From: Prorocentrum cordatum
Taxonomy: Eukaryota
DNA: 64,000 bases
NCBI GenBank assembly: GCA_963575745.1
Contig: CAUYUJ010000087.1
Span: 1-64,000 of the forward strand
Direction of reading: 5' to 3'
Shown piece by piece: positions 1-64,000 of the stretch. The translations under genes were made by a program, and so were the position numbers. How positions within the stretch are numbered: position 1 is the stretch's first letter; each line of letters opens with the position of its first letter. Below the pieces are notes generated by a model. That model did no database searches. It saw only the letters and a program-made list of their open reading frames with translations, and was not told the origin of the DNA.

Positions 1-700
1 CCCCCCCCCCCTACATGCATGTCTCGTTAGCAGCGCCGCCCTCTGACACTTGTATTTCTCCTTTTCCTTAGCCCCTCGCTGAACCAAGTCCGTTGCGCCT
101 GAGGTCCTGCAATTTCACTGCCACCTGCCCCTTGCATGGAAAATGTTCCCCAGCTTCTGCGTTAGCAGCGCTGTTCGTCATGCGTCATAAACCGCGGAAC
201 GCAGGCGGCGGCGCCTGGCCCCCCCTCAGATTTTCTCGATGTTAGTAGATCGCATGGCAAATCCGATTTTATCCTCTTTGGTGGCAGCGGCGGCTGATGC
301 ATTTTGGTTTGTTTTCCCCATTCCAAAGCAACGTCCGTTACCATCCATATCCTGTGTCCTACGTCGTTGAACATCCAACGCCACCATTATTTATCGATTC
401 TCGCGTCCAGCCTTCGCTGTCTTTCGCAACTGAACTTGCCACCATCATCTTCCCATTGCGTCCTCCTACGTCCTTTATCATGTATCTCCTCGACATATCA
501 TATGTCGTTTTCGTTGCATCGCTCGCCCGACATCATCTCCCATTATCTTCCTGCATCATCTTCCAACATCATCTTCCAACATCCAGCGCGTGCTCCACCT
601 ACCACCACCATTACCATGATATCAATGATCATCAGTGACTTCCGGTTCTTCCCCCCTGTGCCCCACCTACCACCACCACCACCACGATATCAATAATCAT

Positions 701-948
701 CAGTAACTTCCGGTTCCCCCCCCCCCCGGGGGGGGGGGGGCGAGAACTGCAACCTCCGAGGTTGCAGTGCTTGAAGGGGCGGACCTCGCGAGGATGGCCG
801 AAGTTCCGGGTCTTCCCCCCCCCGCACCCCCCCGGGGGGGGAAGCCATGGAACTTTGGGCATCCTCGAAAGCTCTACCCCAGCAAGCACGGCAACCTCCG
901 AGGTCGCAGTCCCCCCCCCCCCGGGGGGGGGGGAACTGGAAGTCACTG
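701..948. repeat. Imperfect inverted repeat with internal C(n)G(n) palindromes
   Basis: 701 CAGTAACTTCCGGTTCCC.. is the near reverse complement of 931-948 GGGAACTGGAAGTCACTG; both arms carry a C-run/G-run palindrome and a GCAACCTCCGAGGT(T/C)GC hairpin. Confidence 0.8.
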
Positions 949-1057
949 TAGCGTATGTTGAGCAATTTCTCCTTAACGTTTGCTACAGCATCTGCGACAC
1001 TCGGGGTAAAACTTCGCCGCCACGTCGGCTGCTGGGCGCCGACATGCGTTTTGGGAG

Positions 1058-1100
1058 CGGAGCAACCACTGCAACCTCCGAGGTTGCAGTGGTTGCTCCG
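1058..1100. repeat. Perfect 20-bp-stem hairpin
   Basis: CGGAGCAACCACTGCAACCT-CCG-AGGTTGCAGTGGTTGCTCCG. Confidence 0.9.
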
Positions 1101-1105
1101 GCAGC

Positions 1106-1255
1106 AACTTCCGGTTCTTGCTCTTTTTGGGGCGACTTCCGGTTCTTGCTATCTGGAGAACTTCCGGTTCTTGCCCTTTTGGGGGGCGACTTCCGGATCT
1201 TGCTATCTGGAGAACTTCCGGTTCTTACCCTTTTGGGGGGACTTCCGGTTCTTGG
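1106..1255. repeat. Tandem ACTTCCGGTTCTT units (about 54-bp higher-order period)
   Basis: Six copies of ACTTCCGG(T/A)TCTT; further copies near 638 and 706. Confidence 0.85.
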
Positions 1256-1439
1256 TCCCAAGCACGATCCCTCCTGAGGAGAGCTTTCAGTTTAGCCCTT
1301 CCTCGCCGCCTCCTCCCCTGGGGCCTGCCTGCCGGCCTGCTTCTGCTTTCATTTTGCTCAAGCCTGGCGTCTTTTGCTGTCGGCCCTGCTGCGCGAGGCA
1401 AGCAGACTCGCGCGTTTTCGGGGCTGCAGTTGGCGACGT

Positions 1440-2330
1440 CCTGAATTTATTCTGCACGCGAGATTTGGGCGTGGTGGAAGTATGGGCAGGCAGAAAGGCT
1501 GCAACGAGTGCTGCTCGCGGAAAGGGGCTAAAGTGCGAGACCGTGGATAAAGAGGATGGGCTTGACCAGGACCTGACAACCGAGACAGGGTTCTGGGCAG
1601 CAGCAAGGCTGATCATGCGGCTAAAAGTCGGCGGCCTCCTGATCATGGCACCAGTGTGCTCGTCATTTACATTTGCAAATTCCGCGATGACGCGTCGCGC
1701 TAATAAGGCCCCTGAAGGCGACTGCACTTACGCACCAGCGCGGGATGGGAACCACATGGTGCTGGTTGCTGCGTTTTTTTCTCATCGCATTTGAACGCGA
1801 CATATATGCATTTTGGGAGAACCCGTTGAATTCTTTCATGTGGAAGCAGCCGTGCGTGATTTCTGCATGGGACTATCTAGGAAGCCGGGCTTCTGCTGCC
1901 GCACGGTAGGCGGGTGCAGTGTCCGAAAATTAGGGGGGGGACCAGGTGGAGGGAGACCCCAGGACCATTACGCTCCTTATTCACGCGCCCACCCATGCGC
2001 CGCGCAAGGGCAGGCGGACCTTTCCGCGCACAATGCAGCGCATTGTGGCGTGTTTCATAATTGCCGTCTCTCTACAAAACGCAAAGGGTTGCGATGTTTC
2101 AAGCCTTTCCGTATATATGCCAATGGACCCATGGGTCAAGCTTCCTGGACGACGCCCTTGGAATTTAAATGCAATTGTGGCGCTAAAACAGGAAGGAAGC
2201 CGGCGCATGTTCTGCTCATGAAGAAAGAAACAGATGGCCGCTGGAGCGGAACAAAAGAACTCAAGAGTTCCCAGACATACACACCCCGGCTTGACCGCGC
2301 AATCGTGTCTGCCTGGCAGGATGCATTATT
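1440..2330 (+). pseudogene. C5-cytosine DNA methyltransferase-like gene, frameshifted, probably with short introns
   Basis: Motifs in order: I-like VVEVWAG (1471-1491), IV APVCSSF with catalytic Cys (1648-1668), VI WENP (1814-1825, reached after a shift in the T7 run at 1774-1780), VIII-like KPFRIY (2101-2118), X-like SQTYTPRLDRAI (about 2270-2305). Confidence 0.7.
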
Positions 2331-2608
2331 GGCGCCGGCTGTTCCTCGTCCTCCTGCGCAGCCGCAGAGTTTGCGGGTGCCAGACAATATGTTATCGTTG
2401 CAGGGGCTAAGCAGGCAGGCCAAGAAGACGAAGTTTAGCATGGATTGGCAGAATCGGAGCTGCGCGCTGGGCGCAGCGAAGGCCGACGGCCAGACTGGCG
2501 CAGCATCTTCGTCAAGTTGTTGGGGCTGCCGGCAAGGAACAGCAGCAGCTGCAGCTGCGCCCGCTGCTGCTGCTGCTACAGCAGCTGCTGCCGCAAGTTT
2601 CCAAGGAG

Positions 2609-4690
2609 ATGAAGAAGGTCGTCACCAAGCTGGAGGAGATCTGGACAGACAGGCTCCGCATCGACCCGGCTGCGCTGTCGTCGCAAGAACGCGTTGCAGA
2701 CTGGTTCAAGAAGACGTACAACACAACGGCTCTCATGGGGGACTTGAACAAGAAGATATACAACGTCGTCGGCATGCCCCGTCAGGGGCTAAACGGGGAG
2801 GTCCCTGATGGCCCAGCCGATGGTCTGATGTTCCACCTCACTCAGTTCCACATGGGCCCCAAACTCACAGCGAAGGGGATGTCCAGGACTGAGACTGGGC
2901 AGGGCGAGTAATTTAACGAGGAATGCAAGGACGATCACGATAAGGAAGGAAGAGGGGAATGATTCCCCCAACATTGCCTTGAACTTCCATTGAAGAAACC
3001 CGTGGGGAAGGGGGGATCGAGGGGGCGGATTTGGGATTTCCACAAGGATGACAGACGTCATGGAGCGGATGACGCTCCTTTTCCCAGATGGCGCTAAAAC
3101 CGCATCAGAGAAGGTCCATGTGTTCTTTGATGCAGAGCAGACGCCTGGCGCTAATCTCAAGGAGAACACCGTCCGCACGAAGCTTGGGATGGCTCGCGTC
3201 CTGGCCTGTTTCATGGTGGCTGTGCCAGCAGCAGAGGGGTGGCTTACGGCGGCGGAGGTGGACGGCATCCGGCCGGTGCTACACACGTTCGCAGTGATCC
3301 ATGCATCTTGGGACAATCAGCGCAGCTCGTCGGGGCTATTCGCTGCCATCGCAGCGAAGCATGGCCGGGGCTTGACGCAGCGGTTGGACCCAGACTTGCT
3401 GCTCGACATGTTGGGCCCCATCGCAGCGGAGTTGAAGGCGAAAGATGCGAATTTGGTGCTAACGGACGCGGAGTGGATGGATCGGGTCATCAATCATTAC
3501 AACGACAGCCAGGTGGCGACGGGGCTAAAAATCTCGGCCCAAGAACGCGCTGCGGCACACACCCTGAGCCGCTGTGGTGCGGAGGCTCGTGGACTTGTCC
3601 GGTCTTGCTGGAACATTTTCAAGGTGGCTGAGTCCCCAATCACGCTGGACATGCTGACTGGCCCCAGTGGCAGTACTACAGTTGAGTTCGGCAGCAGCAT
3701 GGTCAGCGAGTTGCCACAGGGCGTGGACGATGTGGAGTGGAAGTCGGCGCTAACCCTCAGCTTGCCAGGGTTTACCTTGTGGCTGCACCGCTCCCGTGAG
3801 TATTTCCTAGCGAAATACGCCATCCTTCGCAACACTCGCAAGAAGGGCCAGGTCAACCTCCGCCAATTTTGCAAGGAACTGCGCGAACCGGGACAGCAGA
3901 CGAAGGCGTCCATGGCGCTCTGCCACTGGTGGGCATACAATGATTCAGGGCCAAAGTCATGGGCCACTGATAAAAACTATTTGACTCGCCCCCTGGACGG
4001 AGACATGAGGAGGGGGAGGAACCTGCATGGGGCGGAAATTTAAGAGGGCCCCTGAATTTCTTGGTTATCCAAATGTGGTTGTTGCGTGCTTCAGGTGGAT
4101 GCGTTATTAAGTTCTAGCTCCTGGCACATTTTGGATTTAAAATTTTTCTGCGCTTCGGCATTCGATGGGGGGGCGGAGGAGGAGGAGGAGTAGGGGGAGG
4201 AGGAGGAAGAGGAGGAGGAGGAGAGGCTGCGGGGCCTCCTCTCTGTCGCGGCGCCACGCGTGACGCTGCAACAGAAAGGGGCCTCCTCTCTGTCTCGGCG
4301 TCATGCGCGACGCCGCGACAGAGAGGAGGCCCCGCAACCATCAGCCACAGGTCCTTCCTGGGCCCGGGTACGCACGAGCAGACGAAGCAGCGTTTCCTCC
4401 GGGGGGCTATAGACCAGCTCATCGAAGAACACGTTCGCAAATGCTCGCCTGGTGACTGCGCTGCCTTCGCGAAGATTCCCATTCTCAGTGGCCTGGCCTC
4501 TGGGACAGGCGCCCGCGCCAAGGAGCTTCGCCGTGAGCATTCTGATATCCCTGGGGAATCCCAGGCTGACGGCGCCGACGACCCCCGTGCAAAGAAGGAA
4601 GCAGTTCTGAAGTACAAGAAATTCATGGCCCATATTGCCAGGGAGGAGTGTACATCTTCGACTTGGGCTAATGCAGTCAAAGGTTTTTGA
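2609..4690 (+). CDS. Multi-exon hypothetical protein
   Basis: ORFs 2609-2911 and 3048-4043 join in frame (GMSR|MTDV) if a GA..AG intron 2887-3046 is removed; further protein-like frames near 4095-4170 and 4346-4690 (HRSFLGPG..KYKKFMAHIARE). Confidence 0.5.
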
Positions 4691-4928
4691 GAGCAGCTCT
4701 GGATCTCGCGAAAATGAACTGCAAATGGACGCGTTAGGTACAATCCCACCGATATCATGCCCAGGCGCCTGCATGCGCCACGACGCGCGCCCAATCAACG
4801 CGCTCCTCATCGCGCAGTTTGTGGCCCCGCCAACAAAGCGTAGCCCCAATAATGCTGCCGCCTGCCTGCGCGAACAACGAACTCCGGACGTGATTTCTTC
4901 GGCTCAGACTGAATCCAGGCCGGGCGCG

Positions 4929-5878
4929 ATGGCCACTAAGAGATCTCGCGCTGGAGCGAAGGCCCAGACGCCTCGAGGCTCTCGCGCTGGGGAAGCGACG
5001 GCTAATCCTAGAGGCTCTCGTGCTGGAGAGGCGAGGGCCAATCTTCGGACGCCTCGAGGTTCTCGCGCTGAAGAGGCGAGGGCTAATCCTAGAGGCTCTC
5101 GTGCTGGAGAGGCGAGGGCTAATCCTCGGACGCCTCGAGGTTCTCGCGCTGGAGAGGCGAGGGCTAATCCTAGAGGCTCTCGTGCTGGAGAGGCGAGGGC
5201 TAATCCTCGGACGCCTCGAGGTTCTCGCGCTGGAGAGGCGAGGGCTAATCCTCAAAGCTCTCGTGCTGAAGAGGCGAGGGCTAATCCTCGGACGCCTCGA
5301 GGTCCTCGCGCTGGAGAGGCGAGGGCTAATCCTCAAAGCTCTCGCGCTGAAAAGGCGAGGGCTAATCCTCGGACGCCTCGAGGTTCTCGTGCTGGAGAGG
5401 CGAGGGCTAATCCTAAAGACTCTCGTGCTGGAGAGGCGAGGGCCAATCTTCGCGCCTCGCGCGCTGGGGAGAAACGGCGGCGGCAGCCAGAGCGCCGCCT
5501 CGAGAAACTCCGGCCACCCTGCATCCCGCTGCCACGGGACCTCTGGGCAGCTGGGTGGCATGTGTGGTTTCGGCCCTCGTCGAGTTCAGCGACTGTGACG
5601 AAGCACGATGCGATGGCGCGACGCTTGGGGCGCGTTTAGAGCTTTGGACGTCTACGCACTGGAGCACGCATCAGCGTATGTCCTCGAGGGCCGCGGGACA
5701 AGCCCGGCGGAAACTTAGCCCTGAATACAGGAGCAAGTTGATTTTGGAGCTGGATGTCAACGCGAGGCGAGAGGCGATGCGACAACGCGGAGCAGGATTT
5801 GCAATGGCTCTAATTCCCAGCGGGTTTGCCACCTGCGACGAAGAGGAACTGGTGGCCACCTTCGCGCTGGAACATTGA
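4929..5878 (+). CDS. Arg-rich basic repeat protein (GSRAGEARANPR[TPR])n with a frameshifted C-terminal region
   Basis: ATG 4929; alternating 36/45-bp units keep the frame; non-repetitive tail shifts into ORF 5555-5878. Confidence 0.4.
4940..5470. repeat. 36/45-bp minisatellite
   Basis: About 13 copies of (GACGCCTCG)AGGYTCTCGYGCTGGAGAGGCGAGGGCTAATCCT. Confidence 0.9.
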
Positions 5879-6099
5879 GTTGCGCGGCGCGTGGGGGCGC
5901 GCTGGGGCTAAACTGTATATGTGATAAGCGGGTTACTTTGAACTGCCGCATCGACTTGTTTTGAGGAAACCTAAAAAAGAGAAGGATGAGGACGCGATTA
6001 GTAAGTTTGCTCAGTCGCTTCATAGGCCTCTTTAGCTTAACGATGGGAAGAGTAAGCCTAGTATCCTAGGTGTCGAATGCTCGTGGGCTAGGTGCCGAA

Positions 6100-6175
6100 T
6101 AGCACGGTTAGACTTTGGATGGGGCCCGCGGAGCTCAAGGTGCCCTGCGTCCCGGTGCTATCGGCCAAGGACCGT

Positions 6176-6209
<34 letters not shown>

Positions 6210-7340
6210 ACTCGCCCCGCCCCCACTTTGCCCAGAGCGGCGGCGAGCCGCGACTCTGGATTCACGCGGGGCGCTGCTGGGCCCACGGGTTCGGGACCTC
6301 CCGCGGATGCACGAGGGACTCTTGCATCCCGGTGCTGTCCAGCATGGGCCGTCGGCCGCACGGGCGCGCGTCCTCCTACGGGGGCTCAGGGTACTCTTGC
6401 ATCCCGATGCTGTCTGACCAGGGCCGTCTGCCGCCACCCTTCGTGGGTGCTTCGTCTTCACCCCGCCCAGTGCGGCGGTTTCCGCGACCTTGGATTCACG
6501 CGGGGAGCAGCTGGGACTACGGGCACGGCACCTCCTCCCATTCTTCAGCAGCGGTCAGCGGCTCCCTGGGGTCCACAACACCACACCCCCCCATGGATGC
6601 GTCGGGCTTCGGGGTGGCAGCACCGCCCCCGGCGCGTCGGTCCACTGGCTGCTGGCTGCCCACCCTGAACCGCACCAGCAGTGGGAGATCGGCCGTTCGG
6701 CATCACTCTCCTCTCAGCGGCGGCTTGCTGCGCCCCCGGATGCCCCTCAGGGATGGCGGCCGTGCCCCCAGACAGGTGCACCTGGGATCATTTCGGTGCG
6801 CGGTGGCGTCTACCCCGCTAGGGCCCGTGCCTCCCCGCGGGGGCTCTGGGCCCTCTTGCGCCCCAGTGCTGTCTACATGGTCCTCCTGACGCCACCCTTG
6901 CGGGTGCTCCGTCTACACTCTACCCAGAGCGCGTCACCCACAGGCTCACAAACATCAGCGGCGATCAGCTGCGACCCTGGGGGACCACAATGCGACCCTG
7001 GATGCACGCGGGGGGCTGCCGAGACTACTGGCCCGGGGCCTCCCTCGGGGGCTCAAGGTACTCCTGCGCCCCGTGCTGTCGGCCAAGGGCCGTCACTCGC
7101 CACCCCCCCGCGCGCGCTCCGTCTTCACTCCACCCAGGGCACGCCACCCTCCGCCCACCCCCCGCGCACGCTCGGCGTTTGCCGCGCCCCGCGGTCCACG
7201 CGGGGAGCTGCAGAGGCTTCGAGCGCGAGACATCCCGCGGGGGCATTAGGCACTCCACGCGGGGAGTAGCAGAGACGACAGGCACGAGGCATCCCACGCG
7301 GGCACAGGGCACTCTTGCACCCGGCGCTGTCTGACAAGGG
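6100..7340 (+). repeat. Degenerate internally repeated region carrying the 29-bp element motif
   Basis: Recurring CACGCGGGG(C/A)GCTG and CTCTTGCAYCCCGGYGCTGTC blocks; GCGGCGATCAGCTGCGACCCTGG at 6958, decayed copies near 6240, 6549 and 6718. Confidence 0.6.
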
Positions 7341-7349
7341 CCGTCGTGA

Positions 7350-7776
7350 GGTGCGAGGTGCGAGCTGGACTTTGTGAGCTACAGCGCTGGGATCAGCGCG
7401 TGCGCCAGGGGTGAGCAATGGCAACTCGCACTGTCGCTGCTCAGCGGGATGTCAGAGGTGGCGTTGGAGCGCAACGCTGTCAGCTACACAACAACAAAAA
7501 AAAAAACAAAAAACCCCCGGCCTTGTTGGAGTCAGTGCGTTCTGGAAATCGTGGGAATGGCAACATGCTCCGGCGCTACTCGCCGGCAGGGTGGGAAGCG
7601 GAAGCTTTTTTTTTGAATTTTTATTTTTAAGTGTTGTTTGTTTTTTGTTTGTGGTTTTTTTGTGGTGGTTAGGGGTGTGTGGTTTTATGTTTATTTTTTT
7701 GTTTTGTGGGGTAACGTGGGAAATTTTTTTTTTTTATGTTTTTATTTTTGTATTTAAGTTTTTTTTAATTGTAAGT

Positions 7777-7816
<40 letters not shown>

Positions 7817-8570
7817 TTTGTTAATTTTAATTGTTTTTTTTTTTTATTTATTGTTAATTTATTTTTTTAAGTTGGAGCCACTCTCATCAGTAAAATTGCA
7901 GCGCTGGGATCAGGTGCGAGAAGGGTGGGCACTGGCAGCAGGCCCAGTCGCTGCCCAGCAAAATGCGGCAGGCGGCTTTGGAGCCCAACGTGATCAGTTA
8001 CAGCAGTGGGATCAGAGTGTGCGTGACAGGCGGACAATGGCAGCAGGCACTGCCCCTGCTGGGCGGGTGTTGCGCCGCGAAGTCGGAGACAGACGCCATC
8101 GGTACAACGTTGCGATCAGCGCGTGCGACACAGGCGGCCAGTGGCAGATGGCACTGTCGCTGCTCTGCGAGAGTCGAGAGGCTAAATTTGGCCAGGCGTC
8201 ATCAGATGCATCGCTGGCAATAGCACGTGCGAGAAAGGTATCAGTGGCCTCAGGCTCTACGCCCGTTCCGCGAGTGTCCAGCGTGAAACTGGACACCAAC
8301 AGAATCAGCTACAACGCCGGGGTCGGGCACTGGCATCGGCTCTGTCGCTGCGCAGCGAGTGGTGGAAGGCGGCGCTGCAGCCAGCTTTCAGCTACATTCC
8401 CGAGTTCAGCGAGTGTGGGAAGGTCGGGCAGTGGGCGCAGGCTCTGTCGCTCCTCAGCGAATGCGAGGGGCAAAGTTTCTGGGCCGGACGTCATCAGCTA
8501 CAGCGCTGGGTGCAGCGCGTGTGGCGGAGGCTGGAAGTGGCATCGCACGCTGCTCTTTCACAGAGGACTG
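7350..8570 (+). pseudogene. Degenerate pentatricopeptide-repeat (PPR) gene fragment
   Basis: SYSAGISACARGEQWQLALSLL, EPNVISYSSGI..GGQWQQAL, YNVAISACDTGGQWQMALSLL, PDVISYSAGCSAC spread over several frames. Confidence 0.85.
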
Positions 8571-8649
8571 CGGCAAGCCTTTCCTCGCCGCCAGGCAGGC
8601 GGGGGGGATGCTGCGGCCCACTTCCTGCCCTGTGGCAGGAAGTGAGCCA

Positions 8650-10502
8650 CGCCCCCCCCCCCGACTGCCTGGCGGTGAGCGCGACCTTGCCTGGTCACAT
8701 CTCTGCCAAGTAATACTGACTCTAGCGGCGATCAGCTGCGACCCCCGAGGACCAATACCAACCATCCCCGCTGAGGCATCGCTCTCCGCAGGAACGGACC
8801 AGCACTCAGCGCGGCCCGAGGTCCGCGGAGAGGCCCCCACCCGCCCCTCGGCGCCATAACCTTCGAAGGACCCACCCAATATTTCACTGACCTGAGCGGC
8901 GATCAGCTGCGACCCTGGATGACCAACCACTTCCCCTATCCCACGGGCGCGGGGGCCTGACCGAGGAGAGGGGCGGCTCTCCCCCCGCCTCTCTCCTCGG
9001 GGGCCCGGCGGGTGCCCCCCGCTCTTGGCCCCGGGGGCCGCCGACGCACTGTCCGACGTTGGCGGCGTCGCCCCCCCCCTGGGCCGCCCGCGCCCACCGC
9101 TGTACGTGGTTTGTTTCTTCACTCCCAGCGGCGGTCAGCTGCGACCCTGGAGGACCACGCGGTGGTCGTTGACGTTCCAGGGGCCTGGGTGGCAGTGTTA
9201 GCGGCGGGCTTGGCTTGACTTTGCGTCCGACGGCCCTCTTGTCTTCCACTGCGCAGCCCCCCCCCAGGCACACCGCCCTGAGACAACAGCACGCCCCGCC
9301 CGTTCCGGCGCCGCGCGCCCCGCGAGGTACAGCTCAACTTGTGCTCGCGGGGACCCACCCGCTCTGGCCCGGGTCGCCGTCACGGCACCACCACTTCCAG
9401 TGCACTCCATCTTTCTTTCCTCGCTGGCGACGCTCACCGCGCCAGCGGGTCCCCCCCCGCTCAGCGGCCGCCGCGCCGGCACGCGCTGGATGGCTCACAG
9501 TCGCTCGGTCACCCCCTGGCACTGTGACGTGGTCTGACTGGGGTTCGCCATGGCGCAGAGTGGTTCAGCCTTCCGCAGCAGGTGCAGTCCTACAGGCCCA
9601 CCTTCAGCCTCCCCAGCTTACTCTTCTCCGCTGGCGATGCTCACCACGCCAGCTGGTCTTCCCCCTTCACTCAGAGGCCTGACGCCGTGCCGACACGCAC
9701 TGCGTGGCTCACAGTCGCTTGGTTCCCCCTTGCACTGTGGGGTGGTCTGACGGGTGTTGGCATCGCCACGGAGTGGTTCAGCCTTCCGCAGCAGCTACAG
9801 CACCCCAGGCTCACCATCAGCTTTTTCCCAGTTGCGTGGCATCACGGTTTGCGACAGCTCAGCCCCCGTTGGCTAGCTCACGTCGTCATGGCGTTTGGAG
9901 CGCCCCACCGGCGACTCACTCCACTGGCCTCCCATTTGCCCCCACTCAGATTGACGGACTTGGTTATCCTGGTTCACGTCTCATACTGTGGCAGGCACTG
10001 AATTCCATGACATGTTGTCTGTACACGTGCTCGAGCTCTCAGAATACCCCTGCCGTCAGCTCCCCTTCAGCTTCGCGGCTGTTTTGTGAGCGGGCGGGCC
10101 AGCCTGTGCCTGTTGTAGCTAATTAGCCTCGCTCGTGCCCCGGACTTTGCTTCTCGCCGCCTGACCTTTGTCTCGCGGCCGCGACCGAAATAAGTATGCC
10201 CACCAGCCTTCGGCAAGCTCTTCGGTAGCTGCTCCCAGGCTGGGTGGCACTGCTGTACCTCCTTCCGCCTGCTGCCGCTTGCACTGTTTTTGGCTTCGCT
10301 ACGGGCGCGGCCCGCCCTAGCACGCTCGGCGTTCGACTCGTTTCGCGCGCCCGCGGACCAAAAGTATGCCCACCAGCTTTACGGCGCGGCCCGCCCTAGC
10401 TTGCTCGACGTTCGACTTGGCTGTGCGCGCCCGCGCACTAAAAAATTACGCCCACCAGCCCATCCAAAAGCAGTCACCGGGCGAGCTGCCCTGATCAAGG
10501 AC
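8650..10502 (+). mobile_element. 5'-truncated 3'-terminal copy (~1.85 kb) of the element at 33390-46162
   Basis: Collinear similarity with 44265-46162, including three 29-bp motifs and the terminus CCCACCAGCCCATCCA..GGCGAG..TGATCA. Confidence 0.8.
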
Positions 10503-10514
10503 GCTTAGCAACAT

Positions 10515-11100
10515 GCAGCCACGCTCTGGGAGCCTCTTGGGGCCTTCTTGGAGCCATGTCGGAGGCCTTCGGGGCTCTTTCGGGCCATCTTGGAGCTTTC
10601 TTGGAGCCATCTCGGAGGCCTTCGGTGCTCTCTTGAGGCCCTCTTTGAGGCCACCGGTCAAAGAAGGAGGAGTTCTGACTTACGGTCCCCCAGTTGCGTT
10701 CTTGAGGCCGTCGTTGGCCTTTCTTGGGCGATTTTTGAAGCCCCAAGAGACAAGCGGAAGCGAAAAGGCAAGAAGGCGAGAAAGCAAAACGCGTCGATAC
10801 CCCCTAGGCTTGGGAAGTATTCGGGCCTTTCGGGGGGGTCCTTGGGAGGCTCCGTGGCCACCTGGGGCCGTCTTAGGGGCGGTCGTGGCACCTCTTGGGG
10901 GGCCATGATGGAAGCTATCCTAAACCACCTTGCACTATCGTGTGTGATCTTGGAGGCAATATTGGCTCATTCGGGCCCTGCTGGGGCCAGATTGAGCATA
11001 TTGGACGTTCGGACATCTCGCGGCGCGCCCCGCCGTCCCCCCTCCCCCCAGACCCAAGGAGAAGGAGCAGGGATAGAAGTCAAGACTCCCTCCCCGCCCG
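10515..11100 (+). repeat. CCTCTTGGG-rich interspersed repeat (family D)
   Basis: Degenerate 10-11 bp TCTTGG units with an internal GAAGCGAAAAGGC block shared with other copies. Confidence 0.7.
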
Positions 11101-11217
11101 CAAGCTGTCCCGCTCACTCCCGCCCGCCCTCCCAGCACGTCCGTAGCACCCGAGTCTGGCCCGAGCCTCAGCATATTGAGCAGTCGTCGTTGGATGGGCA
11201 GCCACTGGGGGCCAATC

Positions 11218-11312
11218 CGCCGCCGCCGCGCCGCCCGCCGCCACCGCCGCCGCCGCCGCCGCCGCAGCCGATGCCGCCGCCGCCGCAGCCGCCGCAGCCG
11301 CCGCCGCCGTCG
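11218..11312. repeat. (CCG)n microsatellite
   Basis: Direct reading. Confidence 0.9.
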
Positions 11313-11399
11313 CGCAGGGATGGCGGGGTGAGGCCGCATCGGGTTGGCTGCGCATGCTCTGAATTTGGAGGCGGAGTGTGTTTTGCGTTGTTGTTTTAG

Positions 11400-11490
11400 A
11401 AGAGATGGTGGGGGGTGCCCGCATTGTCCCTGGTTGGTTCCCAGTCGCTTGGGGGAGGGGGTGTTTATCAATCGGGAACAGTGATTAAGA
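11400..11490 (+). repeat. Short interspersed repeat, related copy at about 13039-13140
   Basis: GATGRTGGGGGG..CATTGT.CCTGGTT..GGGGAGGGGGTGT..AATYGGGAACARTGAT in both places. Confidence 0.6.
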
Positions 11491-12129
11491 CACCCTCGTA
11501 GATAGCAAGCCGTCTAGCACATCCCCCACCCGCCCTCCCAACACATGAGTATCACCTGAGTCTGTTTGGATGGACACGTATTGAAAACCAAAAACGAGCC
11601 CATATGCGCGACGTTGGGGCGAGGTGCGCCACGCGAGCCAGGCGCGCCACGCGCGCCAGGCACCTTTGGGGCCCGAGCGTGCCAGGCACGCCTGGTGCGC
11701 CAGATGCGCCACGTCTCTCCGCGTGTGCCAGGCGTGCCGCATACTCCAGCCGCTCCAGGAGCGCCACGTTCGGGGCACGTGCAGTGTGCGTCAAGTGCGC
11801 CTGCGCACGTGACAGCACGCATCGGGAAGCATGTCGGCCCCCACCATCCATTTGAAACGAATGCCCATCATTGTGCTTGGTAGGCCTGCGCACAGCAGGC
11901 CATGCGCCACCACTTGTCTATGATCGCGGGTTGGCCGCGCACGATCCAGATTTAGCCGCGAGGTGCATGTTGAATCGCTTCGCGCATTCCGCATGCCCAT
12001 ATTGCCTCGTCGCTGTCGTTTGTCGGGGTGTTGTTGTTGTCAATGCGGGGACATTGGGCGGCTGCCATTTTTCGGAGGCGGTGGGTGGCGGGTCAGAGGC
12101 CTCACGGATGTTGGTTGGGTTCTCGCGGT

Positions 12130-12890
12130 TGGCTTCTCAAGGACTTTTGGGAGACAGTTTTGAGGCCTCTTGGGGGCCGTGTTGCGGCCTCTTGGGGCCT
12201 CTTGGGGGCCATTTGGGGCTTCTTGGGGTGCCTCTTGGGGGCCCCTTGTGGCCTCTTGGGGGCCTCTTGGTGCCTCCAGGGGGCCTCTTGGGGCTGAAGG
12301 ATGGACTTTGCGGTTTCTGGTCACCTTCTTGGGCCCCTCTTGGGGCCGTTTGGGGGTTCCCTTGGGCCGACTTGGGCGCCTCTCGGGCTGTCTTGGGGCC
12401 ATCTTGGGGCGTCTTGGGGCTGTCTTGGGGTCCTCTTGCACCCTCTTGGGGCCATCTGCGGAGCCTCTTGGGCTATCTTGGAGCGTCGGGAAGCCGAAAA
12501 AGGAGAAACCCCAAGATGTTTTCAAAATTTTAGGGGAAATTAATGAATTTTGCCTCTTGGGGCCCTCTTGGGAGTGCTTTTGTAGGCCTCTGGGCGCGTC
12601 TGGAGGCCATGGTGGGCGTCTTCGAGCAATCTTGAGGCATCATCGGCCGATCTTTCGAGGACTCCGAGGGCTCTTGGACCGTCTGGGCGCTCTCTTGAGG
12701 CCGTCTTGGGCGCCTCTTGGGCTGTCTGGGTGGCCTCCGGCATCTCTGGCAGGCATTTGCCGGGACTTTTGCGGGGTATTTTTCGCGTCGGAGCCCCCAG
12801 GGGCCGCCTCACGCGCGCGAACTTGTTATAGCGTTAATTTGTTACCGGAGATTTTAGCACGCCTCTGGCCCATAGGGCCGGCAAACTGTT
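12130..12890 (+). repeat. Family D repeat with 3' stem-loop
   Basis: CCTCTTGGGG units, GAGCGTCGGGAAGCCGAAAA block, terminal GCC-TCT-GGCCC-ATA-GGGCC-GGC. Confidence 0.8.
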
Positions 12891-13639
12891 TTTGTGTCAA
12901 GGAGAGTAGCCCAGCGCGCAGCAGGCAATATGCTGACACTCCCGCCGTCCCTGGCCAAAAATAAGACAAAGTGCTCGCGGGCCTCACGAACATGTCTTCA
13001 GATGTTGCCCCAAAGTGTACTTCGTATTGTTTTTGACAGGGATGATGGGGGGGGCCCTCATGGGGTCTTCATTGTTCCTGGTTCGCTGCCGGTCACCTGG
13101 GGGAGGGGGTGTGTACGAATTGGGAACAATGATAAACCTTTCTTCGTAGGGAAAGAGGTTGGAAGAATTAATGTTCGAAACCACTTGCGCCAAAGAGCTG
13201 GTGGGACTTCCCAAACCCTTCCTCAGTCGTCCTCCTTCCCCTTCTCCTCCTGGTCCTCCTCCGTGCTCCTTCCTCTTCCCGCCGTCACTTCCCCCTTGGA
13301 CGAATATCGCTGTCCCTATTTCGGCTGCCATTAGGATCCATGCCTGTTCACGCTACTGTGACAGCAACACCACCTGGACGTCCGAGGAGTCAGCCACATT
13401 CGACGAGGTGCCGCATCAGGGGGGGAGGGAGGACGAGAAGGAGGATGTGGTTGAGGCACACCTGCTTCAGGTTCGTTGCGTCTCGTGGCTGGTGCTGCTA
13501 GATGTCGCAGGACTTAGTATTTCAGATGGCTTGAGCCTCACTGGGCTCTGGGCGTTTCGCGGCTTGGAAAGACCCCAACGGTTCTAAGTGGTTTCCGGAG
13601 GCTTCCAGCAGGAGGAGAGAGTTGGTGGAAGAGGAGGAG

Positions 13640-14930
13640 GATGTGTTTCCGATGCCGCCATGTTGAAAACGTTGTGTCGTGTTTACCGTGCTTTCGATGG
13701 AGCGGAAGCGTTTTAGTGTGTGTCCGATGCCCCTTGTCAGAAGCGAATTGATGTTTACTTTGCGTCAAAAGCCGCCCTATTGGAAACGCAGGATGGCGCA
13801 ACATCGGAGCCCATGCGTTTCCCCAGTGATTCAGACGCCGCCCGATCGGGAACAGTGTGGTTGTTTATTATGCCTCCAATAGTGCCATATTATCGGAGAC
13901 GCGATGCTGTCTGCTCTTGTGAGATCCCGACAGGGCAATGTCGGAGACGTCGTGTCGTTCCTTTGGGATAGTGCCTTGTCGGGAACGCTATGTGTTGATT
14001 GCGTATCCGATGATGCAGTGTTGGATGCGATGTATTAGTTGTGCGGTTCCGATGGCGCCCTATTGGAAACGCTGTCCGCTCTCTGTGTTTCCGATTGCGC
14101 CCTGTATCGCGTGTCCGATGACCCCCAGTCGGAAACGCAACTTGTTTCATTGCGTGCCCGATGGCGACCGATAGGAATTCATAGGAAGCACTATGGATTG
14201 AATAGGTGTCCGATGTCGCCCTATCGGGAGCGCGATGTGCTCTGTTGTTGTGGGATCCAGTGGCACCCTATCGGGGACGCCGTGCGTTATGTCCAGATTG
14301 GTCACCCATCAGAAACACAGTGTTTGATGTTGCTTCCGATGGCGCAATATTGAAAATGAATGTGATACCTCTGATTCCGATGGCGCCCTAGAGGATACAC
14401 TGTGTGGTTGACCTGCTTCCGATTAGGTCACATCGGAAACAGTGGGTGGTCGTTTGATTCATATGGCCCCTTGCCCGAACCAATTTCGCAGTGTATTTCC
14501 GATAGTGGTTTTGGGAAGCGCAATGCTTAGATTGTCCATTCTGGTGTAGCAACATCGTGACCGTAGTGTTTTATTGGTTTTCCATTGGCCCCTAGTCGGA
14601 AGTACGGTTGTGTGATTGCGTCTCCGATGGCACGATCTAGAAAAACGAGTTGGTTTGACAATGTGTCCGATGTTGCTTACCTGGAACGATGAGTTCGTTT
14701 GCGAGATCACAATGGCGCACCATCGGGCGCCCCCTTTTTTTTGTCTCGGAGCGTGTCCTATCGGAAACAGTGTGTGTTTGCTTGTGTCCCCAACCGCGCA
14801 CGATTGGAAACGCAGTGTTTCCATTATGCTTCCAATGGCGCCACATGGGAGATGCAATGTTCTCGTTGTGCTGCCGATGGCGCCCATTTGGAAATGATGG
14901 TGCTTATCATGTGTCCGACGGGGCCGTGCT
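13640..14930. repeat. Degenerate ~40-bp hairpin satellite (family E)
   Basis: Consensus TTCCGATGGCGCCCTATCGGAAAC (self-complementary ends) separated by TG-rich linkers. Confidence 0.8.
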
Positions 14931-15318
14931 GGGGACGCTGTTGTTTGGTAGTGGTGCCATGGGCCCTGTTCCGAGATTTTTTGTGTGGAGCTCCCAGGTT
15001 GGCCGAGATGGTGCCCAAGAGTGATGCGCGTGCCGTGTTTTACAAAAGACATGGGTGTTCGCTGTTGTTTGCGCGCTTTGCTTCCGAAACGTTTTTGCTC
15101 CCATGTTGAAATGAGCATTGCCTCCGCGACCTTCATTCCTCCTCCTTCCCGCCCCCCTCCTCGTCATGCCTGGCTTGCAGCGGCGTCCAAATGGATACCG
15201 CTGTGCCGCGGCCAGGAGTGGGGATTTCTTCGCAGCCACACCCAGGGCGTGCTGCCGCCGAAGTCTGGTCCGCGAGGACCCACAGTTTTGCGCCCGCGAG
15301 GGCTCTCTCCAGCAGTGC

Positions 15319-16731
15319 ATGGCGGCCGATGAGGAGCGGCGCAGGGCGGGTCGCGCTGGTGGCGGCCATCGTGGCCCTGGTGCTGCTGACGGCCGGAGGC
15401 GCCGCGACAAGGGCAAGGAGCAGCCTCCAGCCGAGGACCTGCGCTCGGCCTCCCGCAGCACGAACGAGCGTGCCCCTGCGCGCCGTCGGGCTCGGCGGGG
15501 CCACCCGCGCTCCGACGGCGAGGCGGATGCCTCGGGCTCGCAGGCCAGTGATCGAGAGCGCCCTGGACTTGGAGGACTCGATCGCGCCGCCCTGGACGAG
15601 CTCGTGGCTGCCCTCGAGGCGGCGGCCACCTTCCCCTCGCAGGAGCGCCAGGCCATGCAAGTGGAACAAGCGCCCGCTGACACCCAGCAAGATGGACCTC
15701 AACATGCTCCTCATGACCCGTGGCAACGACCTGGCGGGGACCCTTGGCATGATCGCGCCGCCCCCGCTGCTGGACACACTGAACCACCTGCGGCTGGCAC
15801 TCCTGTCGGTGGGATGGCCACTCCTGTGGACGCTGGCGGCATGGACATGCAGGCCATGCTGCAGAGCTGCATTCGCCAGGCCACCGACGCCATCGCCGCG
15901 ACCTCCATGGCCCAGGTCACCTCCTGCCAGACGCAGCTGGTGCGCATGTTCCAGACCCAGCAGGAGGCAGTCAACAGGTCCCTCGCCGTGCAGACGCGCG
16001 ACATCGCCTCCATCGGCCAGCGCGCCGACGCGCTGGAGGCGGAGCAGGCCGCCATGCGCAAGCAGATCGGGGACATCAACAAGGCCCTGGCCCTCGCCGA
16101 GAAGGAGTTGCCCATCATGGACTTTCAGGAGCTGGAGGCGTGGTCTCGTCAACCCAACCCGCGGATCTTCTCGATTGGGGCGCCGCAGCTGGTCGGACCC
16201 GCCCAAGCTCTTCAAGGTTTGGAGGAGTGGATTCGCGCGGCTGGCCTCACTCACGACATGGTCCGCATCGACCCTGCGGTCCCCTCCAAGCGCTTCAACG
16301 TCTTGGTACAGGGCGGCGACGGTGTCGCTCTCCCTCGGGCCCAAGCACTCGCAAGGCATCTACGTGACCCAGCTGGCAGGAATGGGTGGCGCTCCTTCAA
16401 CGCGCAGAGCGTCGGCGGAGGCGTCGTCCCGCTGTACATCTCGCCTGGCAAGTCACCGCAGCAAGTACGGATGGAGATCCAATCGAGGAAGCTCTCGGTT
16501 TTGCTGGCAGAAGCTCTTCCTGATCAGTCTTTCAGTGCTCAGCGGGCCCGTGGCATCGTCACCTCTCAGGGCGTCAAGGTTGCCAAGCTCGAGATGGGAG
16601 AATCCCGCTTCACCGACACTATCATCAGGTGGAACCCAGACATGGTCGCCAGGCTGCACATCGACAGGGAGTCCATCAACACGCAGTTCAAGAAGGCCTT
16701 CTCCACGGAGGACAACACCGAGTGGATTTAG
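15319..16731 (+). CDS. LINE ORF1 (disordered N-terminus, coiled coil, globular C-terminus)
   Basis: Open frame 15118-16731 with a heptad-like segment IGQRADALEAEQAAMRKQIGDINKAL, directly upstream of the endonuclease; start codon uncertain. Confidence 0.75.
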   Translation: MAADEERRRAGRAGGGHRGPGAADGRRRRDKGKEQPPAEDLRSASRSTNERAPARRRARRGHPRSDGEADASGSQASDRERPGLGGLDRAALDELVAALEAAATFPSQERQAMQVEQAPADTQQDGPQHAPHDPWQRPGGDPWHDRAAPAAGHTEPPAAGTPVGGMATPVDAGGMDMQAMLQSCIRQATDAIAATSMAQVTSCQTQLVRMFQTQQEAVNRSLAVQTRDIASIGQRADALEAEQAAMRKQIGDINKALALAEKELPIMDFQELEAWSRQPNPRIFSIGAPQLVGPAQALQGLEEWIRAAGLTHDMVRIDPAVPSKRFNVLVQGGDGVALPRAQALARHLRDPAGRNGWRSFNAQSVGGGVVPLYISPGKSPQQVRMEIQSRKLSVLLAEALPDQSFSAQRARGIVTSQGVKVAKLEMGESRFTDTIIRWNPDMVARLHIDRESINTQFKKAFSTEDNTEWI

Positions 16732-16779
16732 CAGCCCACTGTGGGCGCCATGGCGTCCTCCTGGTGCACGGCATGGCTT

Positions 16780-19700
16780 CCGTGGACTTCACCTGGTCGT
16801 GTGGAATGCCCGTGGCCTGCTCCGCTCGGACGCGAGGCTGCGCAGACGCAAGTTGGCACTGCTCGTCACATACATGAAGGTCAACGCCATCATCGCCGTG
16901 CAGGAGGTCCACGGCTCCGAGGACGCCCTCAGGATTTTTCTCCAGTCGCAGCCGCAGAAGTACTTGAGCTTCCTTTCGCCCGGCCCTTCCGCCGCCGTGG
17001 GCGGAGTCGCCTTTCTCGCCCCACGATGCGTCGACGAAAGTCCAAGGGCGGATGGACCCAGAGCCGAATCTCTGGGAGTCGGGGGCGAGGCGAGGCGTGT
17101 AAGTCCTCCTGAGCGCTTCTCGCCCCCTTCTGCATCCTTACTGACTCAAGACACCTGGTCAAGTTCGCGAACCTCCTCTTCTCCTACGACAGCAAGTTGC
17201 TCCGACACCTGGTCAAGTACACGACGTTCTCCCACGACATCCACGTCACTACCGAACAACACCTGGTCAAGTTCACGAAACTCCACACCTGCTCTGCCGA
17301 CCTATCGCTTCGACATTGGCGGCCGGCCGCGCGGCGCTCCTCACGATCACCGACTGCACGGGCAAGTACAGCATGCAGATCTTCAACATTCACAACTACG
17401 ACCTCAAGCCGCACGAGTTCTCTGCAGTACAGCGCACCTGGTCCAGTGGCCTGGCGCGGGCGCGTCGCGACTCGTTACACCGCATCTTCCTGGGAGTCGG
17501 TGACTTCAACATAGCTGCCCGCCCGCCAGTCAGTCAACGAGCACCCACAGACACCACTGCTTGGCGCCTCCGACCTGATCACCGTTGCCAACTTCGGCAA
17601 CCTGCGTGGCGCCGTCTATTCGCTGCAGCTATGGAGGTTGAGTCTCAGTGGCCGACCCACTACGACAAGTCCTGCAAGCAGCTGTCCACGATCGACCGAA
17701 TCTTCTTGGGCATCGACGCGCATGCCATGCTCTCCGTCTCGACGATCCTTACCACTGCGAGGGACGCGATGGAGCTTTCCGAGGAGGGCATCAGCGACCA
17801 CGCGCCCCTCGTCCTGCAGATCACTGCCGCACGCCATGTCCCACGAGACGAGCAGCCAATCCCGACGCACCTCTTCAACCACAGGAAGTACCTTGAGACC
17901 TACACGCTCATGCTGGACCACTGCGCCCTGGCTGGGGAAACGGCGGAAGGCCGTTGGAGAGCAGCGAAGCAGTGCATGAAACTTGCAGCGCGACGCGTTC
18001 GTGATGACCAGCTGCGGACCAATTTCTCCCTACACGTCAAGGACTCCATGGCTGAGACCTCGTACATGGGCTTCAAGTCGGCGGCGCGTGCAGTCTGGCG
18101 ACAGGACGCTGTCCTGGCAGGTAGGCCCCTCGAGTCCTGCCCTGCGCTGGCCGCCCACCTCCACGTTACCGACGGCACCGTGCACCTTGTGGACCCCCAC
18201 AGCTTCGCCACCAACTTCGACGCCATCGCCGAGCGGGTGCACTCCCTGCGCAGACAGGCGGCGGAGGCAGCAGCTCGGACGGCCAACGTGCGCGACAGCG
18301 CAGCCTGGCGGAGGGTTGAACGCAAGGCCGCCAGGCATGCGCAGCTTTGGGTCCCGTGGCGGCGACGTATGATCCTTTCGGGCTTGCGCGTGGATTCCGC
18401 ACCGCGTGCTGCCAAGGACTCGAAGGTGGCTCAGCACGTGGTCTCTGACCCCGCGGGCATGAAGGCGACTGTGGCGAACTACTGGGGTGAGATCTTCGCG
18501 AAGGTGCCGAATTCTGAACAGCTCAAGGCATTGGACGCCTTCCTGGACAAGCACGCACCAAGGAACCCTGCGGTGGAACTACCTCAACCTGCTCTACATG
18601 ACTTGGAACGTGCGGCCAGAAGGGCCCCGCCGAGTGCTGCGGGACCAGATCAGCTGACGTACGCAGCGTGGCGCCGCAGCCCTGGTGCCTTGCAGCATCT
18701 CCAGGGACTCATGGAAGTCCTCTTCAACGACGGCGTGGCCCCGCTCGACCTCAACTGGTCGATCTTCATCTGCGTGCCGAAGGGCACGGAGGAAGACGAC
18801 GTCCCCGACTCCTGCACGCGCACGGCCTCCACGGTGCGCACCCTCTCTCTGAAGAACTGCGACGCCAAGCTGATAGCGGCCTGCGCAGATCGCGGGCTCC
18901 AGCCCATCGCCACATCATCTACTTCACCCGAGCAGAAAGGCTTCACTGCTGAGCGGCGCTTCGTCGACCACATCCCGTACTTGGACGCGGAATGCCGTCG
19001 GGAGGGCCTTCTTCCTGACGCGGCGACCCGCCGCCCCATGTTCCTGTCCTTCGACTTCCGTCAGGCCTTCCCCTCACTCTTCAGGGAAGTCATCGAGAAG
19101 ATCCTCCCGCGCTTCGGGGTCCCGCTGGGCTTCCGCAACGTGGTCGCGGCGCTCTACAGCAACTGCCTCGCCTTCAGCTCCTTCCGCGCCGAGGGCACCT
19201 GTGCGGAGCTCGAGCCGCTGTTCGCGCTCCTGTGCGGCATCATGCAAGGATGCCCGCTCTCTGGCACGGTCTGGCGCTTGGCCATGGATGCGCCCATCCG
19301 CGCGCTACTGGCTGCGATTGCTGAGCATGGGTTCCTCACGGCTTGCGCCGACGATCTCGGGATGCTGATCAAGAACGCTGTTGCCCTCCCTAGCATCGAC
19401 TACACCTTCGTCTCCATAGAGCTTGCCTTCAACCTGCAGCTGGCGCTGCACAAGTGCGTGCTGGTCCCGCTGTGGGAGGAGCTCTCGGAGGACACACTGC
19501 TGAACGTTAAGTCTTTCCTCGCTAAGGAGGTCCCCCGCTGGCTGGGCTTCCGCGTCGACTCCACGGCCAAGTACCTGGGGACTCACCTGGGTCCAGGCGT
19601 CACGGACTTCGGCATCTGGAAGGCTGCTGCGGGGAAATGGTGGACCCGCTGCTGGGAGCTGGCGCGCACCGGCATGGCCACCAGCCTTGCGGCCCGCGCG

Positions 19701-20762
19701 TACAACATCAACGCGCTTCCGTGCCTGTCGTACCTCGCGCAGTTCTACTTCATCGTGCCGGCCATCTGGAAGGTCGAGTTCACCTCCATGCACCGCCTGC
19801 TGCGGCTGCCGCCCTCGTCCATGCGCAAGGCTGACATCCTGTCGATGAGCGCGTGGTGCGGCTCCCCGTCGCCGATTGGCCTCTTCCCATACACGCTCGC
19901 GGCGATGATGCGCTCGGCGGAGAACACGGTCCGCGGATGGGAAGCCCACCTTCACCACCTTCATGAAGCTGCCGTGGAACATGTCCCACTGATTGACGTG
20001 ATCAAGGGCAACTGGTCGCCGCCGTGGTGGCGGACGCGGAGGGCGATCGTTCAGAACTACGCCATGATCACGGACGCTTACGGCCAGCTGGACATACCCA
20101 GACCGACGCTCGACGTGCTCACGGTCCCGATCCCGAGCAGGTACCTGAAGATCGCGAAGTCGGCGATGACCCTGGAGACGACGACGGCGGCAGCGGCCAC
20201 CCCCACCAGGAAGCCCAAGCGCCAGGCCACGGCCGCCGCTTCGCTCCGTGGCTCGCTGTACCCCGAGGACCTGGTGGCCACCATCCACCGGCGGCTGCGC
20301 AGGTGGGGAGTCGAGTGATCGCTGCCCGAGCTGCGCGAGAGGTGGCCTCCGCTGCGTAGCAAGCTGACGGAGGTCCGCCCTGCTTGGATGTGGTCGTGGA
20401 TCCGCACCGCGGTCAACGGCTGGACGACATCTCGTCGCATGAGCGCCGTCATCGACGCGCGTCATTGCCTCTTCGGCTGCGACGAGGAGGACGCGCTCGA
20501 GCACTACGTCGTCTGCCCGATCCTCAGGGCGATGACTGCGGGCGACGCTGGAGCGGACTCCCTGGGCAACGGCGCCGAGCTCCTCGGCCTCGGCGACGAG
20601 CAGTACCACGCAAAGAGACCCATCACGGATTGCATCTACGCGGTCGGCCTCATGTGCCAGTGCTACCACATCCAGAAGCACCGCATGGACGTGGGCCTGG
20701 ACGCTGGAGCTGACCAACGGGCTGGTGTGAGACTGGCCGCTCTGCACCGCATGCAAGCATAG
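16780..20762 (+). pseudogene. LINE ORF2: APE endonuclease, reverse transcriptase, C-terminal Zn knuckle; one frameshift (~17315) and one stop (20316-20318)
   Basis: APE WNARGL, QEVH, GDFN, IDRIF, SDHAP; RT AGPDQ, QKGF, DFRQAFPS, QGCPLS, CADD, KYLG; CLFGC..EHYVVC in ORF 20388-20762, in frame with 17316-20318. Confidence 0.93.
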
Positions 20763-20833
20763 GCGAGGCTGCAGATCGAACTGCTCGCCGAGCTTCGTGC
20801 CCTCCTCGTCATGCCTCACCGTAATGTGTAATG

Positions 20834-22145
20834 TCCAGGGGTTCGTTGGGGGGGGGCTGCGGAGTGTGAGATTGTCGCCACGTTCACGGGTTGCTGGGAG
20901 GGCCAGCATAATGGTACCGAGCGCAGGCTCAGATTAGACCTAGCCATCTTTGGGGGGGGGCTGCGACAGGCGAAAATGTCGCCCCTTTCGAGGGCTGCTG
21001 GGAGGGCCAGCATAGTGGGTACCAGAGAAGACTCAGATCAGACCATCCCTGGGGGGCTGCGCTCTGCGAAAATGCCACCACTTTCGAGGGTTGATGGGAG
21101 GGCCAGCATACATGGGACCGAGCGCAGATTCTGATTAGACCTCGCCATCCCTGGCTGGGGGCCTGCGCTCTGCAAAACTGTCGCCACTCTTGGGAGCTGC
21201 TGGGAGGGGCAGCATAAGTGGTGCCGAGCGCAGACTCAGTTTTGAACTCGCCTTCCCCAGGGGGGACTGCGCTCTGTGCGCCGCCACTTTCGAGGACTGC
21301 TGAGAGGGCCAGCATAGTGGCTACCAGGCGCAGGCACTGATTAGACCTCGCCTTCCCTGGGGGGACTGCGCTCTGCGAGTCGCCACTTTCGAGGACTGCT
21401 GCGAGGGCCAGAACAGTGGCTACCAGGCGCAGACACCCTTTGATCTCGCCATCCACGGGGGTGGGCTGCGCTCTGCGAAGAAGTTGCCACTTTCGACGGT
21501 TGCTTGAAGGCCATCATAGTCGGAACCGAGCGCAGAGTCAGATTAGACCTCGGCATAGTTGGGAAGTTGCGATCTGCGAAGCAAACGCCATTTTCGAGGG
21601 TTGTTGGAGGGCCAGCGTAGTGGGTACCAAACGCAGACTCAAAGTAGACCTCGCCATCCTTGGGGGGGACTGCGAATTGCGAAACTGTCCCCACTTTGGA
21701 AGGCTGCTGGGAGGGCCAGCATAGTGGTTACCAGGCGCAGACTCAGACTAGACATCGCCATCCTGGGGGGGCTACGCTCTGCAAGCATGTTGCCATGTTC
21801 GGCGGCTGCTGGGAGGGACAGCATAGTGGGCACCGAGCGCAGACTCAAGTTAGATCTCGCACCCCCTCTGGGGGGCTGCGCTCTGCGAAACGATTGCCAC
21901 GTTCGAGGGCTGCTGGGAGGGGCAGCAGAATAGGTTGCGAGCGCAGATTCTGACTAGACCTCGCCATCCCTAGGAGGGGGCTGCGCTCTGCGAAACCGTC
22001 GCCGTTTTCGGCGGCTGCTGGGTGGGGAGGGCCAGGGGAGTGACGCCTTACCGCAGACTCAGATTAGATCTCGTCATCCCTGGGGTGGCTGCATTCCGCG
22101 AATCTGTCGCCACTTTCGAGGGCTGCTGGGTGGCCTAGCACAACG
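20834..22145. repeat. ~100-105-bp satellite (family A), about 13 copies
   Basis: CGCCACTTTCGAGGGCTGCTGGGAGGGCCAGCATAGTGG..GCGCAGACTCAGATTAGACCTCGCCATCC recurring near 20893, 20997, 21094, 21199 etc. Confidence 0.92.
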
Positions 22146-22896
22146 GCGCCGCACCCATGCATGACGGAGCTATCATCGACGCGGGGTTCAAGCAAGGACG
22201 ATAACAACTTGGACAGCCTGTGGTTGCATATCTGTGTGATGCCCTCCAGGGCCACGAAGGCCGACCATCCCGATGATCTGGGACCCGGTCCTGCAGTGCC
22301 TTTTGTCGCGGGCCGCCCGCGGACCTCGCGGCGCGCTTGCGCGCTTTTACCTTCCGCGCTGAAAAAGTCGTGAAGAGGACGGACACTTGGCAGTGCTGCT
22401 CGGCCTCGCGCAGTTCTTGCACTGGTTGTAGCTGATTTGTAGCACGCCTCGATACATCGTCCCTTTCCTTCTTCTGAGCCCTCGCCCTCTTCCCTTTCGA
22501 GCCAGGGACATATCGAAGTTTCTCCATCAAACGGATCGGCGCCTCGCGAGTAGCACAGCTCGCGAGATTCCCCGGCATGGTTCGCAAAAGTTTCAATGTT
22601 TTGCCACGTTGTCATCCCGAATCGAGTATCCCAGTGGCTCGCAGTCCATCCCGCCGCCGCGTTTGGGTTGTAGGCGAAAATCTCGTGAGAGAATTCCTTA
22701 TGTTTGTGGTGGCATACTGGGCTGTCGTCTTGAAGCCCTCTAGGACGGTCGTCGGCATCTCTTGTGGGTTCCTTGGGCCGTGTGGAGGCGATCTAAAGGG
22801 GCATTTGGGTGGTCGTGGACACGGTGACGACCAAAAGAAGAACGTCTTGTTAACTATGTACGCTTTCTTTTAGGATGGTCAATGAGTTCGGCGTTC

Positions 22897-22950
22897 CCCA
22901 ACCATCCTGTGGCGCCGGGTCCTCGTTTTGAATCGACACCGTCCCGCGTC
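22897..22950. repeat. Short interspersed repeat, second copy at about 29640-29695
   Basis: CCCAACC.TC.TG.G..GGGTCCTCGTTTTGAATCGA in both places. Confidence 0.7.
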
Positions 22951-23024
22951 TCCCCCTCTCCTTGTTCATCCTTCATCCTTTCTCCTCCCATTTCCTGCCG
23001 CCCCCCATCCGTGCCTATGCCCTC

Positions 23025-24890
23025 ATTCGGCACACCCCTCACACGCTTCGTGGCCCCATAGGGAACTCCACCAAAGGCCTCAGTGGCAGCGCCCGCATAC
23101 AGTTCCACCCCCCTTTCGCTGCACCCCTCATAATGATAGGCTGCGAACCCCGCAAACGTGTTCGCACAACCTCACATCACGAAAACTTGTTTGGTTTTCG
23201 CGATGCGAGCACTGAGTTTAAATCCCACCCCAGCGTGCATCCTCCAGCACCAATTGATTCTGAACCAGATCTGGATCACACCAGGCATACAATGTGTCAC
23301 TGACCATTTTTGCATATTCGCCTGTTCCAAGAGGCATACCGTGACAGACGCAGATTGCTTTTTGGCAAAATTTTCATCGCACAGAGGATAATCGGTTCAT
23401 TTCGCGGGTAAAAAATCGTTGCCCCATAGGGAACTCCACCGAAGGCCCCCAATGGCAGCGCCCACATGCGGTTCCATTTTCCATGTCGGCACACCACTCA
23501 CACGTTTCGTGGCCCCACAGGGAACTCCACCGAAGTCCCCAGCGGCAGCGACAGCAAGCAGTTCCACCCCCATTTCGGCACACCCCTTAAACGTTTCATG
23601 GTCTCGATGGGAGCCCCACCGAAGGCCCCAATGGCATCGCCCGCGCAGTTCCACCCTCCTTGTCGGCACACCCTTCACACGTGTCGTGGCCCCAGGTGGA
23701 GCTCCACCGAAGGCCTCACTGGCAGCGCCCATATGCCGTACCCCCATGTCGGTGCACCCCACACACGTTTCGTGGCCACAGAGGGAGCAGCACCGAAGGC
23801 CCCAGTGGCAGCGCCTGCATGCAGTTCCACCCCCGTGGCTCCATAGGGAGATCCACCGAAGGCCCTGTGGCAGCGCCAGCGTAGAGTTCCACCCCCATGT
23901 CGGTGCACCTTTCACACGCTTCGTGGCCCCATGGGGAGCTCCACCGAAGGCCCCAGTGGCAGCGCCTGCATGCAGTCCCACCCCCAGGTCGGCACACCCG
24001 TCACACGTTTCGCGCCCGCCATGTCGACGCACCGTTCACACGGTTCGTGGCCCCATATGGGAGCCCCACCGAAGGCTTCATTGACAGCGCCCACATGTTG
24101 TTCCACCTTGCAGTTTGGCACATGTCGTACACGTGTTGTGGAACCATAGGGAGGTCCACCGAAGGCCCCATTGGCAGCGCCCGCATGCAGTTCGCCCCCA
24201 TGTCCGCCCACCTTTTACACGTTTCGTGGCCTCCTGGGGCGTTCCACATAAGGCCCCAGTGGCAGCGCCCGCACGCAGTTCCACCCTCCGGTTCGGCACA
24301 CCCTTCGCATGTGCCGTGGCTTCATAGGAGCTCCACCGAAGACCCCAGTGGCCACCCACATGCAGTTCCACCCCCATTTCGGCACACCGTTTACACGCTT
24401 CGTGGCCTTATAGGGAGTTCCACTAAAGGCCCCAGTGGATGCGCCCGCATGCAGTTCCACCCCTATGGTCCCATAGGGAGCTCTACCCAAGGCCCCAGCG
24501 GCAGCGCCAATATCAGTGCATCCCTCGGACGCTTCACGACCCCATAGGGAGCTCCACCGAAGGCCCCAGTGGCAAGCCCCGCACGTGGTTCCACCCTCCA
24601 TGTCGATCCCCCTCACACGTTCCGTGGCCCGATAAGGCTATGCATTAGGGAGCTCCACCTAAGGCTCCAGGGACAGCGCCCGCATGCGGTCCCACTCGCT
24701 ATGTCGGCACACTTCGCACACGCTCCGTGGCCCCATAGGGGGGCTCCACCGAAGGCCACAGTAGCCCTTGTTGCTGGCCCCCCTCCGATGTGTTCCCCCC
24801 GCGATGCTCGAAGGTCTCACTGCACCCGCCAGATTTCAGCACACAGCTTGCGCGCTCCGTGGCCCCATAAGGAGATCCACCGAAGATGGT
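23025..24890. repeat. ~88-90-bp satellite (family B), about 18 copies, interrupted at ~23110-23415
   Basis: CGTGGCCCCATAGGGAGCTCCACCGAAGGCCCCAGTGGCAGCGCCCGCATGCAGTTCCACCCC recurring. Confidence 0.92.
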
Positions 24891-24949
24891 CACGACAACG
24901 GCACTCACAACTGCATATGGTTGGGCCCTCCGCCAGGCGAATGTTGACT

Positions 24950-25765
24950 TCTTCGGAGCGCTCGCGGGAGCCTCTGGAGGACATGTTTGGGGCATGTTCG
25001 GGGGCATCTGCGGAGCCTCTTGGGGGACTTCTGGGATTTCCTGGAGGCCTCTTGGGGGCGTCTTGGGGCCTCTTGGGCGTCTCTTGGGGGCCTCTATGGG
25101 CCTTCCGAGGAGTTCCTGGTGGCCGAAAGATCTGAATATCCCTTCGGGTCCCCCGTCTAGGCCCCTTCTTGGAGCCGTCTTGGGGGGGGCTTGGGCCGTC
25201 TTGGAGACGTCTTGGGCCGTCTTGACGGTTCTGGGGGCCATTATGATGCCCTTTTGGAGGCCTTTTGGGCCGTCCTGTGGCGGTCTTAAGATTTTCTTGG
25301 GCCGTATTGGAGCGTCGGGAAGCCGAAAAGGCGAGAACGCAAAAATCTGCCAAACAATTGTTTTAACCTTTCCCCCGCAAAAAGCAAAAAAAGTGTGTGC
25401 TTTGCCTCTACAAGAAATATCCACGCATTTCGCCTCTTGGGGCCTTCTTGGGAGGCCTCTTGGGGCGTCGTGGGGGCATCTGCGGCCGTCTGGAGGCCAT
25501 CTTGGGCGTCTTGGACCGATCGTTCTTCGACTCGGGACCGTATTCGACCGTCTTCGGGGCCCTTTTGGAGTCCTCTTGGCCCGTTTCGGGGCTCCCTTGG
25601 CGTCCCGAAAGCCCAGGCGACACACCCCAAGAGGGCGCAGTGGCGCCCGGGAGCGCCTGGGAAACCAGGGGTCCAGGCCTTTCAAGAACCACAAGCCCTC
25701 TACCTCGCAGAGCTGCATGAGCCTTGGGGCACTCCACGACGTGCCAAAAGCACGGCGGCGGACGT
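24950..25765 (+). repeat. Family D repeat with 3' stem-loop
   Basis: CCTCTTGGG units, GAGCGTCGGGAAGCCGAAAAGGC block, terminal CGTGC-CAAAA-GCACG-GCGGCGGA. Confidence 0.8.
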
Positions 25766-25819
25766 CCACTTGTTCTGGCCACGCGTTGCGCAAAGGCCGG
25801 GTACGTCGCCCGGGTAATG

Positions 25820-26340
25820 GTTATAGCGTGTCCTATTACTCCATGTCGGAAGCATTGTGATTTGCATGTGTTTGGTTCGAAGGCGCCTTCTTGGAAACAT
25901 TGTGTTGTCATTACATAGCAACCTGTCTCCAGGACCCCATTTAGCGGTCACAAAGTATGACGACACCGCAGAATCCCTCTTTGCCTCGGGGCGTTCCGTC
26001 CTGTTTCTCCCCCACATGTCTGATGGCGCAGTATCGAATACGCAGTGTTCTTGTTGCGTTTCCCATTGCACCTTAACAGAAGAGTTACAGAGTCATTGTG
26101 TGTGTTAGCTTGCGCCAGAATCAGAAACGTGGTGCGTTCGGCATTGTGTGCGAAGGTACAGTTTTGGAAGCGCCGTGATGCTAATTGTGGGTTCATTGTG
26201 GTCACTCCTTGTTGTTTCCGATGGCGGATTATCGAATACCTTTTGCTATACAATATGTCTGGTGGCGCTCTTTCGGAAACGTTGTGTTTTAGTGCGTTGC
26301 CAGCGCCAAATTCCGACGCACCCTTCCGGATGGAATCCCG
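25820..26340. repeat. More decayed family E satellite
   Basis: TTTCCGATGGCG..ATCGAA and TCTGATGGCGCAGTATCGAA units. Confidence 0.55.
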
Positions 26341-26414
26341 AGGTAGTCAGGCAGAGATTATTGTTATTGTGTTTGGAAGTGTTGGTCTTTGGCCCATGAG
26401 GGACTCCCGTGCCC

Positions 26415-26620
26415 CACACAAACACACACACACACACACACACACACGCATGTGTTGTTGTTATTTTCCGACCAGCTGGCCCAACGCAGCGGGTTCTAGG
26501 GTGGGACACGCCTAGATCAATTACCATCGAGCCTTTGTTGGTCGATGGTCAGGACATGGTTGAAGCGTGCACACACGCACACACACACACACACACACAG
26601 ACACACACACACACACACAA

Positions 26621-26677
<57 letters not shown>
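26415..26677. repeat. Two (CA)n microsatellites
   Basis: Runs at about 26415-26450 and 26570-26677. Confidence 0.95.
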
Positions 26678-26680
<3 letters not shown>

Positions 26681-26915
26681 TTCCGAGGGACGTACCAGGA
26701 GACCTGTCTAGGGACGTTTGCGGACGTGCTTGGGGGAAGTATCAGGGCACGTGCCAGGGAACGTGTCAGGGGACGCGCCAGGGGACGCATCAGGGGGCAT
26801 GTTTGGGGGGGGGGGGGCGTGTCAATCGGCGTGTCTAGGGATGGTTATTCATTCATTGTCGGGTGTTTTGCTGGAATCCCTCACGGATGTTCTCAATGCG
26901 TATGAAGGGTCCCAG

Positions 26916-27290
26916 GGCGCTTTGAGGAGGAAGAGGAGGGTTCCGACCACCCAGAGGCCGTCATCTCCCACGAGAGCGGCAGTGGGGCGTGGCAGTTGGG
27001 CAAGTCAGCGGCACCACCAGGGCTGCGCTTCGATCACTTCGACGCACGCGACGGCGCGGCGTTGGTGGACTTCTCAGCGGGGGGGCCATGCCAACGCCAG
27101 GCCCTCGACGTACCGAAACGGGGCTTTTCGGAGCCTAGACGCGGGAAGTGCGCGTTCGTTCAGAAAGCAGCCAGCGCCATCGCGTCAGCAGACCACGCCT
27201 TGGGCACGGCGCACGACGAGGAGCCTTTCAGCATGGACCCAGACTGCAACGTCAGTTATTTCCCAGGCATCGAGTCTTGCTGCATGACTG
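26916..27290 (+). CDS. Candidate host exon (phase 1-1), possibly of the Mei2-like gene
   Basis: CCCAG|G acceptor, non-repetitive open frame RFEEEEEGSDHPEAV..AAPPGLRF..CMT, G|GT donor. Confidence 0.35.
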
Positions 27291-27369
27291 GTGGGGAGCG
27301 TGAGTTTCTGGTCGGGATCGCGCTGCCAGAGCCACAGGCCCCCCGCCTTCGCTGCCAGAGGGGGGGTCA

Positions 27370-29640
27370 GGGAGGAGGAGGAGGAGGACGAGAAGGAGGG
27401 AAGGAGAAGGGGAGGCGGGAGGAACGAGGAGCGAGGAGCGAGGAGGGAAGGAGGAGGATTACGACCAGTGTCAGCCCAAGACCCATCAACGATATTGCAA
27501 TGGACTTTTCCTCCAAGCTCCCTCTTCACAGGGCCCTACAAGGGTTCGTCTTCAGTGAAGGAAGTTCCCCGTTGGAATACAACCGTGCGACAACCTTGAC
27601 TTGTAACAGAACACGGTTCGTGGGGCTTCAACGCCGTGAATATGTGCGACGAGCTTGAATCGTTCCAGGACGCACTTCTTGGGACTTCAACACCACAAAT
27701 CAACGTAAGCGTTGCGCCCTGGCAGTTTGACATCGTGTCGAAACACCATGTCGTTGACGCTAACCATGAGGATCTTTGAAACTGCTGCAACCTCTGAAAA
27801 CGAAAGCACGCCGCGCGAAGGCGAGAGCCACATGTTGAAGAGGAGCCGCCCTCCATCCGCGAAACTCTTGCAATGGTTTAAGACGAACGCGCGCGGCGCT
27901 AAGGCGAAAGCAACAGTTCGAAACTGAACAGCCATCCACCCGTGAAGATCCTGCAATCGTTTAAGACGAATGTGCGCGGCGTTAAGGCGAGAGCCACACT
28001 TCGACAAGGAGCCGCCTTCAATCCGTAAAACAACTTGACTAGTTGTCATACGAATGCGCTCAGCGCTGAGGCGAGAGCCCCATTTTGAAAAAACGGCCCG
28101 CCCTCCGTCTGCGAAGCCCTTGCTAAGTTTGAAGATGGATGCGCGCGGCGTTAAGGTCGGAGCTACGTTTTCAAATCGACCCGCACTCCACCCGCGGAAC
28201 TGCTGCACAGTCGGAGCCCCAGGACCGAAAATGGTGAGGCAGCTTCAGGATAAATGCCCCGCACGCCCTTTCGACCGGCTTCGGTGTGCGACAATGCGGA
28301 GATGCTTATATGGACAAGGAATGGAGGAGGAGGAAGAGGAGGAGGAGGAGGAGGAGGGGGAAGACCAGTGCAAACCAAAGATTCATCAAAGATGTTGGAA
28401 GAAACCCTCCCTCCAAATTCCCTCTGCACAGGCAGTTACGAGGATTCATTTCCACTGATGGAAGTGCCCCGTTGGGAAACAACTGCTTGAAGACCCTGAA
28501 GCGTACCAACACTCCGTTCCGGGATTCCAACGCCACGAATCCACCTGATTGTTGTGCATTGACGATTCTGAATCGTGCGAGAACGCAATTCCTGGGATTT
28601 CAACATCGCGAATCAGCGTAACGTCTGCGCCCTGGCAACCTCGAGTCTCTCTTGAATATATTTCTGGTACGTTAACCGTGGGATTCCGTGAAACTCTTGC
28701 ACACGTTTCAGGCGAATGTGTGCGGCGCTAAAGCGAGACTCACATGTTGAAAAGGAACCGCCCGCAATCCGCAAAATTCTTGAAATTCTGCCAAAATGAT
28801 TGTGCGTGGCTCTGGGGCGACGGCCACATTTTGAAAACGACCCGCCCTCTATTTTTGAAAGACTGACGCGCACGGCGCTAAGGCGATAGCCACAGTTTGA
28901 AATCGGTCCGCCCCCCACACGTGAAACCGCTGCAAATTCTGAGCTTCGGGATCGTAAAGCGTGAGGAATTCTCAGGCGAAACACTTGGCCTGCCCTTTCG
29001 ACCAGCCTCGGGGCGCGACAGGGAGAAGCTATTTGAGGAGGAGGGGAGAGAAAGAGAGAGAGAGGGAGGAGGAAAGGAGGGAGGGCGGTAGGGAAGGAGG
29101 GAGGGAGGAGAGGGAGGAGGAGGAGGAAGAATAAGAGGAGGAGGACCAGTATAAACCCAAGATTCATCAACGATGTTGGAAGAAATCGTGGTTCCAAGCT
29201 CCCACCTACCAGAATTAATTTTCCACTGGTGCCCCGTTGGGAGACAACCATTTGAAGATCCTGAAGCGTGCCAAAACACCACTCTCGGGACTCCAACGCC
29301 ACGAATCAATCCGACTGTTGCGTCTTGATGATCCTGAATCGTGCCCGAACGCCATTCCTGGGACTTCAACACCACCAATCAACGAAACTGTTGCGCCTTG
29401 GCAATCCTTAATCGCTCCAGAACATAATTTCTGGTACGCTAACCATGAGGATCCTTAAAACTTCTACACGTGTTGAGCACGAATGCGTGCGGCGCCCCAG
29501 GCGAGAGCCACATGTTGAAAAGGAATTGCCCTCATCCCGCGAAACTCTTGCAAGATGATCAAGACGTATGCGCGCGACACTAAAGCGACAGCCATACTTT
29601 AAAAACGGCCCGCCTCAATCCGTGAAACGGTTGCATGTTT
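27370..29640 (+). repeat. ~0.8-0.9 kb tandem macro-repeat (family C), about 3 units
   Basis: Purine tract followed by AAGA(T/C)(T/C)CATCAA(C/A)GATRTTG near 27480, 28380 and 29160; internal ~90-bp subunits GCGCGGCGCTAAGGCGAGAGCCACA. Confidence 0.85.
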
Positions 29641-29719
29641 CCCAACCCTCTTGCGTTGGGTCCTCGTTTTGAATCGAGCACCGGTCGCGTCCTTTTTTCC
29701 AGCCTCCCTCCCACCTCCC

Positions 29720-30262
29720 GCCTGGAGGGTTGCGATCTACGAAATTCTCGCCACTTTCGAAGGCTGCTTGGGATGGGCAGCACAGTGCCGCCCCACGCAG
29801 ATTCAGATTAGACCTCGCCATCCCTGGGGAGGCTGCAATCCGCGAAACCGTCGCCACATTCGAAGGCTGCTGGGAGGTGCAGCGGAGCAGACCGACATTC
29901 GACCTCGCCATCCTGGGGGGGGGCTGCGATCGGCGAAACCGTCGCCACTTTCGAGAGCTCCTGGGGGGCCCAGCGCAGCGACACCCCACGCCGACCGTAA
30001 CTATACCTCGACACCCCTGGCGGGGGGGGGATTACGAAACAGTCAACACTTTCGAGGACTGCTGAGGGGGGGCAGCACAATGACGCCCCACGCGAACTCA
30101 TACTAAACCTCGCCATCCTTGGGGGGGGGCTTTGATCTGCAAAACTGCCGCCACTTTCGAGGGCTGCTGGGGGGGCAGCACAGTGACGCCCGCCCCAGAC
30201 TCAGACTTTACCTCGCCACCCCCGGGGGGCGAAACTGTCGCCATTTTCGAGGGCTGCTGAGG
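29720..30262. repeat. Family A satellite, about 5 copies
   Basis: Same unit as 20834-22145. Confidence 0.85.
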
Positions 30263-30590
30263 TCCGACTCGGCCAGGTCCAACTCGGCCGGTCGAGCTCG
30301 TCCGGTCGAACTCGGCCTGGTCGAACTCGGCCAGGTCGAATTCGGCACGGGCTGGACTCGGCCAGGGCCGACTCGGCCAGGTCCGACTCGGCCTGTCGAG
30401 CTCGGCAAGGTTCAACTCGGCCAGCGCCCTGGCTGTAGCGCTGCAGCCGGGGACGACATGCTAACCAATCTCGGCCAGGTCGAACTCGACCAGGTCCAAC
30501 TCGGCCGGGTCCAATTTGGCCAGGTCGAACTCGGCCGGGCCCAATCCGGGCAGGTCAATTCGGCCGGGTCGAACTCGGCTGGTCGAGTCG
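30263..30590. repeat. 15-bp minisatellite (AACTCGGCCAGGTCG)n
   Basis: Direct reading. Confidence 0.9.
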
Positions 30591-31428
30591 TCGGCATGGT
30601 CGTCGTCGTCGTCATGCAGATATTTCTCGGCGCCCCGACATTTCCTCGCTCGCTACGCACATGGGCCGTGGTGAAGACACGAAGGTGTTTCAAAATTGTA
30701 CCGATACTGTGTGATTTTCGTGTGTTCAGGGCCTCTCCACCCTGCGTCTCGTGCTGTTTGTTGGCGGCTTCGCTGTTTCGTTTACCTGCCCGTACTGGGC
30801 TTCGCCCGCGCCCGTGGGTGCGCAGGCGCCGCGCCCTGGCAGCTGCCACGGTCCCCGCCGGCGGGGCTGGCCGCGCCAGCTCATTTAGCGATGAGACCCG
30901 TCCGGCCCTGAGTGGCCCCTCGGTTTTCCTTCCCCTCTGCGGCCGCCCTGTTCTGTTCTCCTCTCGCGCATGCTGGTCAATTCGCTACAACGGTGCGCCC
31001 CCGTTTAGGCTGTTCGCTGGCGCTGAGGCCTCAGCCTCGCCGCCGAAGAGTGTGTTCAGGGCATTTGCGGCCTGGCCCTGCTCCAAATTTCCTGAGGCGT
31101 CTTGGCCACATCTCCAGTTGCAGTCGGGGCGTCTTCATTGCTCCTTGGGGCGTGTTGCCGCTTCTGGGCAGCTTTTTCAGGGCGTCTGGGGGTTGCCTGT
31201 CGCGAGCGGCCGCCGATCCGGTGCTTCCTACAAGGGTTCCTTCCTACAAGGGAGGATGGCCTTCAGGCCGCGGCCCAATGCATTCTCACGACGGATCGTG
31301 GCTCTCCGTTGTATTCCTACCCCTGATGGGCCCCGGAACGCGGGGGGACCTGAGAAATGTCATAATCTCGGCGGATATGCTTCTTGTTTTGTGGCCACCC
31401 CCGCTTTTTGACCACCCCCAAGAACCAG

Positions 31429-31497
31429 GTGATGTCACTGGTGGTTCCACTGCTTCTGTGATGGCGGGGACGACCGACTGGATTTTTGTCCCTGAAG
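31429..31497 (+). CDS. Candidate 69-nt host exon (phase 1-1)
   Basis: CCAG|GT acceptor, DVTGGSTASVMAGTTDWIFVPE, AAG|GC donor. Confidence 0.3.
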
Positions 31498-31603
31498 GCG
31501 CGCGGCTCCGAGGTTCAAGGTGAATCCAGGCGCGGCGATGACGGCGCTCGCGGAGAATCGCATACGGCTCAACGATTCTCAACGCTTCGCGTATCTCCAC
31601 AGG

Positions 31604-31641
31604 TCCGTAGCCCCCTCTGGCTCAAGCCGCTCTGGCTCGAG
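31604..31641 (+). other. Relict dinoflagellate spliced leader plus one truncated tandem relict
   Basis: TCCGTAGCCCCCTCTGGCTCAAG-CCGCTCTGGCTCGAG versus canonical DCCGTAGCCATTTTGGCTCAAG and relict CCATTTTGGCTCAAG. Confidence 0.8.
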
Positions 31642-33380
31642 GTTGGTCGGCGCGACCTGGGTCCGCTGCCTCCGGGGCCGGCCGGATGGAGCCGCCCTGG
31701 GCGCGGCGGCGGCTGCGCCGCGCCGCCGGCCCACCGGCGCCCGCGCCGCTCCAGCGCCGCCCCCTGGCCAGCCGCCCGCTGGGTGGGCCGCCGGCCCTGC
31801 GGCCGCTGACGCTGGCTTGGCCGGCGACCGCTCGCGGCGCCTGCCCTCCGGGCGGGCCGCCGCTGGCGCGGCCGCCGCCGCCGCCGCCGCCTCCGGCGGC
31901 GCGGCCCTGCCGCTGCCGCTGCCGCCTGCCCGGCCGCCGCTGCCGCGGCCGCCTGCGGCGCTGCCCTGGACCCCGCGGAGGCCGCGGCGGCCGCCGGCCT
32001 CTGGCTGGCCGTCGCCGCTGGGGCCCGCGCGGCCCTGCTGGCCGCGCGCGCGGCCGCGCCCCATGTTGCCGCGGCCGCCCACTCTGCGGCGGGCGCGGGT
32101 GGCTCCGCGTTGGCGGCGGCAGCAGCGTCGGGCGGCGCCTCGGCCGCTGCGGCCGCGCCGCCGCCCGAGGGCGGCACCCTCTCGGGCCCTGCTTCCGCCG
32201 CCGCCGCCGCCGCCTCCGGCGGCGCGGCCTTGGGCGCAGCAGCCGCCTGCCCGGCCGCCGCTGCTGCTGCCGCCGCCGCCGCCACCGCTGCTGCCGCCGC
32301 CGCCGGCTCCCCTCCGGCGGCGGCGGCGGCGCCGTGGCCGGCGTGGCGGCCGCTGTCGCGGAACCCGCTGCCGCCGCCACTGCTGCCGCCGCTGCCGGCT
32401 CCCCGCCGGCGGCGGCGGCGGCTGGCGCGGTGGCCTGCGCCGCCGCGGCGGCGCGTGGCTTGCCCGACGGCTTCCCCACGGCCAGCCCTGCGGCCAGCCC
32501 CCCGGCCAGCCCGACTGCCAGCCCACGGCCAGCCCCAAGGCCAGCCTGGCGGCCTGCCCCCCGTGCTGCCCGACTGCCAGCCCCACGGCCCGCCCGACGG
32601 CCAGCCCGCAGGCCCGCCCCGTGGCCAGCCCGACTGCCAGCCCCACGGCCGGCCCCGTGGCTTGCCCTGCGGCCCGCCCCACGGCCAGCCCGACGGCCCG
32701 CCCGACTGCCAGCCCCACGGCCGGTCCCGACTGCCAGCCCGACGGCCAGCCCCGAGGCCAGCCCGACTGCCAGCCCGCGGCCAGCCCGTTGGCCCGCCCC
32801 GTGGCCAGCCCAACTGCCAGCCCCGCGGGCAGCCACACGGCCAGCCCCACGGCCAGCCCAACAGCCAGCCCGACGGCCAGCCCGACTGCCAGCCCCACGG
32901 CCAGCCCCGAGGCCAGCCCCACGGCCAGCCCCACGGCCAGCCGGACGGCTAGCCCCACGGCCAGCCGGACGACCAGCCCGACGGCCAGCCCCGAGGCCGG
33001 CCCGACTGCCAGCTCTGCGGCCGGCCCCACGGCCAGCCCCACGGCCAGCCCGACTGCCAGCCCCACGGCCAGCCCTACGGCCAACACGACTGGCAGCCCC
33101 ACGGCCAGCCCGACGGTCAGCCCGACTGCCAGCCCAACGGCCAGCCCGACTGCCACCCCCACGGCCAGTCCGACGGCCAGCCCGACGGCCAGCCCCGAGG
33201 CCAGCCTGACGACCAGCCCCGCGGCCAGCCCGACTGCCAGCCCGACTGCCTGGCCGGCCGCCAGGCCCACGGCCCGCTTGACGGCCAGCCCGTTGGCCCG
33301 CCCCACGGCCAGCCCCACGGCCAGCCCCACAGCCAGCCCGACGGCGAGCTCGACTGCCAGCCCCACGGCCAGTCCCAGTA
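31642..33380 (+). pseudogene. Retrocopy of an mRNA encoding (PTAS)n mucin-like repeats
   Basis: Follows the SL relicts; 12-bp CCCACGGCCAGC/CCGACTGCCAGC units at 32470-33378; upstream part extremely GC-rich and decayed. Confidence 0.6.
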
Positions 33381-33389
33381 CACTATGAG

Positions 33390-35980
33390 CAAGACGGGGA
33401 CAGCGTCCTGATCACCGGGCTTCCAGGCGAGCTGATTCTGACCCTCCTCGCGGGAGGCGTGGAACAACATTCCATCGACTCATGCACCCCCTTTTCAGCG
33501 CCCGTGCAGCTGCGCCTTCAAGACGGCCCTCGTGCCCGCAGGGCGCCATGAATGGTGGCGTAACCTCATGGAATACACCCCCTTCGGGAGCTCCTCAGTG
33601 CGGGACCAGTGGCCATACCTCGGCGTCGTGGCGGTGTCGCGCGCGGCGGAAGGTGAACAGCCACCCCCCAGGGGAGCGGCTCACTAAGGCGCAAGACGAC
33701 GCCCTCACAAGAGGAACATGGGAGCGCCCCCTCCCCAAGATGAGGGACAGGGCCATGGCCCTCCACCTAGCAAAAATGTCCCCCACCCGCACAGCCGCGG
33801 CATGGAACTCATACCTGGTCTCCCTTGCCCCCATACGCGGCCCACTACTCCAACCCCGACGTCGTACAAGAACGTGTCTCACGTGCGCAGCTCAGGGCCG
33901 CATTTGGGCTTGCTGCGGCGTCGTGGGTCCCTGACTTCATCCTTACGGGGCTAGGTATACGCTTCCAAGCGCCGGGCGCCCCAAGGTGCCCCAGTAGCCG
34001 CGGCTCGGGCCGTCCCAGCCAGAGCGCACGCCCTGAACGACTTCTGGGGGCCCATGCCAGCCAGAAAGCGCGCCAGAACTCGGTGGAACAAGCTATTGAA
34101 GTGGGCAGCCGAAGCCGCACCGCAACCAGACACGTCCCGACCCAAACCCAGAGTTATCACAGAGCGCAAGGCAGCGCTAGCACTCAACCGTGCAAGTGAG
34201 CAACACGAGCTACTGGAAGGAAAACACCTTGGGAAGGTTGTCTACGCCGCGGCATGGGCACAAATGCACAGCTCGCTGTTCACCAAATGGCTCACTGAAA
34301 CCAGTCAAAAGAGGAGATGGCACCCCTCGAACGGGGAGGAGTGGGGCCCACTGGCCCACTGCGCGTCCTACACGGAGGCCCACCACGTCATCCGCATACT
34401 GCGCAACGGCCTTCCAGGCTCTGCAAGGCGGAGAAGTGAAGTCGAGCGGCCCCCGCATCAATGTCCCTGCGGCGCGCGCGCCAAGTGCGTCTGGATCACA
34501 GCCGGGCCCGGCGACGAAGGCGACGCCTGGTGCGCCAGATGCAGAGGTCACGGGCCACACTCCTCTGCGCTTCGGCAGCTACTCGATCCGAACTCCCTGC
34601 CCATCGCACTACGGGGCCAGGCCGAAGCCTACGCCCACACTCAGGGCAGCCTACGGGCCCCCACCAGAGCGGGCCCAGGTGGTCATTGTCTCCTCTGCGG
34701 GCTTGGGGAGGCGTCGACAGAGCACGCGTGGCACTGGTGCCCGGCCGCCGCCCTGGCTTGGTACACCGCACGGGGCCCGGGCCATCCCGAGCCCCTTGCA
34801 CGGGCCATCACCTGCAACGGTGACCACCAACCCCTCCTTGCGAAGGTGCTTCACCAGATCTCCTTCAGATATTGCGTCAACCTTACCGCCACCCCCCTCG
34901 AGGCCAGTGATGCGGCCAGACTCATTCTTCAGGGCATCGTCGCCGCGGACACCGATCAGCAAGGCGACAGCGACGATGACGTCCACGACGGCGACGAGCC
35001 CCCGAGGCACGACAACCCGGACGAGACCGCCGTTTGGGCAACAATGCAAGATACCTGCCCCACGTGCCACCCGCGGCAGGACCATTTGCGGAGCCGCCAG
35101 GCCACACATGACCCGCCACGCGCGACGCGCCGGAGGAGAGGTGCGCAGGCTCCCGGTCGTCACCAGCCACTGCCGCGCAGGAGACAAGCTTGCAGTTATC
35201 CAGGCCACCCAGATGCGCGCGGGGTGGATGCTGCCCGGCCGAGGCTGGTTCCCCTGCCCCAGAACTGACAACAACCCCACGGCTAACTGGACGTCAGCAT
35301 ACTGCCGAGACTGTCGCGCACACACCACAACGCTGACGGCGAACACCGACCTTGAACCAGGGGACAAAATAACCGTCCGCAGCTCCCCCTTCCCAGACAC
35401 AGACAGCACCCAATGGCCATACGAAGTCACCTTCGATGGCGGCGCCCGAAGAATCGACGGCCGCACCAGGGTCTCAGGCGCAGGCACGATTTTGTGGCAC
35501 CACGACCCAGCGACAGGTACCCCCAGAATAGTGGCGGTTGCCATAGTAGCGCCCCCCGGATGCAGCAGCGCACAGATGGCCGAGGTAGTCGGCTGCCGCG
35601 CTGGACTTGCACTCCTCCCCCACCTCCGCGGCCCCCTGCGGGCCGCCAGGATTGTTGGGGGCAACTTAGCGGCCATCCGATATGGCGCTTGCACGGCCAG
35701 GCACAGGAGGCTACACCTGGCTCAGCAAATGGAGGACGCCCTCGCTCAGGCGGAGAACATTGGCTGGGTGCTTTCTTGGCAGGCCGTGAGGCGCCGCCTG
35801 AATAAGGCTGCAGATAGCCTTCGCCGCCCTTGGGGCGTTCTGGGCGGATGCTTTACTCAACGCAGGCGACCTTCGCAGTCCACACTCACATACATTGGGC
35901 AGAAGCCCGCACCGCCCTCCCAGCCCACTTCCCAACCGCGCAAGGTCTAGACATCGACCTTTGCGACCCGATGGCGTGTG
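33390..35980 (+). pseudogene. C-terminal part of LINE-type pol: RT thumb, Zn finger, RNase H
   Basis: WPYLGVV (~33610), AAAWNSYLVSLAPYAAHY (compare AARAYNINALPCLSYLAQFY in the other LINE), CLLCG..STEHAWHWC, RNase H VTFDGG (35435), AQMAE (35582), IVGGN, RRRLNKAADSL. Confidence 0.85.
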
Positions 35981-36146
35981 CCGCCGCCGCCGCCTTCCGC
36001 TTGGCCCCCCCCCCCCCCCCTCGCCCCTGGTCGCCCCTGGTCGCTGATCGAACGATCGCCCCGCCCGCCGAGGCCCACCCCGCAGCGGGCCGCGGCCCCC
36101 CAGCTTTTCAAAGTACTCTAACGGCGATCAGCTGCGACGCTGGAGG

Positions 36147-37088
36147 ATGCCCGAACGCAAGTGCAATCAAGGGCCGCTGGCTCGCTGGCCAGCGCACGAG
36201 GCATGTCGCCCAAACGGCCCCATACCCGCAGATGGCCCCCTCCCCTTCCGTGCCCGCGAATGCCCCTGGCTGCGTCGGGCACACTTCAACAGCGAATGGC
36301 GCCGGTGGTGCGAGCTCTGTCAGAAGCACTGTGACGGGAAGGAGCACCTGCTACAGTGGGACCACTGGCACGAAGGTGACAGGCAGTGGGAGAACGGGTG
36401 GCCCGACCCCCAGGATTTCATTCCTGCGGGCAACCTGTGGACCATGACGAACGGAAGGGAGTATGACCACGTCCACGACTGCAGAATCAAGGGGTACCCA
36501 TGGCGCGGGTGGAAGACGACGGAGCCGGAGAAGGTCCAAGGGCAACCCTACCTCCCCGGCTGGTCTTTCCCAGACGACTGGGATCACGTTCCCATCAAGT
36601 TTCCCTACAGGGATGACGACTTCGACTTTGCCACCCCTTCAGGCACCATCCATTCCACAAGGGCGCGCCCTCGCCAGCAGCTGAGGAGGACCTGGGCAAG
36701 GACGACCAGGGGTGGAGCGAGACCGATGGACGGGCCTCTTGACAGAGACACCCCCGGCCACGCCACCGCCCACCATCTGCACCCCCCAATCAGACACCCC
36801 ACCGGAGAGGACATGCCCAACGCCTCCAGCAGAGCATCGTCTCAGGAGTCAGCCGACAGATCACGCACGGAGGCACCCGAGGGAGAAGATCGCTTCGGCT
36901 ACGGAGACACGCCCCCATCAGGGGTGAGGGGGGTAATGCTGGAGTCGCCGGCCGCGGCTGCGGCCGATGCCGTCAGGCAGTATACTCCGCCCCCGCCAGC
37001 TGCGGAATCGCTCAGTTCCGTCTTCACGCACCACTGGGACAGATCCCAGATGCCGCCCTCCTCCCGCCACACTGGGCGCAGGATCTAA
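36147..37088 (+). pseudogene. Cargo N-terminal region with a C2H2/matrin-like Zn finger
   Basis: ATG directly after the 29-bp motif; WCELCQKHCDGKEHLLQWDH. Confidence 0.5.
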
Positions 37089-37199
37089 GGCAAAGAGGAC
37101 GGGCTCTCGAAAGCCTGGCCTGGACCGCGTGCACGGCGTCGACCGAGACCGTCTGGGGCAATTCCGTCAAGGCCAGGACAGACCTCATCAGAAGGCAGA

Positions 37200-39700
37200 G
37201 CTGAGCCCTGGTAGTTTCCGTCACCCCAATCGATGAGAACTCAGAGTGCGATACCCTCGACCGCTTCCAGCTGAGGAACGCCTTTCCACCCCAAGACGGG
37301 AAGGTGCTGCTACATCTACATTGGCCCTCGGCGTTCAGAGTCCTCCTCAAGGGTCAGGACGCGGGACAGGACGCGCACGTCCTCCTTCTCAGCCTCACCA
37401 ACCCAGCAGTGGACCAAGTCGCTTCCGTCAAACTTCTGAGCCCCCCGACCTCGGAGGCACCATCCTTCCGGGCGACTGCCAGGCACTGGGTTTCCCAACG
37501 GGCTCCCGGTACCCCAGCAACGAATGCATCGTCGTTCACAACACAGACAAGTTCGGAGTATCCCACGCAGATGACAGCATCGACCGGCCCACCTACGTAG
37601 GTGAACCATGGTACAGGCTGGACAGGGCGCCCTCCATGATTCAGTTTTGGCGGATCTCGGCTGCAATCACCGAGATCTACAGGCTGCAGCAGATCCCCCG
37701 CGATCTCATTGGCACCCCCCTGGACGTCATCACCTACCTCCTCACCTTCCGTACTGCCGACAAAAGGGACAAGGCTATCGCCAACGACGTCCTCAGCACC
37801 GCCAAGTGTGGGCAGGCTCTCCAGGCGCGTGCCAAAGCCACCCTGGAAGTCCGCTTCCCCTGCACCGACCTACCTGCGCCCGGTGCCGCCTCGGCGACGC
37901 CCACTCACCCCGCCGGACTTCCAGCCCCCCCCCCCCCCCCTTTCACCGACGCAGAGGTGGAGGACGCCACCGGGCAGGTGTTCCAGCGCGCCCGTGACCT
38001 ACCAGCACCGAAATCCCTGGAGGACGGAGCCAAGCGCCACAGTCTCAACCGCGACGCCACAAGGGACCTGGCAGCCTCCACCCGGCACCACGTGACGATC
38101 GCACATGGCCCCCCTGGCACAGGTAAGACAACTTTCTCGGTCGCAACCATGGACACATGGGCGGGCTCGCTCTTCCCCGGGTCGTCGGTCGCTCTGGCGG
38201 CAGGTTCCAACGCGGCCGCCGACCAGCCGGCACTGGCCCTACGCGCCGCTCACAAAGACAACAAACTGGCCTCCAGCACGGGATTCCCGTCCAAGTGCGC
38301 GCGCCTCGCCAAGGACTTTTAAGGTGGCCAAGGAGCTTGCCGGGCTCACCCCAGGAGGACACTACCAGGGGGCCAACGGCAGACTCCCCTACGAAGGCGG
38401 TTCACCCTCCAAGGACTTCCCCGCCTTCAGGACTCAGCTGCTCGAAGACGCGAAGACCGTCATAGCCACGCACGAATCTGCTGAAGCACTAAAGAAGGCC
38501 GCCCCAGTTGCCCTTCTCATCATAGACGAGGCAGGGCAGGCGCACGAGCTCACGGCGGCCATGTCCTTGGACAGTGTCATTCGCTCAGGAGGACACCTAG
38601 TGCTGGTCGGCGACCCCAAGCAGCTCCCCCCCACGGTCATCTCCAGAAAGGCAGCAGACCATGGGTTGTGCCTCTCCATCTTCGACCGTCTCCACCAGGC
38701 GTTAGGGGGGCACCAGTCAGCCGTGATACAGCTCAGCCTGTGTTACCGCCTGCACCCCCTGCTGCTGGCCTGGCCCAACTGGGTCTTCTACACCAACACA
38801 ATGCAAACCGGACTAGCTGACCCTCTGACTCAGAGGCCCCTAGTCAACGAACGGTCTACCATGGCAGGGTTTCCAGCCCTGGAGCAACGTCAGACTCGAA
38901 TAGCTATCGCATGCCGCCCGCACCACCAGCGACGACATGCACCAGATGCTGCGCAACCTGGACCCGGGAGAGCAACCCGCAGGAGAGCGGCACCGGTTCC
39001 TACTGGTCGCCAACCCTCCCCGGGAGGTTACATCCAAGCTACACGCAGGATGCGCCAACCTGCTGGAGGCAGCGCAGACGGTAGACATCACACGCGCCCT
39101 CCCCCCCGCAATGGAGGAGGGAGTCACGGTTCGGGCGGTCATCGGCCACCAGCTGCAGCGCGCCATCCTCGAGAACGGATGGCCCCAGAGCGCCTGCAGC
39201 GTCAGCGGCACACTCAGGCAGGCCAAGGCCAAAGGCAAAGGGAAAGGGAAGGACGAAATAAGCAAAGGGAAGGGCCCCGCCGCCCACCCCCCATCACGCC
39301 CCCACGACACAAGCGACTACGCCAGCGTCTTCGAGCAGAAAGACTCAGGACCCACGGGCATCTCCTTGCGGTTCCCAGGCGTTCGGCGCGTTGCAGAGGA
39401 TCACCTTGCAACCGGCAGGCTCACCCTCTCGACTATTGAGTCCAGCCAGGGCGGCGAAGCGGACCTGGTCATCTTCCTGACAACCAGGTCCAACAGGTGG
39501 CATGACTGGGGTTTCATGGACAACGCCAACAGGGTGAACGTGGCAATCACCAGAGCCACGCGCAACGTGATCATCATCGGTGACGGAAGGATGTTTGCCG
39601 CGGCCACGGGATCTCGCCTCCGTGAGCTCTCCGAGTACGGCCGCTTCGCCAAGCTGCGGGTACGCTTCCAGCACCCGGAGCACATCGGAAGTCGATGGAC
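37200..39700 (+). pseudogene. Upf1/DNA2/NAM7-like superfamily 1 helicase (AAA_11/AAA_12 type), frameshifted
   Basis: HGPPGTGKT (38104-38130), GSNAAAD, IIDEAGQA (38525), LVGDPKQLPP, SIFDRL, YRLHP, STIESSQGGEAD, GFMDNANRVNVAITRA (~39510-39560). Confidence 0.93.
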
Positions 39701-42700
39701 CCTCACTGTCGACGAGGGATTCGACCCCATCAAGGACCTCACCTCCTGGACCCCTGAATCCCCCTCGCACGCAGGAGACGAAGTCATCAAGGGGCTGGAC
39801 AGCGCGATAGTGAAAGCCCGAGCCTCAATGGAGAAGAACTTCGCAGACAAGATTGCAGCTCCGCTGGATACAGAATTTTCATGGACCTGCCTTGGAGACG
39901 CCATACGCAGCAGCCTGCAGAAACTCGTCGAAGACCCCGCCATGGGGGTGGTCATATACACCGTCTCTGGCCTACACCCCCACCAGTACTCCATGGCCGA
40001 CACACCAAGGCAGCCGGGCCTATTTGACCGCAAGGCATGGAGTCACTTAGGGTTCTGCTGCGACGTAGAAATGGGCATAGACGCCAGCAACCTCGTCTAC
40101 AACTTGACGTGGGCAGCCCTGGTATGGTTCCTCGGGCTGGGCACCCCCTGGGACGACAAGAGCCTAGCCGTCCCTGACGAGTCGCTCCCTTCCCTGCCCA
40201 GGGCGAAGGGCGTCAGCCACCGCCCGAAGGGCGCTAGCCGTTGCACCCCCCCCCCCCCCCCCCGAGGTCCTACACCAGTTTCCAGGGGCATGGAGCCAAG
40301 AGACGGGGAGATGCAGGAGGCACCGCGCACACCCAGGTATGCAGCACCTGAAGTCCCGACTTCGCACTGGCCAAGCCAACTCAGAGCTAAGACGCTCCCT
40401 TCTCAGCAGCGACGGCCGCCCCCTGGACACCCCCACACTCAGAGTCCTCCTCGTTGTCATGATGATCCAGCTGCGCGAGCCTCGGGCGACGCTCTGGCCC
40501 CTCCCACATCCAGAGGCCACTGGGGACATCATAGAAGCAGCCATGGGCATCTGCTTCCCTCGGCAGAACGTCCACCTCGAGCACAGAAACACCTTCGCAA
40601 GCGCATGGGGTTTCCAGCTGAGTGATCTAACCCCCCTACACGGGAAATTCGAGGACGCCATCAAGCACATCAGCACGCTCGCCACGTACGCCCACCACCA
40701 CAAGGTTGCAGCCGAGCACGGGTGCCCAAAAACCTGAGCCGGCATGCTGAAAAGCAAGTTCCCCCTGGAGGCCCCCATGTGGGTGCTAGAGGAGCTAGTC
40801 CAACCAGCCGCGGTCAGTCCCCTGGGCAAGAGCAAGTGCTCCATCTGCACTCTCCACAATGAACTCAGCGGGCCAGAGGAAGGGCTCGGATGCCCAGGCT
40901 CAATGCAGACCTGGAGTATATCGGAGGAGGAATTGCCATGTCCAACAGGCGGCTCGACGATGACTCCCCCGCTTCCCCGGCCCCCAGAAAACTTCTTATC
41001 CCGCCCAGAGTGAACGACGACAGGTTCCGCGTCGAGCAGGAAGATGGCCGCTTCGATTGCGATGGGGATGACTGCCCCAAAAATGGGACCAGGGGCACAG
41101 CCGGCACCTGGGAGGACGACGACACAAGGGAACTCCTCGCACAGAACCGCTCCCAAGCTCACTTGCAAGGCAAGAACTTCAGGCGGCTGTGCGAGCAGTG
41201 CTGGGCCAAGTCCGTGGATAAGAAAGGCTTCGAGGCCCCCCTCGCCCCATGCGACTGCGGCAACAAGAAGTCACTACCGCAGCGTCTGCAGGCATACAAG
41301 CGCGCAATGGATGAGACACGTCATAAGAAGAAGTCACGCACACTCCCGTCCTTGGATCGGCTCCCGATTGGATACGGGCGCCTTGACACGGCCCCGACCC
41401 CCACCAGCCTTTGCGACCTCGTCATGAAAGCCCCCTCAGCCACAGCCCCCGGGCCACTGGCACCACCCTACCTGCTCACAAGCTGTCAGACGGAAGGTTC
41501 GGGCTCGATTCGCCCCTCACGGGCACCTACTCTGCCCAATGCGACACCTGCCCAACAGGATCACCCTTGTTGGAGTGGGCGGTAAGCAGCCCAGCATTAG
41601 GCTGCTTCTTGTGGCGCCCAGAGCCCGAAGCATCCACCGTCTCCGAGACCGGGCGACGGCCTTGGGACCTCATGCCCACTCTTTGGACCCAGCGGCAGTG
41701 GCACGCCGGCTGGGCACGCAGGCGGTGCCTCATCCACATCTGGAACGTGGCCCCAGGCACGCTTGACCACATACTGGACCAGCAGTTCTCACGCGTATAC
41801 CCCACGGCACCAGCCAAGCGGGCAGCAACAGCAGAAGTGCAGACGGAGCGCCACGACATCAGCGTCTACCTCACTCCGGATTGTGCTAACGCTGCAGCCA
41901 CGGATGCATACACAAAGCCACCCGCCCCAACCAGAGCGCCGACCCCTCCTACCAGCACGGGCCAGGGCGGCCCCGTCGGCCCGTCGGGGAGAGTAACGGG
42001 TCAGGAGCTGCCGCACGAGACATCAAATCCATGTTCCCTGACATCTCCCCGCCGGCTGGGCCCGCCCTACCAACCCACTCCACCTCTGGGCTCACAGGGA
42101 AGGATTCAGGCTGCGCCTTACGCTCATTGGTCAAGTACCTCCTAGAGTGGAACCCCACCATTTACGGGAAATTGATGGAGTACGCGGAGCAATACGGCGT
42201 CGGAATACCGGGCGATAAGACCAACGAAGGGTCTTGGCCCCCCCAATGTCTTCGCCAATTCCTGGCCCACATCTACGGAGATACGATCCCCGATAACTGC
42301 CACACACACACACACACACGCACACCGGCATCCCATGGGACAGCCAGCGGGCCGCGGCGGCACGAGTAGCGCACCACCTAACGAGGGCCAACGTGATGCA
42401 TGAGACCAGGTGGCGTTGATACGCCGCCGACCTAGCCGAGCAGCGGGGCGAGTGCCCCCTCCGCCAGCGGCTCAGCACCCCATTACAATACCTCATGGGA
42501 ATGGATCCCACGGCCCTCGCCGACGGCACCATCAGAGAGCTGGCCAACCGAGATCCATTTCAGACGGACACGGACTACGTTCTGGCTGAACAGGACAGAC
42601 GCGGCAGCAGACACCCCCCCAGTAGACAGCCACGGCCCAGTATGGGAGGCAGCACCAGGCCGCCCCTCCAGGGCAGATCTACAGACCCCAGGCGACGACG

Positions 42701-43615
42701 GGGCCAACGACCCTCCAGCGGAAGGGCAAGGCTCTTGCGACCAGGCAGGCAAGGCCGAGGGTGAGCTGGATGCACCCGACTGGGATGAGGACGCGGCAAG
42801 CGAAGCAGCCACAGCCAAAGAAGCGAGCCCTGTTGCTAGCCCGACACCAGTCGCGGACGAAGGCGAGGAGGAAGTCTCCTCCGATTTACTACGCGCTTTT
42901 AAAAAACACGCCCCCAAAGGGCAAATCCTGGACCCCCCACTCACAGACCGTCGATCGAAATGCCGCCCTGGCGCTTCGGAGTGCCAAAGACAGCTCCGAG
43001 AAGGAAAGCAGCTCGGCCTGGGACATCACGGGGGCCAGGAACGACCGCGCCCTCAGCCGCGCGGCAGGAGACAAAGGGCGCCACCGGCCCGCGTCAGAGG
43101 ACATCAAAGACGGGGAAGGGCGCGCCGCCAAATCACAAAGGGGCAACCCCACGCGAGCGGAGAACAGCGGGACGCCCTGGAGGGACGTCAGGATCGCTCA
43201 GCCACACTACGAGAATCTGAACGACCCCATGGGATGCGGCCCCATGCACAGGCGCACCATCGCAACTGCAGACGTGGAGAGGGACGAGCCCATACAAGAC
43301 ATACTTATACGCTTACAAAAGACGCTGGGAGGCGCGTTCAATGGCATATGGCACGCATGGATTAAGCGGGCTGCCCTGAGGCAGGACCCCAGTGGAGGCC
43401 ACAAGAGCAACCCCAAACTGAACACACCCCAGACGTGCGCAGATTTCCTCGAGGCTTGGAGCAACGCAGGCCATGATGCTTACCGGATGGATAGTGAACT
43501 CGGGCTCGGCGTAAACTGGGCAGCAGTCAGGGACAAGCGCGCGAACTCCGAGCGCCACGACGCCCGCGCGCACGCCCCGCGTGACTACGGCAGCAGCAAC
43601 AAGCCCGCCCCATGA
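39700..43615 (+). pseudogene. Remaining cargo coding region (possible RNase III-like motif, Cys-rich fingers, unknown domains)
   Basis: Overlapping protein-like frames; TGDIIEAAMG (~40520-40550), CSIC..CPG, CDGDDC..LCEQC..CDC, final stop at 43615. Confidence 0.5.
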
Positions 43616-46199
43616 GCAACCGAGGGCAGAGCGGTCGCTCCCGCGGCTGCACAGGACCGCTGGGCTGGAGCCATCGGTACAGCCACCCCCAGCCAGTGGC
43701 AGGGCTGGCAGGAATGGACCGCGTGGGATCGGCGCGAAGCCCCACGGACGGACTCAGATTGGAAAGGAAGGGACAAGCGGCACTTCCCTAGGGGGGACGA
43801 CCGATACTCGGACAAGCGCGCCCGCTGGTGGGCAAAAGACGACTCCTACACCCAAGGCTGACTGCGCCGGACACGGCCCACCTCAGCGTCCCAGGGTTTC
43901 CTGCCCAAGGAAACCTGCCCCCCTCATCGGCTCCTCTCTGCCCCGAAGGGGCCAGTTTCACTCACTTCGCCGCGCCCGGCTCAGGCCGCAATACCTGGGG
44001 GCAACCTCCGCTGGGGCGTAGGCTAGCCCCACATCTCACCCACGGCGCGGCATAGCTAGACATCCCACACTGGACAAGTGGACCTGCCCTCCTTTTCGGG
44101 TCCGACGCGGAGAGCCCCCCCCCCCCCCCCAGCACCCGACATCTCACCCTCTCGGGCACGGCGGGGCCGGCCCGGCCCGGGCAGACAGGCCCCTGGCCCA
44201 TGCACTTTGCTGTCCGACGACGACAGCCAACCCGCCCGCCTGAGGCGGGGGGTCGGCCACTGAACCCCCCCCCTGCGCGGCGGCAGGCTCGACCTAGCCA
44301 GGTTACAGTTTTGGCTAGTACTGACTTCAGCGGCGGCCAGCTGCGACCCTGGAGGACCAACACCCACCATCCCCGCTGAGGCATCACTCTCCGCGGGAAC
44401 GGACCATCGCCCAGCGCAGCCTGAGGTCCATGCAGGACCCCACCTCCCTCGGCGTCATAACCCCCCAAGGCCCACCCACCATTTCATTGTCTTGAGCGGC
44501 GATCAGCTGCGACCCTGGAGGAACCAACAACCACTTCCCCTGCCCCACGGGCGCGGGGCCAGACCGAGGGGAGGGGCGGCTTTCGCCCCCCGCTCTTGGC
44601 CCCGGGGCCCGCCCGACGTTCTGACCGACGTTGGTGCTGTTGCCCCACCTCCCTGGGCCGTCTGTGCCCCTCGCTGCACGTGTTTTGTCTCATCGCGCTC
44701 AGCGGTGGTGAGCTGCGACCCTGGAGGGCCACGCGGTGTTTGTTGACGTTCTGGGAGCTTTGGCGGAAGTGCCAGCGGCGGGCTGGGTCTGACTTTGCGC
44801 CCGGTGGCCCTGCGCCTACCACTGTGCTGCCCCCCCCAGGCGCATCGCCCTTCGACAGCGGCACACCCCGCTCGACCTGTCTCTTGGGGGCCCACCTGCT
44901 CTGGTCTTGTTTCGCCATCACGGCACCACCACCTCCAGTGCAGCTCCCCCTCCCTTTCCTCGCTGGCGACGCCGGCGGGCTTCCCCCCCACTCAGTGGCC
45001 AGGCCTCGCCGGCACGCGCTGCGTGGCTCACAGTCGCTCGGTTACCCCCCGTGCGCTGTGGGGTGGTCTGACAGGGGCTGGCCTTGGTGCAGAGTGGCAC
45101 AGCCTTTCGCAGCAGGTGCAGCCCTACGGCTCACGACTGCTCAGCCTGTCCTGTCTGGCTGGCTCAGGTCGTCAGGGCGTTCGGAGCCTGGCGCCCCATC
45201 GGCGACTCACTCCACTGGCCCCCCACTTGCCATCCCCCAGCACGACGGGCTTGACCATGGTGGCCCTCGTCTCTCCTGTGTGGGTTGCGCTATGGCAAGC
45301 TTTGAATTCCGAGACACTTTGTCCTGTGCACGTGCTCGAGCTTGCAGGGCAATGTCCGCCGTCAGCTCCACCCCCCTCAGCTTCGCAGCTGCTGTCTGAG
45401 TGGGCCGGCCAGCTTGCGCCTGTCTTAGCTAATTCGCTTAGTTCGCGTCCCGGACTTTGCTCTTGCCGCCTGACCGTCGTCTCGCGGCCGCGACCGAAAA
45501 TGCATTCCCACCAGCCCTGCGGGGAATGGCGGATGCGGCGGATAAGGCCGTCCACGGTGGCCTTCGGCGTACACCAAGCGGCTGCCGCCGTGCAGTTCCA
45601 CCCTGGACGCCCCACCTTGCTGGCGATGTTCTCCCCCACCAGCTTGGCTTCACGCAGCGCTTCCGCTGGCGCCCGTGCAGCCGCGCGTGGATGGCCCCCT
45701 GCAGGATCGGCGGCTAGTCATTTTGCGCGGGTTGGCGGCCCCTGGAGGCCAGCCCGCTTCGAGTGGTTCAGCCTTCGCAGCCTCGGCCGCCCTCCGGGTC
45801 CACCCCACCCCCGGCTTGGTATTCGACGTTTCTCGGCGGAGCAGCACAGCTGGCGCGCACACGCCGTTGGCGCGGCTTGGGCGTGGCGCCCCACTGGCGA
45901 CGGCCCATCGCTTACCACGTCTGGTCGCCACAGCGCGTAACACAGAATTCCTTTGCATTTTGCCGCAGGGCTGCACGTTGCTCGAGCTTCCCTGGGCGTT
46001 CCAGTTCAGCCACCCCGCAGCCGCCCCAGCTGCCGCGTTTGTGAGCTGGCCCGGCTGGCTAGTGTTGCTCGCCGCCTGCGCGTTCGCTGGTGGCCGCGAC
46101 CAAACAGTATCCCCACCAGCCCATCCAGAAACGATGTCCAGGCGAGTTGAGGTGATCAGGGAAGGGCGGCAGCAAAGAGGAGGACGGCCGAACCGTGCA

Positions 46200-46372
46200 A
46201 AGGAGTGAGGAGGAGAAGGAGGAGGTGGATGGATGGATGGATGGATGGATGGATGAGGGAGTGGGAAGAAAGAGAATGAATAGGATGAGGAGGAGGCGGA
46301 GGAGGAGGAGGAGGAGAAGGAAGAGAAGGAGTGGGAGCAGGAAGGAGGAACAGGAGGAGGAGGAGGAGGGCA
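46200..46372. repeat. (GGAT)n and purine-rich simple repeats
   Basis: Direct reading. Confidence 0.85.
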
Positions 46373-46379
46373 AGCACAA

Positions 46380-46872
46380 GGGCCAGAGGTCTCTTGAATG
46401 CCTCTCAGAGCCTCTTGGGGTATCTCTTGGGCGATTATTGGTGGCCTTTTGGGACGTTTTGGGGGTCTCTTGGCGATCCTGGGGGGCTCTTCGGGGTCTT
46501 GGGTGCCTCGGGGGGGCCTTCTGGGGCCGCTTAGGGTATTTTTGGGGGCCTCTTGGGGCCATTTTGGGGCCTCTTGGGGCCTCCTGGGCGCTTTTGGGGG
46601 CCATCTTGGAAGAGATCGGTCAACGAAGGGGGGTCCTTAGTTACGCTCCCCCCCCAGGAGGCCAAAATGGCGCCAAAACCATTGTAAAATCAATGGTTGT
46701 GGCTTCCTCGCCGAGGCCGTTTTGGACGCTCTAACTACCCGCGGCCCCCCCCCGTCCAGGTCCACGGGGAGGGGGTAGGGGGAGGGGTAAACCCCTCCCC
46801 GAAGGGGAAGAGGGAGGGATGGAAGAGGAAACGCCCTAAACCACCGACGCCCAGAGGGCTGGTGGGATTTAT
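46380..46872 (+). repeat. Family D repeat with 3' stem-loop
   Basis: TCTTGGG units; terminal CCACC-GAC-GCCC-AGA-GGGC-T-GGTGG-GATT. Confidence 0.75.
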
Positions 46873-46879
46873 AAACAAC

Positions 46880-47410
46880 TGTGCGCGGCTTTAACGCGAC
46901 AGCCACAGTTCAAAAATTGCCTGCCCTCACTCCGTGAAACTCTTGCGGATGTATAAGACGAGGGCGCGCGGCGCGAAGGCGAGAAGCACAGTTTGAAAAT
47001 CGCCCGCCCTCCATAATTATGTAAATCGGTTGCCAACTCTTGACTTTTAGGATCATAGATGGCGAGGAAGTCTCAGGCGGAACGCCCGGCCCGCCCTTTC
47101 GACCAGCCTCGGGGTTCGATAGGGAGGAATTACTTGTAAGAAAAATAAATGTAAGAGGAGAAGGAGGAGGAGGAGGAGGAGGAGGAGGAGGAGGAGGACG
47201 AGGAGGAGGAGGAGGAGGAGGAGGAGGAGGAGGAGGAGAAGGAATAATGAGGAGGAGGAGGAGGACGAGGAGGAACGAGGAGGAAGAGGAGGAGGAGGGA
47301 GGGGAGGGAGGGAGGGAGGGAGGAATTGAGGGAGGGAGGGAGAAAGAAGGAGGAGCAGGAGGAGAAGGCGGAAGAGGGGTGAGGGAGAGAGGGAGGGAGG
47401 GAGGGAGGCG
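46880..47410 (+). repeat. Family C fragment followed by a (GGA)n tract
   Basis: Matches 28720-29150 (CCGTGAAACTCTTGC, CCCTTTCGACCAGCCTCGGGG). Confidence 0.75.
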
Positions 47411-47429
47411 CGCCCTCTCGGCGTCGCGC

Positions 47430-49217
47430 TGGCCTTTGATTGCTCCAACGCCTTCAACAGCATCCCTCGCGGCATGTTGATCGACAGCGTGCGGCGGAGG
47501 GCGCCCCGACTGTTCCAGAGCACCCATCACTGGTTCGTGGGAACCACCCAGCACCACTAGTGGAACGACCCTGCCGACGGCGACCACCGCGTTCGGGCCA
47601 GCAAGGGCGTCGATCAGGGGCGCCCGCTCTCCCCAGCGTTCTTCGCTATTGGCATTGCAGAGGCGCTCTACGATATCTACTCGCGTCTCCGGGCGCTCTC
47701 GCCCTCTTGCCGGGTGTTCAGCTACCTCGGCGACATCATGGTCTTCGTCCCACCAGAGCACGCAGACGCAGCCATGCAGTTTGTCATTGACATCCTTACG
47801 TGGCACGGCCTTGCAGTCAGCCAGACCAAGACCAGACCAAGACCAAAGCGTGGTCCGCTGGAGGGCGCGGCCACTTGCCGGCCAACGTCCAGGAGTGCTG
47901 GGTGGACAACCTCACGCGCTTGGGAAACACTGCCCCGTGGCTCGATCAGGGAAGGAGAGGAGAGGATGAGGAGGTGACCGTCCACGCCGGTCTAGACGGG
48001 ACCGCGGTCGTGGCCAAGGCTGCGGCATTTGCCGCCCGCCTGCAAGAGCTGCGGCAGGCGGGCCTCTGGGCTGAGAGTGCGTTCATTCTCCTGCAGACAT
48101 TCGCTCGCGGATGTGTCACGCACCACCTCCGCGCCAAAGCTCGACCGAGTTTTCTTCGGCTGCCTCGGGCAGCTAGCCAGCGGGCCAAACCGCCCCGCAA
48201 CGCCTCCAAGCCACGCTGCGCCTCGCCGACGGCGGTTGCGCTTTCCCTTCGGCTACCCTGACGGCGCCCGCCGCGCACGCCGCCAGCGGGGCCCTCCTGT
48301 TCCACGACGTCATGAGGTGCCTCGAGGCCAACTCGCTGGAAGAGTTCCGGGCACGCTGCCCGCGGACGCCACGGGTGCCCGACCAGGCAGAGGCGACGTT
48401 CCAAGCTGCTGGCGTTCTGCAGGCGTCCTTCGTTTAGATCGGACGCACCGCAGACCCGCAACCTAAGCTACAGGAGCACTGGGCAGGCGAAATTGCTGCA
48501 GACGCCCGACGAGGACCGCCGCCTCCACTTGCGAGAGAACGGAGGCACCAGAGCAGCCAGCTGGCTGGTTACTCCCGCGCCAGCTGGGCGATCCCCGCCA
48601 GCCAAACGCGCGCTTCTGTAACAACCTCACACCGCCGCGAGGATGGAAGTCTCTGCAGCAAGGCCCTCGACCCGCACGGCTGGCACGCAGTCAAGTGCGC
48701 GGTGGGCGCGTCGCGCAACCAGCGCCACAAGAAGTGCCGCGACTGGCACTCCACGAAGCACAATGAGTTCACAAGCTTCGCGACGCCCACAGAGCAGGCC
48801 GCCCCTGTCTGGGATCGCCGCCACCCCCGCACTGGGACGCTGCAGCAAGCCGTCCTCGACCATTCCACCAACGACCCGGCCAACAACCGCCACGTGTACG
48901 TCGATTGGGCAATCACCTGCGCACACTCAACCTACGCTCCACGCAGGGGTGCCCGGGCAGACAGAGACGGCTTCGCGGCCGCCTAGATGGTGGAACAGGA
49001 ACGTGAGCGGCACCCCCCACCTGGGGACGAGCTGGTCCCCCTCGTCTTCGAGAGAGAGGGCCGGCCCAGCGACGAAGCCGCTAGCTTCGTCCGCAGCTAT
49101 GGAGTCGACCTAGACGACGGCGAGCGTTCCGAGTTGTTGGGCAGCCTCTGGCGGCAGATCAGCAGAACCCTCCACATGGGTAACGCCGAGATGTTGCTAA
49201 GCGCATTCGGGCGCTAG
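47430..49217 (+). mobile_element. Decayed 5'-truncated CRE-like non-LTR retrotransposon (RT plus restriction-like endonuclease)
   Basis: DCSNAFNSIPR, GVDQGRPLSP, YLGD (from YLDD, 47723-47734); RLE region RH..RDW, VLD, VYVDWAIT, LVPLVFEREGR, ISRTLHMGNA; multiple stops and frameshifts. Confidence 0.85.
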
Positions 49218-49269
49218 GCGAGCTGCCCCCCGCCTCCGCTCGGTCCACCGCGACCGCCGCCAGCGCAGT

Positions 49270-49510
49270 GGCCACCACGTGCGGCCGCGACCACAGCCAC
49301 GAACTCGGACCACGACGACCACCGACAGAATGACAGTCACCACCACCACCACGACGACTCTGAACACAACGACCCCCACGACCACCGACGCCGCGACCAC
49401 GACCAGCGCCAGCAAATTCACTACCGCGACCACCGCCGACCAGCACTACGACCACGACCACGGCCAGCAACGGCGCCATGACCGCCACCACGGCCACTAT
49501 CACCACCGAC
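49270..49510. repeat. Degenerate (ACC/ACG)n simple repeat
   Basis: Direct reading. Confidence 0.75.
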
Positions 49511-49809
49511 CCGAACGCACCCGCCCCCGGCCGCCCCTCTCCTTTCCTCTCCCTGCCCTTGCTGGGCCGCCCTTGCCGCCGCACGCGCCTTGCGTTTCGC
49601 ATCCGCCTTCTTCCGCCCCTCCCTTCCCCCCCCCCCCGCTCCTTACGCGCCGGCTGACCGGCGCAGAGAGCGCGGGCAGCCTCCAGCCGGCGTCGCAACC
49701 TGGCACCTGCCTCAAGACGAGGCTGGCCAGGGGCGCACCGGACCGTGCACGGCCCCCCTCTGGGCGGCCCCCACAGAGCCAGCGGGGGCGCCACCCCCGC
49801 GACTGGCCG

Positions 49810-50333
49810 AGAGGGAGGGAGACAGGGAGGAGGAGGAGGAGGAGGAGGAGGAGGAAGAGGAGAAGGAGGACGACGAGGAAGAGGAGGAGGAGGAGGAGGA
49901 GGAGGAAGAGGAGGAGGAAAAGGAGGAGGAGGAGGAGGAGGAGGAGGAAAAGGAGGAGAGGAGGAGGAGGAGGAGGAGGAGTAGGAAGAGGAGAGGAGGA
50001 GGAAGAGGAGAGGGAGGAGGAGAAGGAGGAGGAGGGGCGAAGCGGAGGAGGAGAGAGGGGAGGGGACGGAGGCAGGATGAAGGCGGAGGAGGGAGGGAGG
50101 GGAGGGAAGGGGAGGTGAAGGGAGGGAGGGAAGGGAGGGAGGGAGGGGAGGGAGGGAGGGAGGGGAGGGGGGGGAGGGAGGGGAGGGGAAGAGGGATGGG
50201 CGGGGAGGCGATGGGAGGGGAGGGGAGGGAGGGAGGGCGGGGGGGAGGGGAGGGGCGGGGCGGGCGGGGCGGGGAGGGGAGGGGAGGGGAGGGGAGGGGA
50301 GGGGAGGGGGAGGGGAGGGGAGGGGAGGGGAGG
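49810..50333. repeat. (GGA)n/(GGGA)n/(GGGGA)n polypurine tract
   Basis: Direct reading. Confidence 0.95.
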
Positions 50334-50664
50334 CAAGCTAGGTGCGCTCGCGTCATATCTGACGTCCTACCCCTCCCTCACATCCCTTACCATGGCGTAG
50401 ATCCCTTTTCTATTTGCACAGTCAGATGTCGTAGCGTGGCATAGCATTACATGGCATAGTATGGTGTTGAAGATCAACGCGTAGCAAAGCATTGCGTGGC
50501 GACGCCCCAAAGTGGGGGTGGGCTTCTGCGGCCACGAAATCAACGAATCTGCACCGAATATGTGATCACTTCCGATGATTTTGTTCGGGGCGACGTTTTT
50601 TTGATATTGGAGCTTATTTGGGACGACCGAGAACCATGCCGTGGCATGGCATTGGAGATAATGA

Positions 50665-50850
50665 CGCAAGCGCTGCAGCGGGAGCACGATTCGGAACGGG
50701 CGGAAGCGCGGAAATGAGGCCAGCGCTGCAGCGAGAGCACGATTCGGAACGACCGGACGCGCGGAAATGAGGCCAGCGCTGCAGCGGGAGCTCGATTCGG
50801 AACGAGCGGAAGCCCGAAAATGAGGCCAGCGCCTCAGCAGGAGCAGCATT
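50665..50850. repeat. ~53-bp tandem repeat, about 3.5 copies
   Basis: AAATGAGGCCAGCGCTGCAGCGRGAGCWCGATTCGGAACG. Confidence 0.85.
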
Positions 50851-51005
50851 TCTACAGAAAAAGTCCCAGAAACCTTGTGTGTAAAAAGCAGTGCGCGGAG
50901 GGGGCCGGATATTTTTCAAACGTCATCAGGGGAGAGAGGAGAGTAGTTTGAGGGAGTTTCTGTGGAACTCACGTCATCCTCACCCCCGGCGCGAAGAGCA
51001 CGAGT

Positions 51006-52333
51006 CCAGAGCGGCCTCCGGCACCGTTTCCGGACAGATCCGGTGGATCCGCTGGATCCGCTGGATCCGGTGACGAATCCCAAACCGGCGCCCTCGCTTG
51101 AGACATCCTCACAAAACCGGCCCCGGGGGAGGTGCCCAGAGGAGCCCAGAGCGGCCTCCGGCACCGTTTCCGGACAGATCCGGTGGATCCGCTGGATCCG
51201 CTGGATCCGGTGACGAATCCCAAACCGGCGCCCTCGCTTGAGACATCCTCACAAAACCGGCCCCGGGGGAGGTGCCCAGAGGAGCCCAGAGCGGCCTCCG
51301 GCACCGTTTCCGGACAGATCCGGTGGATCCGCTGGATCCGCTGGATCCGGTGACGAATCCCAAACCGGCGCCCTCGCTTGAGACATCCTCACAAAACCGG
51401 CCCCGGGGGAGGTGCCCAGAGGAGCCCAGAGCGGCCTCCGGCACCGTTTCCGGACAGATCCGGTGGATCCGCTGGATCCGCTGGATCCGGTGACGAATCC
51501 CAAACCGGCGCCCTCGCTTGAGACATCCTCACAAAACCGGCCCCGGGGGAGGTGCCCAGAGGAGCCCAGAGCGGCCTCCGGCACCGTTTCCGGACAGATC
51601 CGGTGGATCCGCTGGATCCGCTGGATCCGGTGACGAATCCCAAACCGGCGCCCTCGCTTGAGACATCCTCACAAAACCGGCCCCGGGGAGGTGCCCAGAG
51701 GAGCCCAGAGCGGCCTCCGGCACCGTTTCCGGACAGATCCGCTGGATCCGCTGGATCCGCTGGATCCGGTGACGAATCCCAAACCGGCGCCCTCGCTTGA
51801 GACATCCTCACAAAACCGGCCCCGGGGGAGGTGCCCAGAGGAGCCCAGAGCGGCCTCCGGCACCGTTTCCGGACATCCGCTGGATCCGCTGGATCCGGTG
51901 ACGAATCCCAAACCGGCGCCCTCGCTGAGACATCCTCACAAAACCGGCCCCGGGGGAGGTGCCCAGAGGAGCCCAGAGCGGCCTCCGGCACCGTTTCCGG
52001 ACAGATCCGGTGGATCCGCTGGATCCGCTGGCTCCGGTGACGAATCCCAAACCGGCGCCCTCGCTTGAGACATCCTCACAAAACCGGCCCCGGGGGAGGT
52101 GCCCAGAGGAGCCCAGAGCGGCCTCCGGCACCGTTTCCGGACAGATCCGGTGGATCCGCTGATCCGCTGGATCCGGTGACGAATCCCAAACCGGCGCCCT
52201 CGCTTGAGACATCCTCACAAAACCGGCCCCGGGGGAGGTGCCCAGAGGAGCCCAGAGCGGCATCCGGCACCGTTTCCGGACAGATCCGGACAGATCCGGT
52301 GGATCCGCGCCCCGGGGGAGGTGCCCAGAGGAG
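51006..52333. repeat. Highly homogeneous 140-bp satellite, about 9.5 copies
   Basis: GCGGCCTCCG at 51011, 51151, 51291, 51431, 51571..; each unit has three GGATCC in 9-bp subrepeats. Confidence 0.97.
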
Positions 52334-52557
52334 GAATGAGGAGGAGGAGGAGGAGGAGGAGGAGGAGGAGGAGGAGGAGGAGGAGGAGAAGATGATGGAG
52401 CTGCGGGGTGGAGGAGGACAGACGGAGGCAAGAGAAGGATGGAGGAGGAGGAGGAGGAGGAGGAGGAGGAGGAGGAGGAGGAGGAACCTCATCCTCACCC
52501 TCGCCAACAAGCGCACGCACCTTCTTCTATATACAGAAACTCCCGATCAACCGCAGA

Positions 52558-52657
52558 NNNNNNNNNNNNNNNNNNNNNNNNNNNNNNNNNNNNNNNNNNN
52601 NNNNNNNNNNNNNNNNNNNNNNNNNNNNNNNNNNNNNNNNNNNNNNNNNNNNNNNNN
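52558..52657. other. Assembly gap (100 N) flanked by (GAG)n tracts
   Basis: Direct reading. Confidence 0.99.
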
Positions 52658-52853
52658 GGAGGAGGAGGAGGAGGAGGGCGAGGAGGGCGAGGAGGAGCGA
52701 GGAACGAGGAGCGAGGAGCTAGCGGGAGCAGGAGGGGATTTTCCTCGCCGGAGAGGCAATGCACGGGGCAGCTCGCGCTGCGGCGGCGCCGCTGCCGCAG
52801 CCGGCCACGGCCGAAGCCTGCACTCCTGCCCAAGGTCCCTCGCCTTCGCTGCA

Positions 52854-52886
<33 letters not shown>

Positions 52887-53212
52887 GAGGAGGAGGAGGA
52901 GGAGGAGGTCGTCGTCGTCGTCGAGGTCGGATGTGTTGAGGGTGTCTGCCCCTTTCTGGGGACTTCTGGGGGCCTCGGACCTCCGGAAGACCTCCTGGGG
53001 AGGAGGGTGAGGGGGCAGGATTCCGTTGAGGAAGAGATGCCAGTATTGCTACCCTTCCCTCGTCGCCACGGCTGGAGTCGCCTCGAAATTTGGGTCAGAT
53101 CGCACACCTCCAGAGGTTTGGGGAGTAGTAGTATCGCTACATCTCTCTCCCTCTAAAATGCGAAGGGGAAGGAGGAGGAGGAGGCGGCGGATTTCGTTTG
53201 CCATTGCCTCAG

Positions 53213-53337
53213 GCGACACGCCAGGGGAAGACCTGGCGCCCGCAGACGCAGCGGCCCCACTCGATCTGGATCCCATGGGCGACCGTCCAGCGACTACGAT
53301 GGTTGTGCGGAACGTGCCGCAGCGCACGACTAAGCAG
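53213..53337 (+). CDS. Mei2-like RRM protein, penultimate exon
   Basis: CTCAG|G acceptor; ..ATTMVVRNVPQRTTKQ is the first strand of the Mei2-type RRM; CAG|GA donor. Confidence 0.75.
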
Positions 53338-53574
53338 GAGCGTGGAGGAGAAAATTCATCCGATACCGATACAGTTGAACATCAAATCAGAAACCAGCCA
53401 GCTGGCGTGTGCCCCACAACAGTTTCATATTCCCCGATGGGCCGGGGGAGGCATTGGGGCACCTTGCGAAGCACAAGGTCGACGCAGAATGAGCCTCTAG
53501 ATGTCTCACAACAAGATATCCAGTTGCGCTGCCGCACCTCGCCACCACCGCACTCGGGCGGCCGCCTGGGGGGG

Positions 53575-54150
53575 GGGGAAGGCCTCTTTTGGGCCTCTTG
53601 GGGGCCTCTCGGGGTCTCGCGCGGGGCTCTTGGGCCGTCTTAGTGCGGGCTTGGCCCGTCTGACGCCTTCCTAGGCCGTCTCAGGGGTCTTTCTGGACCG
53701 TCTTGGGGCCATCTTGGGGCGCTTTTTACGCCGCCGTGAAGGTCTTTCGGATCGTCTTGGGGCCGTGTTTGGGGCTTCGGGGGCGCTCTTACGCCGTCTT
53801 GGGGCACTCTTCGGCCTGTAGGGACGTCTGAGGTCTTCGGGATCTGAAGAGGCGCCAACGCTAAAATCTGTCAAAGATTTTTTGGGAAATCAATGATGTG
53901 GAGATCTTCGGTCCCCCTGGGGGTCCTCTTGGAGGCTTCTTGGGGCGTCTTGAGGGCCTCCTTGTCCGTGGTGGGGTCATCGTGGCCGTCGTGGAGACCA
54001 TATTGGACCGTCGCGATGGGGCCAGTGCGTTCGACTTGCAGGCAGTCTTGGCCGTCTTGAAGGCCACCTGGAGCCTACCTATGGGGGAGGAGGGGGCTGG
54101 GCGAGCGCCCAGGAGGAGTATGCTACATGGAACGCCACACCGTTCATCTT
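53575..54150 (+). repeat. Family D repeat inside the Mei2-like intron
   Basis: GCCGTCTTGGGG units. Confidence 0.75.
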
Positions 54151-54502
54151 GATGTTGGGATAATATGTTGTTGGGAAGGCCCCAACGGACTTGGTCACAC
54201 AAGTAAGCGAATTTCAGGATCGATGCGTCAGAGGCCAAATAATTGTTCCACAGGAAACGGAAGTAACGATACAAGCGAAAGCCCGACACGCACCGACCGC
54301 TGCAAGCGCGGTGTCGAGCATGAAGTGTCATGTGCATGTGCACGTGCATACAGATGCGTGCGTTACTGGATCAGTTCTTCGCTGTGTCTTTGGAGGGGGG
54401 GGCTCCTTCTGGGATCTCGTCGCCACGGATGGGTTCTCGCTGGGATCCTGGTCAGAACGCACCTTGGGAGAATAGCGGCGTCGGTACGCTTTGCTTCCCC
54501 AG

Positions 54503-54814
54503 GAGTTCCTGGCCGAGCTGAACCAGACCGGATTCGCAGGTGCATACGACTTTGCTTATTTGCCACGAGACTTCAAGACCCATTTGGGTAAGGGCACGGC
54601 GTTCGTGAATTTCATCGAACCTGAGGCTGCAGCCGCTTTCGCAGCAGCGTGGCATCGCACATACCGCTTCGGTTTGATCGGCGACGAGGGTATTGCTTTG
54701 AATGTTGCCGCAGCTTCCCTTCAAGGACTTCAGGCGAACGTTGACAAGTGGACGTCGTACCGCCGCGGGCGCGTGAAGAACCCCAACTATCTGCCATTCT
54801 TGCTGCATGAGTGA
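54503..54814 (+). CDS. Mei2-like RRM protein, last exon
   Basis: EFLAELNQTGFAGAYDFAYLPRDF..GKGTAFVNF..ASLQGLQANV..KNPNYLP matches the Mei2 RRM3 (RRM_2) pattern. Confidence 0.9.
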   Translation, partial: EFLAELNQTGFAGAYDFAYLPRDFKTHLGKGTAFVNFIEPEAAAAFAAAWHRTYRFGLIGDEGIALNVAAASLQGLQANVDKWTSYRRGRVKNPNYLPFLLHE

Positions 54815-55789
54815 ACCTCACGGCCGAGTCCCTAGCTGAGTGCAGTCCAACTTTGCCCTGAGGACCTTTGCTCTCTGATGTCAATGCCTTCGGCGCATGG
54901 CGTATACACGCCTACAGTTGCACACAGATACACACACACACAAACGCACACAATCTTGATATTGCATCCACCGTGTCTCAGACAAAACGCCGCTACGTCC
55001 GCTAAACTTGCGCTACGCATTGGGCACGATTGATCTCCACGTGACATGGGAGTGCAAAGGCGGCGCGCAGACACACCGGGCCACATCAGCAAAATAATGT
55101 TGGTCGGAGACCAACAGCAGTGGCCACCAAAGACAGGCCCATCTAGAGTCTGGTTGCAATAACCCAAGGCCATGCAAACGCGAGTTCTGTAGGCTTACGC
55201 CACATCCTTCAACCCCTTTTGTAAACTACGGCGCCCCCAGGATTGCATGTCACGAGGCTTGTTCGAATGACGACACAGCGCTCGACATCGTTCCTGTTGC
55301 TTCGCTAGTGTTATCTTATTTCGTATGTGTTGCTTGGTCGTCGCGCGTCCTTGGTGAATACCAAACCTGAAGCATAAGTATGGTTGGTTCTTCCGCGCGG
55401 TGCGCACCGGTTCAAACTGCAGCGCTCTCCCAAAAGCTTTGCAATTGAAATGCCCTCCCCTTGGCCTTACCTGGGACGTCGTGGACCGACAAGGGTGCTT
55501 GTCTTTGGGCTCTCTTGCACCGTCTCGGGGCCCTCTTGGCAGTATGGCGGGTGTATCGGGGCCGCCGTAGAGCCGTCTGCATGCCGAGTGGACAGATGGC
55601 AGCAATCATTGGAATATCAAGTGAGCCCATGATTTTGGGCGCTTGCGGGGGAAAGAAGCAGCAGCAGAAGGAGGAGGAGGAGCAGCAGCAGCAGCAGCAG
55701 AACGAGGAGGAGGAAGAGGAGGAGGAGGAGAGCGCGAAGAGAAGGGGGGAGGAGCTGGAGGAGAACGAAAAGAAGGGGGTCTCTCGAAG

Positions 55790-56450
55790 TATTCTGGGAG
55801 CCTCTGGGGGCGTTTTGGGAGCCATCTGGGTTTTGCGGCGGTGTTTTTCAGTGCTTGCGGGGGCCTCGTGGGGGCCTCCTCGGGGCTGGGGGGCAACCTG
55901 GGGGCGTCTTGGGGCCGAAGGCTCGAAATTTTCGCTCGGGTTCCCCCTCTGGGCCCCCTCTTGGGGCCGTCTTGGGGCCCTCTCGGGCCGTCTTAGGGGG
56001 CTTCTTTAGTAGTCTTGTGGCCTTCATAGGCCGTCTTGGAGCCCTCTTTGGGGCCTCTTAGGTCGCCTTGGACGTGGTGAAATCCCAAGAGGATGGGACG
56101 ATTTTTGCTTCCTGCGGCCCTCGGGGGGGACTCTTGGATGCCTCGTGGGGCGTCTTGAAGGCACCTTGGGCCGTCTGGAAGCCATCATGGGCGTTTTGGA
56201 ACGATCCTTCGGCGATTCGGGGCCCGCTTGGACCGTCTTGGGGGCCTCGCTGGGAGGCCGCAGGGGTTATCTTGGAGCTCCACAGGGAGCCCCGGAAGGG
56301 CCAGACCCCCTGGGAGAGCCCATCCGGGGGTCGTCCTGGGCCAGGAGGACGGCTGTCGAATTGCCGTTTTGGGGTCCCGGGCGGGGGCGGGAATACGGGG
56401 GGGAACAATCTCACACGCCTAGAGCCCCACAAGGGGTCGGCGGATCTGGC
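55790..56450 (+). repeat. Family D repeat with 3' stem-loop
   Basis: TCTTGGGG units; terminal CGCC-TAGA-GCCCC-ACAA-GGGGT-C-GGCG-GAT. Confidence 0.78.
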
Positions 56451-58417
56451 TGGGCCCCGGCTGAAAATGCGTCCTGGCGACCACTGTGGCGTGGCGAAGC
56501 AGTCCAAGCAACACTTGTTCCGCCGCAGAACATGCCGACAACGGCAAGCAGCACAACTAAGGAAGAAAGCAAACGACTAGGAAGCTGTGAACCAGGAGGA
56601 AGGAGAATTGGGACAGGAAGAAGACGAAGCGAGGGGAGACTCCAGGAAGGTGGGGAGGGAGAGGGTAAGAGGAGGGGGAGAGAGGCATAAAGAAAGGGGG
56701 AGAGGAGAGACAGGCGACAAGGACCAACTGGGCGGACCTACGAGGAGGATAAGAGAGACAAGGCAGCCGAGGGAGACACGACACAACACGACACAAAGGC
56801 AACGAAGAGGGCACAGGGAGGGAGAAGAGGGAGAAGCAGAAGAAAACAGGGGAGGAGCCAAGAAGGCAGAGGCAAGAGGCAGGCACGCACGGGGCCAAGG
56901 GCAGCAGGGCCAGAGAGGGTGGGCGCACGGGGGACAGCCGCGAAGACGGCGGAGCCCGAGGGGGGGAAGGGCGGAGGCACAAGGGGGGAGACGGGTCACG
57001 TCCGAAAGAAGGGCGGGGACCGAGCCTGGCAACCATGACGGAAGCGCCGAGGGCAGGGGGCACCCGCAAGGCGGTCACGGGCAGCATCAGCCGGCCCAGG
57101 GCGGTCCGCCCCCAGGGAGCGGCACATGGCAACGGAGGGCCGCCCAGAAAAAAGGGCGAATCGGACCAGCGCCACCGGGGCCTACAGCAAGAGGCCAGGC
57201 AAACGTTCCAGGGGATCCACCGCGGCCAGGGGTGACGGCCTGCCGCCGTGGTCCAAGGGCGATGAGGGCGAGGAGAGCCGAAGCATCCGCAGGGGGTCGC
57301 CAGGAGCGCCTCCAGCGCCGCCCCCAGCGCGCTCCACGCGCCAGGGAGGGGGGTTCAGCGCAGATCCAAGAAGCCTGCGCGGACCTCCAAAAGTTTATGT
57401 GGATGTGTTTTCTCTTAGACACATGCCCGCGGAAGCGCCGGAGGGCAGGGGGCAGAACGCCGCCAGACACAGTTTTGGCGACGCGGCCTCGCGCGCAGCA
57501 GCGAGGCGGAGGCGGTCGATCCGAAGGGAAAGAGTGCGCGCGGCCGACCCCTCAGACGATGGGGCAGGGACCCACATTTGGATCGACCGTGCCATCCGCA
57601 TTCGTGGGCGTGGGCACCAGGGGGGGGGAAGGGTGAGCAGCGCACGCAGCGGTGGGAGGTAAGTGGAAGCGCGCGACAGCCAGACCGGCAGAGGCGAAGA
57701 AACATGCAGACAGGGGCAAGGTGCCAAGCGCCAAGCGAAATGGTGGAAATGACAGCAGGCACACATTGGGGAAGCGAGTGCCAAGAACATGCAGTCCGAC
57801 TGGCGACAAGCATGCAGCAGGAGGCGCAGAGCGGCAGCGAAGCGCCGACGCAGGCCAAGCCCCGGAGCAGTGAAAGGAGAGGTGCAGCAGCGGGGCACCT
57901 CCGCAGGGAGCTGGACGCAGTAGCCCCCTCCATCTGAACCGGGAAGGGGGAGGCGACGCGGGACAGCCCACGGGGGCCATGGCGAGACTCAAACGGTGTC
58001 GCGCGCCCGACGACGAGGTAGGGAGCCACTGCGGCGTACAAGGCGCACGCTGGGGAAATGGGGTAGGCGAAAGGCCATGCCCAGTGTGGTGGCGGTGGGC
58101 CGTGGACAGCTATGGTCGCGTGGCCGCCTTCCAGTGACAGCCCTCGGGGAGTGGGCCTTCCAACCCGAGCAGGCGCACTGGGCGTGGCGGGGATACGGGT
58201 CCTGGGCGAGCAGCGCCAGAGACCCAAGCGGCGGTCGGCGGCGCACCGCTGCGAAAGGTTGGGAGCCTCCTCGGGCAGGTCAGGCGTACGACGGACGGGG
58301 TGCAGGGACCACCACGAGGGTCGCAACGGCGCGCACCCGGCGGAGGAACTCCCGCGTAGCATGGGCGTACGCCGATCGAAGGCGGGAGGAAGCATCCCAC
58401 CAAGGGTCGGCCGACAG

Positions 58418-59335
<918 letters not shown>

Positions 59336-61709
59336 TTCTCGGTCGTCGCAGGTAGGCGACTCGCCACACCGTTAGACGCGCGCGCGAGAAAGCCGCGCGA
59401 GCGCCCAGCTGTCAGAAGAGAGACACGGAAAAGGCGAGACGGCCGGCCCCTCACAGGGCAGCGGCCGGGCGCGGCGCCGGGGCAGCGAGGCAGCGGCGCC
59501 GGCGAGCGGCGGGGGCGGCGAGGGGAGGGGCGGCGGCCGCAGGGCGGGGCGCCGGGGCGGGGCGGGGCAGCGGGGCGTCGAGCGAGGGCAGGGCAGCAGG
59601 AAGGTCGCCACGCGTAAGTTCGGCTGGCAGTGCGCGGCCCGCAGCAGCAGAGCCGCCATGAAGGGCGCCACGCATTAGGAGGACGGGCAAGACGCGGCCC
59701 GCAGCAGCGGGGCCAGAGCAGATGAGGCGGCTGGCACCCAGGGTTGACCGAGAAGCCAGGCGGGGCGGAAGAGCTGGCGAAGCGGGGCGAGGGCGAGAGC
59801 GGAGAGCCCGACCCCCAGGACTCAGGACGGAGGCTCGCGGGCCGAGGGGCCAGCGGGGCGGCGGCGACGCAGTCACCGTGCGGAGCCGCAGGGAGGGCCA
59901 CGCCGCGAGAGGGCGGGCACCGCCCGGCGAGGGCAGCGGGCCGCAAGGCGCCGGACGCCAGGGCGCGGCTGGGCGCGCCCAGGAGGCGGGGAAAAGAAAG
60001 CCAGGGGATCACCGCTGAGGGCCCACCTGGAGGATCGAGCCACGCCAAGAGAGCGCAGCTGAGCAGAGCGGAGCCCCCAGGGCCGGAGGGCGACGCGCGC
60101 GCGCCCCAACGCAGCCGGGCAGACCCACGGCCAGCGGGGGGCGGAACGCAGCGCAATGGCCGCGAAGCGGGGCGAGGGCCCGCCCAGAGAGCGGCGGCAC
60201 AGCGACGAGCTGACGCCACAAAGCGATGGCTGGCGAGCAGGCCGACGACCCACCTGCGACGCGGAGGACCCAGGACCGGAAGTAGCACCATGAGCAGGCA
60301 GGTCCACGTCCGAGGCAGCTGAGGACCAGAGGGGGCCCGCGGAGGAGGTGGATCCAGCGCCCGACGCGAAGCCGAGGCACCGCGTGCCGAGAAGGCGGGA
60401 GACAGCAAGCTAGGGCGAGGCGGTGAGCCACATACAGAGACGAAGTGGAAAGGGCTGCACATCTAGGAGACCTCCAACGGCCGCAAGTAAACCCGGGCCA
60501 GTGACCGAGCCAGGGGCGGGCAGGCCCCCTCCCGAGGCAGCAGGGGGCCGGCGGGAACTCGCAGGGCGGGGGGCAGCCAGCGCCGTGAAAGGGGAGCGCG
60601 GCGGGATAGTCCACAGCGCGGCGAGGGCGGGCCCGCCAGAGTGAGGCGGCGGGCAGGAGCGGAGGAGCGAGGGGCGGCCAGCGGGGAGGGGCAGCCCCCT
60701 GGACCAGCAGCCCGCGCCAAGAGCGGGCAGGTCCGCTCCCGGAGCAGCATGGGCGCAGGGATTGGGGGAAGACGCCGAGGGAATCATTCACTGGAGCGGC
60801 GAAGGGCCGGCCTGCCACTGTCGCGCCACTCGTTGCATGCTGCGCGAAAAGCGCCCTCGATGTCCATGGGCAGGGGGCCACGCCGCGCGCGCGCGCTCCC
60901 CGGGCAACCCACCGTTGCGCCACTCGTCGCATGCCGCCTGGAAAGCTTTCTCGACGCCCATTGCCTAGGGGGCCGCTGGGGCGGGGCGGCGCAGCCCCAC
61001 TTGAGTGAGGACTGCGTTGCGCTCGCGCTGCTCATCGCCAGCACCGTTCCGCCCCCGTCCTCAAAGCCAGACTGGGGGGCGGCAGGGCCGCCAAGGTTGT
61101 CGGCGCCCACGAGGTGGGGGCCACCTGCCCCGATCTGCGCGGCGAAGAGCCCCCCTGGAGCGGGCGCGCGGGCCAGAGGCGAGCGAGGGGCCCCAGCGCA
61201 GCGACGACACCAGACCGACCCCTGTCCACCAAGTTGCAGCGGGGGTCGCGGGGCGGCAGCCGCGGGGGGACAGACGGGGGAAAAAGGAGGAGGGGGAAAG
61301 AGGAGAAGGGGAAAGACGAAGCAGCACGACAGTGCCACACTGAAGCAGCAAGCGAGACGCAGCAGGGAGGAAGCTACGGCAGCCACCCACTGTGGAGGAC
61401 CAATCAGCGTGAGAACTTGGGTCAACCAGCGACCCAGGGGGGCGCGACACCTGGGCAGGCGGCCCGCGGGCAAAGATGGATACGCACGGCAGCGCCGCAC
61501 AGGGTGGGCCAAGGCAGTAAAACAGCGAAGGTTGAATACACACTGTCCTGTTTTTTCCCCTTCCCCTTCCTCCGTTTGTGACAGACAGCGCGCTCCGCAG
61601 CCCTTTGGGCTTTAGGGGCGCTCGCGTGCCCATCGACTGTCTTACCGTTTGTGCTCTCGGGGAGAGCTCAAAAAGATCTTCACATACACGCGTGAATACT
61701 GCGTCTCCC

Positions 61710-63830
61710 ATGCCAGCTGACAATGGTAGCCGGAGCGTGGACGAGGCCACAGGGGAGCATGAAGTTGGTGGAGACTGGCAGGAGCTCACTGCTGGGAGTG
61801 CGAGCGCGGGTCAGAGTCAGTCCGCAGCACGCGAGTCCCATGATGCGCCTTCGCCGGACACAGAACAATTCAACGGTAAGGATCCCTGGAAGCCAGCCGA
61901 GCAGGCCGCAGCCGGTCGAGCCGAGAGCTGGTGGGCCCAGAAAGGCTGGAGAGACTTTCCGATGGCAGGAATCCCAGTGGAACCATTGGTGGTCATGGGG
62001 CAGTTGGGACACCTCGACGGCACCACAGAACAAGGATTACTCCGGTCCGCCTCACTGGCTGGGAATGGAATATCTGAAGCTGTACACGTCGAACATACCT
62101 TCTTGGCAGAGCAGGACGGCCTATCGCCAGGAAGTTCAGGCGGGGCGAATGTGGGAGACTTTCCCAATGGAACTACAGGCCAAGTTCCAGGCTATACGGT
62201 CTACACTCGACCAGAGCGACGGCACGATGAGGCTGATCTCCCACCTCGAGCTTCTAGCTGGAAAAGCCTGGCGACAAGGAGCGCGATGCACACGATGAGG
62301 CAATGCCTGACTTCTCCGTCAAGAAAGGAGGAAGCCTGACGGATTTCATCGTGCGCAGAGACAATCAGTTGGCCACGGCCGAAAGAATGGCGCTGGTGCT
62401 TCCGGACTCCGTCAACGCAAGATACTACGAAGAAGGCTGTGGTCTAAGTGGACAGAACCGTGTGAATCTGCGGGCGATGCCCAATTGTCGCAGAGACCTT
62501 CAATCAGTACGAGCCGCGATCCTGGAGTTGGACGTCTCAGAGAAGCAGGTTATTCCGAGGCCGCCGACAGCTCAGAGTTCGCCCAAGCCGACCTTCGCGA
62601 CCACAGAGGAGCCGACCGAGGACGAAATCGAACATGAGGATGAGACGTGCACTCCCATCTTCGAGACAGAGTTCGAGGAAGAAGAGCTCAACGCCATATT
62701 GGTTTCGCTTGACTCTCAGGACCTGGCCGAGGATGAGATGGCGAACATTTCTGTCGAAGTGACTTCGGGCATTCGCCGCAAAACTTGGCAAGAAGCCATG
62801 ACCCAGAAGACCAACAAGAGGGTGGATCGAGACTTCTTCGATCGTCGTCGAGATCCCAAGTGAGCACACAAGGGAAAGAATTTCCGTAGAGTCAATCGAG
62901 AGGATTTCAAGCGCCGTTCCCGATGCTCCAACTGTGGAGACAAAGGGCACTGGAGGGAGGATTGCAAGAAGTCGTTCAGGAGCAAAGCCAGCAGACTCAA
63001 GGAAGAGGGCGCCGTGGAAGCCTCGCACTACTTCCATGCCTCGCTGGACGCCGACCAGACAGGCAGTTCGTGGCCCAGCTTCGACGATTTCCTGAACTTC
63101 GCCGAGCTTTCGAGTGCGGCGGCTCCCTCGTGTGATGAGATCTCTCTCACCAACATGGGCACCTCGGCCTTGGTTGATACGGCCGCGGGACAAGCACTGG
63201 TGGGATCTCCAGATCTTGAGCGAATGGTCAGAGCCTTCAAGAAGCGCGGCTACGATATCCATGTCAACAAGGGCGAGACCAACCTCCCGGCCGCAAACGG
63301 AGTTGGCGGCAAGTCTACTCCGGTCGGCAAGGCTCTCGTTCCAGCCTCTCTGATCGGATGTGGTATCATCGAGTTCTTGATTCTGGAGTCCTCCACTGCT
63401 GCCAGCGAGGTATCTTGATTTCATTCACGTTCTCGCAGTTGGAGTTGGAGAGAGCCGCAGGGAGATCGCTATGATCAGACTTCCTTCAGGTCATCGTGCG
63501 GTGGACTTGATTGGATGCGATCCGTCTGATTTCGAACTGCACCCCGACCTGGCGAAGCGTTTCCACTGGACGACGGTTGGTCTTTGCACGGCGACATCCT
63601 TCGTCGAGCGCGCGTGAACCTTCGAGAGACTTGGTTTGATATCGCAGAGTGCTCAGACCTACCGATCTCCTCGCCTGACCTCCTCAGCCTGGAGACCACG
63701 ACCTGCCGGTTCCTGGACGACGAGGCCAGGCGGACCTGCGTCTACGAGAAGGCCGACCTCGACTCGCGCTGGCCGCCGGGCCGCCGGGTCGGGCACACGG
63801 ACTTCAGGATGCGCGAGGACCGCGGTGGGG
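61710..63830 (+). mobile_element. Decayed LTR retrotransposon gag-protease region (probably Ty1/copia-like)
   Basis: Gag-like helical region over frameshifts, Zn knuckle CSNCGDKGHWREDC (62924-62965), aspartic protease ALVDTAA (~63165-63187); frame 62303-63418 has one internal TGA (62861); no RT, integrase or LTR recognised. Confidence 0.8.
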
Positions 63831-64000
63831 AGGTTAGGAGTAGGAACAGTCAGGATCTTTCAGCGCCAGCCCGTTCTTTTCAGTCCTCTCTCCCTGTTGA
63901 GTCCAGGCCTCAGATGGCCGGACCAGGTCAGTGGGTCCGGGACAGCCAGACATCCAGATTCAGTAAGCCCGAGCCCCTCTCTGTAGCCCTCGGCTCGAAC

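What the first reader, a model, noticed from the sequence alone, without database searches (positions are those of the whole stretch)
33390..46162. Giant non-LTR retroelement carrying a Upf1/MOV10-type helicase cargo downstream of RNase H
Seen: LINE-type thumb, CCHC and RNase H, then ~170 bp later an apparently intronless ~7.5 kb same-strand coding region (36147-43615) with all SF1 Upf1-family helicase motifs, then a 3' region that is independently duplicated. Decay looks similar throughout. Established: LINEs normally end shortly after pol; the helicase-bearing LINEs I know of (insect TRAS/R1 group) carry viral-type SF1 helicases; Upf1-family members MOV10, Armitage and SDE3 act in RNA silencing and retroelement restriction. 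Inference: a possibly undescribed retroelement class over 13 kb with an RNA-remodelling or counter-silencing module. This is the best candidate for a new system in the window.
Basis: partly seen in the sequence, partly recalled or inferred. Interest (0 to 1): 0.9.

Follow-up and report, generated by a model that had tools for sequence, protein, structure and literature searches.

The report
LINE retroelement with giant helicase ORF3
This is a dead, front-truncated copy of a LINE-type jumping gene that carries, just after its polymerase gene, a second very large gene for a Upf1-like helicase, an arrangement seen again in an unrelated environmental DNA fragment and not found in the papers searched.

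Summary
Window 33,385-35,950 (+) is the frameshifted C-terminal tail of a LINE pol: a CCHC knuckle and an RNase H. It aligns collinearly with RT-bearing proteins from metagenomes (profile E 2e-146), but the RT core itself is missing, so the copy is 5'-truncated. About 200 nt downstream, an ATG at 36,147 opens a decayed 7.5 kb coding region that ends at the TGA at 43,613-43,615. This region is collinear, from residue 2 to near the C-terminus, with an intact 2,945-aa metagenomic ORF. That ORF's only recognisable domain is a Upf1-like SF1 helicase.

The decisive test was linkage elsewhere, and it was met once. An independent metagenome contig (L001) has the same pol tail, a stop codon, a 235-nt spacer and then the homologous ORF3 N-terminus starting at the same Met. 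L001 is 48% identical to the window in the RNase H region and 28% in ORF3. The helicase gene is therefore a conserved third ORF of a LINE lineage, not a chance neighbour or a recent retrocopy.

The 3' block (44,239-46,660) is a separate repeat with a second copy at 8.6-10.7 kb. Whether it belongs to the element is unresolved. The function of ORF3 is inferred, not shown. I rate it a new variant of a known kind, interest about 0.7.

The parts
33385..35950 (+). C-terminal tail of the LINE pol (ORF2). It is 5'-truncated just after the RT core and frameshifted (5 frame changes). The TAG at 35,948-35,950 is the stop in the present frame. Comparison with P0224 suggests the original end lay near 36,000.
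   Evidence: Collinear tblastn with P0223 (33,568-35,815) and P0224 residues 718-1,521 (33,496-35,867). A profile that includes the window hits RVT_1-bearing P0224 at E 2e-146 and P0225 at E 2e-60. The extension back to about 33,392 was read by eye against the P0224 and L001 sequences.
34687..34740 (+). CX2CX8HX4C zinc knuckle of the pol tail
   Evidence: Read directly from the sequence. It is conserved in P0223, P0224 and P0225. Pfam zf-RVT/zf-CCHC was not detected.
35414..35836 (+). RNase H domain. The third catalytic Asp is Gly in this copy (VGGNL at 35,654).
   Evidence: 48% identity to the L001 domain, E 1e-69. The intact homologue P0223 keeps D-E-D-D. The AlphaFold model has pLDDT 85 and its best Foldseek hits are RNase HI, 3hst E 7e-10. 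The Atlas feature search gives RVT_3 at 0.92.
35951..36146 (+). ORF2-ORF3 spacer. It is C-rich, with a 13-C run at 36,008-36,020, no A-tract, and a 30-nt motif at 36,118-36,147 that abuts the ATG.
   Evidence: The L001 spacer is 235 nt and pyrimidine-rich, and is not alignable at nucleotide level.
36147..43615 (+). ORF3: a decayed copy of a giant (about 2,500-2,950 aa) intronless gene.
   Evidence: Collinear with intact P0073 (residues 2-1,848) and with P0222, which adds residues 2,821-2,905. The ATG and TGA were read directly. There are at least 7 frame changes and 3 stops. GC3 of 0.73-0.77 follows the homologous frame.
36147..36660 (+). Conserved ORF3 N-terminal domain with a C-x2-C...H-x5-H zinc-finger-like motif (36,309-36,366).
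   Evidence: Three-way alignment of the window, L001 and P0073 gives invariant M1, RWP, C55, C58, H67, H73 and GFPDP. BLASTP against L001 gives E 5e-18.
38107..39557 (+). Upf1-like SF1 helicase core (motifs I to VI), split over three frames.
   Evidence: Pfam AAA_11 and AAA_12. Motif coordinates. The best solved relatives of P0073 are Upf1/NAM7 at E 3e-21, followed by chains titled '5'-3' RNA helicase-like protein', then Sen1, SMUBP-2 and DNA2.
39831..40890 (+). Post-helicase domain of unknown family. It is the best-conserved family-specific block (DRKAWSHLG at 40,026; GDIIEAAMG at 40,522).
   Evidence: Alignments A2, A3 and A9. No Pfam, PDB-profile or Atlas hit. The AlphaFold model is all-helical but has pLDDT of only 50.
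43304..43612 (+). Conserved C-terminal block of ORF3.
   Evidence: tblastn with P0222 residues 2,821-2,905, E 0.001. Weak.
43616..44238 (+). Sequence downstream of the ORF3 stop. It could be 3' UTR. No tail or target-site duplication was recognised.
44239..46660 (+). Repeat block 'X', with three copies of the 30-nt motif. A second copy without ORF2 or ORF3 lies at 8,629-10,695. Whether it belongs to the element is unresolved.
   Evidence: blastn at 71-74% identity, collinear. Motif hits. AT skew flips from positive to -0.18 here.

Best explanation
The region is one 5'-truncated, since-decayed insertion of a LINE lineage whose RNA carries a third cistron downstream of pol.

Shown. The pol is of the APE-RT-CCHC-RNase H type. 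It ends 35-60 residues after RNase H. A short spacer of about 100-235 nt with no A-tail follows. A separate ORF then starts at a conserved Met and encodes a 2,500-2,950-aa protein made of an N-terminal zinc-finger-like domain, a Upf1-like SF1 helicase, a conserved helical domain of unknown family, Cys-rich stretches and a conserved C-terminus. The same pol-spacer-ORF3 order recurs in a deeply diverged copy.

Inferred. Full-length elements are about 15-19 kb. ORF3 is translated from the element's own RNA by reinitiation or internal initiation, because its frame is closed upstream in both loci. Its 5'-3' helicase acts on the element's own RNP. It could unwind or strip a very long GC-rich template during target-primed reverse transcription. 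Alternatively, it could shield an RNA that carries about 9 kb downstream of the pol stop from Upf1-dependent decay or RNA silencing.

The window copy itself is non-functional.
For: Pol identity. A profile of the tail hits P0224 (1,579 aa, RVT_1, E 2e-146) and P0225 (1,855 aa, RVT_1 plus a weak Exo_endo_phos_2 hit). The YVDD motif and an SDH motif are visible in both proteins. The RNase H fold is confirmed.

Giant ORF. Collinearity with intact P0073/P0222 runs from residue 2 to residue 2,905. These two 2,945-aa copies differ at 10 of 2,945 residues and lie on different contigs.

Linkage. In L001 the pol tail occupies 16-2,622, the stop is at 2,653-2,655, and an ATG at 2,891 opens an ORF that aligns from Met1 with window ORF3 (E 5e-18) and with P0073 residues 2-177 (E 1e-8). 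The RNase H region is 48% identical between the two loci, so they are not the same insertion.

Separate cistron. The ORF3 frame is closed by a stop upstream in both loci.

One insertion. Lesion density is similar in both ORFs. The compositional skew is uniform over 34-44 kb, with A>T and C>G.

Multicopy family. One search returned 51 representatives of 50%-identity clusters at E<=1e-10, many covering only the non-helicase parts. In run X1, 11,457 short contigs of at least 80% identity were laid on 30-48 kb.
Against: Linkage outside the window rests on a single contig. Of the 5 loci fetched, L002-L004 have at most about 480 bp after the last pol-homologous residue, and L005 is a weak match.

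The contigs that hold P0073, P0222 and P0224 could not be read.

The window copy has no RT core. No 3' tail, target-site duplication or 3' boundary was found.

The Pfam RVT_1 scores of P0224 and P0225 (28.3 and 28.0 bits) lie just under the 29.6-bit gathering threshold, and the APE hit is weak at E 0.03.

The 30-nt motif in the spacer also occurs in another repeat. This is what a junction between two modules or two elements might look like.

There is no functional or biochemical evidence for any ORF3 activity.
Confidence: 0.8

Rival explanations
1. There are two independent mobile elements. In this reading a LINE ends in the C-rich spacer and inserts site-specifically just upstream of a separate helicase-bearing element, or the reverse, so the adjacency is targeted nesting rather than one transcription unit.
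For: The spacer has a C run and pyrimidine tracts that could be a non-A LINE tail. The 30-nt motif next to the ATG recurs 7 more times in other contexts, all on the + strand, as a target or a module boundary might. P0073 shows only helicase domains in Pfam.
Against: The same order, strand and spacing of 200-235 nt recur in L001 at 28-48% protein identity. That would require the same targeted nesting to be conserved or repeated. The motif is intact rather than split. No element boundary, tail or duplication was found at the junction.
Confidence: 0.12
2. ORF3 is a host gene, or a recent retrocopy of one, picked up once by 3' transduction. It would be a passive passenger at this locus.
For: L1-type elements are known to transduce 3' flanks (PMC6431247, passages read). 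Gene models with the helicase plus the post-helicase domain exist in a dinoflagellate annotation (P0081, P0102).
Against: Linkage recurs in a deeply diverged copy. The gene is intronless and multicopy. The reported transductions are at most 1-3 kb, against 7.5-8.8 kb here. The conserved start codon sits at a fixed short distance from the pol stop.
Confidence: 0.05
3. The region is a fragment of an endogenous virus or another giant element in which both genes are cargo.
For: Large intronless ORFs are typical of such elements. SF1 helicases are reported on virus-like repeats of a prasinophyte (PMC10675990, passages read).
Against: No viral hallmark gene was found in 98 + strand ORFs scanned over 28-47 kb. 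Nothing was found in IMG/VR with either gene. Composition matches the flanks. The pol is of the APE-LINE type.
Confidence: 0.03

Closest known systems
L1-type LINEs of plants and algae with an archaeal-like RNase H after the RT and CCHC knuckle (family knowledge recalled, not from a call)
   Same: The domain order is APE, RT, Cys/His knuckle, RNase H. The best structural matches of the RNase H are bacterial/archaeal-type RNase HI. The copy is 5'-truncated.
   Different: Those elements end shortly after pol. Here a 7.5-8.8 kb ORF3 follows. The RT is too divergent for Pfam's threshold. Clade assignment was not tested, because no RT phylogeny was made.
Insect TRAS/R1 and Jockey LINEs carrying a viral SF1 helicase domain (PMC4686597 and PMC5563155, abstracts in the listing; PMC6338049, passages)
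   Same: A non-LTR retrotransposon that encodes an SF1 helicase as an accessory function. Silencing suppression or help with cDNA synthesis has been proposed for them.
   Different: There the helicase is a tobamovirus-like domain fused to the C-terminus of ORF2. Here it is Upf1-like (best PDB hits Upf1/NAM7; Viral_helicase1 only E 0.05). It lies in the middle of a separate giant ORF, and the relatives found carry protist or marine-metagenome source labels.
Upf1-like SF1B helicases (Upf1/NAM7, senataxin/Sen1, IGHMBP2, ZGRF1, MOV10 group)
   Same: AAA_11 plus AAA_12 core with motifs I-VI. Identity over the core is 32-43%.
   Different: No Upf1 CH domain, SEN1 N-terminal domain or other partner domain was detected. 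The flanking domains are specific to this family. No subgroup affinity was tested.
Giant retroelements such as rotifer Terminons and planarian Burro (PMC6431247, passages)
   Same: Retroelements enlarged far beyond the usual size by extra ORFs.
   Different: Those are Penelope-like and Gypsy-like elements. In the passages read, that review treats non-LTR elements only for short 3' transductions.

Membership tests
Non-LTR (LINE) retrotransposon, APE type | Reverse transcriptase domain in the pol ORF | tested here: inconclusive
   The RT core is absent from the window copy: homology starts at P0224 residue about 670-718, after the RT at 523-658. In the full-length homologues, RVT_1 scores 28.3 and 28.0 bits against a 29.6-bit cut-off, and YVDD is visible.
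Non-LTR (LINE) retrotransposon, APE type | N-terminal apurinic-like endonuclease | tested here: inconclusive
   P0225 hits Exo_endo_phos_2 at E 0.033. An SDH motif is seen in P0224 and P0225. This part is not present in the window.
Non-LTR (LINE) retrotransposon, APE type | No flanking LTRs; 5'-truncated copies | tested here: met
   No long direct repeat brackets the region. The copy starts inside pol and abuts a 12-bp tandem array.
Non-LTR (LINE) retrotransposon, APE type | 3' tail (poly-A or simple repeat) and target-site duplication | tested here: inconclusive
   None was recognised after ORF3 or after block X. The upstream array does not resume downstream.
RNase H type 1 | RNase H fold with the D-E-D-D catalytic set | tested here: met
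   This holds for the intact homologue P0223: the model has pLDDT 85, the best Foldseek hits are RNase HI at E 7e-10, and the four acidic residues are present. In the window copy the third Asp is Gly. Pfam finds nothing.
Upf1-like SF1B helicase | AAA_11 + AAA_12 core with motifs I, II, V and VI | tested here: met
Upf1 proper / MOV10 / Armitage / SDE3 subgroup | Subgroup-specific N-terminal domains or phylogenetic placement | not tested
   No helicase tree was made. Pfam shows no CH or other partner domain in P0073.
Insect helicase-bearing LINEs (TRAS/R1/Jockey SF1H) | Viral-type SF1 helicase fused in frame to ORF2 | tested here: not met
   ORF3 is a separate cistron whose frame is closed upstream. 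The helicase is Upf1-like.
Helitron / Helentron | Rep endonuclease fused to a Pif1-type helicase | tested here: not met
   P0073 gave only AAA_11, AAA_12, AAA_30 and AAA_19 in Pfam at E<=0.01, so no other domain family, Rep included, was reported. Its best solved helicase relatives are Upf1/NAM7.

The most novel reading that the evidence does not exclude
A lineage of LINEs in marine protists has stably kept a 2,500-2,950-aa third ORF across more than 70% protein divergence. This makes full-length elements about 15-19 kb, which may be larger than any LINE so far described. ORF3 encodes an element-owned Upf1-like helicase that is needed for the element's own propagation. It would act either as a processivity or unwinding factor for a very long GC-rich template, or as a decoy or antagonist of the host's Upf1-dependent RNA surveillance and silencing, which would otherwise target an RNA with about 9 kb after the pol stop codon.
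Probability: 0.35. Interest if true: 0.85.

Novelty: new variant of a known kind. Interest (0 to 1): 0.72.

Why it matters
LINEs are usually described as having one or two ORFs and ending soon after pol. The helicase-bearing LINEs found in the papers searched carry small virus-derived domains fused to ORF2 in insects.

A LINE lineage that maintains a separate gene of about 9 kb for a Upf1-like helicase would extend the known coding capacity and size of non-LTR elements. It would also give a natural system for asking how retroelement RNPs handle very long structured templates, and how they interact with nonsense-mediated decay and RNA silencing. Host Upf1-family proteins are known from work in other organisms to restrict or assist retroelements (this point is recalled, not from a call).

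The family also contains at least two conserved domains with no detectable relatives.

Tried and rejected
- **Whole-genome census:** not possible, because no genome is held for this window.
- **Earlier-findings look-ups:** empty.
- **Scans that found no relative:** JGI metagenomes and IMG/VR with the post-helicase block A3; GTDB genomes and IMG/VR with the pol tail A7. GTDB genomes with A3 gave one 9-10-residue chance match, L006, which was dismissed by tblastn.
- **Sequencing runs:** one DNA holder with 0.29 of the words, and no RNA holder listed. The laid contigs are about 300 bp, so they cannot bridge the ORF2-ORF3 junction. The joints reported at 36,025-36,028 to 40,244 have 20-nt sides lying in poly-C runs, and I treat them as artefacts.
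- **RNase III-like idea for the post-helicase domain:** this came from motifs I recalled. It is not supported: no Pfam hit at E<=10, no PDB-profile hit, Atlas scores of 0.77 or less, and an AlphaFold pLDDT of 50 that is too poor for a fold search.
- **Dinoflagellate spliced-leader relic:** 0 matches.
- **Rfam on 30-48 kb:** nothing at E<=0.1.
- **The intact-looking LINE at 17.1-20.3 kb:** unrelated to the pol tail.
- **Spacers of the window and L001:** not alignable at nucleotide level.
- **P0225 against the PDB:** no RT hit.
- **Literature:** six full-text searches found no paper on a Upf1-like helicase ORF in a LINE. Supplements were not consulted.


Full report
**Setting.** The window is GC-rich (55-77% in 2-kb bins) and made largely of repeats and satellites. 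No genome is held for it. Over 34-44 kb the + strand has a uniform skew, with A>T and C>G. The AT skew reverses at 44-46 kb.

**Helicase.** Pfam finds AAA_11/AAA_12 in three + strand frames between 37,237 and 40,622. Nothing else was recognisable in 98 + strand ORFs scanned over 28-47 kb. The motifs GPPGTGKT, DEAGQ, GDPKQLPP, SSQGGEAD and NVAITRA lie at 38,107-39,557. Word-indexed searching gave only generic Upf1-like relatives such as senataxin and ZGRF1, at 32-43% identity over the core.

**The giant ORF is a real, conserved gene.** I ran an exhaustive HMMER search with the ORF at 38,904-40,622.
- It gave 1,631 hits at E<=0.001, 51 at E<=1e-10 and 8 at E<=1e-30.
- The best hits extend beyond the helicase motifs into family-specific sequence.
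- Ten of them were looked up. Four short fragments at 65-87% identity carry the EukProt label 'Pyramimonas sp. CCMP1952'. Two distant gene models carry a Prorocentrum cordatum label. Four come from unnamed ENA or Logan contigs.
- One ENA protein, P0073, has 2,945 aa, is intact, and has only helicase domains in Pfam. It aligns collinearly from its residue 2 at window 36,183 to residue 1,848 at 41,803.
- Its near-identical cluster member P0222 also aligns at residues 2,821-2,905 (43,304-43,555), weakly at E 0.001.
- P0222 lies on another contig and differs from P0073 at 10 of 2,945 residues.
- The best solved relatives of P0073 are Upf1/NAM7 at E 3e-21.

So window 36,147 (ATG) to 43,615 (TGA) is a decayed copy of a free-standing intronless gene. 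It carries at least 7 frame changes and 3 in-frame stops.

**The upstream part is a LINE pol tail.**
- Pfam and the PDB sequence search see nothing in 33,389-35,950, even at E up to 10.
- A database search with the tail found P0223 (780 aa), collinear with 33,568-35,815.
- A profile of P0223 plus the window pieces found P0224 (1,579 aa, E 2e-146) and P0225 (1,855 aa, E 2e-60). Both have an RVT_1 match just under threshold and a visible YVDD. P0225 also has a weak APE match.
- Window homology to P0224 starts at residue 718 (33,496). By eye it reaches back to about 33,392, just after the RT core. There it abuts a 12-bp tandem array at 32,474-33,377. The copy is therefore 5'-truncated, as LINE copies typically are.
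- All three homologues end 35-60 residues after the RNase H.
- The RNase H domain of P0223 was modelled with a 7-sequence alignment and reached pLDDT 85. Foldseek matched it to RNase HI structures, best E 7e-10. The Atlas feature search also pointed to RVT_3/RNase H at 0.92.
- In the window copy the third catalytic Asp is Gly.

**Linkage.**
- A scan of JGI metagenome contigs with the pol-tail alignment returned 5 loci.
- Only L001 (3,647 bp) has more than about 500 bp after the pol end.
- In L001 the pol tail occupies 16-2,622 and the stop is at 2,653-2,655. After a 235-nt pyrimidine-rich spacer, an ATG at 2,891 opens an ORF that runs to the contig end.
- That ORF aligns from Met1 with window ORF3 (28% identity, E 5e-18) and with P0073 residues 2-177 (E 1e-8).
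- The RNase H regions of L001 and the window are 48% identical. The two loci are therefore old, independent members of one family that share the order pol, spacer, ORF3.
- In both loci the ORF3 frame is closed by a stop upstream of the ATG, so ORF3 is a separate cistron and not a read-through extension.
- L002-L004 end at most about 480 bp after the last pol-homologous residue and are uninformative. L005 is a weak match.
- The contigs that bear P0222 (19,167 bp) and P0224 (17,975 bp) are long enough for a composite element of about 15-16 kb, but they could not be read.

**Copy number.** Logan contigs of one DNA run were laid at 80% identity or more. In total 11,457 short contigs fell on 30-48 kb. 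They spread over all identity classes and covered the whole of 33.6-45.6 kb. This fits a multicopy, diverged family. The contigs are too short to bridge the junction, and the tool warns that the depths are not copy numbers.

**The 3' side.** Block 44,239-46,660 is collinear at 71-74% identity with 8,629-10,695, where neither pol nor ORF3 precedes it. It could be the element's 3' UTR, with the second copy being a severely 5'-truncated insertion, or it could be an unrelated repeat. Its AT skew differs from that of the two ORFs. No tail or target-site duplication was found. I leave it unresolved, at roughly 1 in 3 that it belongs.

**A recurring motif.** A 30-nt motif occurs 8 times in the window, all on the + strand, against 0.02 expected. 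One copy directly abuts the ORF3 ATG. Three lie in each copy of block X and one lies at 6,966. Only the motif is conserved, not its flanks. Its role is unknown.

**ORF3 domains.** The N-terminus has invariant C-x2-C...H-x5-H residues in three diverged members. The post-helicase block is the best-conserved family-specific part. It has no Pfam, PDB-profile or Atlas relative, and it models poorly. My recalled resemblance to RNase III motifs is unsupported.

**Mechanism.** Shown: the gene order, the separate cistron, the conservation and the family identity of the helicase. Inferred: ORF3 is expressed from the LINE RNA by reinitiation or internal initiation, and it acts on the element's RNP, either unwinding a very long GC-rich template or countering RNA surveillance and silencing. 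Neither role was tested.

**Literature.** Six full-text searches found helicase-bearing LINEs only in insects, as virus-derived SF1 domains fused to ORF2 (PMC4686597 and PMC5563155 from abstracts in the listing; PMC6338049 from passages). In the passages I read, a 2019 review of giant eukaryotic transposons mentions non-LTR elements only for 1-3 kb transductions (PMC6431247). I found no description of a Upf1-like helicase ORF in a LINE. Supplements and subscription journals were not covered.

**Verdict.** The region is a dead, 5'-truncated copy of a LINE lineage with a giant helicase ORF3. I rate it a new variant of a known kind. Confidence in linkage is about 0.8, and it rests on two independent loci.

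Noticed in passing
window 6,966; 8,733; 8,904; 9,136; 36,129; 44,338; 44,504; 44,710 (all + strand): The 19-nt core of a roughly 30-nt motif occurs 8 times on one strand, against 0.02 expected by chance. Only the motif is conserved, not its flanks. One copy directly abuts the ORF3 start codon. C-runs lie about 55-100 nt upstream of three of the copies. Its function is unknown; it could be a cis-element of the retroelement or a genome-wide signal.
   Followed up: partly
window 15,110-20,315 (+): A second LINE that looks intact. The 1,056-aa open frame at 17,145-20,315 has RVT_1 at E 1.8e-10. By eye, an endonuclease-like start lies at the end of the overlapping frame 15,110-17,500. It has no similarity to the pol tail at 33.4-35.9 kb.
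   Followed up: partly
window 31,500-33,377: A stretch of up to 77% GC, containing GCC/CCG triplet runs at 31,856-32,408, is followed by about 75 copies of a 12-bp unit at 32,474-33,377. The array ends directly at the 5' truncation point of the LINE copy and does not resume downstream.
   Followed up: partly
window 62,864-63,415 (+): An ORF with a zf-CCHC zinc knuckle (E 2e-4). It may be a gag-like fragment of another retroelement.
   Followed up: no
window 4,875-5,522; 23,026-24,597; 50,862-52,387; 52,558-52,657: Satellite arrays with periods of 81 bp, about 86-88 bp and 140 bp, and a 100-N assembly gap.
   Followed up: no
window 30,000-30,600 and 45,626-47,428: Summed contig depth in run X1 reaches about 4,000-19,000 here, against tens to hundreds elsewhere. 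These are very high-copy simple or satellite sequences flanking the element.
   Followed up: no
protein P0081 (878 aa, source label Prorocentrum cordatum), C-terminal part: This gene model joins the helicase C-terminus and the post-helicase domain to a C-terminal stretch. That stretch has motifs I recall from C5 cytosine methyltransferases. The model may be a chimera with another retroelement. This was not tested with any tool.
   Followed up: no
proteins P0085, P0088, P0097 versus window 40,290-40,622: These database fragments match the out-of-frame continuation of the window ORF at 57-84% identity. It appears that both frames stay open in this GC-rich family, so ORF callers on short contigs report the wrong frame.
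   Followed up: no

What the first reader, a model, noticed from the sequence alone, without database searches (positions are those of the whole stretch)
36105..44730. A 29-bp motif brackets the cargo and repeats in the 3' region
Seen: GCGGCGATCAGCTGCGACCCTGGAGGACC-like copies at 36121 (its last bases form the cargo ATG at 36147), 44330, 44496 and 44702, and at 8725, 8896, 9128 and 6958. All are on the + strand and are separated by unrelated sequence of ~170-230 bp or 8.2 kb. Copies at 36121, 44330 and 8725 share an upstream AGTA..CT. Inference: a module boundary (cassette capture or template-switch site, RNA processing signal, or internal promoter/trans-splicing signal), loosely analogous to the ribozyme-delimited modules of bdelloid Terminons.
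Basis: partly seen in the sequence, partly recalled or inferred. Interest (0 to 1): 0.75.

Follow-up and report, generated by a model that had tools for sequence, protein, structure and literature searches.

The report
Repeated 29-base signal in giant LINE
A 29-base sequence recurs, always on the coding strand, just before the second gene and three times in the tail of a very large, decayed jumping gene (a LINE that also carries a helicase gene); it is probably an RNA-level expression signal, but no transcript data were available to show this.

Summary
There are eight + strand copies where chance expects none. Only five sites are independent, because the triplets at 8725/8896/9128 and 44330/44496/44702 are matching positions in two copies of one ~2-kb non-coding repeat.

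The "cargo" is not a captured cassette. It is a conserved ~2,540-aa SF1-helicase ORF, the second cistron of a giant non-LTR retrotransposon. Relatives keep the RT ORF and the helicase ORF together.
- Copy B (33.4-46.65 kb) is a decayed, 5'-truncated 13-kb copy.
- Copy A (8629-10691) is only the 3' tail.

The motif lies only in non-coding parts: it ends in the helicase start codon and occurs three times in the 3' UTR. A further copy sits in a ~240-bp repeat array near copy A. Spacers between the triplet copies are unrelated, so the conservation is specific to the motif. Each copy follows an AT-rich stretch, and 7 of 8 follow an AG. No RNA structure, ribozyme or Rfam family fits.

My best reading (about 0.35) is a splice-acceptor plus leader signal that gives the downstream cistron its own mRNA in a dinoflagellate-type, SL-trans-splicing host. 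Rivals are a protein-binding site, an internal promoter, template-switch homology, or a relic repeat. Transcript data are needed to decide. Interest is moderate.

The parts
33421..35950 (+). C-terminal ~45% of the LINE RT ORF (zinc-finger and RNase H-like part), 5'-truncated and decayed
   Evidence: tblastn of P0001-P0005 (1605-1815 aa, all with a PF00078 match) covers their residues ~760/967 to ~1558/1787, at 39-56% identity in the database search. The five P0001 segments lie in changing frames (4 changes). The stop is at 35948-35950.
35951..36146 (+). Spacer between the two ORFs, with a C16 tract (36005-36020) and a short upstream ATG at 35972
   Evidence: Sequence; C runs listed.
36121..36149 (+). 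Motif copy whose last three bases are the helicase-ORF start codon (ATG 36147-36149). It is preceded by AA, not AG, in this decayed copy
   Evidence: P0006 residue 1 aligns to 36147. Short relatives P0014 and P0023 start at the same Met, and P0020 and P0024 align within a residue of it.
36147..43861 (+). Decayed ~2,540-aa SF1 (Upf1-like) helicase ORF, the second cistron of the element; the true stop is uncertain
   Evidence: It is colinear with P0006 (2541 aa) from residue 1 to 2466, over 36147-43546, in 11 segments with 10 frame changes. There are 4 in-frame stops. Pfam finds AAA_11 and AAA_12. The last homologous frame stops at 43613-43615 and the next open frame at 43859-43861; that extension shows no significant match to P0006.
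44239..46652 (+). Non-coding 3' tail of copy B, ending in TCTTGGGGCC-type repeats and an oligo-C
   Evidence: Colinear with 8629-10691 in three blocks: 44239-45520, 46048-46162 and 46500-46652. Repeats; sequence.
44330..44358 (+). Motif copy 1 of the tail triplet (copy B)
44496..44524 (+). Motif copy 2 of the tail triplet (copy B)
44702..44730 (+). Motif copy 3 of the tail triplet (copy B)
8629..10691 (+). Copy A: a 2.06-kb copy that consists only of the 3' tail, i.e. a severely 5'-truncated copy
   Evidence: It shares its 3' end with copy B, and nothing upstream of 8629 is homologous to copy B.
8725..8753 (+). Motif copy 1 of the triplet (copy A), orthologous to 44330
8896..8924 (+). Motif copy 2 of the triplet (copy A), orthologous to 44496
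9128..9156 (+). Motif copy 3 of the triplet (copy A), orthologous to 44702
6125..7340 (+). Array of ~240-bp units (about five), each starting with a motif-like sequence; the near-perfect copy is at 6958-6986. A C31 run starting at 6179 lies at its head. Its relation to the LINE is unresolved
   Evidence: (unit similarity z=20-23).

Best explanation
Structure (about 0.85 confident). The motif is a reiterated non-coding, sense-strand element of a giant two-cistron non-LTR retrotransposon. In intact relatives the element has an ~1,800-aa endonuclease/RT ORF, a ~200-nt spacer, a ~2,540-aa SF1-helicase ORF, and a 2-2.8-kb 3' UTR. The window holds two dead copies. Copy B (33.4-46.65 kb) lacks the 5' half of the RT ORF. 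Copy A (8629-10691) is only the 3' tail.

When these copies were made, the active element carried nearly identical 29-mers just before the helicase start codon and three times at the head of its 3' UTR, set in otherwise unrelated sequence. That pattern implies selection on the 29-mer itself.

Mechanism (inferred, about 0.35). The AT/T-rich stretch, the AG and the 29-mer together act as an RNA 5'-end-forming signal. I think it is most likely a splice acceptor, for spliced-leader trans-splicing if the host is a dinoflagellate, as the relatives suggest. Cutting the long element transcript there would give the downstream helicase cistron a capped mRNA with a 25-nt leader free of upstream ATGs.

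The three tail copies would then yield tail-only RNAs sharing the same 3' end, or help define the end of the helicase mRNA.

Shown: the anatomy, the copy relationships, the motif-specific conservation, the sequence context, and the absence of RNA structure. Inferred: any processing event, the host's splicing biology, and the role of the tail copies.
For: Motif and its context:
- 8 of 8 copies are on the + strand against 0-0.26 expected, and none is on the minus strand at the same scan threshold.
- The motif occurs only outside the two ORFs.
- Non-orthologous spacers are unrelated (z<5), whereas the 29-mers match each other at 21-28 of 29 positions.
- Copies differ from the consensus by 1-5 positions, about what neutral decay of dead copies would give.
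- The 18 nt upstream are 59% A+T against a 36% background (permutation p=0.0007 on the five independent sites) and T-enriched (p=0.011). AG abuts the motif in 7 of 8 copies. CTGAC-type branch-like words occur in three copies.
- The spacer has an upstream ATG at 35972, which an acceptor at 36120 would remove.

The RT part and the helicase ORF:
- The RT part matches 5 of 5 long RT proteins found.
- The helicase ORF is colinear with P0006 from its first Met.
- Short relatives P0014 and P0023 start at the same Met, and P0020 and P0024 align within a residue of it.

The two ORFs belong to one element:
- 4 of 4 contigs with a full-length helicase ORF have exactly the lengths of contigs that hold an RT ORF of the P0001 cluster (15598, 27133, 26613, 24281). 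On the 15.6-kb contig the two ORFs would fill 13.06 kb.
- P0015 joins an RT-ORF piece to the helicase N-terminus.
- DNA contigs of run X1 cover all 30 bins of 33.5-46.7 kb at 80-99+% identity, so the whole stretch is multi-copy.

Copies A and B share the 3' end and differ in 5' extent.

Host:
- Its source names P0015 as Prorocentrum cordatum.
- Dinoflagellate nuclear mRNAs receive a 22-nt spliced leader (PMC12014239, passages read).
Against: - No RNA run holds the region, so no splice junction, 5' end or leader has been seen.
- Two of the eight copies (8896 and 44496, an orthologous pair) have GAG, a poor 3' splice site. The copy at the ORF start has AA.
- The branch-like words lie only 6-8 nt from the AG, closer than the 18-40 nt given as usual (PMC5029490, passage).
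- A generic acceptor does not need 29 conserved bases downstream. That length fits a sequence-specific binder or base-pairing partner at least as well.
- The three tail copies precede no ORF.
- No relic spliced-leader sequence occurs anywhere in the window. Copy A starts 96 nt upstream of its first strong motif copy, not at it.
- That the host is a dinoflagellate is inferred from one named relative, from PPR-type repeats and from GC content. The protein-atlas neighbours of the PPR piece that had a recorded taxon were mostly haptophyte.
- Motif against flank conservation between the orthologous A and B copies is only mildly different: about 90% against about 81% by my count on the alignment.
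Confidence: 0.4

Rival explanations
1. Binding site for an element-encoded or host protein. The 29-mer would be recognised on the element's RNA, for example by the RT ORF protein or by the zinc-finger-like N-terminus of the helicase protein. It would serve RNP assembly or 3'-UTR recognition before target-primed reverse transcription. The copy over the start codon would then regulate helicase translation.
For: - The conservation is long and sequence-specific, with no structure beyond a 5-bp hairpin.
- Three copies sit in the 3' UTR, where LINE reverse transcriptases that need a specific template are known to bind (recalled knowledge).
- The copies are strand-specific.
- The helicase N-terminus has a conserved Cys/His pattern.
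Against: - It does not explain the AT-rich stretch and AG upstream of each copy.
- The motif lies 1.9-2.3 kb from the 3' end, not at it.
- No binding data exist.
Confidence: 0.2
2. Internal promoter or monomer. Each motif-bearing unit would be a promoter module, like the Pr77 hallmark at the 5' ends of trypanosomatid retroposons or the ~200-bp monomers of the mouse L1 5' UTR. It would start sub-element transcripts for the helicase mRNA and for tail RNAs.
For: - The spacing is 166-240 bp and the orientation is always the same.
- T-rich words lie 10-20 nt upstream of most copies.
- A motif-bearing array lies upstream of + strand PPR-like repeats.
- Pr77 is a precedent for a short hallmark shared by LINEs and their derivatives (abstracts of PMC1874656 and PMC8190864 in the listing).
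Against: - A start inside or just before the motif would leave the helicase mRNA an extremely short leader.
- Promoters in a 3' UTR do not help a LINE.
- Copy A's 5' end is not at a motif.
- Nothing is known about promoters in this host.
Confidence: 0.15
3. Homology for template switching or recombination, like the R repeats of retroviruses or the TRS of nidoviruses. Identical 29-mers flanking the helicase ORF and the tail units would let the reverse transcriptase, or recombination, jump between copies. This would create or delete modules. It is the first reader's 'cassette' idea.
For: - Direct repeats bracket the 8.2-kb ORF.
- Run X1 has 2 contigs that join 44362 to 44495 and 1 that joins 44395 to 44490. 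These are family members whose first spacer is missing or replaced while the flanking motif copies stay.
Against: - No joint from ~36149 to ~44359 is among the 15 listed of 49.
- The helicase ORF stays with the RT ORF in diverged subfamilies.
- Copy A is explained by 5' truncation alone.
- The listed joints keep both motif copies instead of fusing them.
Confidence: 0.1
4. Relic without present function. The copies would be what remains of an old tandem repeat, or of a captured host fragment such as the conserved core of PPR repeats, kept alike by gene conversion or by recent origin.
For: - The 6958 copy sits in a true ~240-bp tandem array.
- The first 18 bases read as the PPR core codons for AAIS(A)CD minus one codon, and PPR-like repeats lie 390 nt downstream of 6958.
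Against: - The triplet spacers are unalignable while the 29-mers match at 21-28 of 29 positions, which neutral decay does not produce.
- Gene conversion needs longer homology than this.
- The PPR match scores 13, no better than three unrelated hits in the window.
- Translations through the motif give no PPR hit, while the true PPR pieces do.
- The spacing is not a multiple of the 105-nt PPR period visible in the sequence.
Confidence: 0.15

Closest known systems
Non-LTR (LINE) retrotransposons that carry an SF1 helicase (insect TRAS/R1 and Jockey elements)
   Same: A LINE that encodes a superfamily-1 helicase as an accessory function (PMC6338049, passages read; PMC5563155, abstract in the listing).
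   Different: - In the insect elements the helicase is a domain fused into ORF2 and is of viral origin.
- Here it is a separate 2,540-aa ORF downstream of the RT ORF. Its best Pfam matches are AAA_11/AAA_12 (Upf1-like), and it has its own conserved start codon.
- No reiterated 29-mer is mentioned in the passages and abstract I read on the insect elements.
Pr77 hallmark of trypanosomatid retroposons (L1Tc/ingi, NARTc/RIME, SIDER, DIRE)
   Same: A short conserved sense-strand sequence shared by a LINE and its derivatives, in an organism with SL trans-splicing. It acts in making the element's RNA 5' end (abstracts of PMC1874656, PMC3383444 and PMC8190864 in the listing).
   Different: - Pr77 is 77 nt long, sits at the element's 5' terminus, and doubles as an HDV-like ribozyme.
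- This motif is 29 nt (about 45 with its upstream context), is internal (inter-ORF and 3' UTR) and reiterated, and shows no ribozyme-like fold.
Trans-splice acceptor sites that resolve polycistronic transcripts (trypanosomatids, nematode operons, dinoflagellate SL addition)
   Same: An AT/pyrimidine-rich stretch and an AG lie directly upstream of a downstream cistron on a long transcript. A spliced leader is added to dinoflagellate nuclear mRNAs (PMC12014239, passages).
   Different: Known acceptors have no 29-nt conserved exon start. No junction has been observed here. Three of the four sites in the element precede no ORF.
Bdelloid Terminons
   Same: A very large retroelement with more than the usual ORFs and with short reiterated non-coding motifs.
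   Different: - As recalled, Terminons are built on Athena (Penelope-like) reverse transcriptases and have hammerhead ribozyme motifs.
- Here the RT protein family shows an APE-type endonuclease hit and RVT_1. No hammerhead or other ribozyme was found. There are two ORFs, not many.
Tandem promoter monomers of the mouse L1 5' UTR (recalled)
   Same: Units of about 200 bp in one orientation inside a LINE's untranslated region.
   Different: L1 monomers are homologous along their whole length and lie at the 5' end. Here only about 45 nt are shared and the units lie in the 3' UTR.

Membership tests
Non-LTR (LINE) retrotransposon | Reverse transcriptase of the LINE type in the element's ORF | tested here: met
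   The window copy lacks the RT domain itself because it is 5'-truncated. However, 33421-35940 aligns to residues ~760/967 to ~1558/1787 of five proteins that each have an RVT_1 (PF00078) match.
Non-LTR (LINE) retrotransposon | Endonuclease (APE or REL type) N-terminal to the RT | tested here: inconclusive
   Exo_endo_phos_2 scores E=5e-4, below the curated cut-off, in 1 of 3 relatives scanned (P0002, residues 196-306). That part is absent from the window copy.
Non-LTR (LINE) retrotransposon | Copies share the 3' end and are truncated to different extents at the 5' end | tested here: met
   Copies A and B end together (10691 / 46652). A starts at the equivalent of 44239 and B at ~33421. Only two copies were available.
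Non-LTR (LINE) retrotransposon | Target-site duplication flanking the insertion | tested here: inconclusive
   Only 7-nt matches were found near the ends of each copy. By my estimate that is about what chance gives for two 100-nt windows.
Self-cleaving ribozyme boundary (hammerhead or HDV-like, as in Terminons, PLEs, L1Tc, R2) | A conserved catalytic fold detectable by covariance model or by folding energy | tested here: not met
   No ribozyme family reaches E<=1 in the whole window or E<=10 in 44100-45000 and 35950-36400. Folding z-scores run from -0.5 to +0.65 for the eight copies. Only a 5-bp hairpin is shared, and no pair changes on both sides. Cleavage itself was not tested.
Splice (cis or SL trans) acceptor site | AG preceded by a pyrimidine/AT-rich tract and a branch-like sequence | tested here: inconclusive
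   AG is present in 7 of 8 copies. Upstream A+T is 0.59 against 0.36 (p=0.0007) and T is 0.32 against 0.17 (p=0.011). Pyrimidine enrichment is only marginal (p=0.05). Two copies have GAG. Branch-like words lie only 6-8 nt from the AG.
Splice (cis or SL trans) acceptor site | Transcripts joined to a leader or upstream exon exactly at the AG | not testable with these tools
   No RNA run was listed for the stretch; the three runs that could be laid are DNA contigs.
Tandem repeat / minisatellite | Units homologous along their whole length | tested here: not met
   For the tail triplet, the spacers of different units are unrelated (z<5). For the separate array at 6125-7340 the feature is met (z=20-23).
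PPR-repeat coding sequence | Translation recognised as PPR, with a ~35-aa period | tested here: not met
   No PPR hit in 6 of 6 translations through motif-bearing regions at E<=10. Two of the four pieces from the neighbouring PPR-like region (7350-8713) give PPR_2 at E=6e-4 and 1.4e-3.

The most novel reading that the evidence does not exclude
The 29-mer is the cistron-delimiting signal of a modular giant retroelement of dinoflagellates. It would work as a dedicated acceptor-plus-leader unit (or a TRS-like unit) that both generates subgenomic RNAs for each module and provides the homology through which the reverse transcriptase gains, loses or swaps modules. On this reading, the motif-PPR-tail arrangement at 6958-10691 would be an element that carries a different module between the same signals.
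Probability: 0.1. Interest if true: 0.8.

Novelty: new variant of a known kind. Interest (0 to 1): 0.45.

Why it matters
How a 13-16-kb LINE transcript lets ribosomes reach a second, 7.6-kb ORF is an open mechanistic question. Here a sharply conserved 29-mer sits exactly at that ORF's start codon, which gives a concrete and testable candidate for the answer.

If it proves to be a splice-acceptor/leader or promoter unit, it would be one of very few defined cis-regulatory elements in a dinoflagellate-type genome. According to the 2013 review I read (PMC5029490, passages), no promoter element has been firmly established there. A working unit would also be a compact part for transgene design.

The LINE itself is worth describing. 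My three literature searches listed no paper describing a dinoflagellate LINE with a separate giant Upf1-like helicase ORF. If the motif turns out to be only a family-specific UTR repeat, the finding is ordinary transposon anatomy.

Tried and rejected
Searches that found nothing:
- Whole-genome search: no genome is held for this window.
- Public collections: the degenerate 25-mer found 0 matches in metagenome contigs and 0 in viral contigs.
- Relatives of P0006 in metagenome contigs: 47 pattern matches, none confirmed.
- Sequencing runs: no RNA holder was listed. There is one DNA holder (X1, share 0.30) and two runs of the same study with next to none of the words. I laid all three. X2 and X3 matched almost only C-runs, and I disregard their 36027-to-40244 'joints' as low-complexity artefacts.
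- Protein search with a spurious ORF through tail motifs 2 and 3, meant to fish other copies: none scored at E<=0.01.
- Exhaustive search with the helicase N-terminus: 19 hits, mostly short fragments.
- Earlier findings of this scan: nothing by place, sequence or words.

Ideas tested and dropped:
- tRNA genes: none found.
- Ribozyme or structured RNA: rejected.
- Relic dinoflagellate spliced leader: 0 matches at up to 3 mismatches, and 0 for its 3' half.
- Poly-C tracts as unit ends: C runs of 9 or more also lie inside the helicase ORF and elsewhere in the window (15 C runs and 10 G runs).
- Target-site duplications: not detectable.
- tRNA primer-binding site, snRNA or 7SL similarity: considered by eye only and dropped; there was no support from Rfam.
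- Protein-level similarity between the sequences upstream of the two tails: none.

Full report
**1. The observation**

With up to 3 mismatches, the 29-mer GCGGCGATCAGCTGCGACCCTGGAGGACC occurs at 6958, 8725, 8896, 9128, 44330 and 44496. All six are on the + strand, and none is expected in 100 shuffles. The 18-nt core adds the copies at 36121 and 44702, giving 8 of 8 on the + strand against 0.26 expected.

A gapped scan of both strands at one threshold finds the same eight, seven weak + strand hits, and nothing on the minus strand. The last bases of the 36121 copy are the ATG at 36147. An alignment of all copies with 60-nt flanks shows a sharply conserved block of about 30 nt, with semi-conserved bases for about 18 nt upstream and little else.

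**2. The copies are not all independent**

Self-comparison shows that 8629-10205 is colinear with 44239-45520 at about 80% identity. Two further colinear blocks follow: 10388-10501 with 46048-46162, and 10527-10691 with 46500-46652. The two triplets are therefore the same three positions in two copies of one ~2-kb non-coding repeat. That leaves five independent sites: three tail positions, the ORF-start copy, and 6958.

Upstream of 8629 and 44239 the two loci share nothing, at either DNA or protein level.

**3. What the surrounding sequence is**

*The RT part.* The stretch 33421-35950 matches the C-terminal 45% of five 1,605-1,815-aa proteins at 39-56% identity. Each of these has an RVT_1 match, and one has a weak APE-endonuclease match. 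The window copy starts in the middle of that ORF, right after a GC-rich satellite, and changes frame four times. It is a dead, 5'-truncated LINE.

*The helicase ORF.* 196 nt after the RT ORF's stop codon, the ATG at 36147 opens a reading frame that is colinear with a 2,541-aa protein (P0006, 49% identity). The match runs from P0006's first residue to residue 2466. In the window it takes 11 segments with 10 frame changes and 4 in-frame stops. Pfam finds a Upf1-like SF1 helicase, AAA_11/AAA_12. Short relatives P0014 and P0023 start at the same methionine, and P0020 and P0024 align within a residue of it. This is therefore a cistron with its own start, not part of a polyprotein.

**4. The 'cargo' belongs to the element**

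Three lines of evidence link the helicase ORF to the RT ORF.
- The four long members of the P0006 cluster lie on contigs of 15598, 27133, 26613 and 24281 nt. Members of the P0001 (RT) cluster lie on contigs of exactly these four lengths. On the 15.6-kb contig the two ORFs would fill 13.06 kb. That these are the same contigs is an inference from length alone.
- P0015, which its source names as a Prorocentrum cordatum protein, joins a piece of the RT ORF directly to the helicase N-terminus.
- DNA contigs of run X1 cover all 30 bins of 33.5-46.7 kb. Of 7,006 contigs laid, 471 are at 99% identity or more, 921 at 95-99%, 2,268 at 90-95% and 3,346 below 90%. The whole stretch, helicase included, is a multi-copy family of mixed age. 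Many of these contigs fall on the satellite at 45.8-46.7 kb, so the counts are not copy numbers.

The same run shows single-base insertions and deletions relative to this copy, for example at 36980, 38848-38850 and 41441. This fits frameshift decay here.

**5. The two loci**

Copies A and B end together, at 10691 and 46652, after TCTTGGGGCC-type repeats and a short C run. They differ in how far they reach upstream. That is the classic pattern of LINE 5' truncation. The simplest reading is that B is a 13.2-kb truncated copy and A is a 2.06-kb copy consisting only of tail. Target-site duplications could not be shown.

On this reading locus A is not an element with swapped cargo.

What this does not explain is the near-perfect motif copy at 6958, which lies 1.67 kb upstream of copy A. 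It is one unit of a ~240-bp array of roughly five units (6125-7340). The units are mutually homologous (z=20-23), and the other units begin with degenerate versions of the motif. PPR-like repeats on the same strand lie between that array and copy A.

**6. Properties of the motif**

- *Position.* It lies only in non-coding parts of the element and only on the sense strand.
- *Conservation.* Between different positions of the triplet the spacers are unalignable (z<5 against shuffles), yet the 29-mers match each other at 21-28 of 29 positions. Each differs from the consensus by 1-5 bases, about what neutral decay of dead copies would give. The active element must therefore have carried nearly identical copies. 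This argues for selection on the 29-mer itself.
- *Upstream context.* The 18 nt before each copy are 59% A+T against a 36% background (p=0.0007 on the five independent sites) and T-enriched (p=0.011). An AG abuts the motif in 7 of 8 copies. CTGAC-type words recur.
- *RNA structure.* Nothing beyond a 5-bp hairpin, and that hairpin shows no compensatory change. Folding energies equal those of shuffles (z from -0.5 to +0.65 for the copies; -0.35 and -1.6 for the two 0.7-kb tail heads). No Rfam family matches, including at lax thresholds on the two key regions.
- *Spliced-leader relics.* The window has no relic of the dinoflagellate spliced leader. The leader sequence is confirmed in PMC12014239.

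**7. How it most likely works**

A eukaryotic ribosome cannot easily reach a 7.6-kb ORF that follows a 5.4-kb ORF. The spacer between them also contains an upstream ATG. The element needs a device to express the helicase, and the only strongly conserved non-coding sequence sits exactly at that ORF's start.

The AT-rich stretch and AG, the sense-strand restriction and the likely host all point one way. The host evidence is a relative named as a dinoflagellate, together with the fact that dinoflagellate nuclear mRNAs receive a spliced leader (PMC12014239, passages). I therefore read the unit as a splice acceptor followed by a conserved 25-nt leader. Cutting there would release a capped helicase mRNA. 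I put this at about 0.35.

There is real evidence against it:
- no RNA evidence of any kind;
- GAG in one orthologous pair and AA at the ORF-start copy;
- branch-like words too close to the AG;
- no reason why an acceptor should need 29 fixed bases;
- three tail copies with no ORF behind them.

The rivals are a protein- or RNP-binding site (0.2), an internal promoter in the manner of Pr77 or L1 monomers (0.15), a functionless relic, possibly PPR-derived (0.15), and homology for template switching (0.1). For template switching, the only hint is 3 X1 contigs in which the first tail spacer is missing or replaced while both flanking motif copies remain.

**8. Comparison with known systems**

- LINEs with SF1 helicase domains are known from insects, but there the helicase is fused into ORF2 (PMC6338049, passages; PMC5563155, abstract).
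- The closest functional analogue of the motif is the trypanosomatid Pr77 hallmark (abstracts in the listing). Pr77 is terminal, 77 nt long and ribozyme-forming, which this motif is not.
- The Terminon analogy (recalled, not read) fails on RT type, on ribozymes and on ORF number.
- My three literature searches listed no paper describing a dinoflagellate LINE with a separate helicase ORF or this motif. I did not read bioRxiv supplements or subscription journals.

**9. Verdict**

The motif is real and specifically conserved. The bracketing of the 8-kb ORF is real. However, the ORF is the element's own second cistron, the two triplets are one feature seen twice, and the ribozyme/cassette analogy is not supported.

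It is a new variant of known LINE anatomy with an unresolved but testable function. I rate interest at 0.45.

Noticed in passing
window 15110-20760 (+): A second, unrelated LINE with an RVT_1 match (E=1.8e-10). Its protein-atlas neighbours carry APE endonuclease domains. A zinc-finger-like C-terminus is shifted into another frame. It has no motif copy and no similarity to the RT ORF at 33.4-35.9 kb.
   Followed up: partly
window 10181-10470 and 45490-45516, 46096-46133 (+): A second short motif recurs in the tail: three times in copy A and twice in copy B, again in dissimilar surroundings. Its consensus is roughly GCGACCRAAA.AGTAT.CCCACCAGCC. I saw this by eye. An ungapped search with up to 3 mismatches finds only one copy.
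   Followed up: partly
window 7350-8560 (+): PPR-like repeats with a ~105-nt period are spread over several frames and interrupted by a 270-nt T-rich tract (7600-7870), so this is probably a pseudogene. Sub-threshold PPR_2 hits and PPR atlas neighbours support the assignment. The first 18 bases of the 29-mer resemble the PPR core codons AAIS(A)CD minus one codon, but the DNA match is at noise level.
   Followed up: partly
window 45848-46700 (+): The TCTTGGGGCC-type repeat and the (GGA)n/(GGAT)n tract at the end of copy B have summed contig depths of 5,500-16,600 in run X1, against 30-300 elsewhere in the stretch. This is a very abundant satellite, or a tail common to many elements. A similar repeat lies at 12090-12490.
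   Followed up: no
window 31496-33388: A 1.9-kb block of 77% G+C short-period repeats, open in all six frames (one frame reads ASPT repeats), abuts the 5' truncation point of copy B.
   Followed up: no
window 51002-52308; 58414-59335; 20843-22133 with 30010-30300: Three further tandem arrays: a ~140-bp repeat at 96-97% identity (51.0-52.3 kb); a short-period array (58.4-59.3 kb) that also matches 26569-26678; and ~100-bp repeats after the first LINE that recur near 30.0-30.3 kb.
   Followed up: no
window 4225-4339; 716-740; 911-933: A 115-nt near-perfect palindrome gives sub-threshold miRNA-precursor hits on both strands. Two C12-G13 / C12-G11 homopolymer palindromes are also present.
   Followed up: no
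window 8600-8650 and 44225-44262 (+): Just upstream of the tail homology, both copies have a stem-loop of different sequence, followed by GCCAC and a C run. This may be a conserved structure at the head of the tail, or chance.
   Followed up: no
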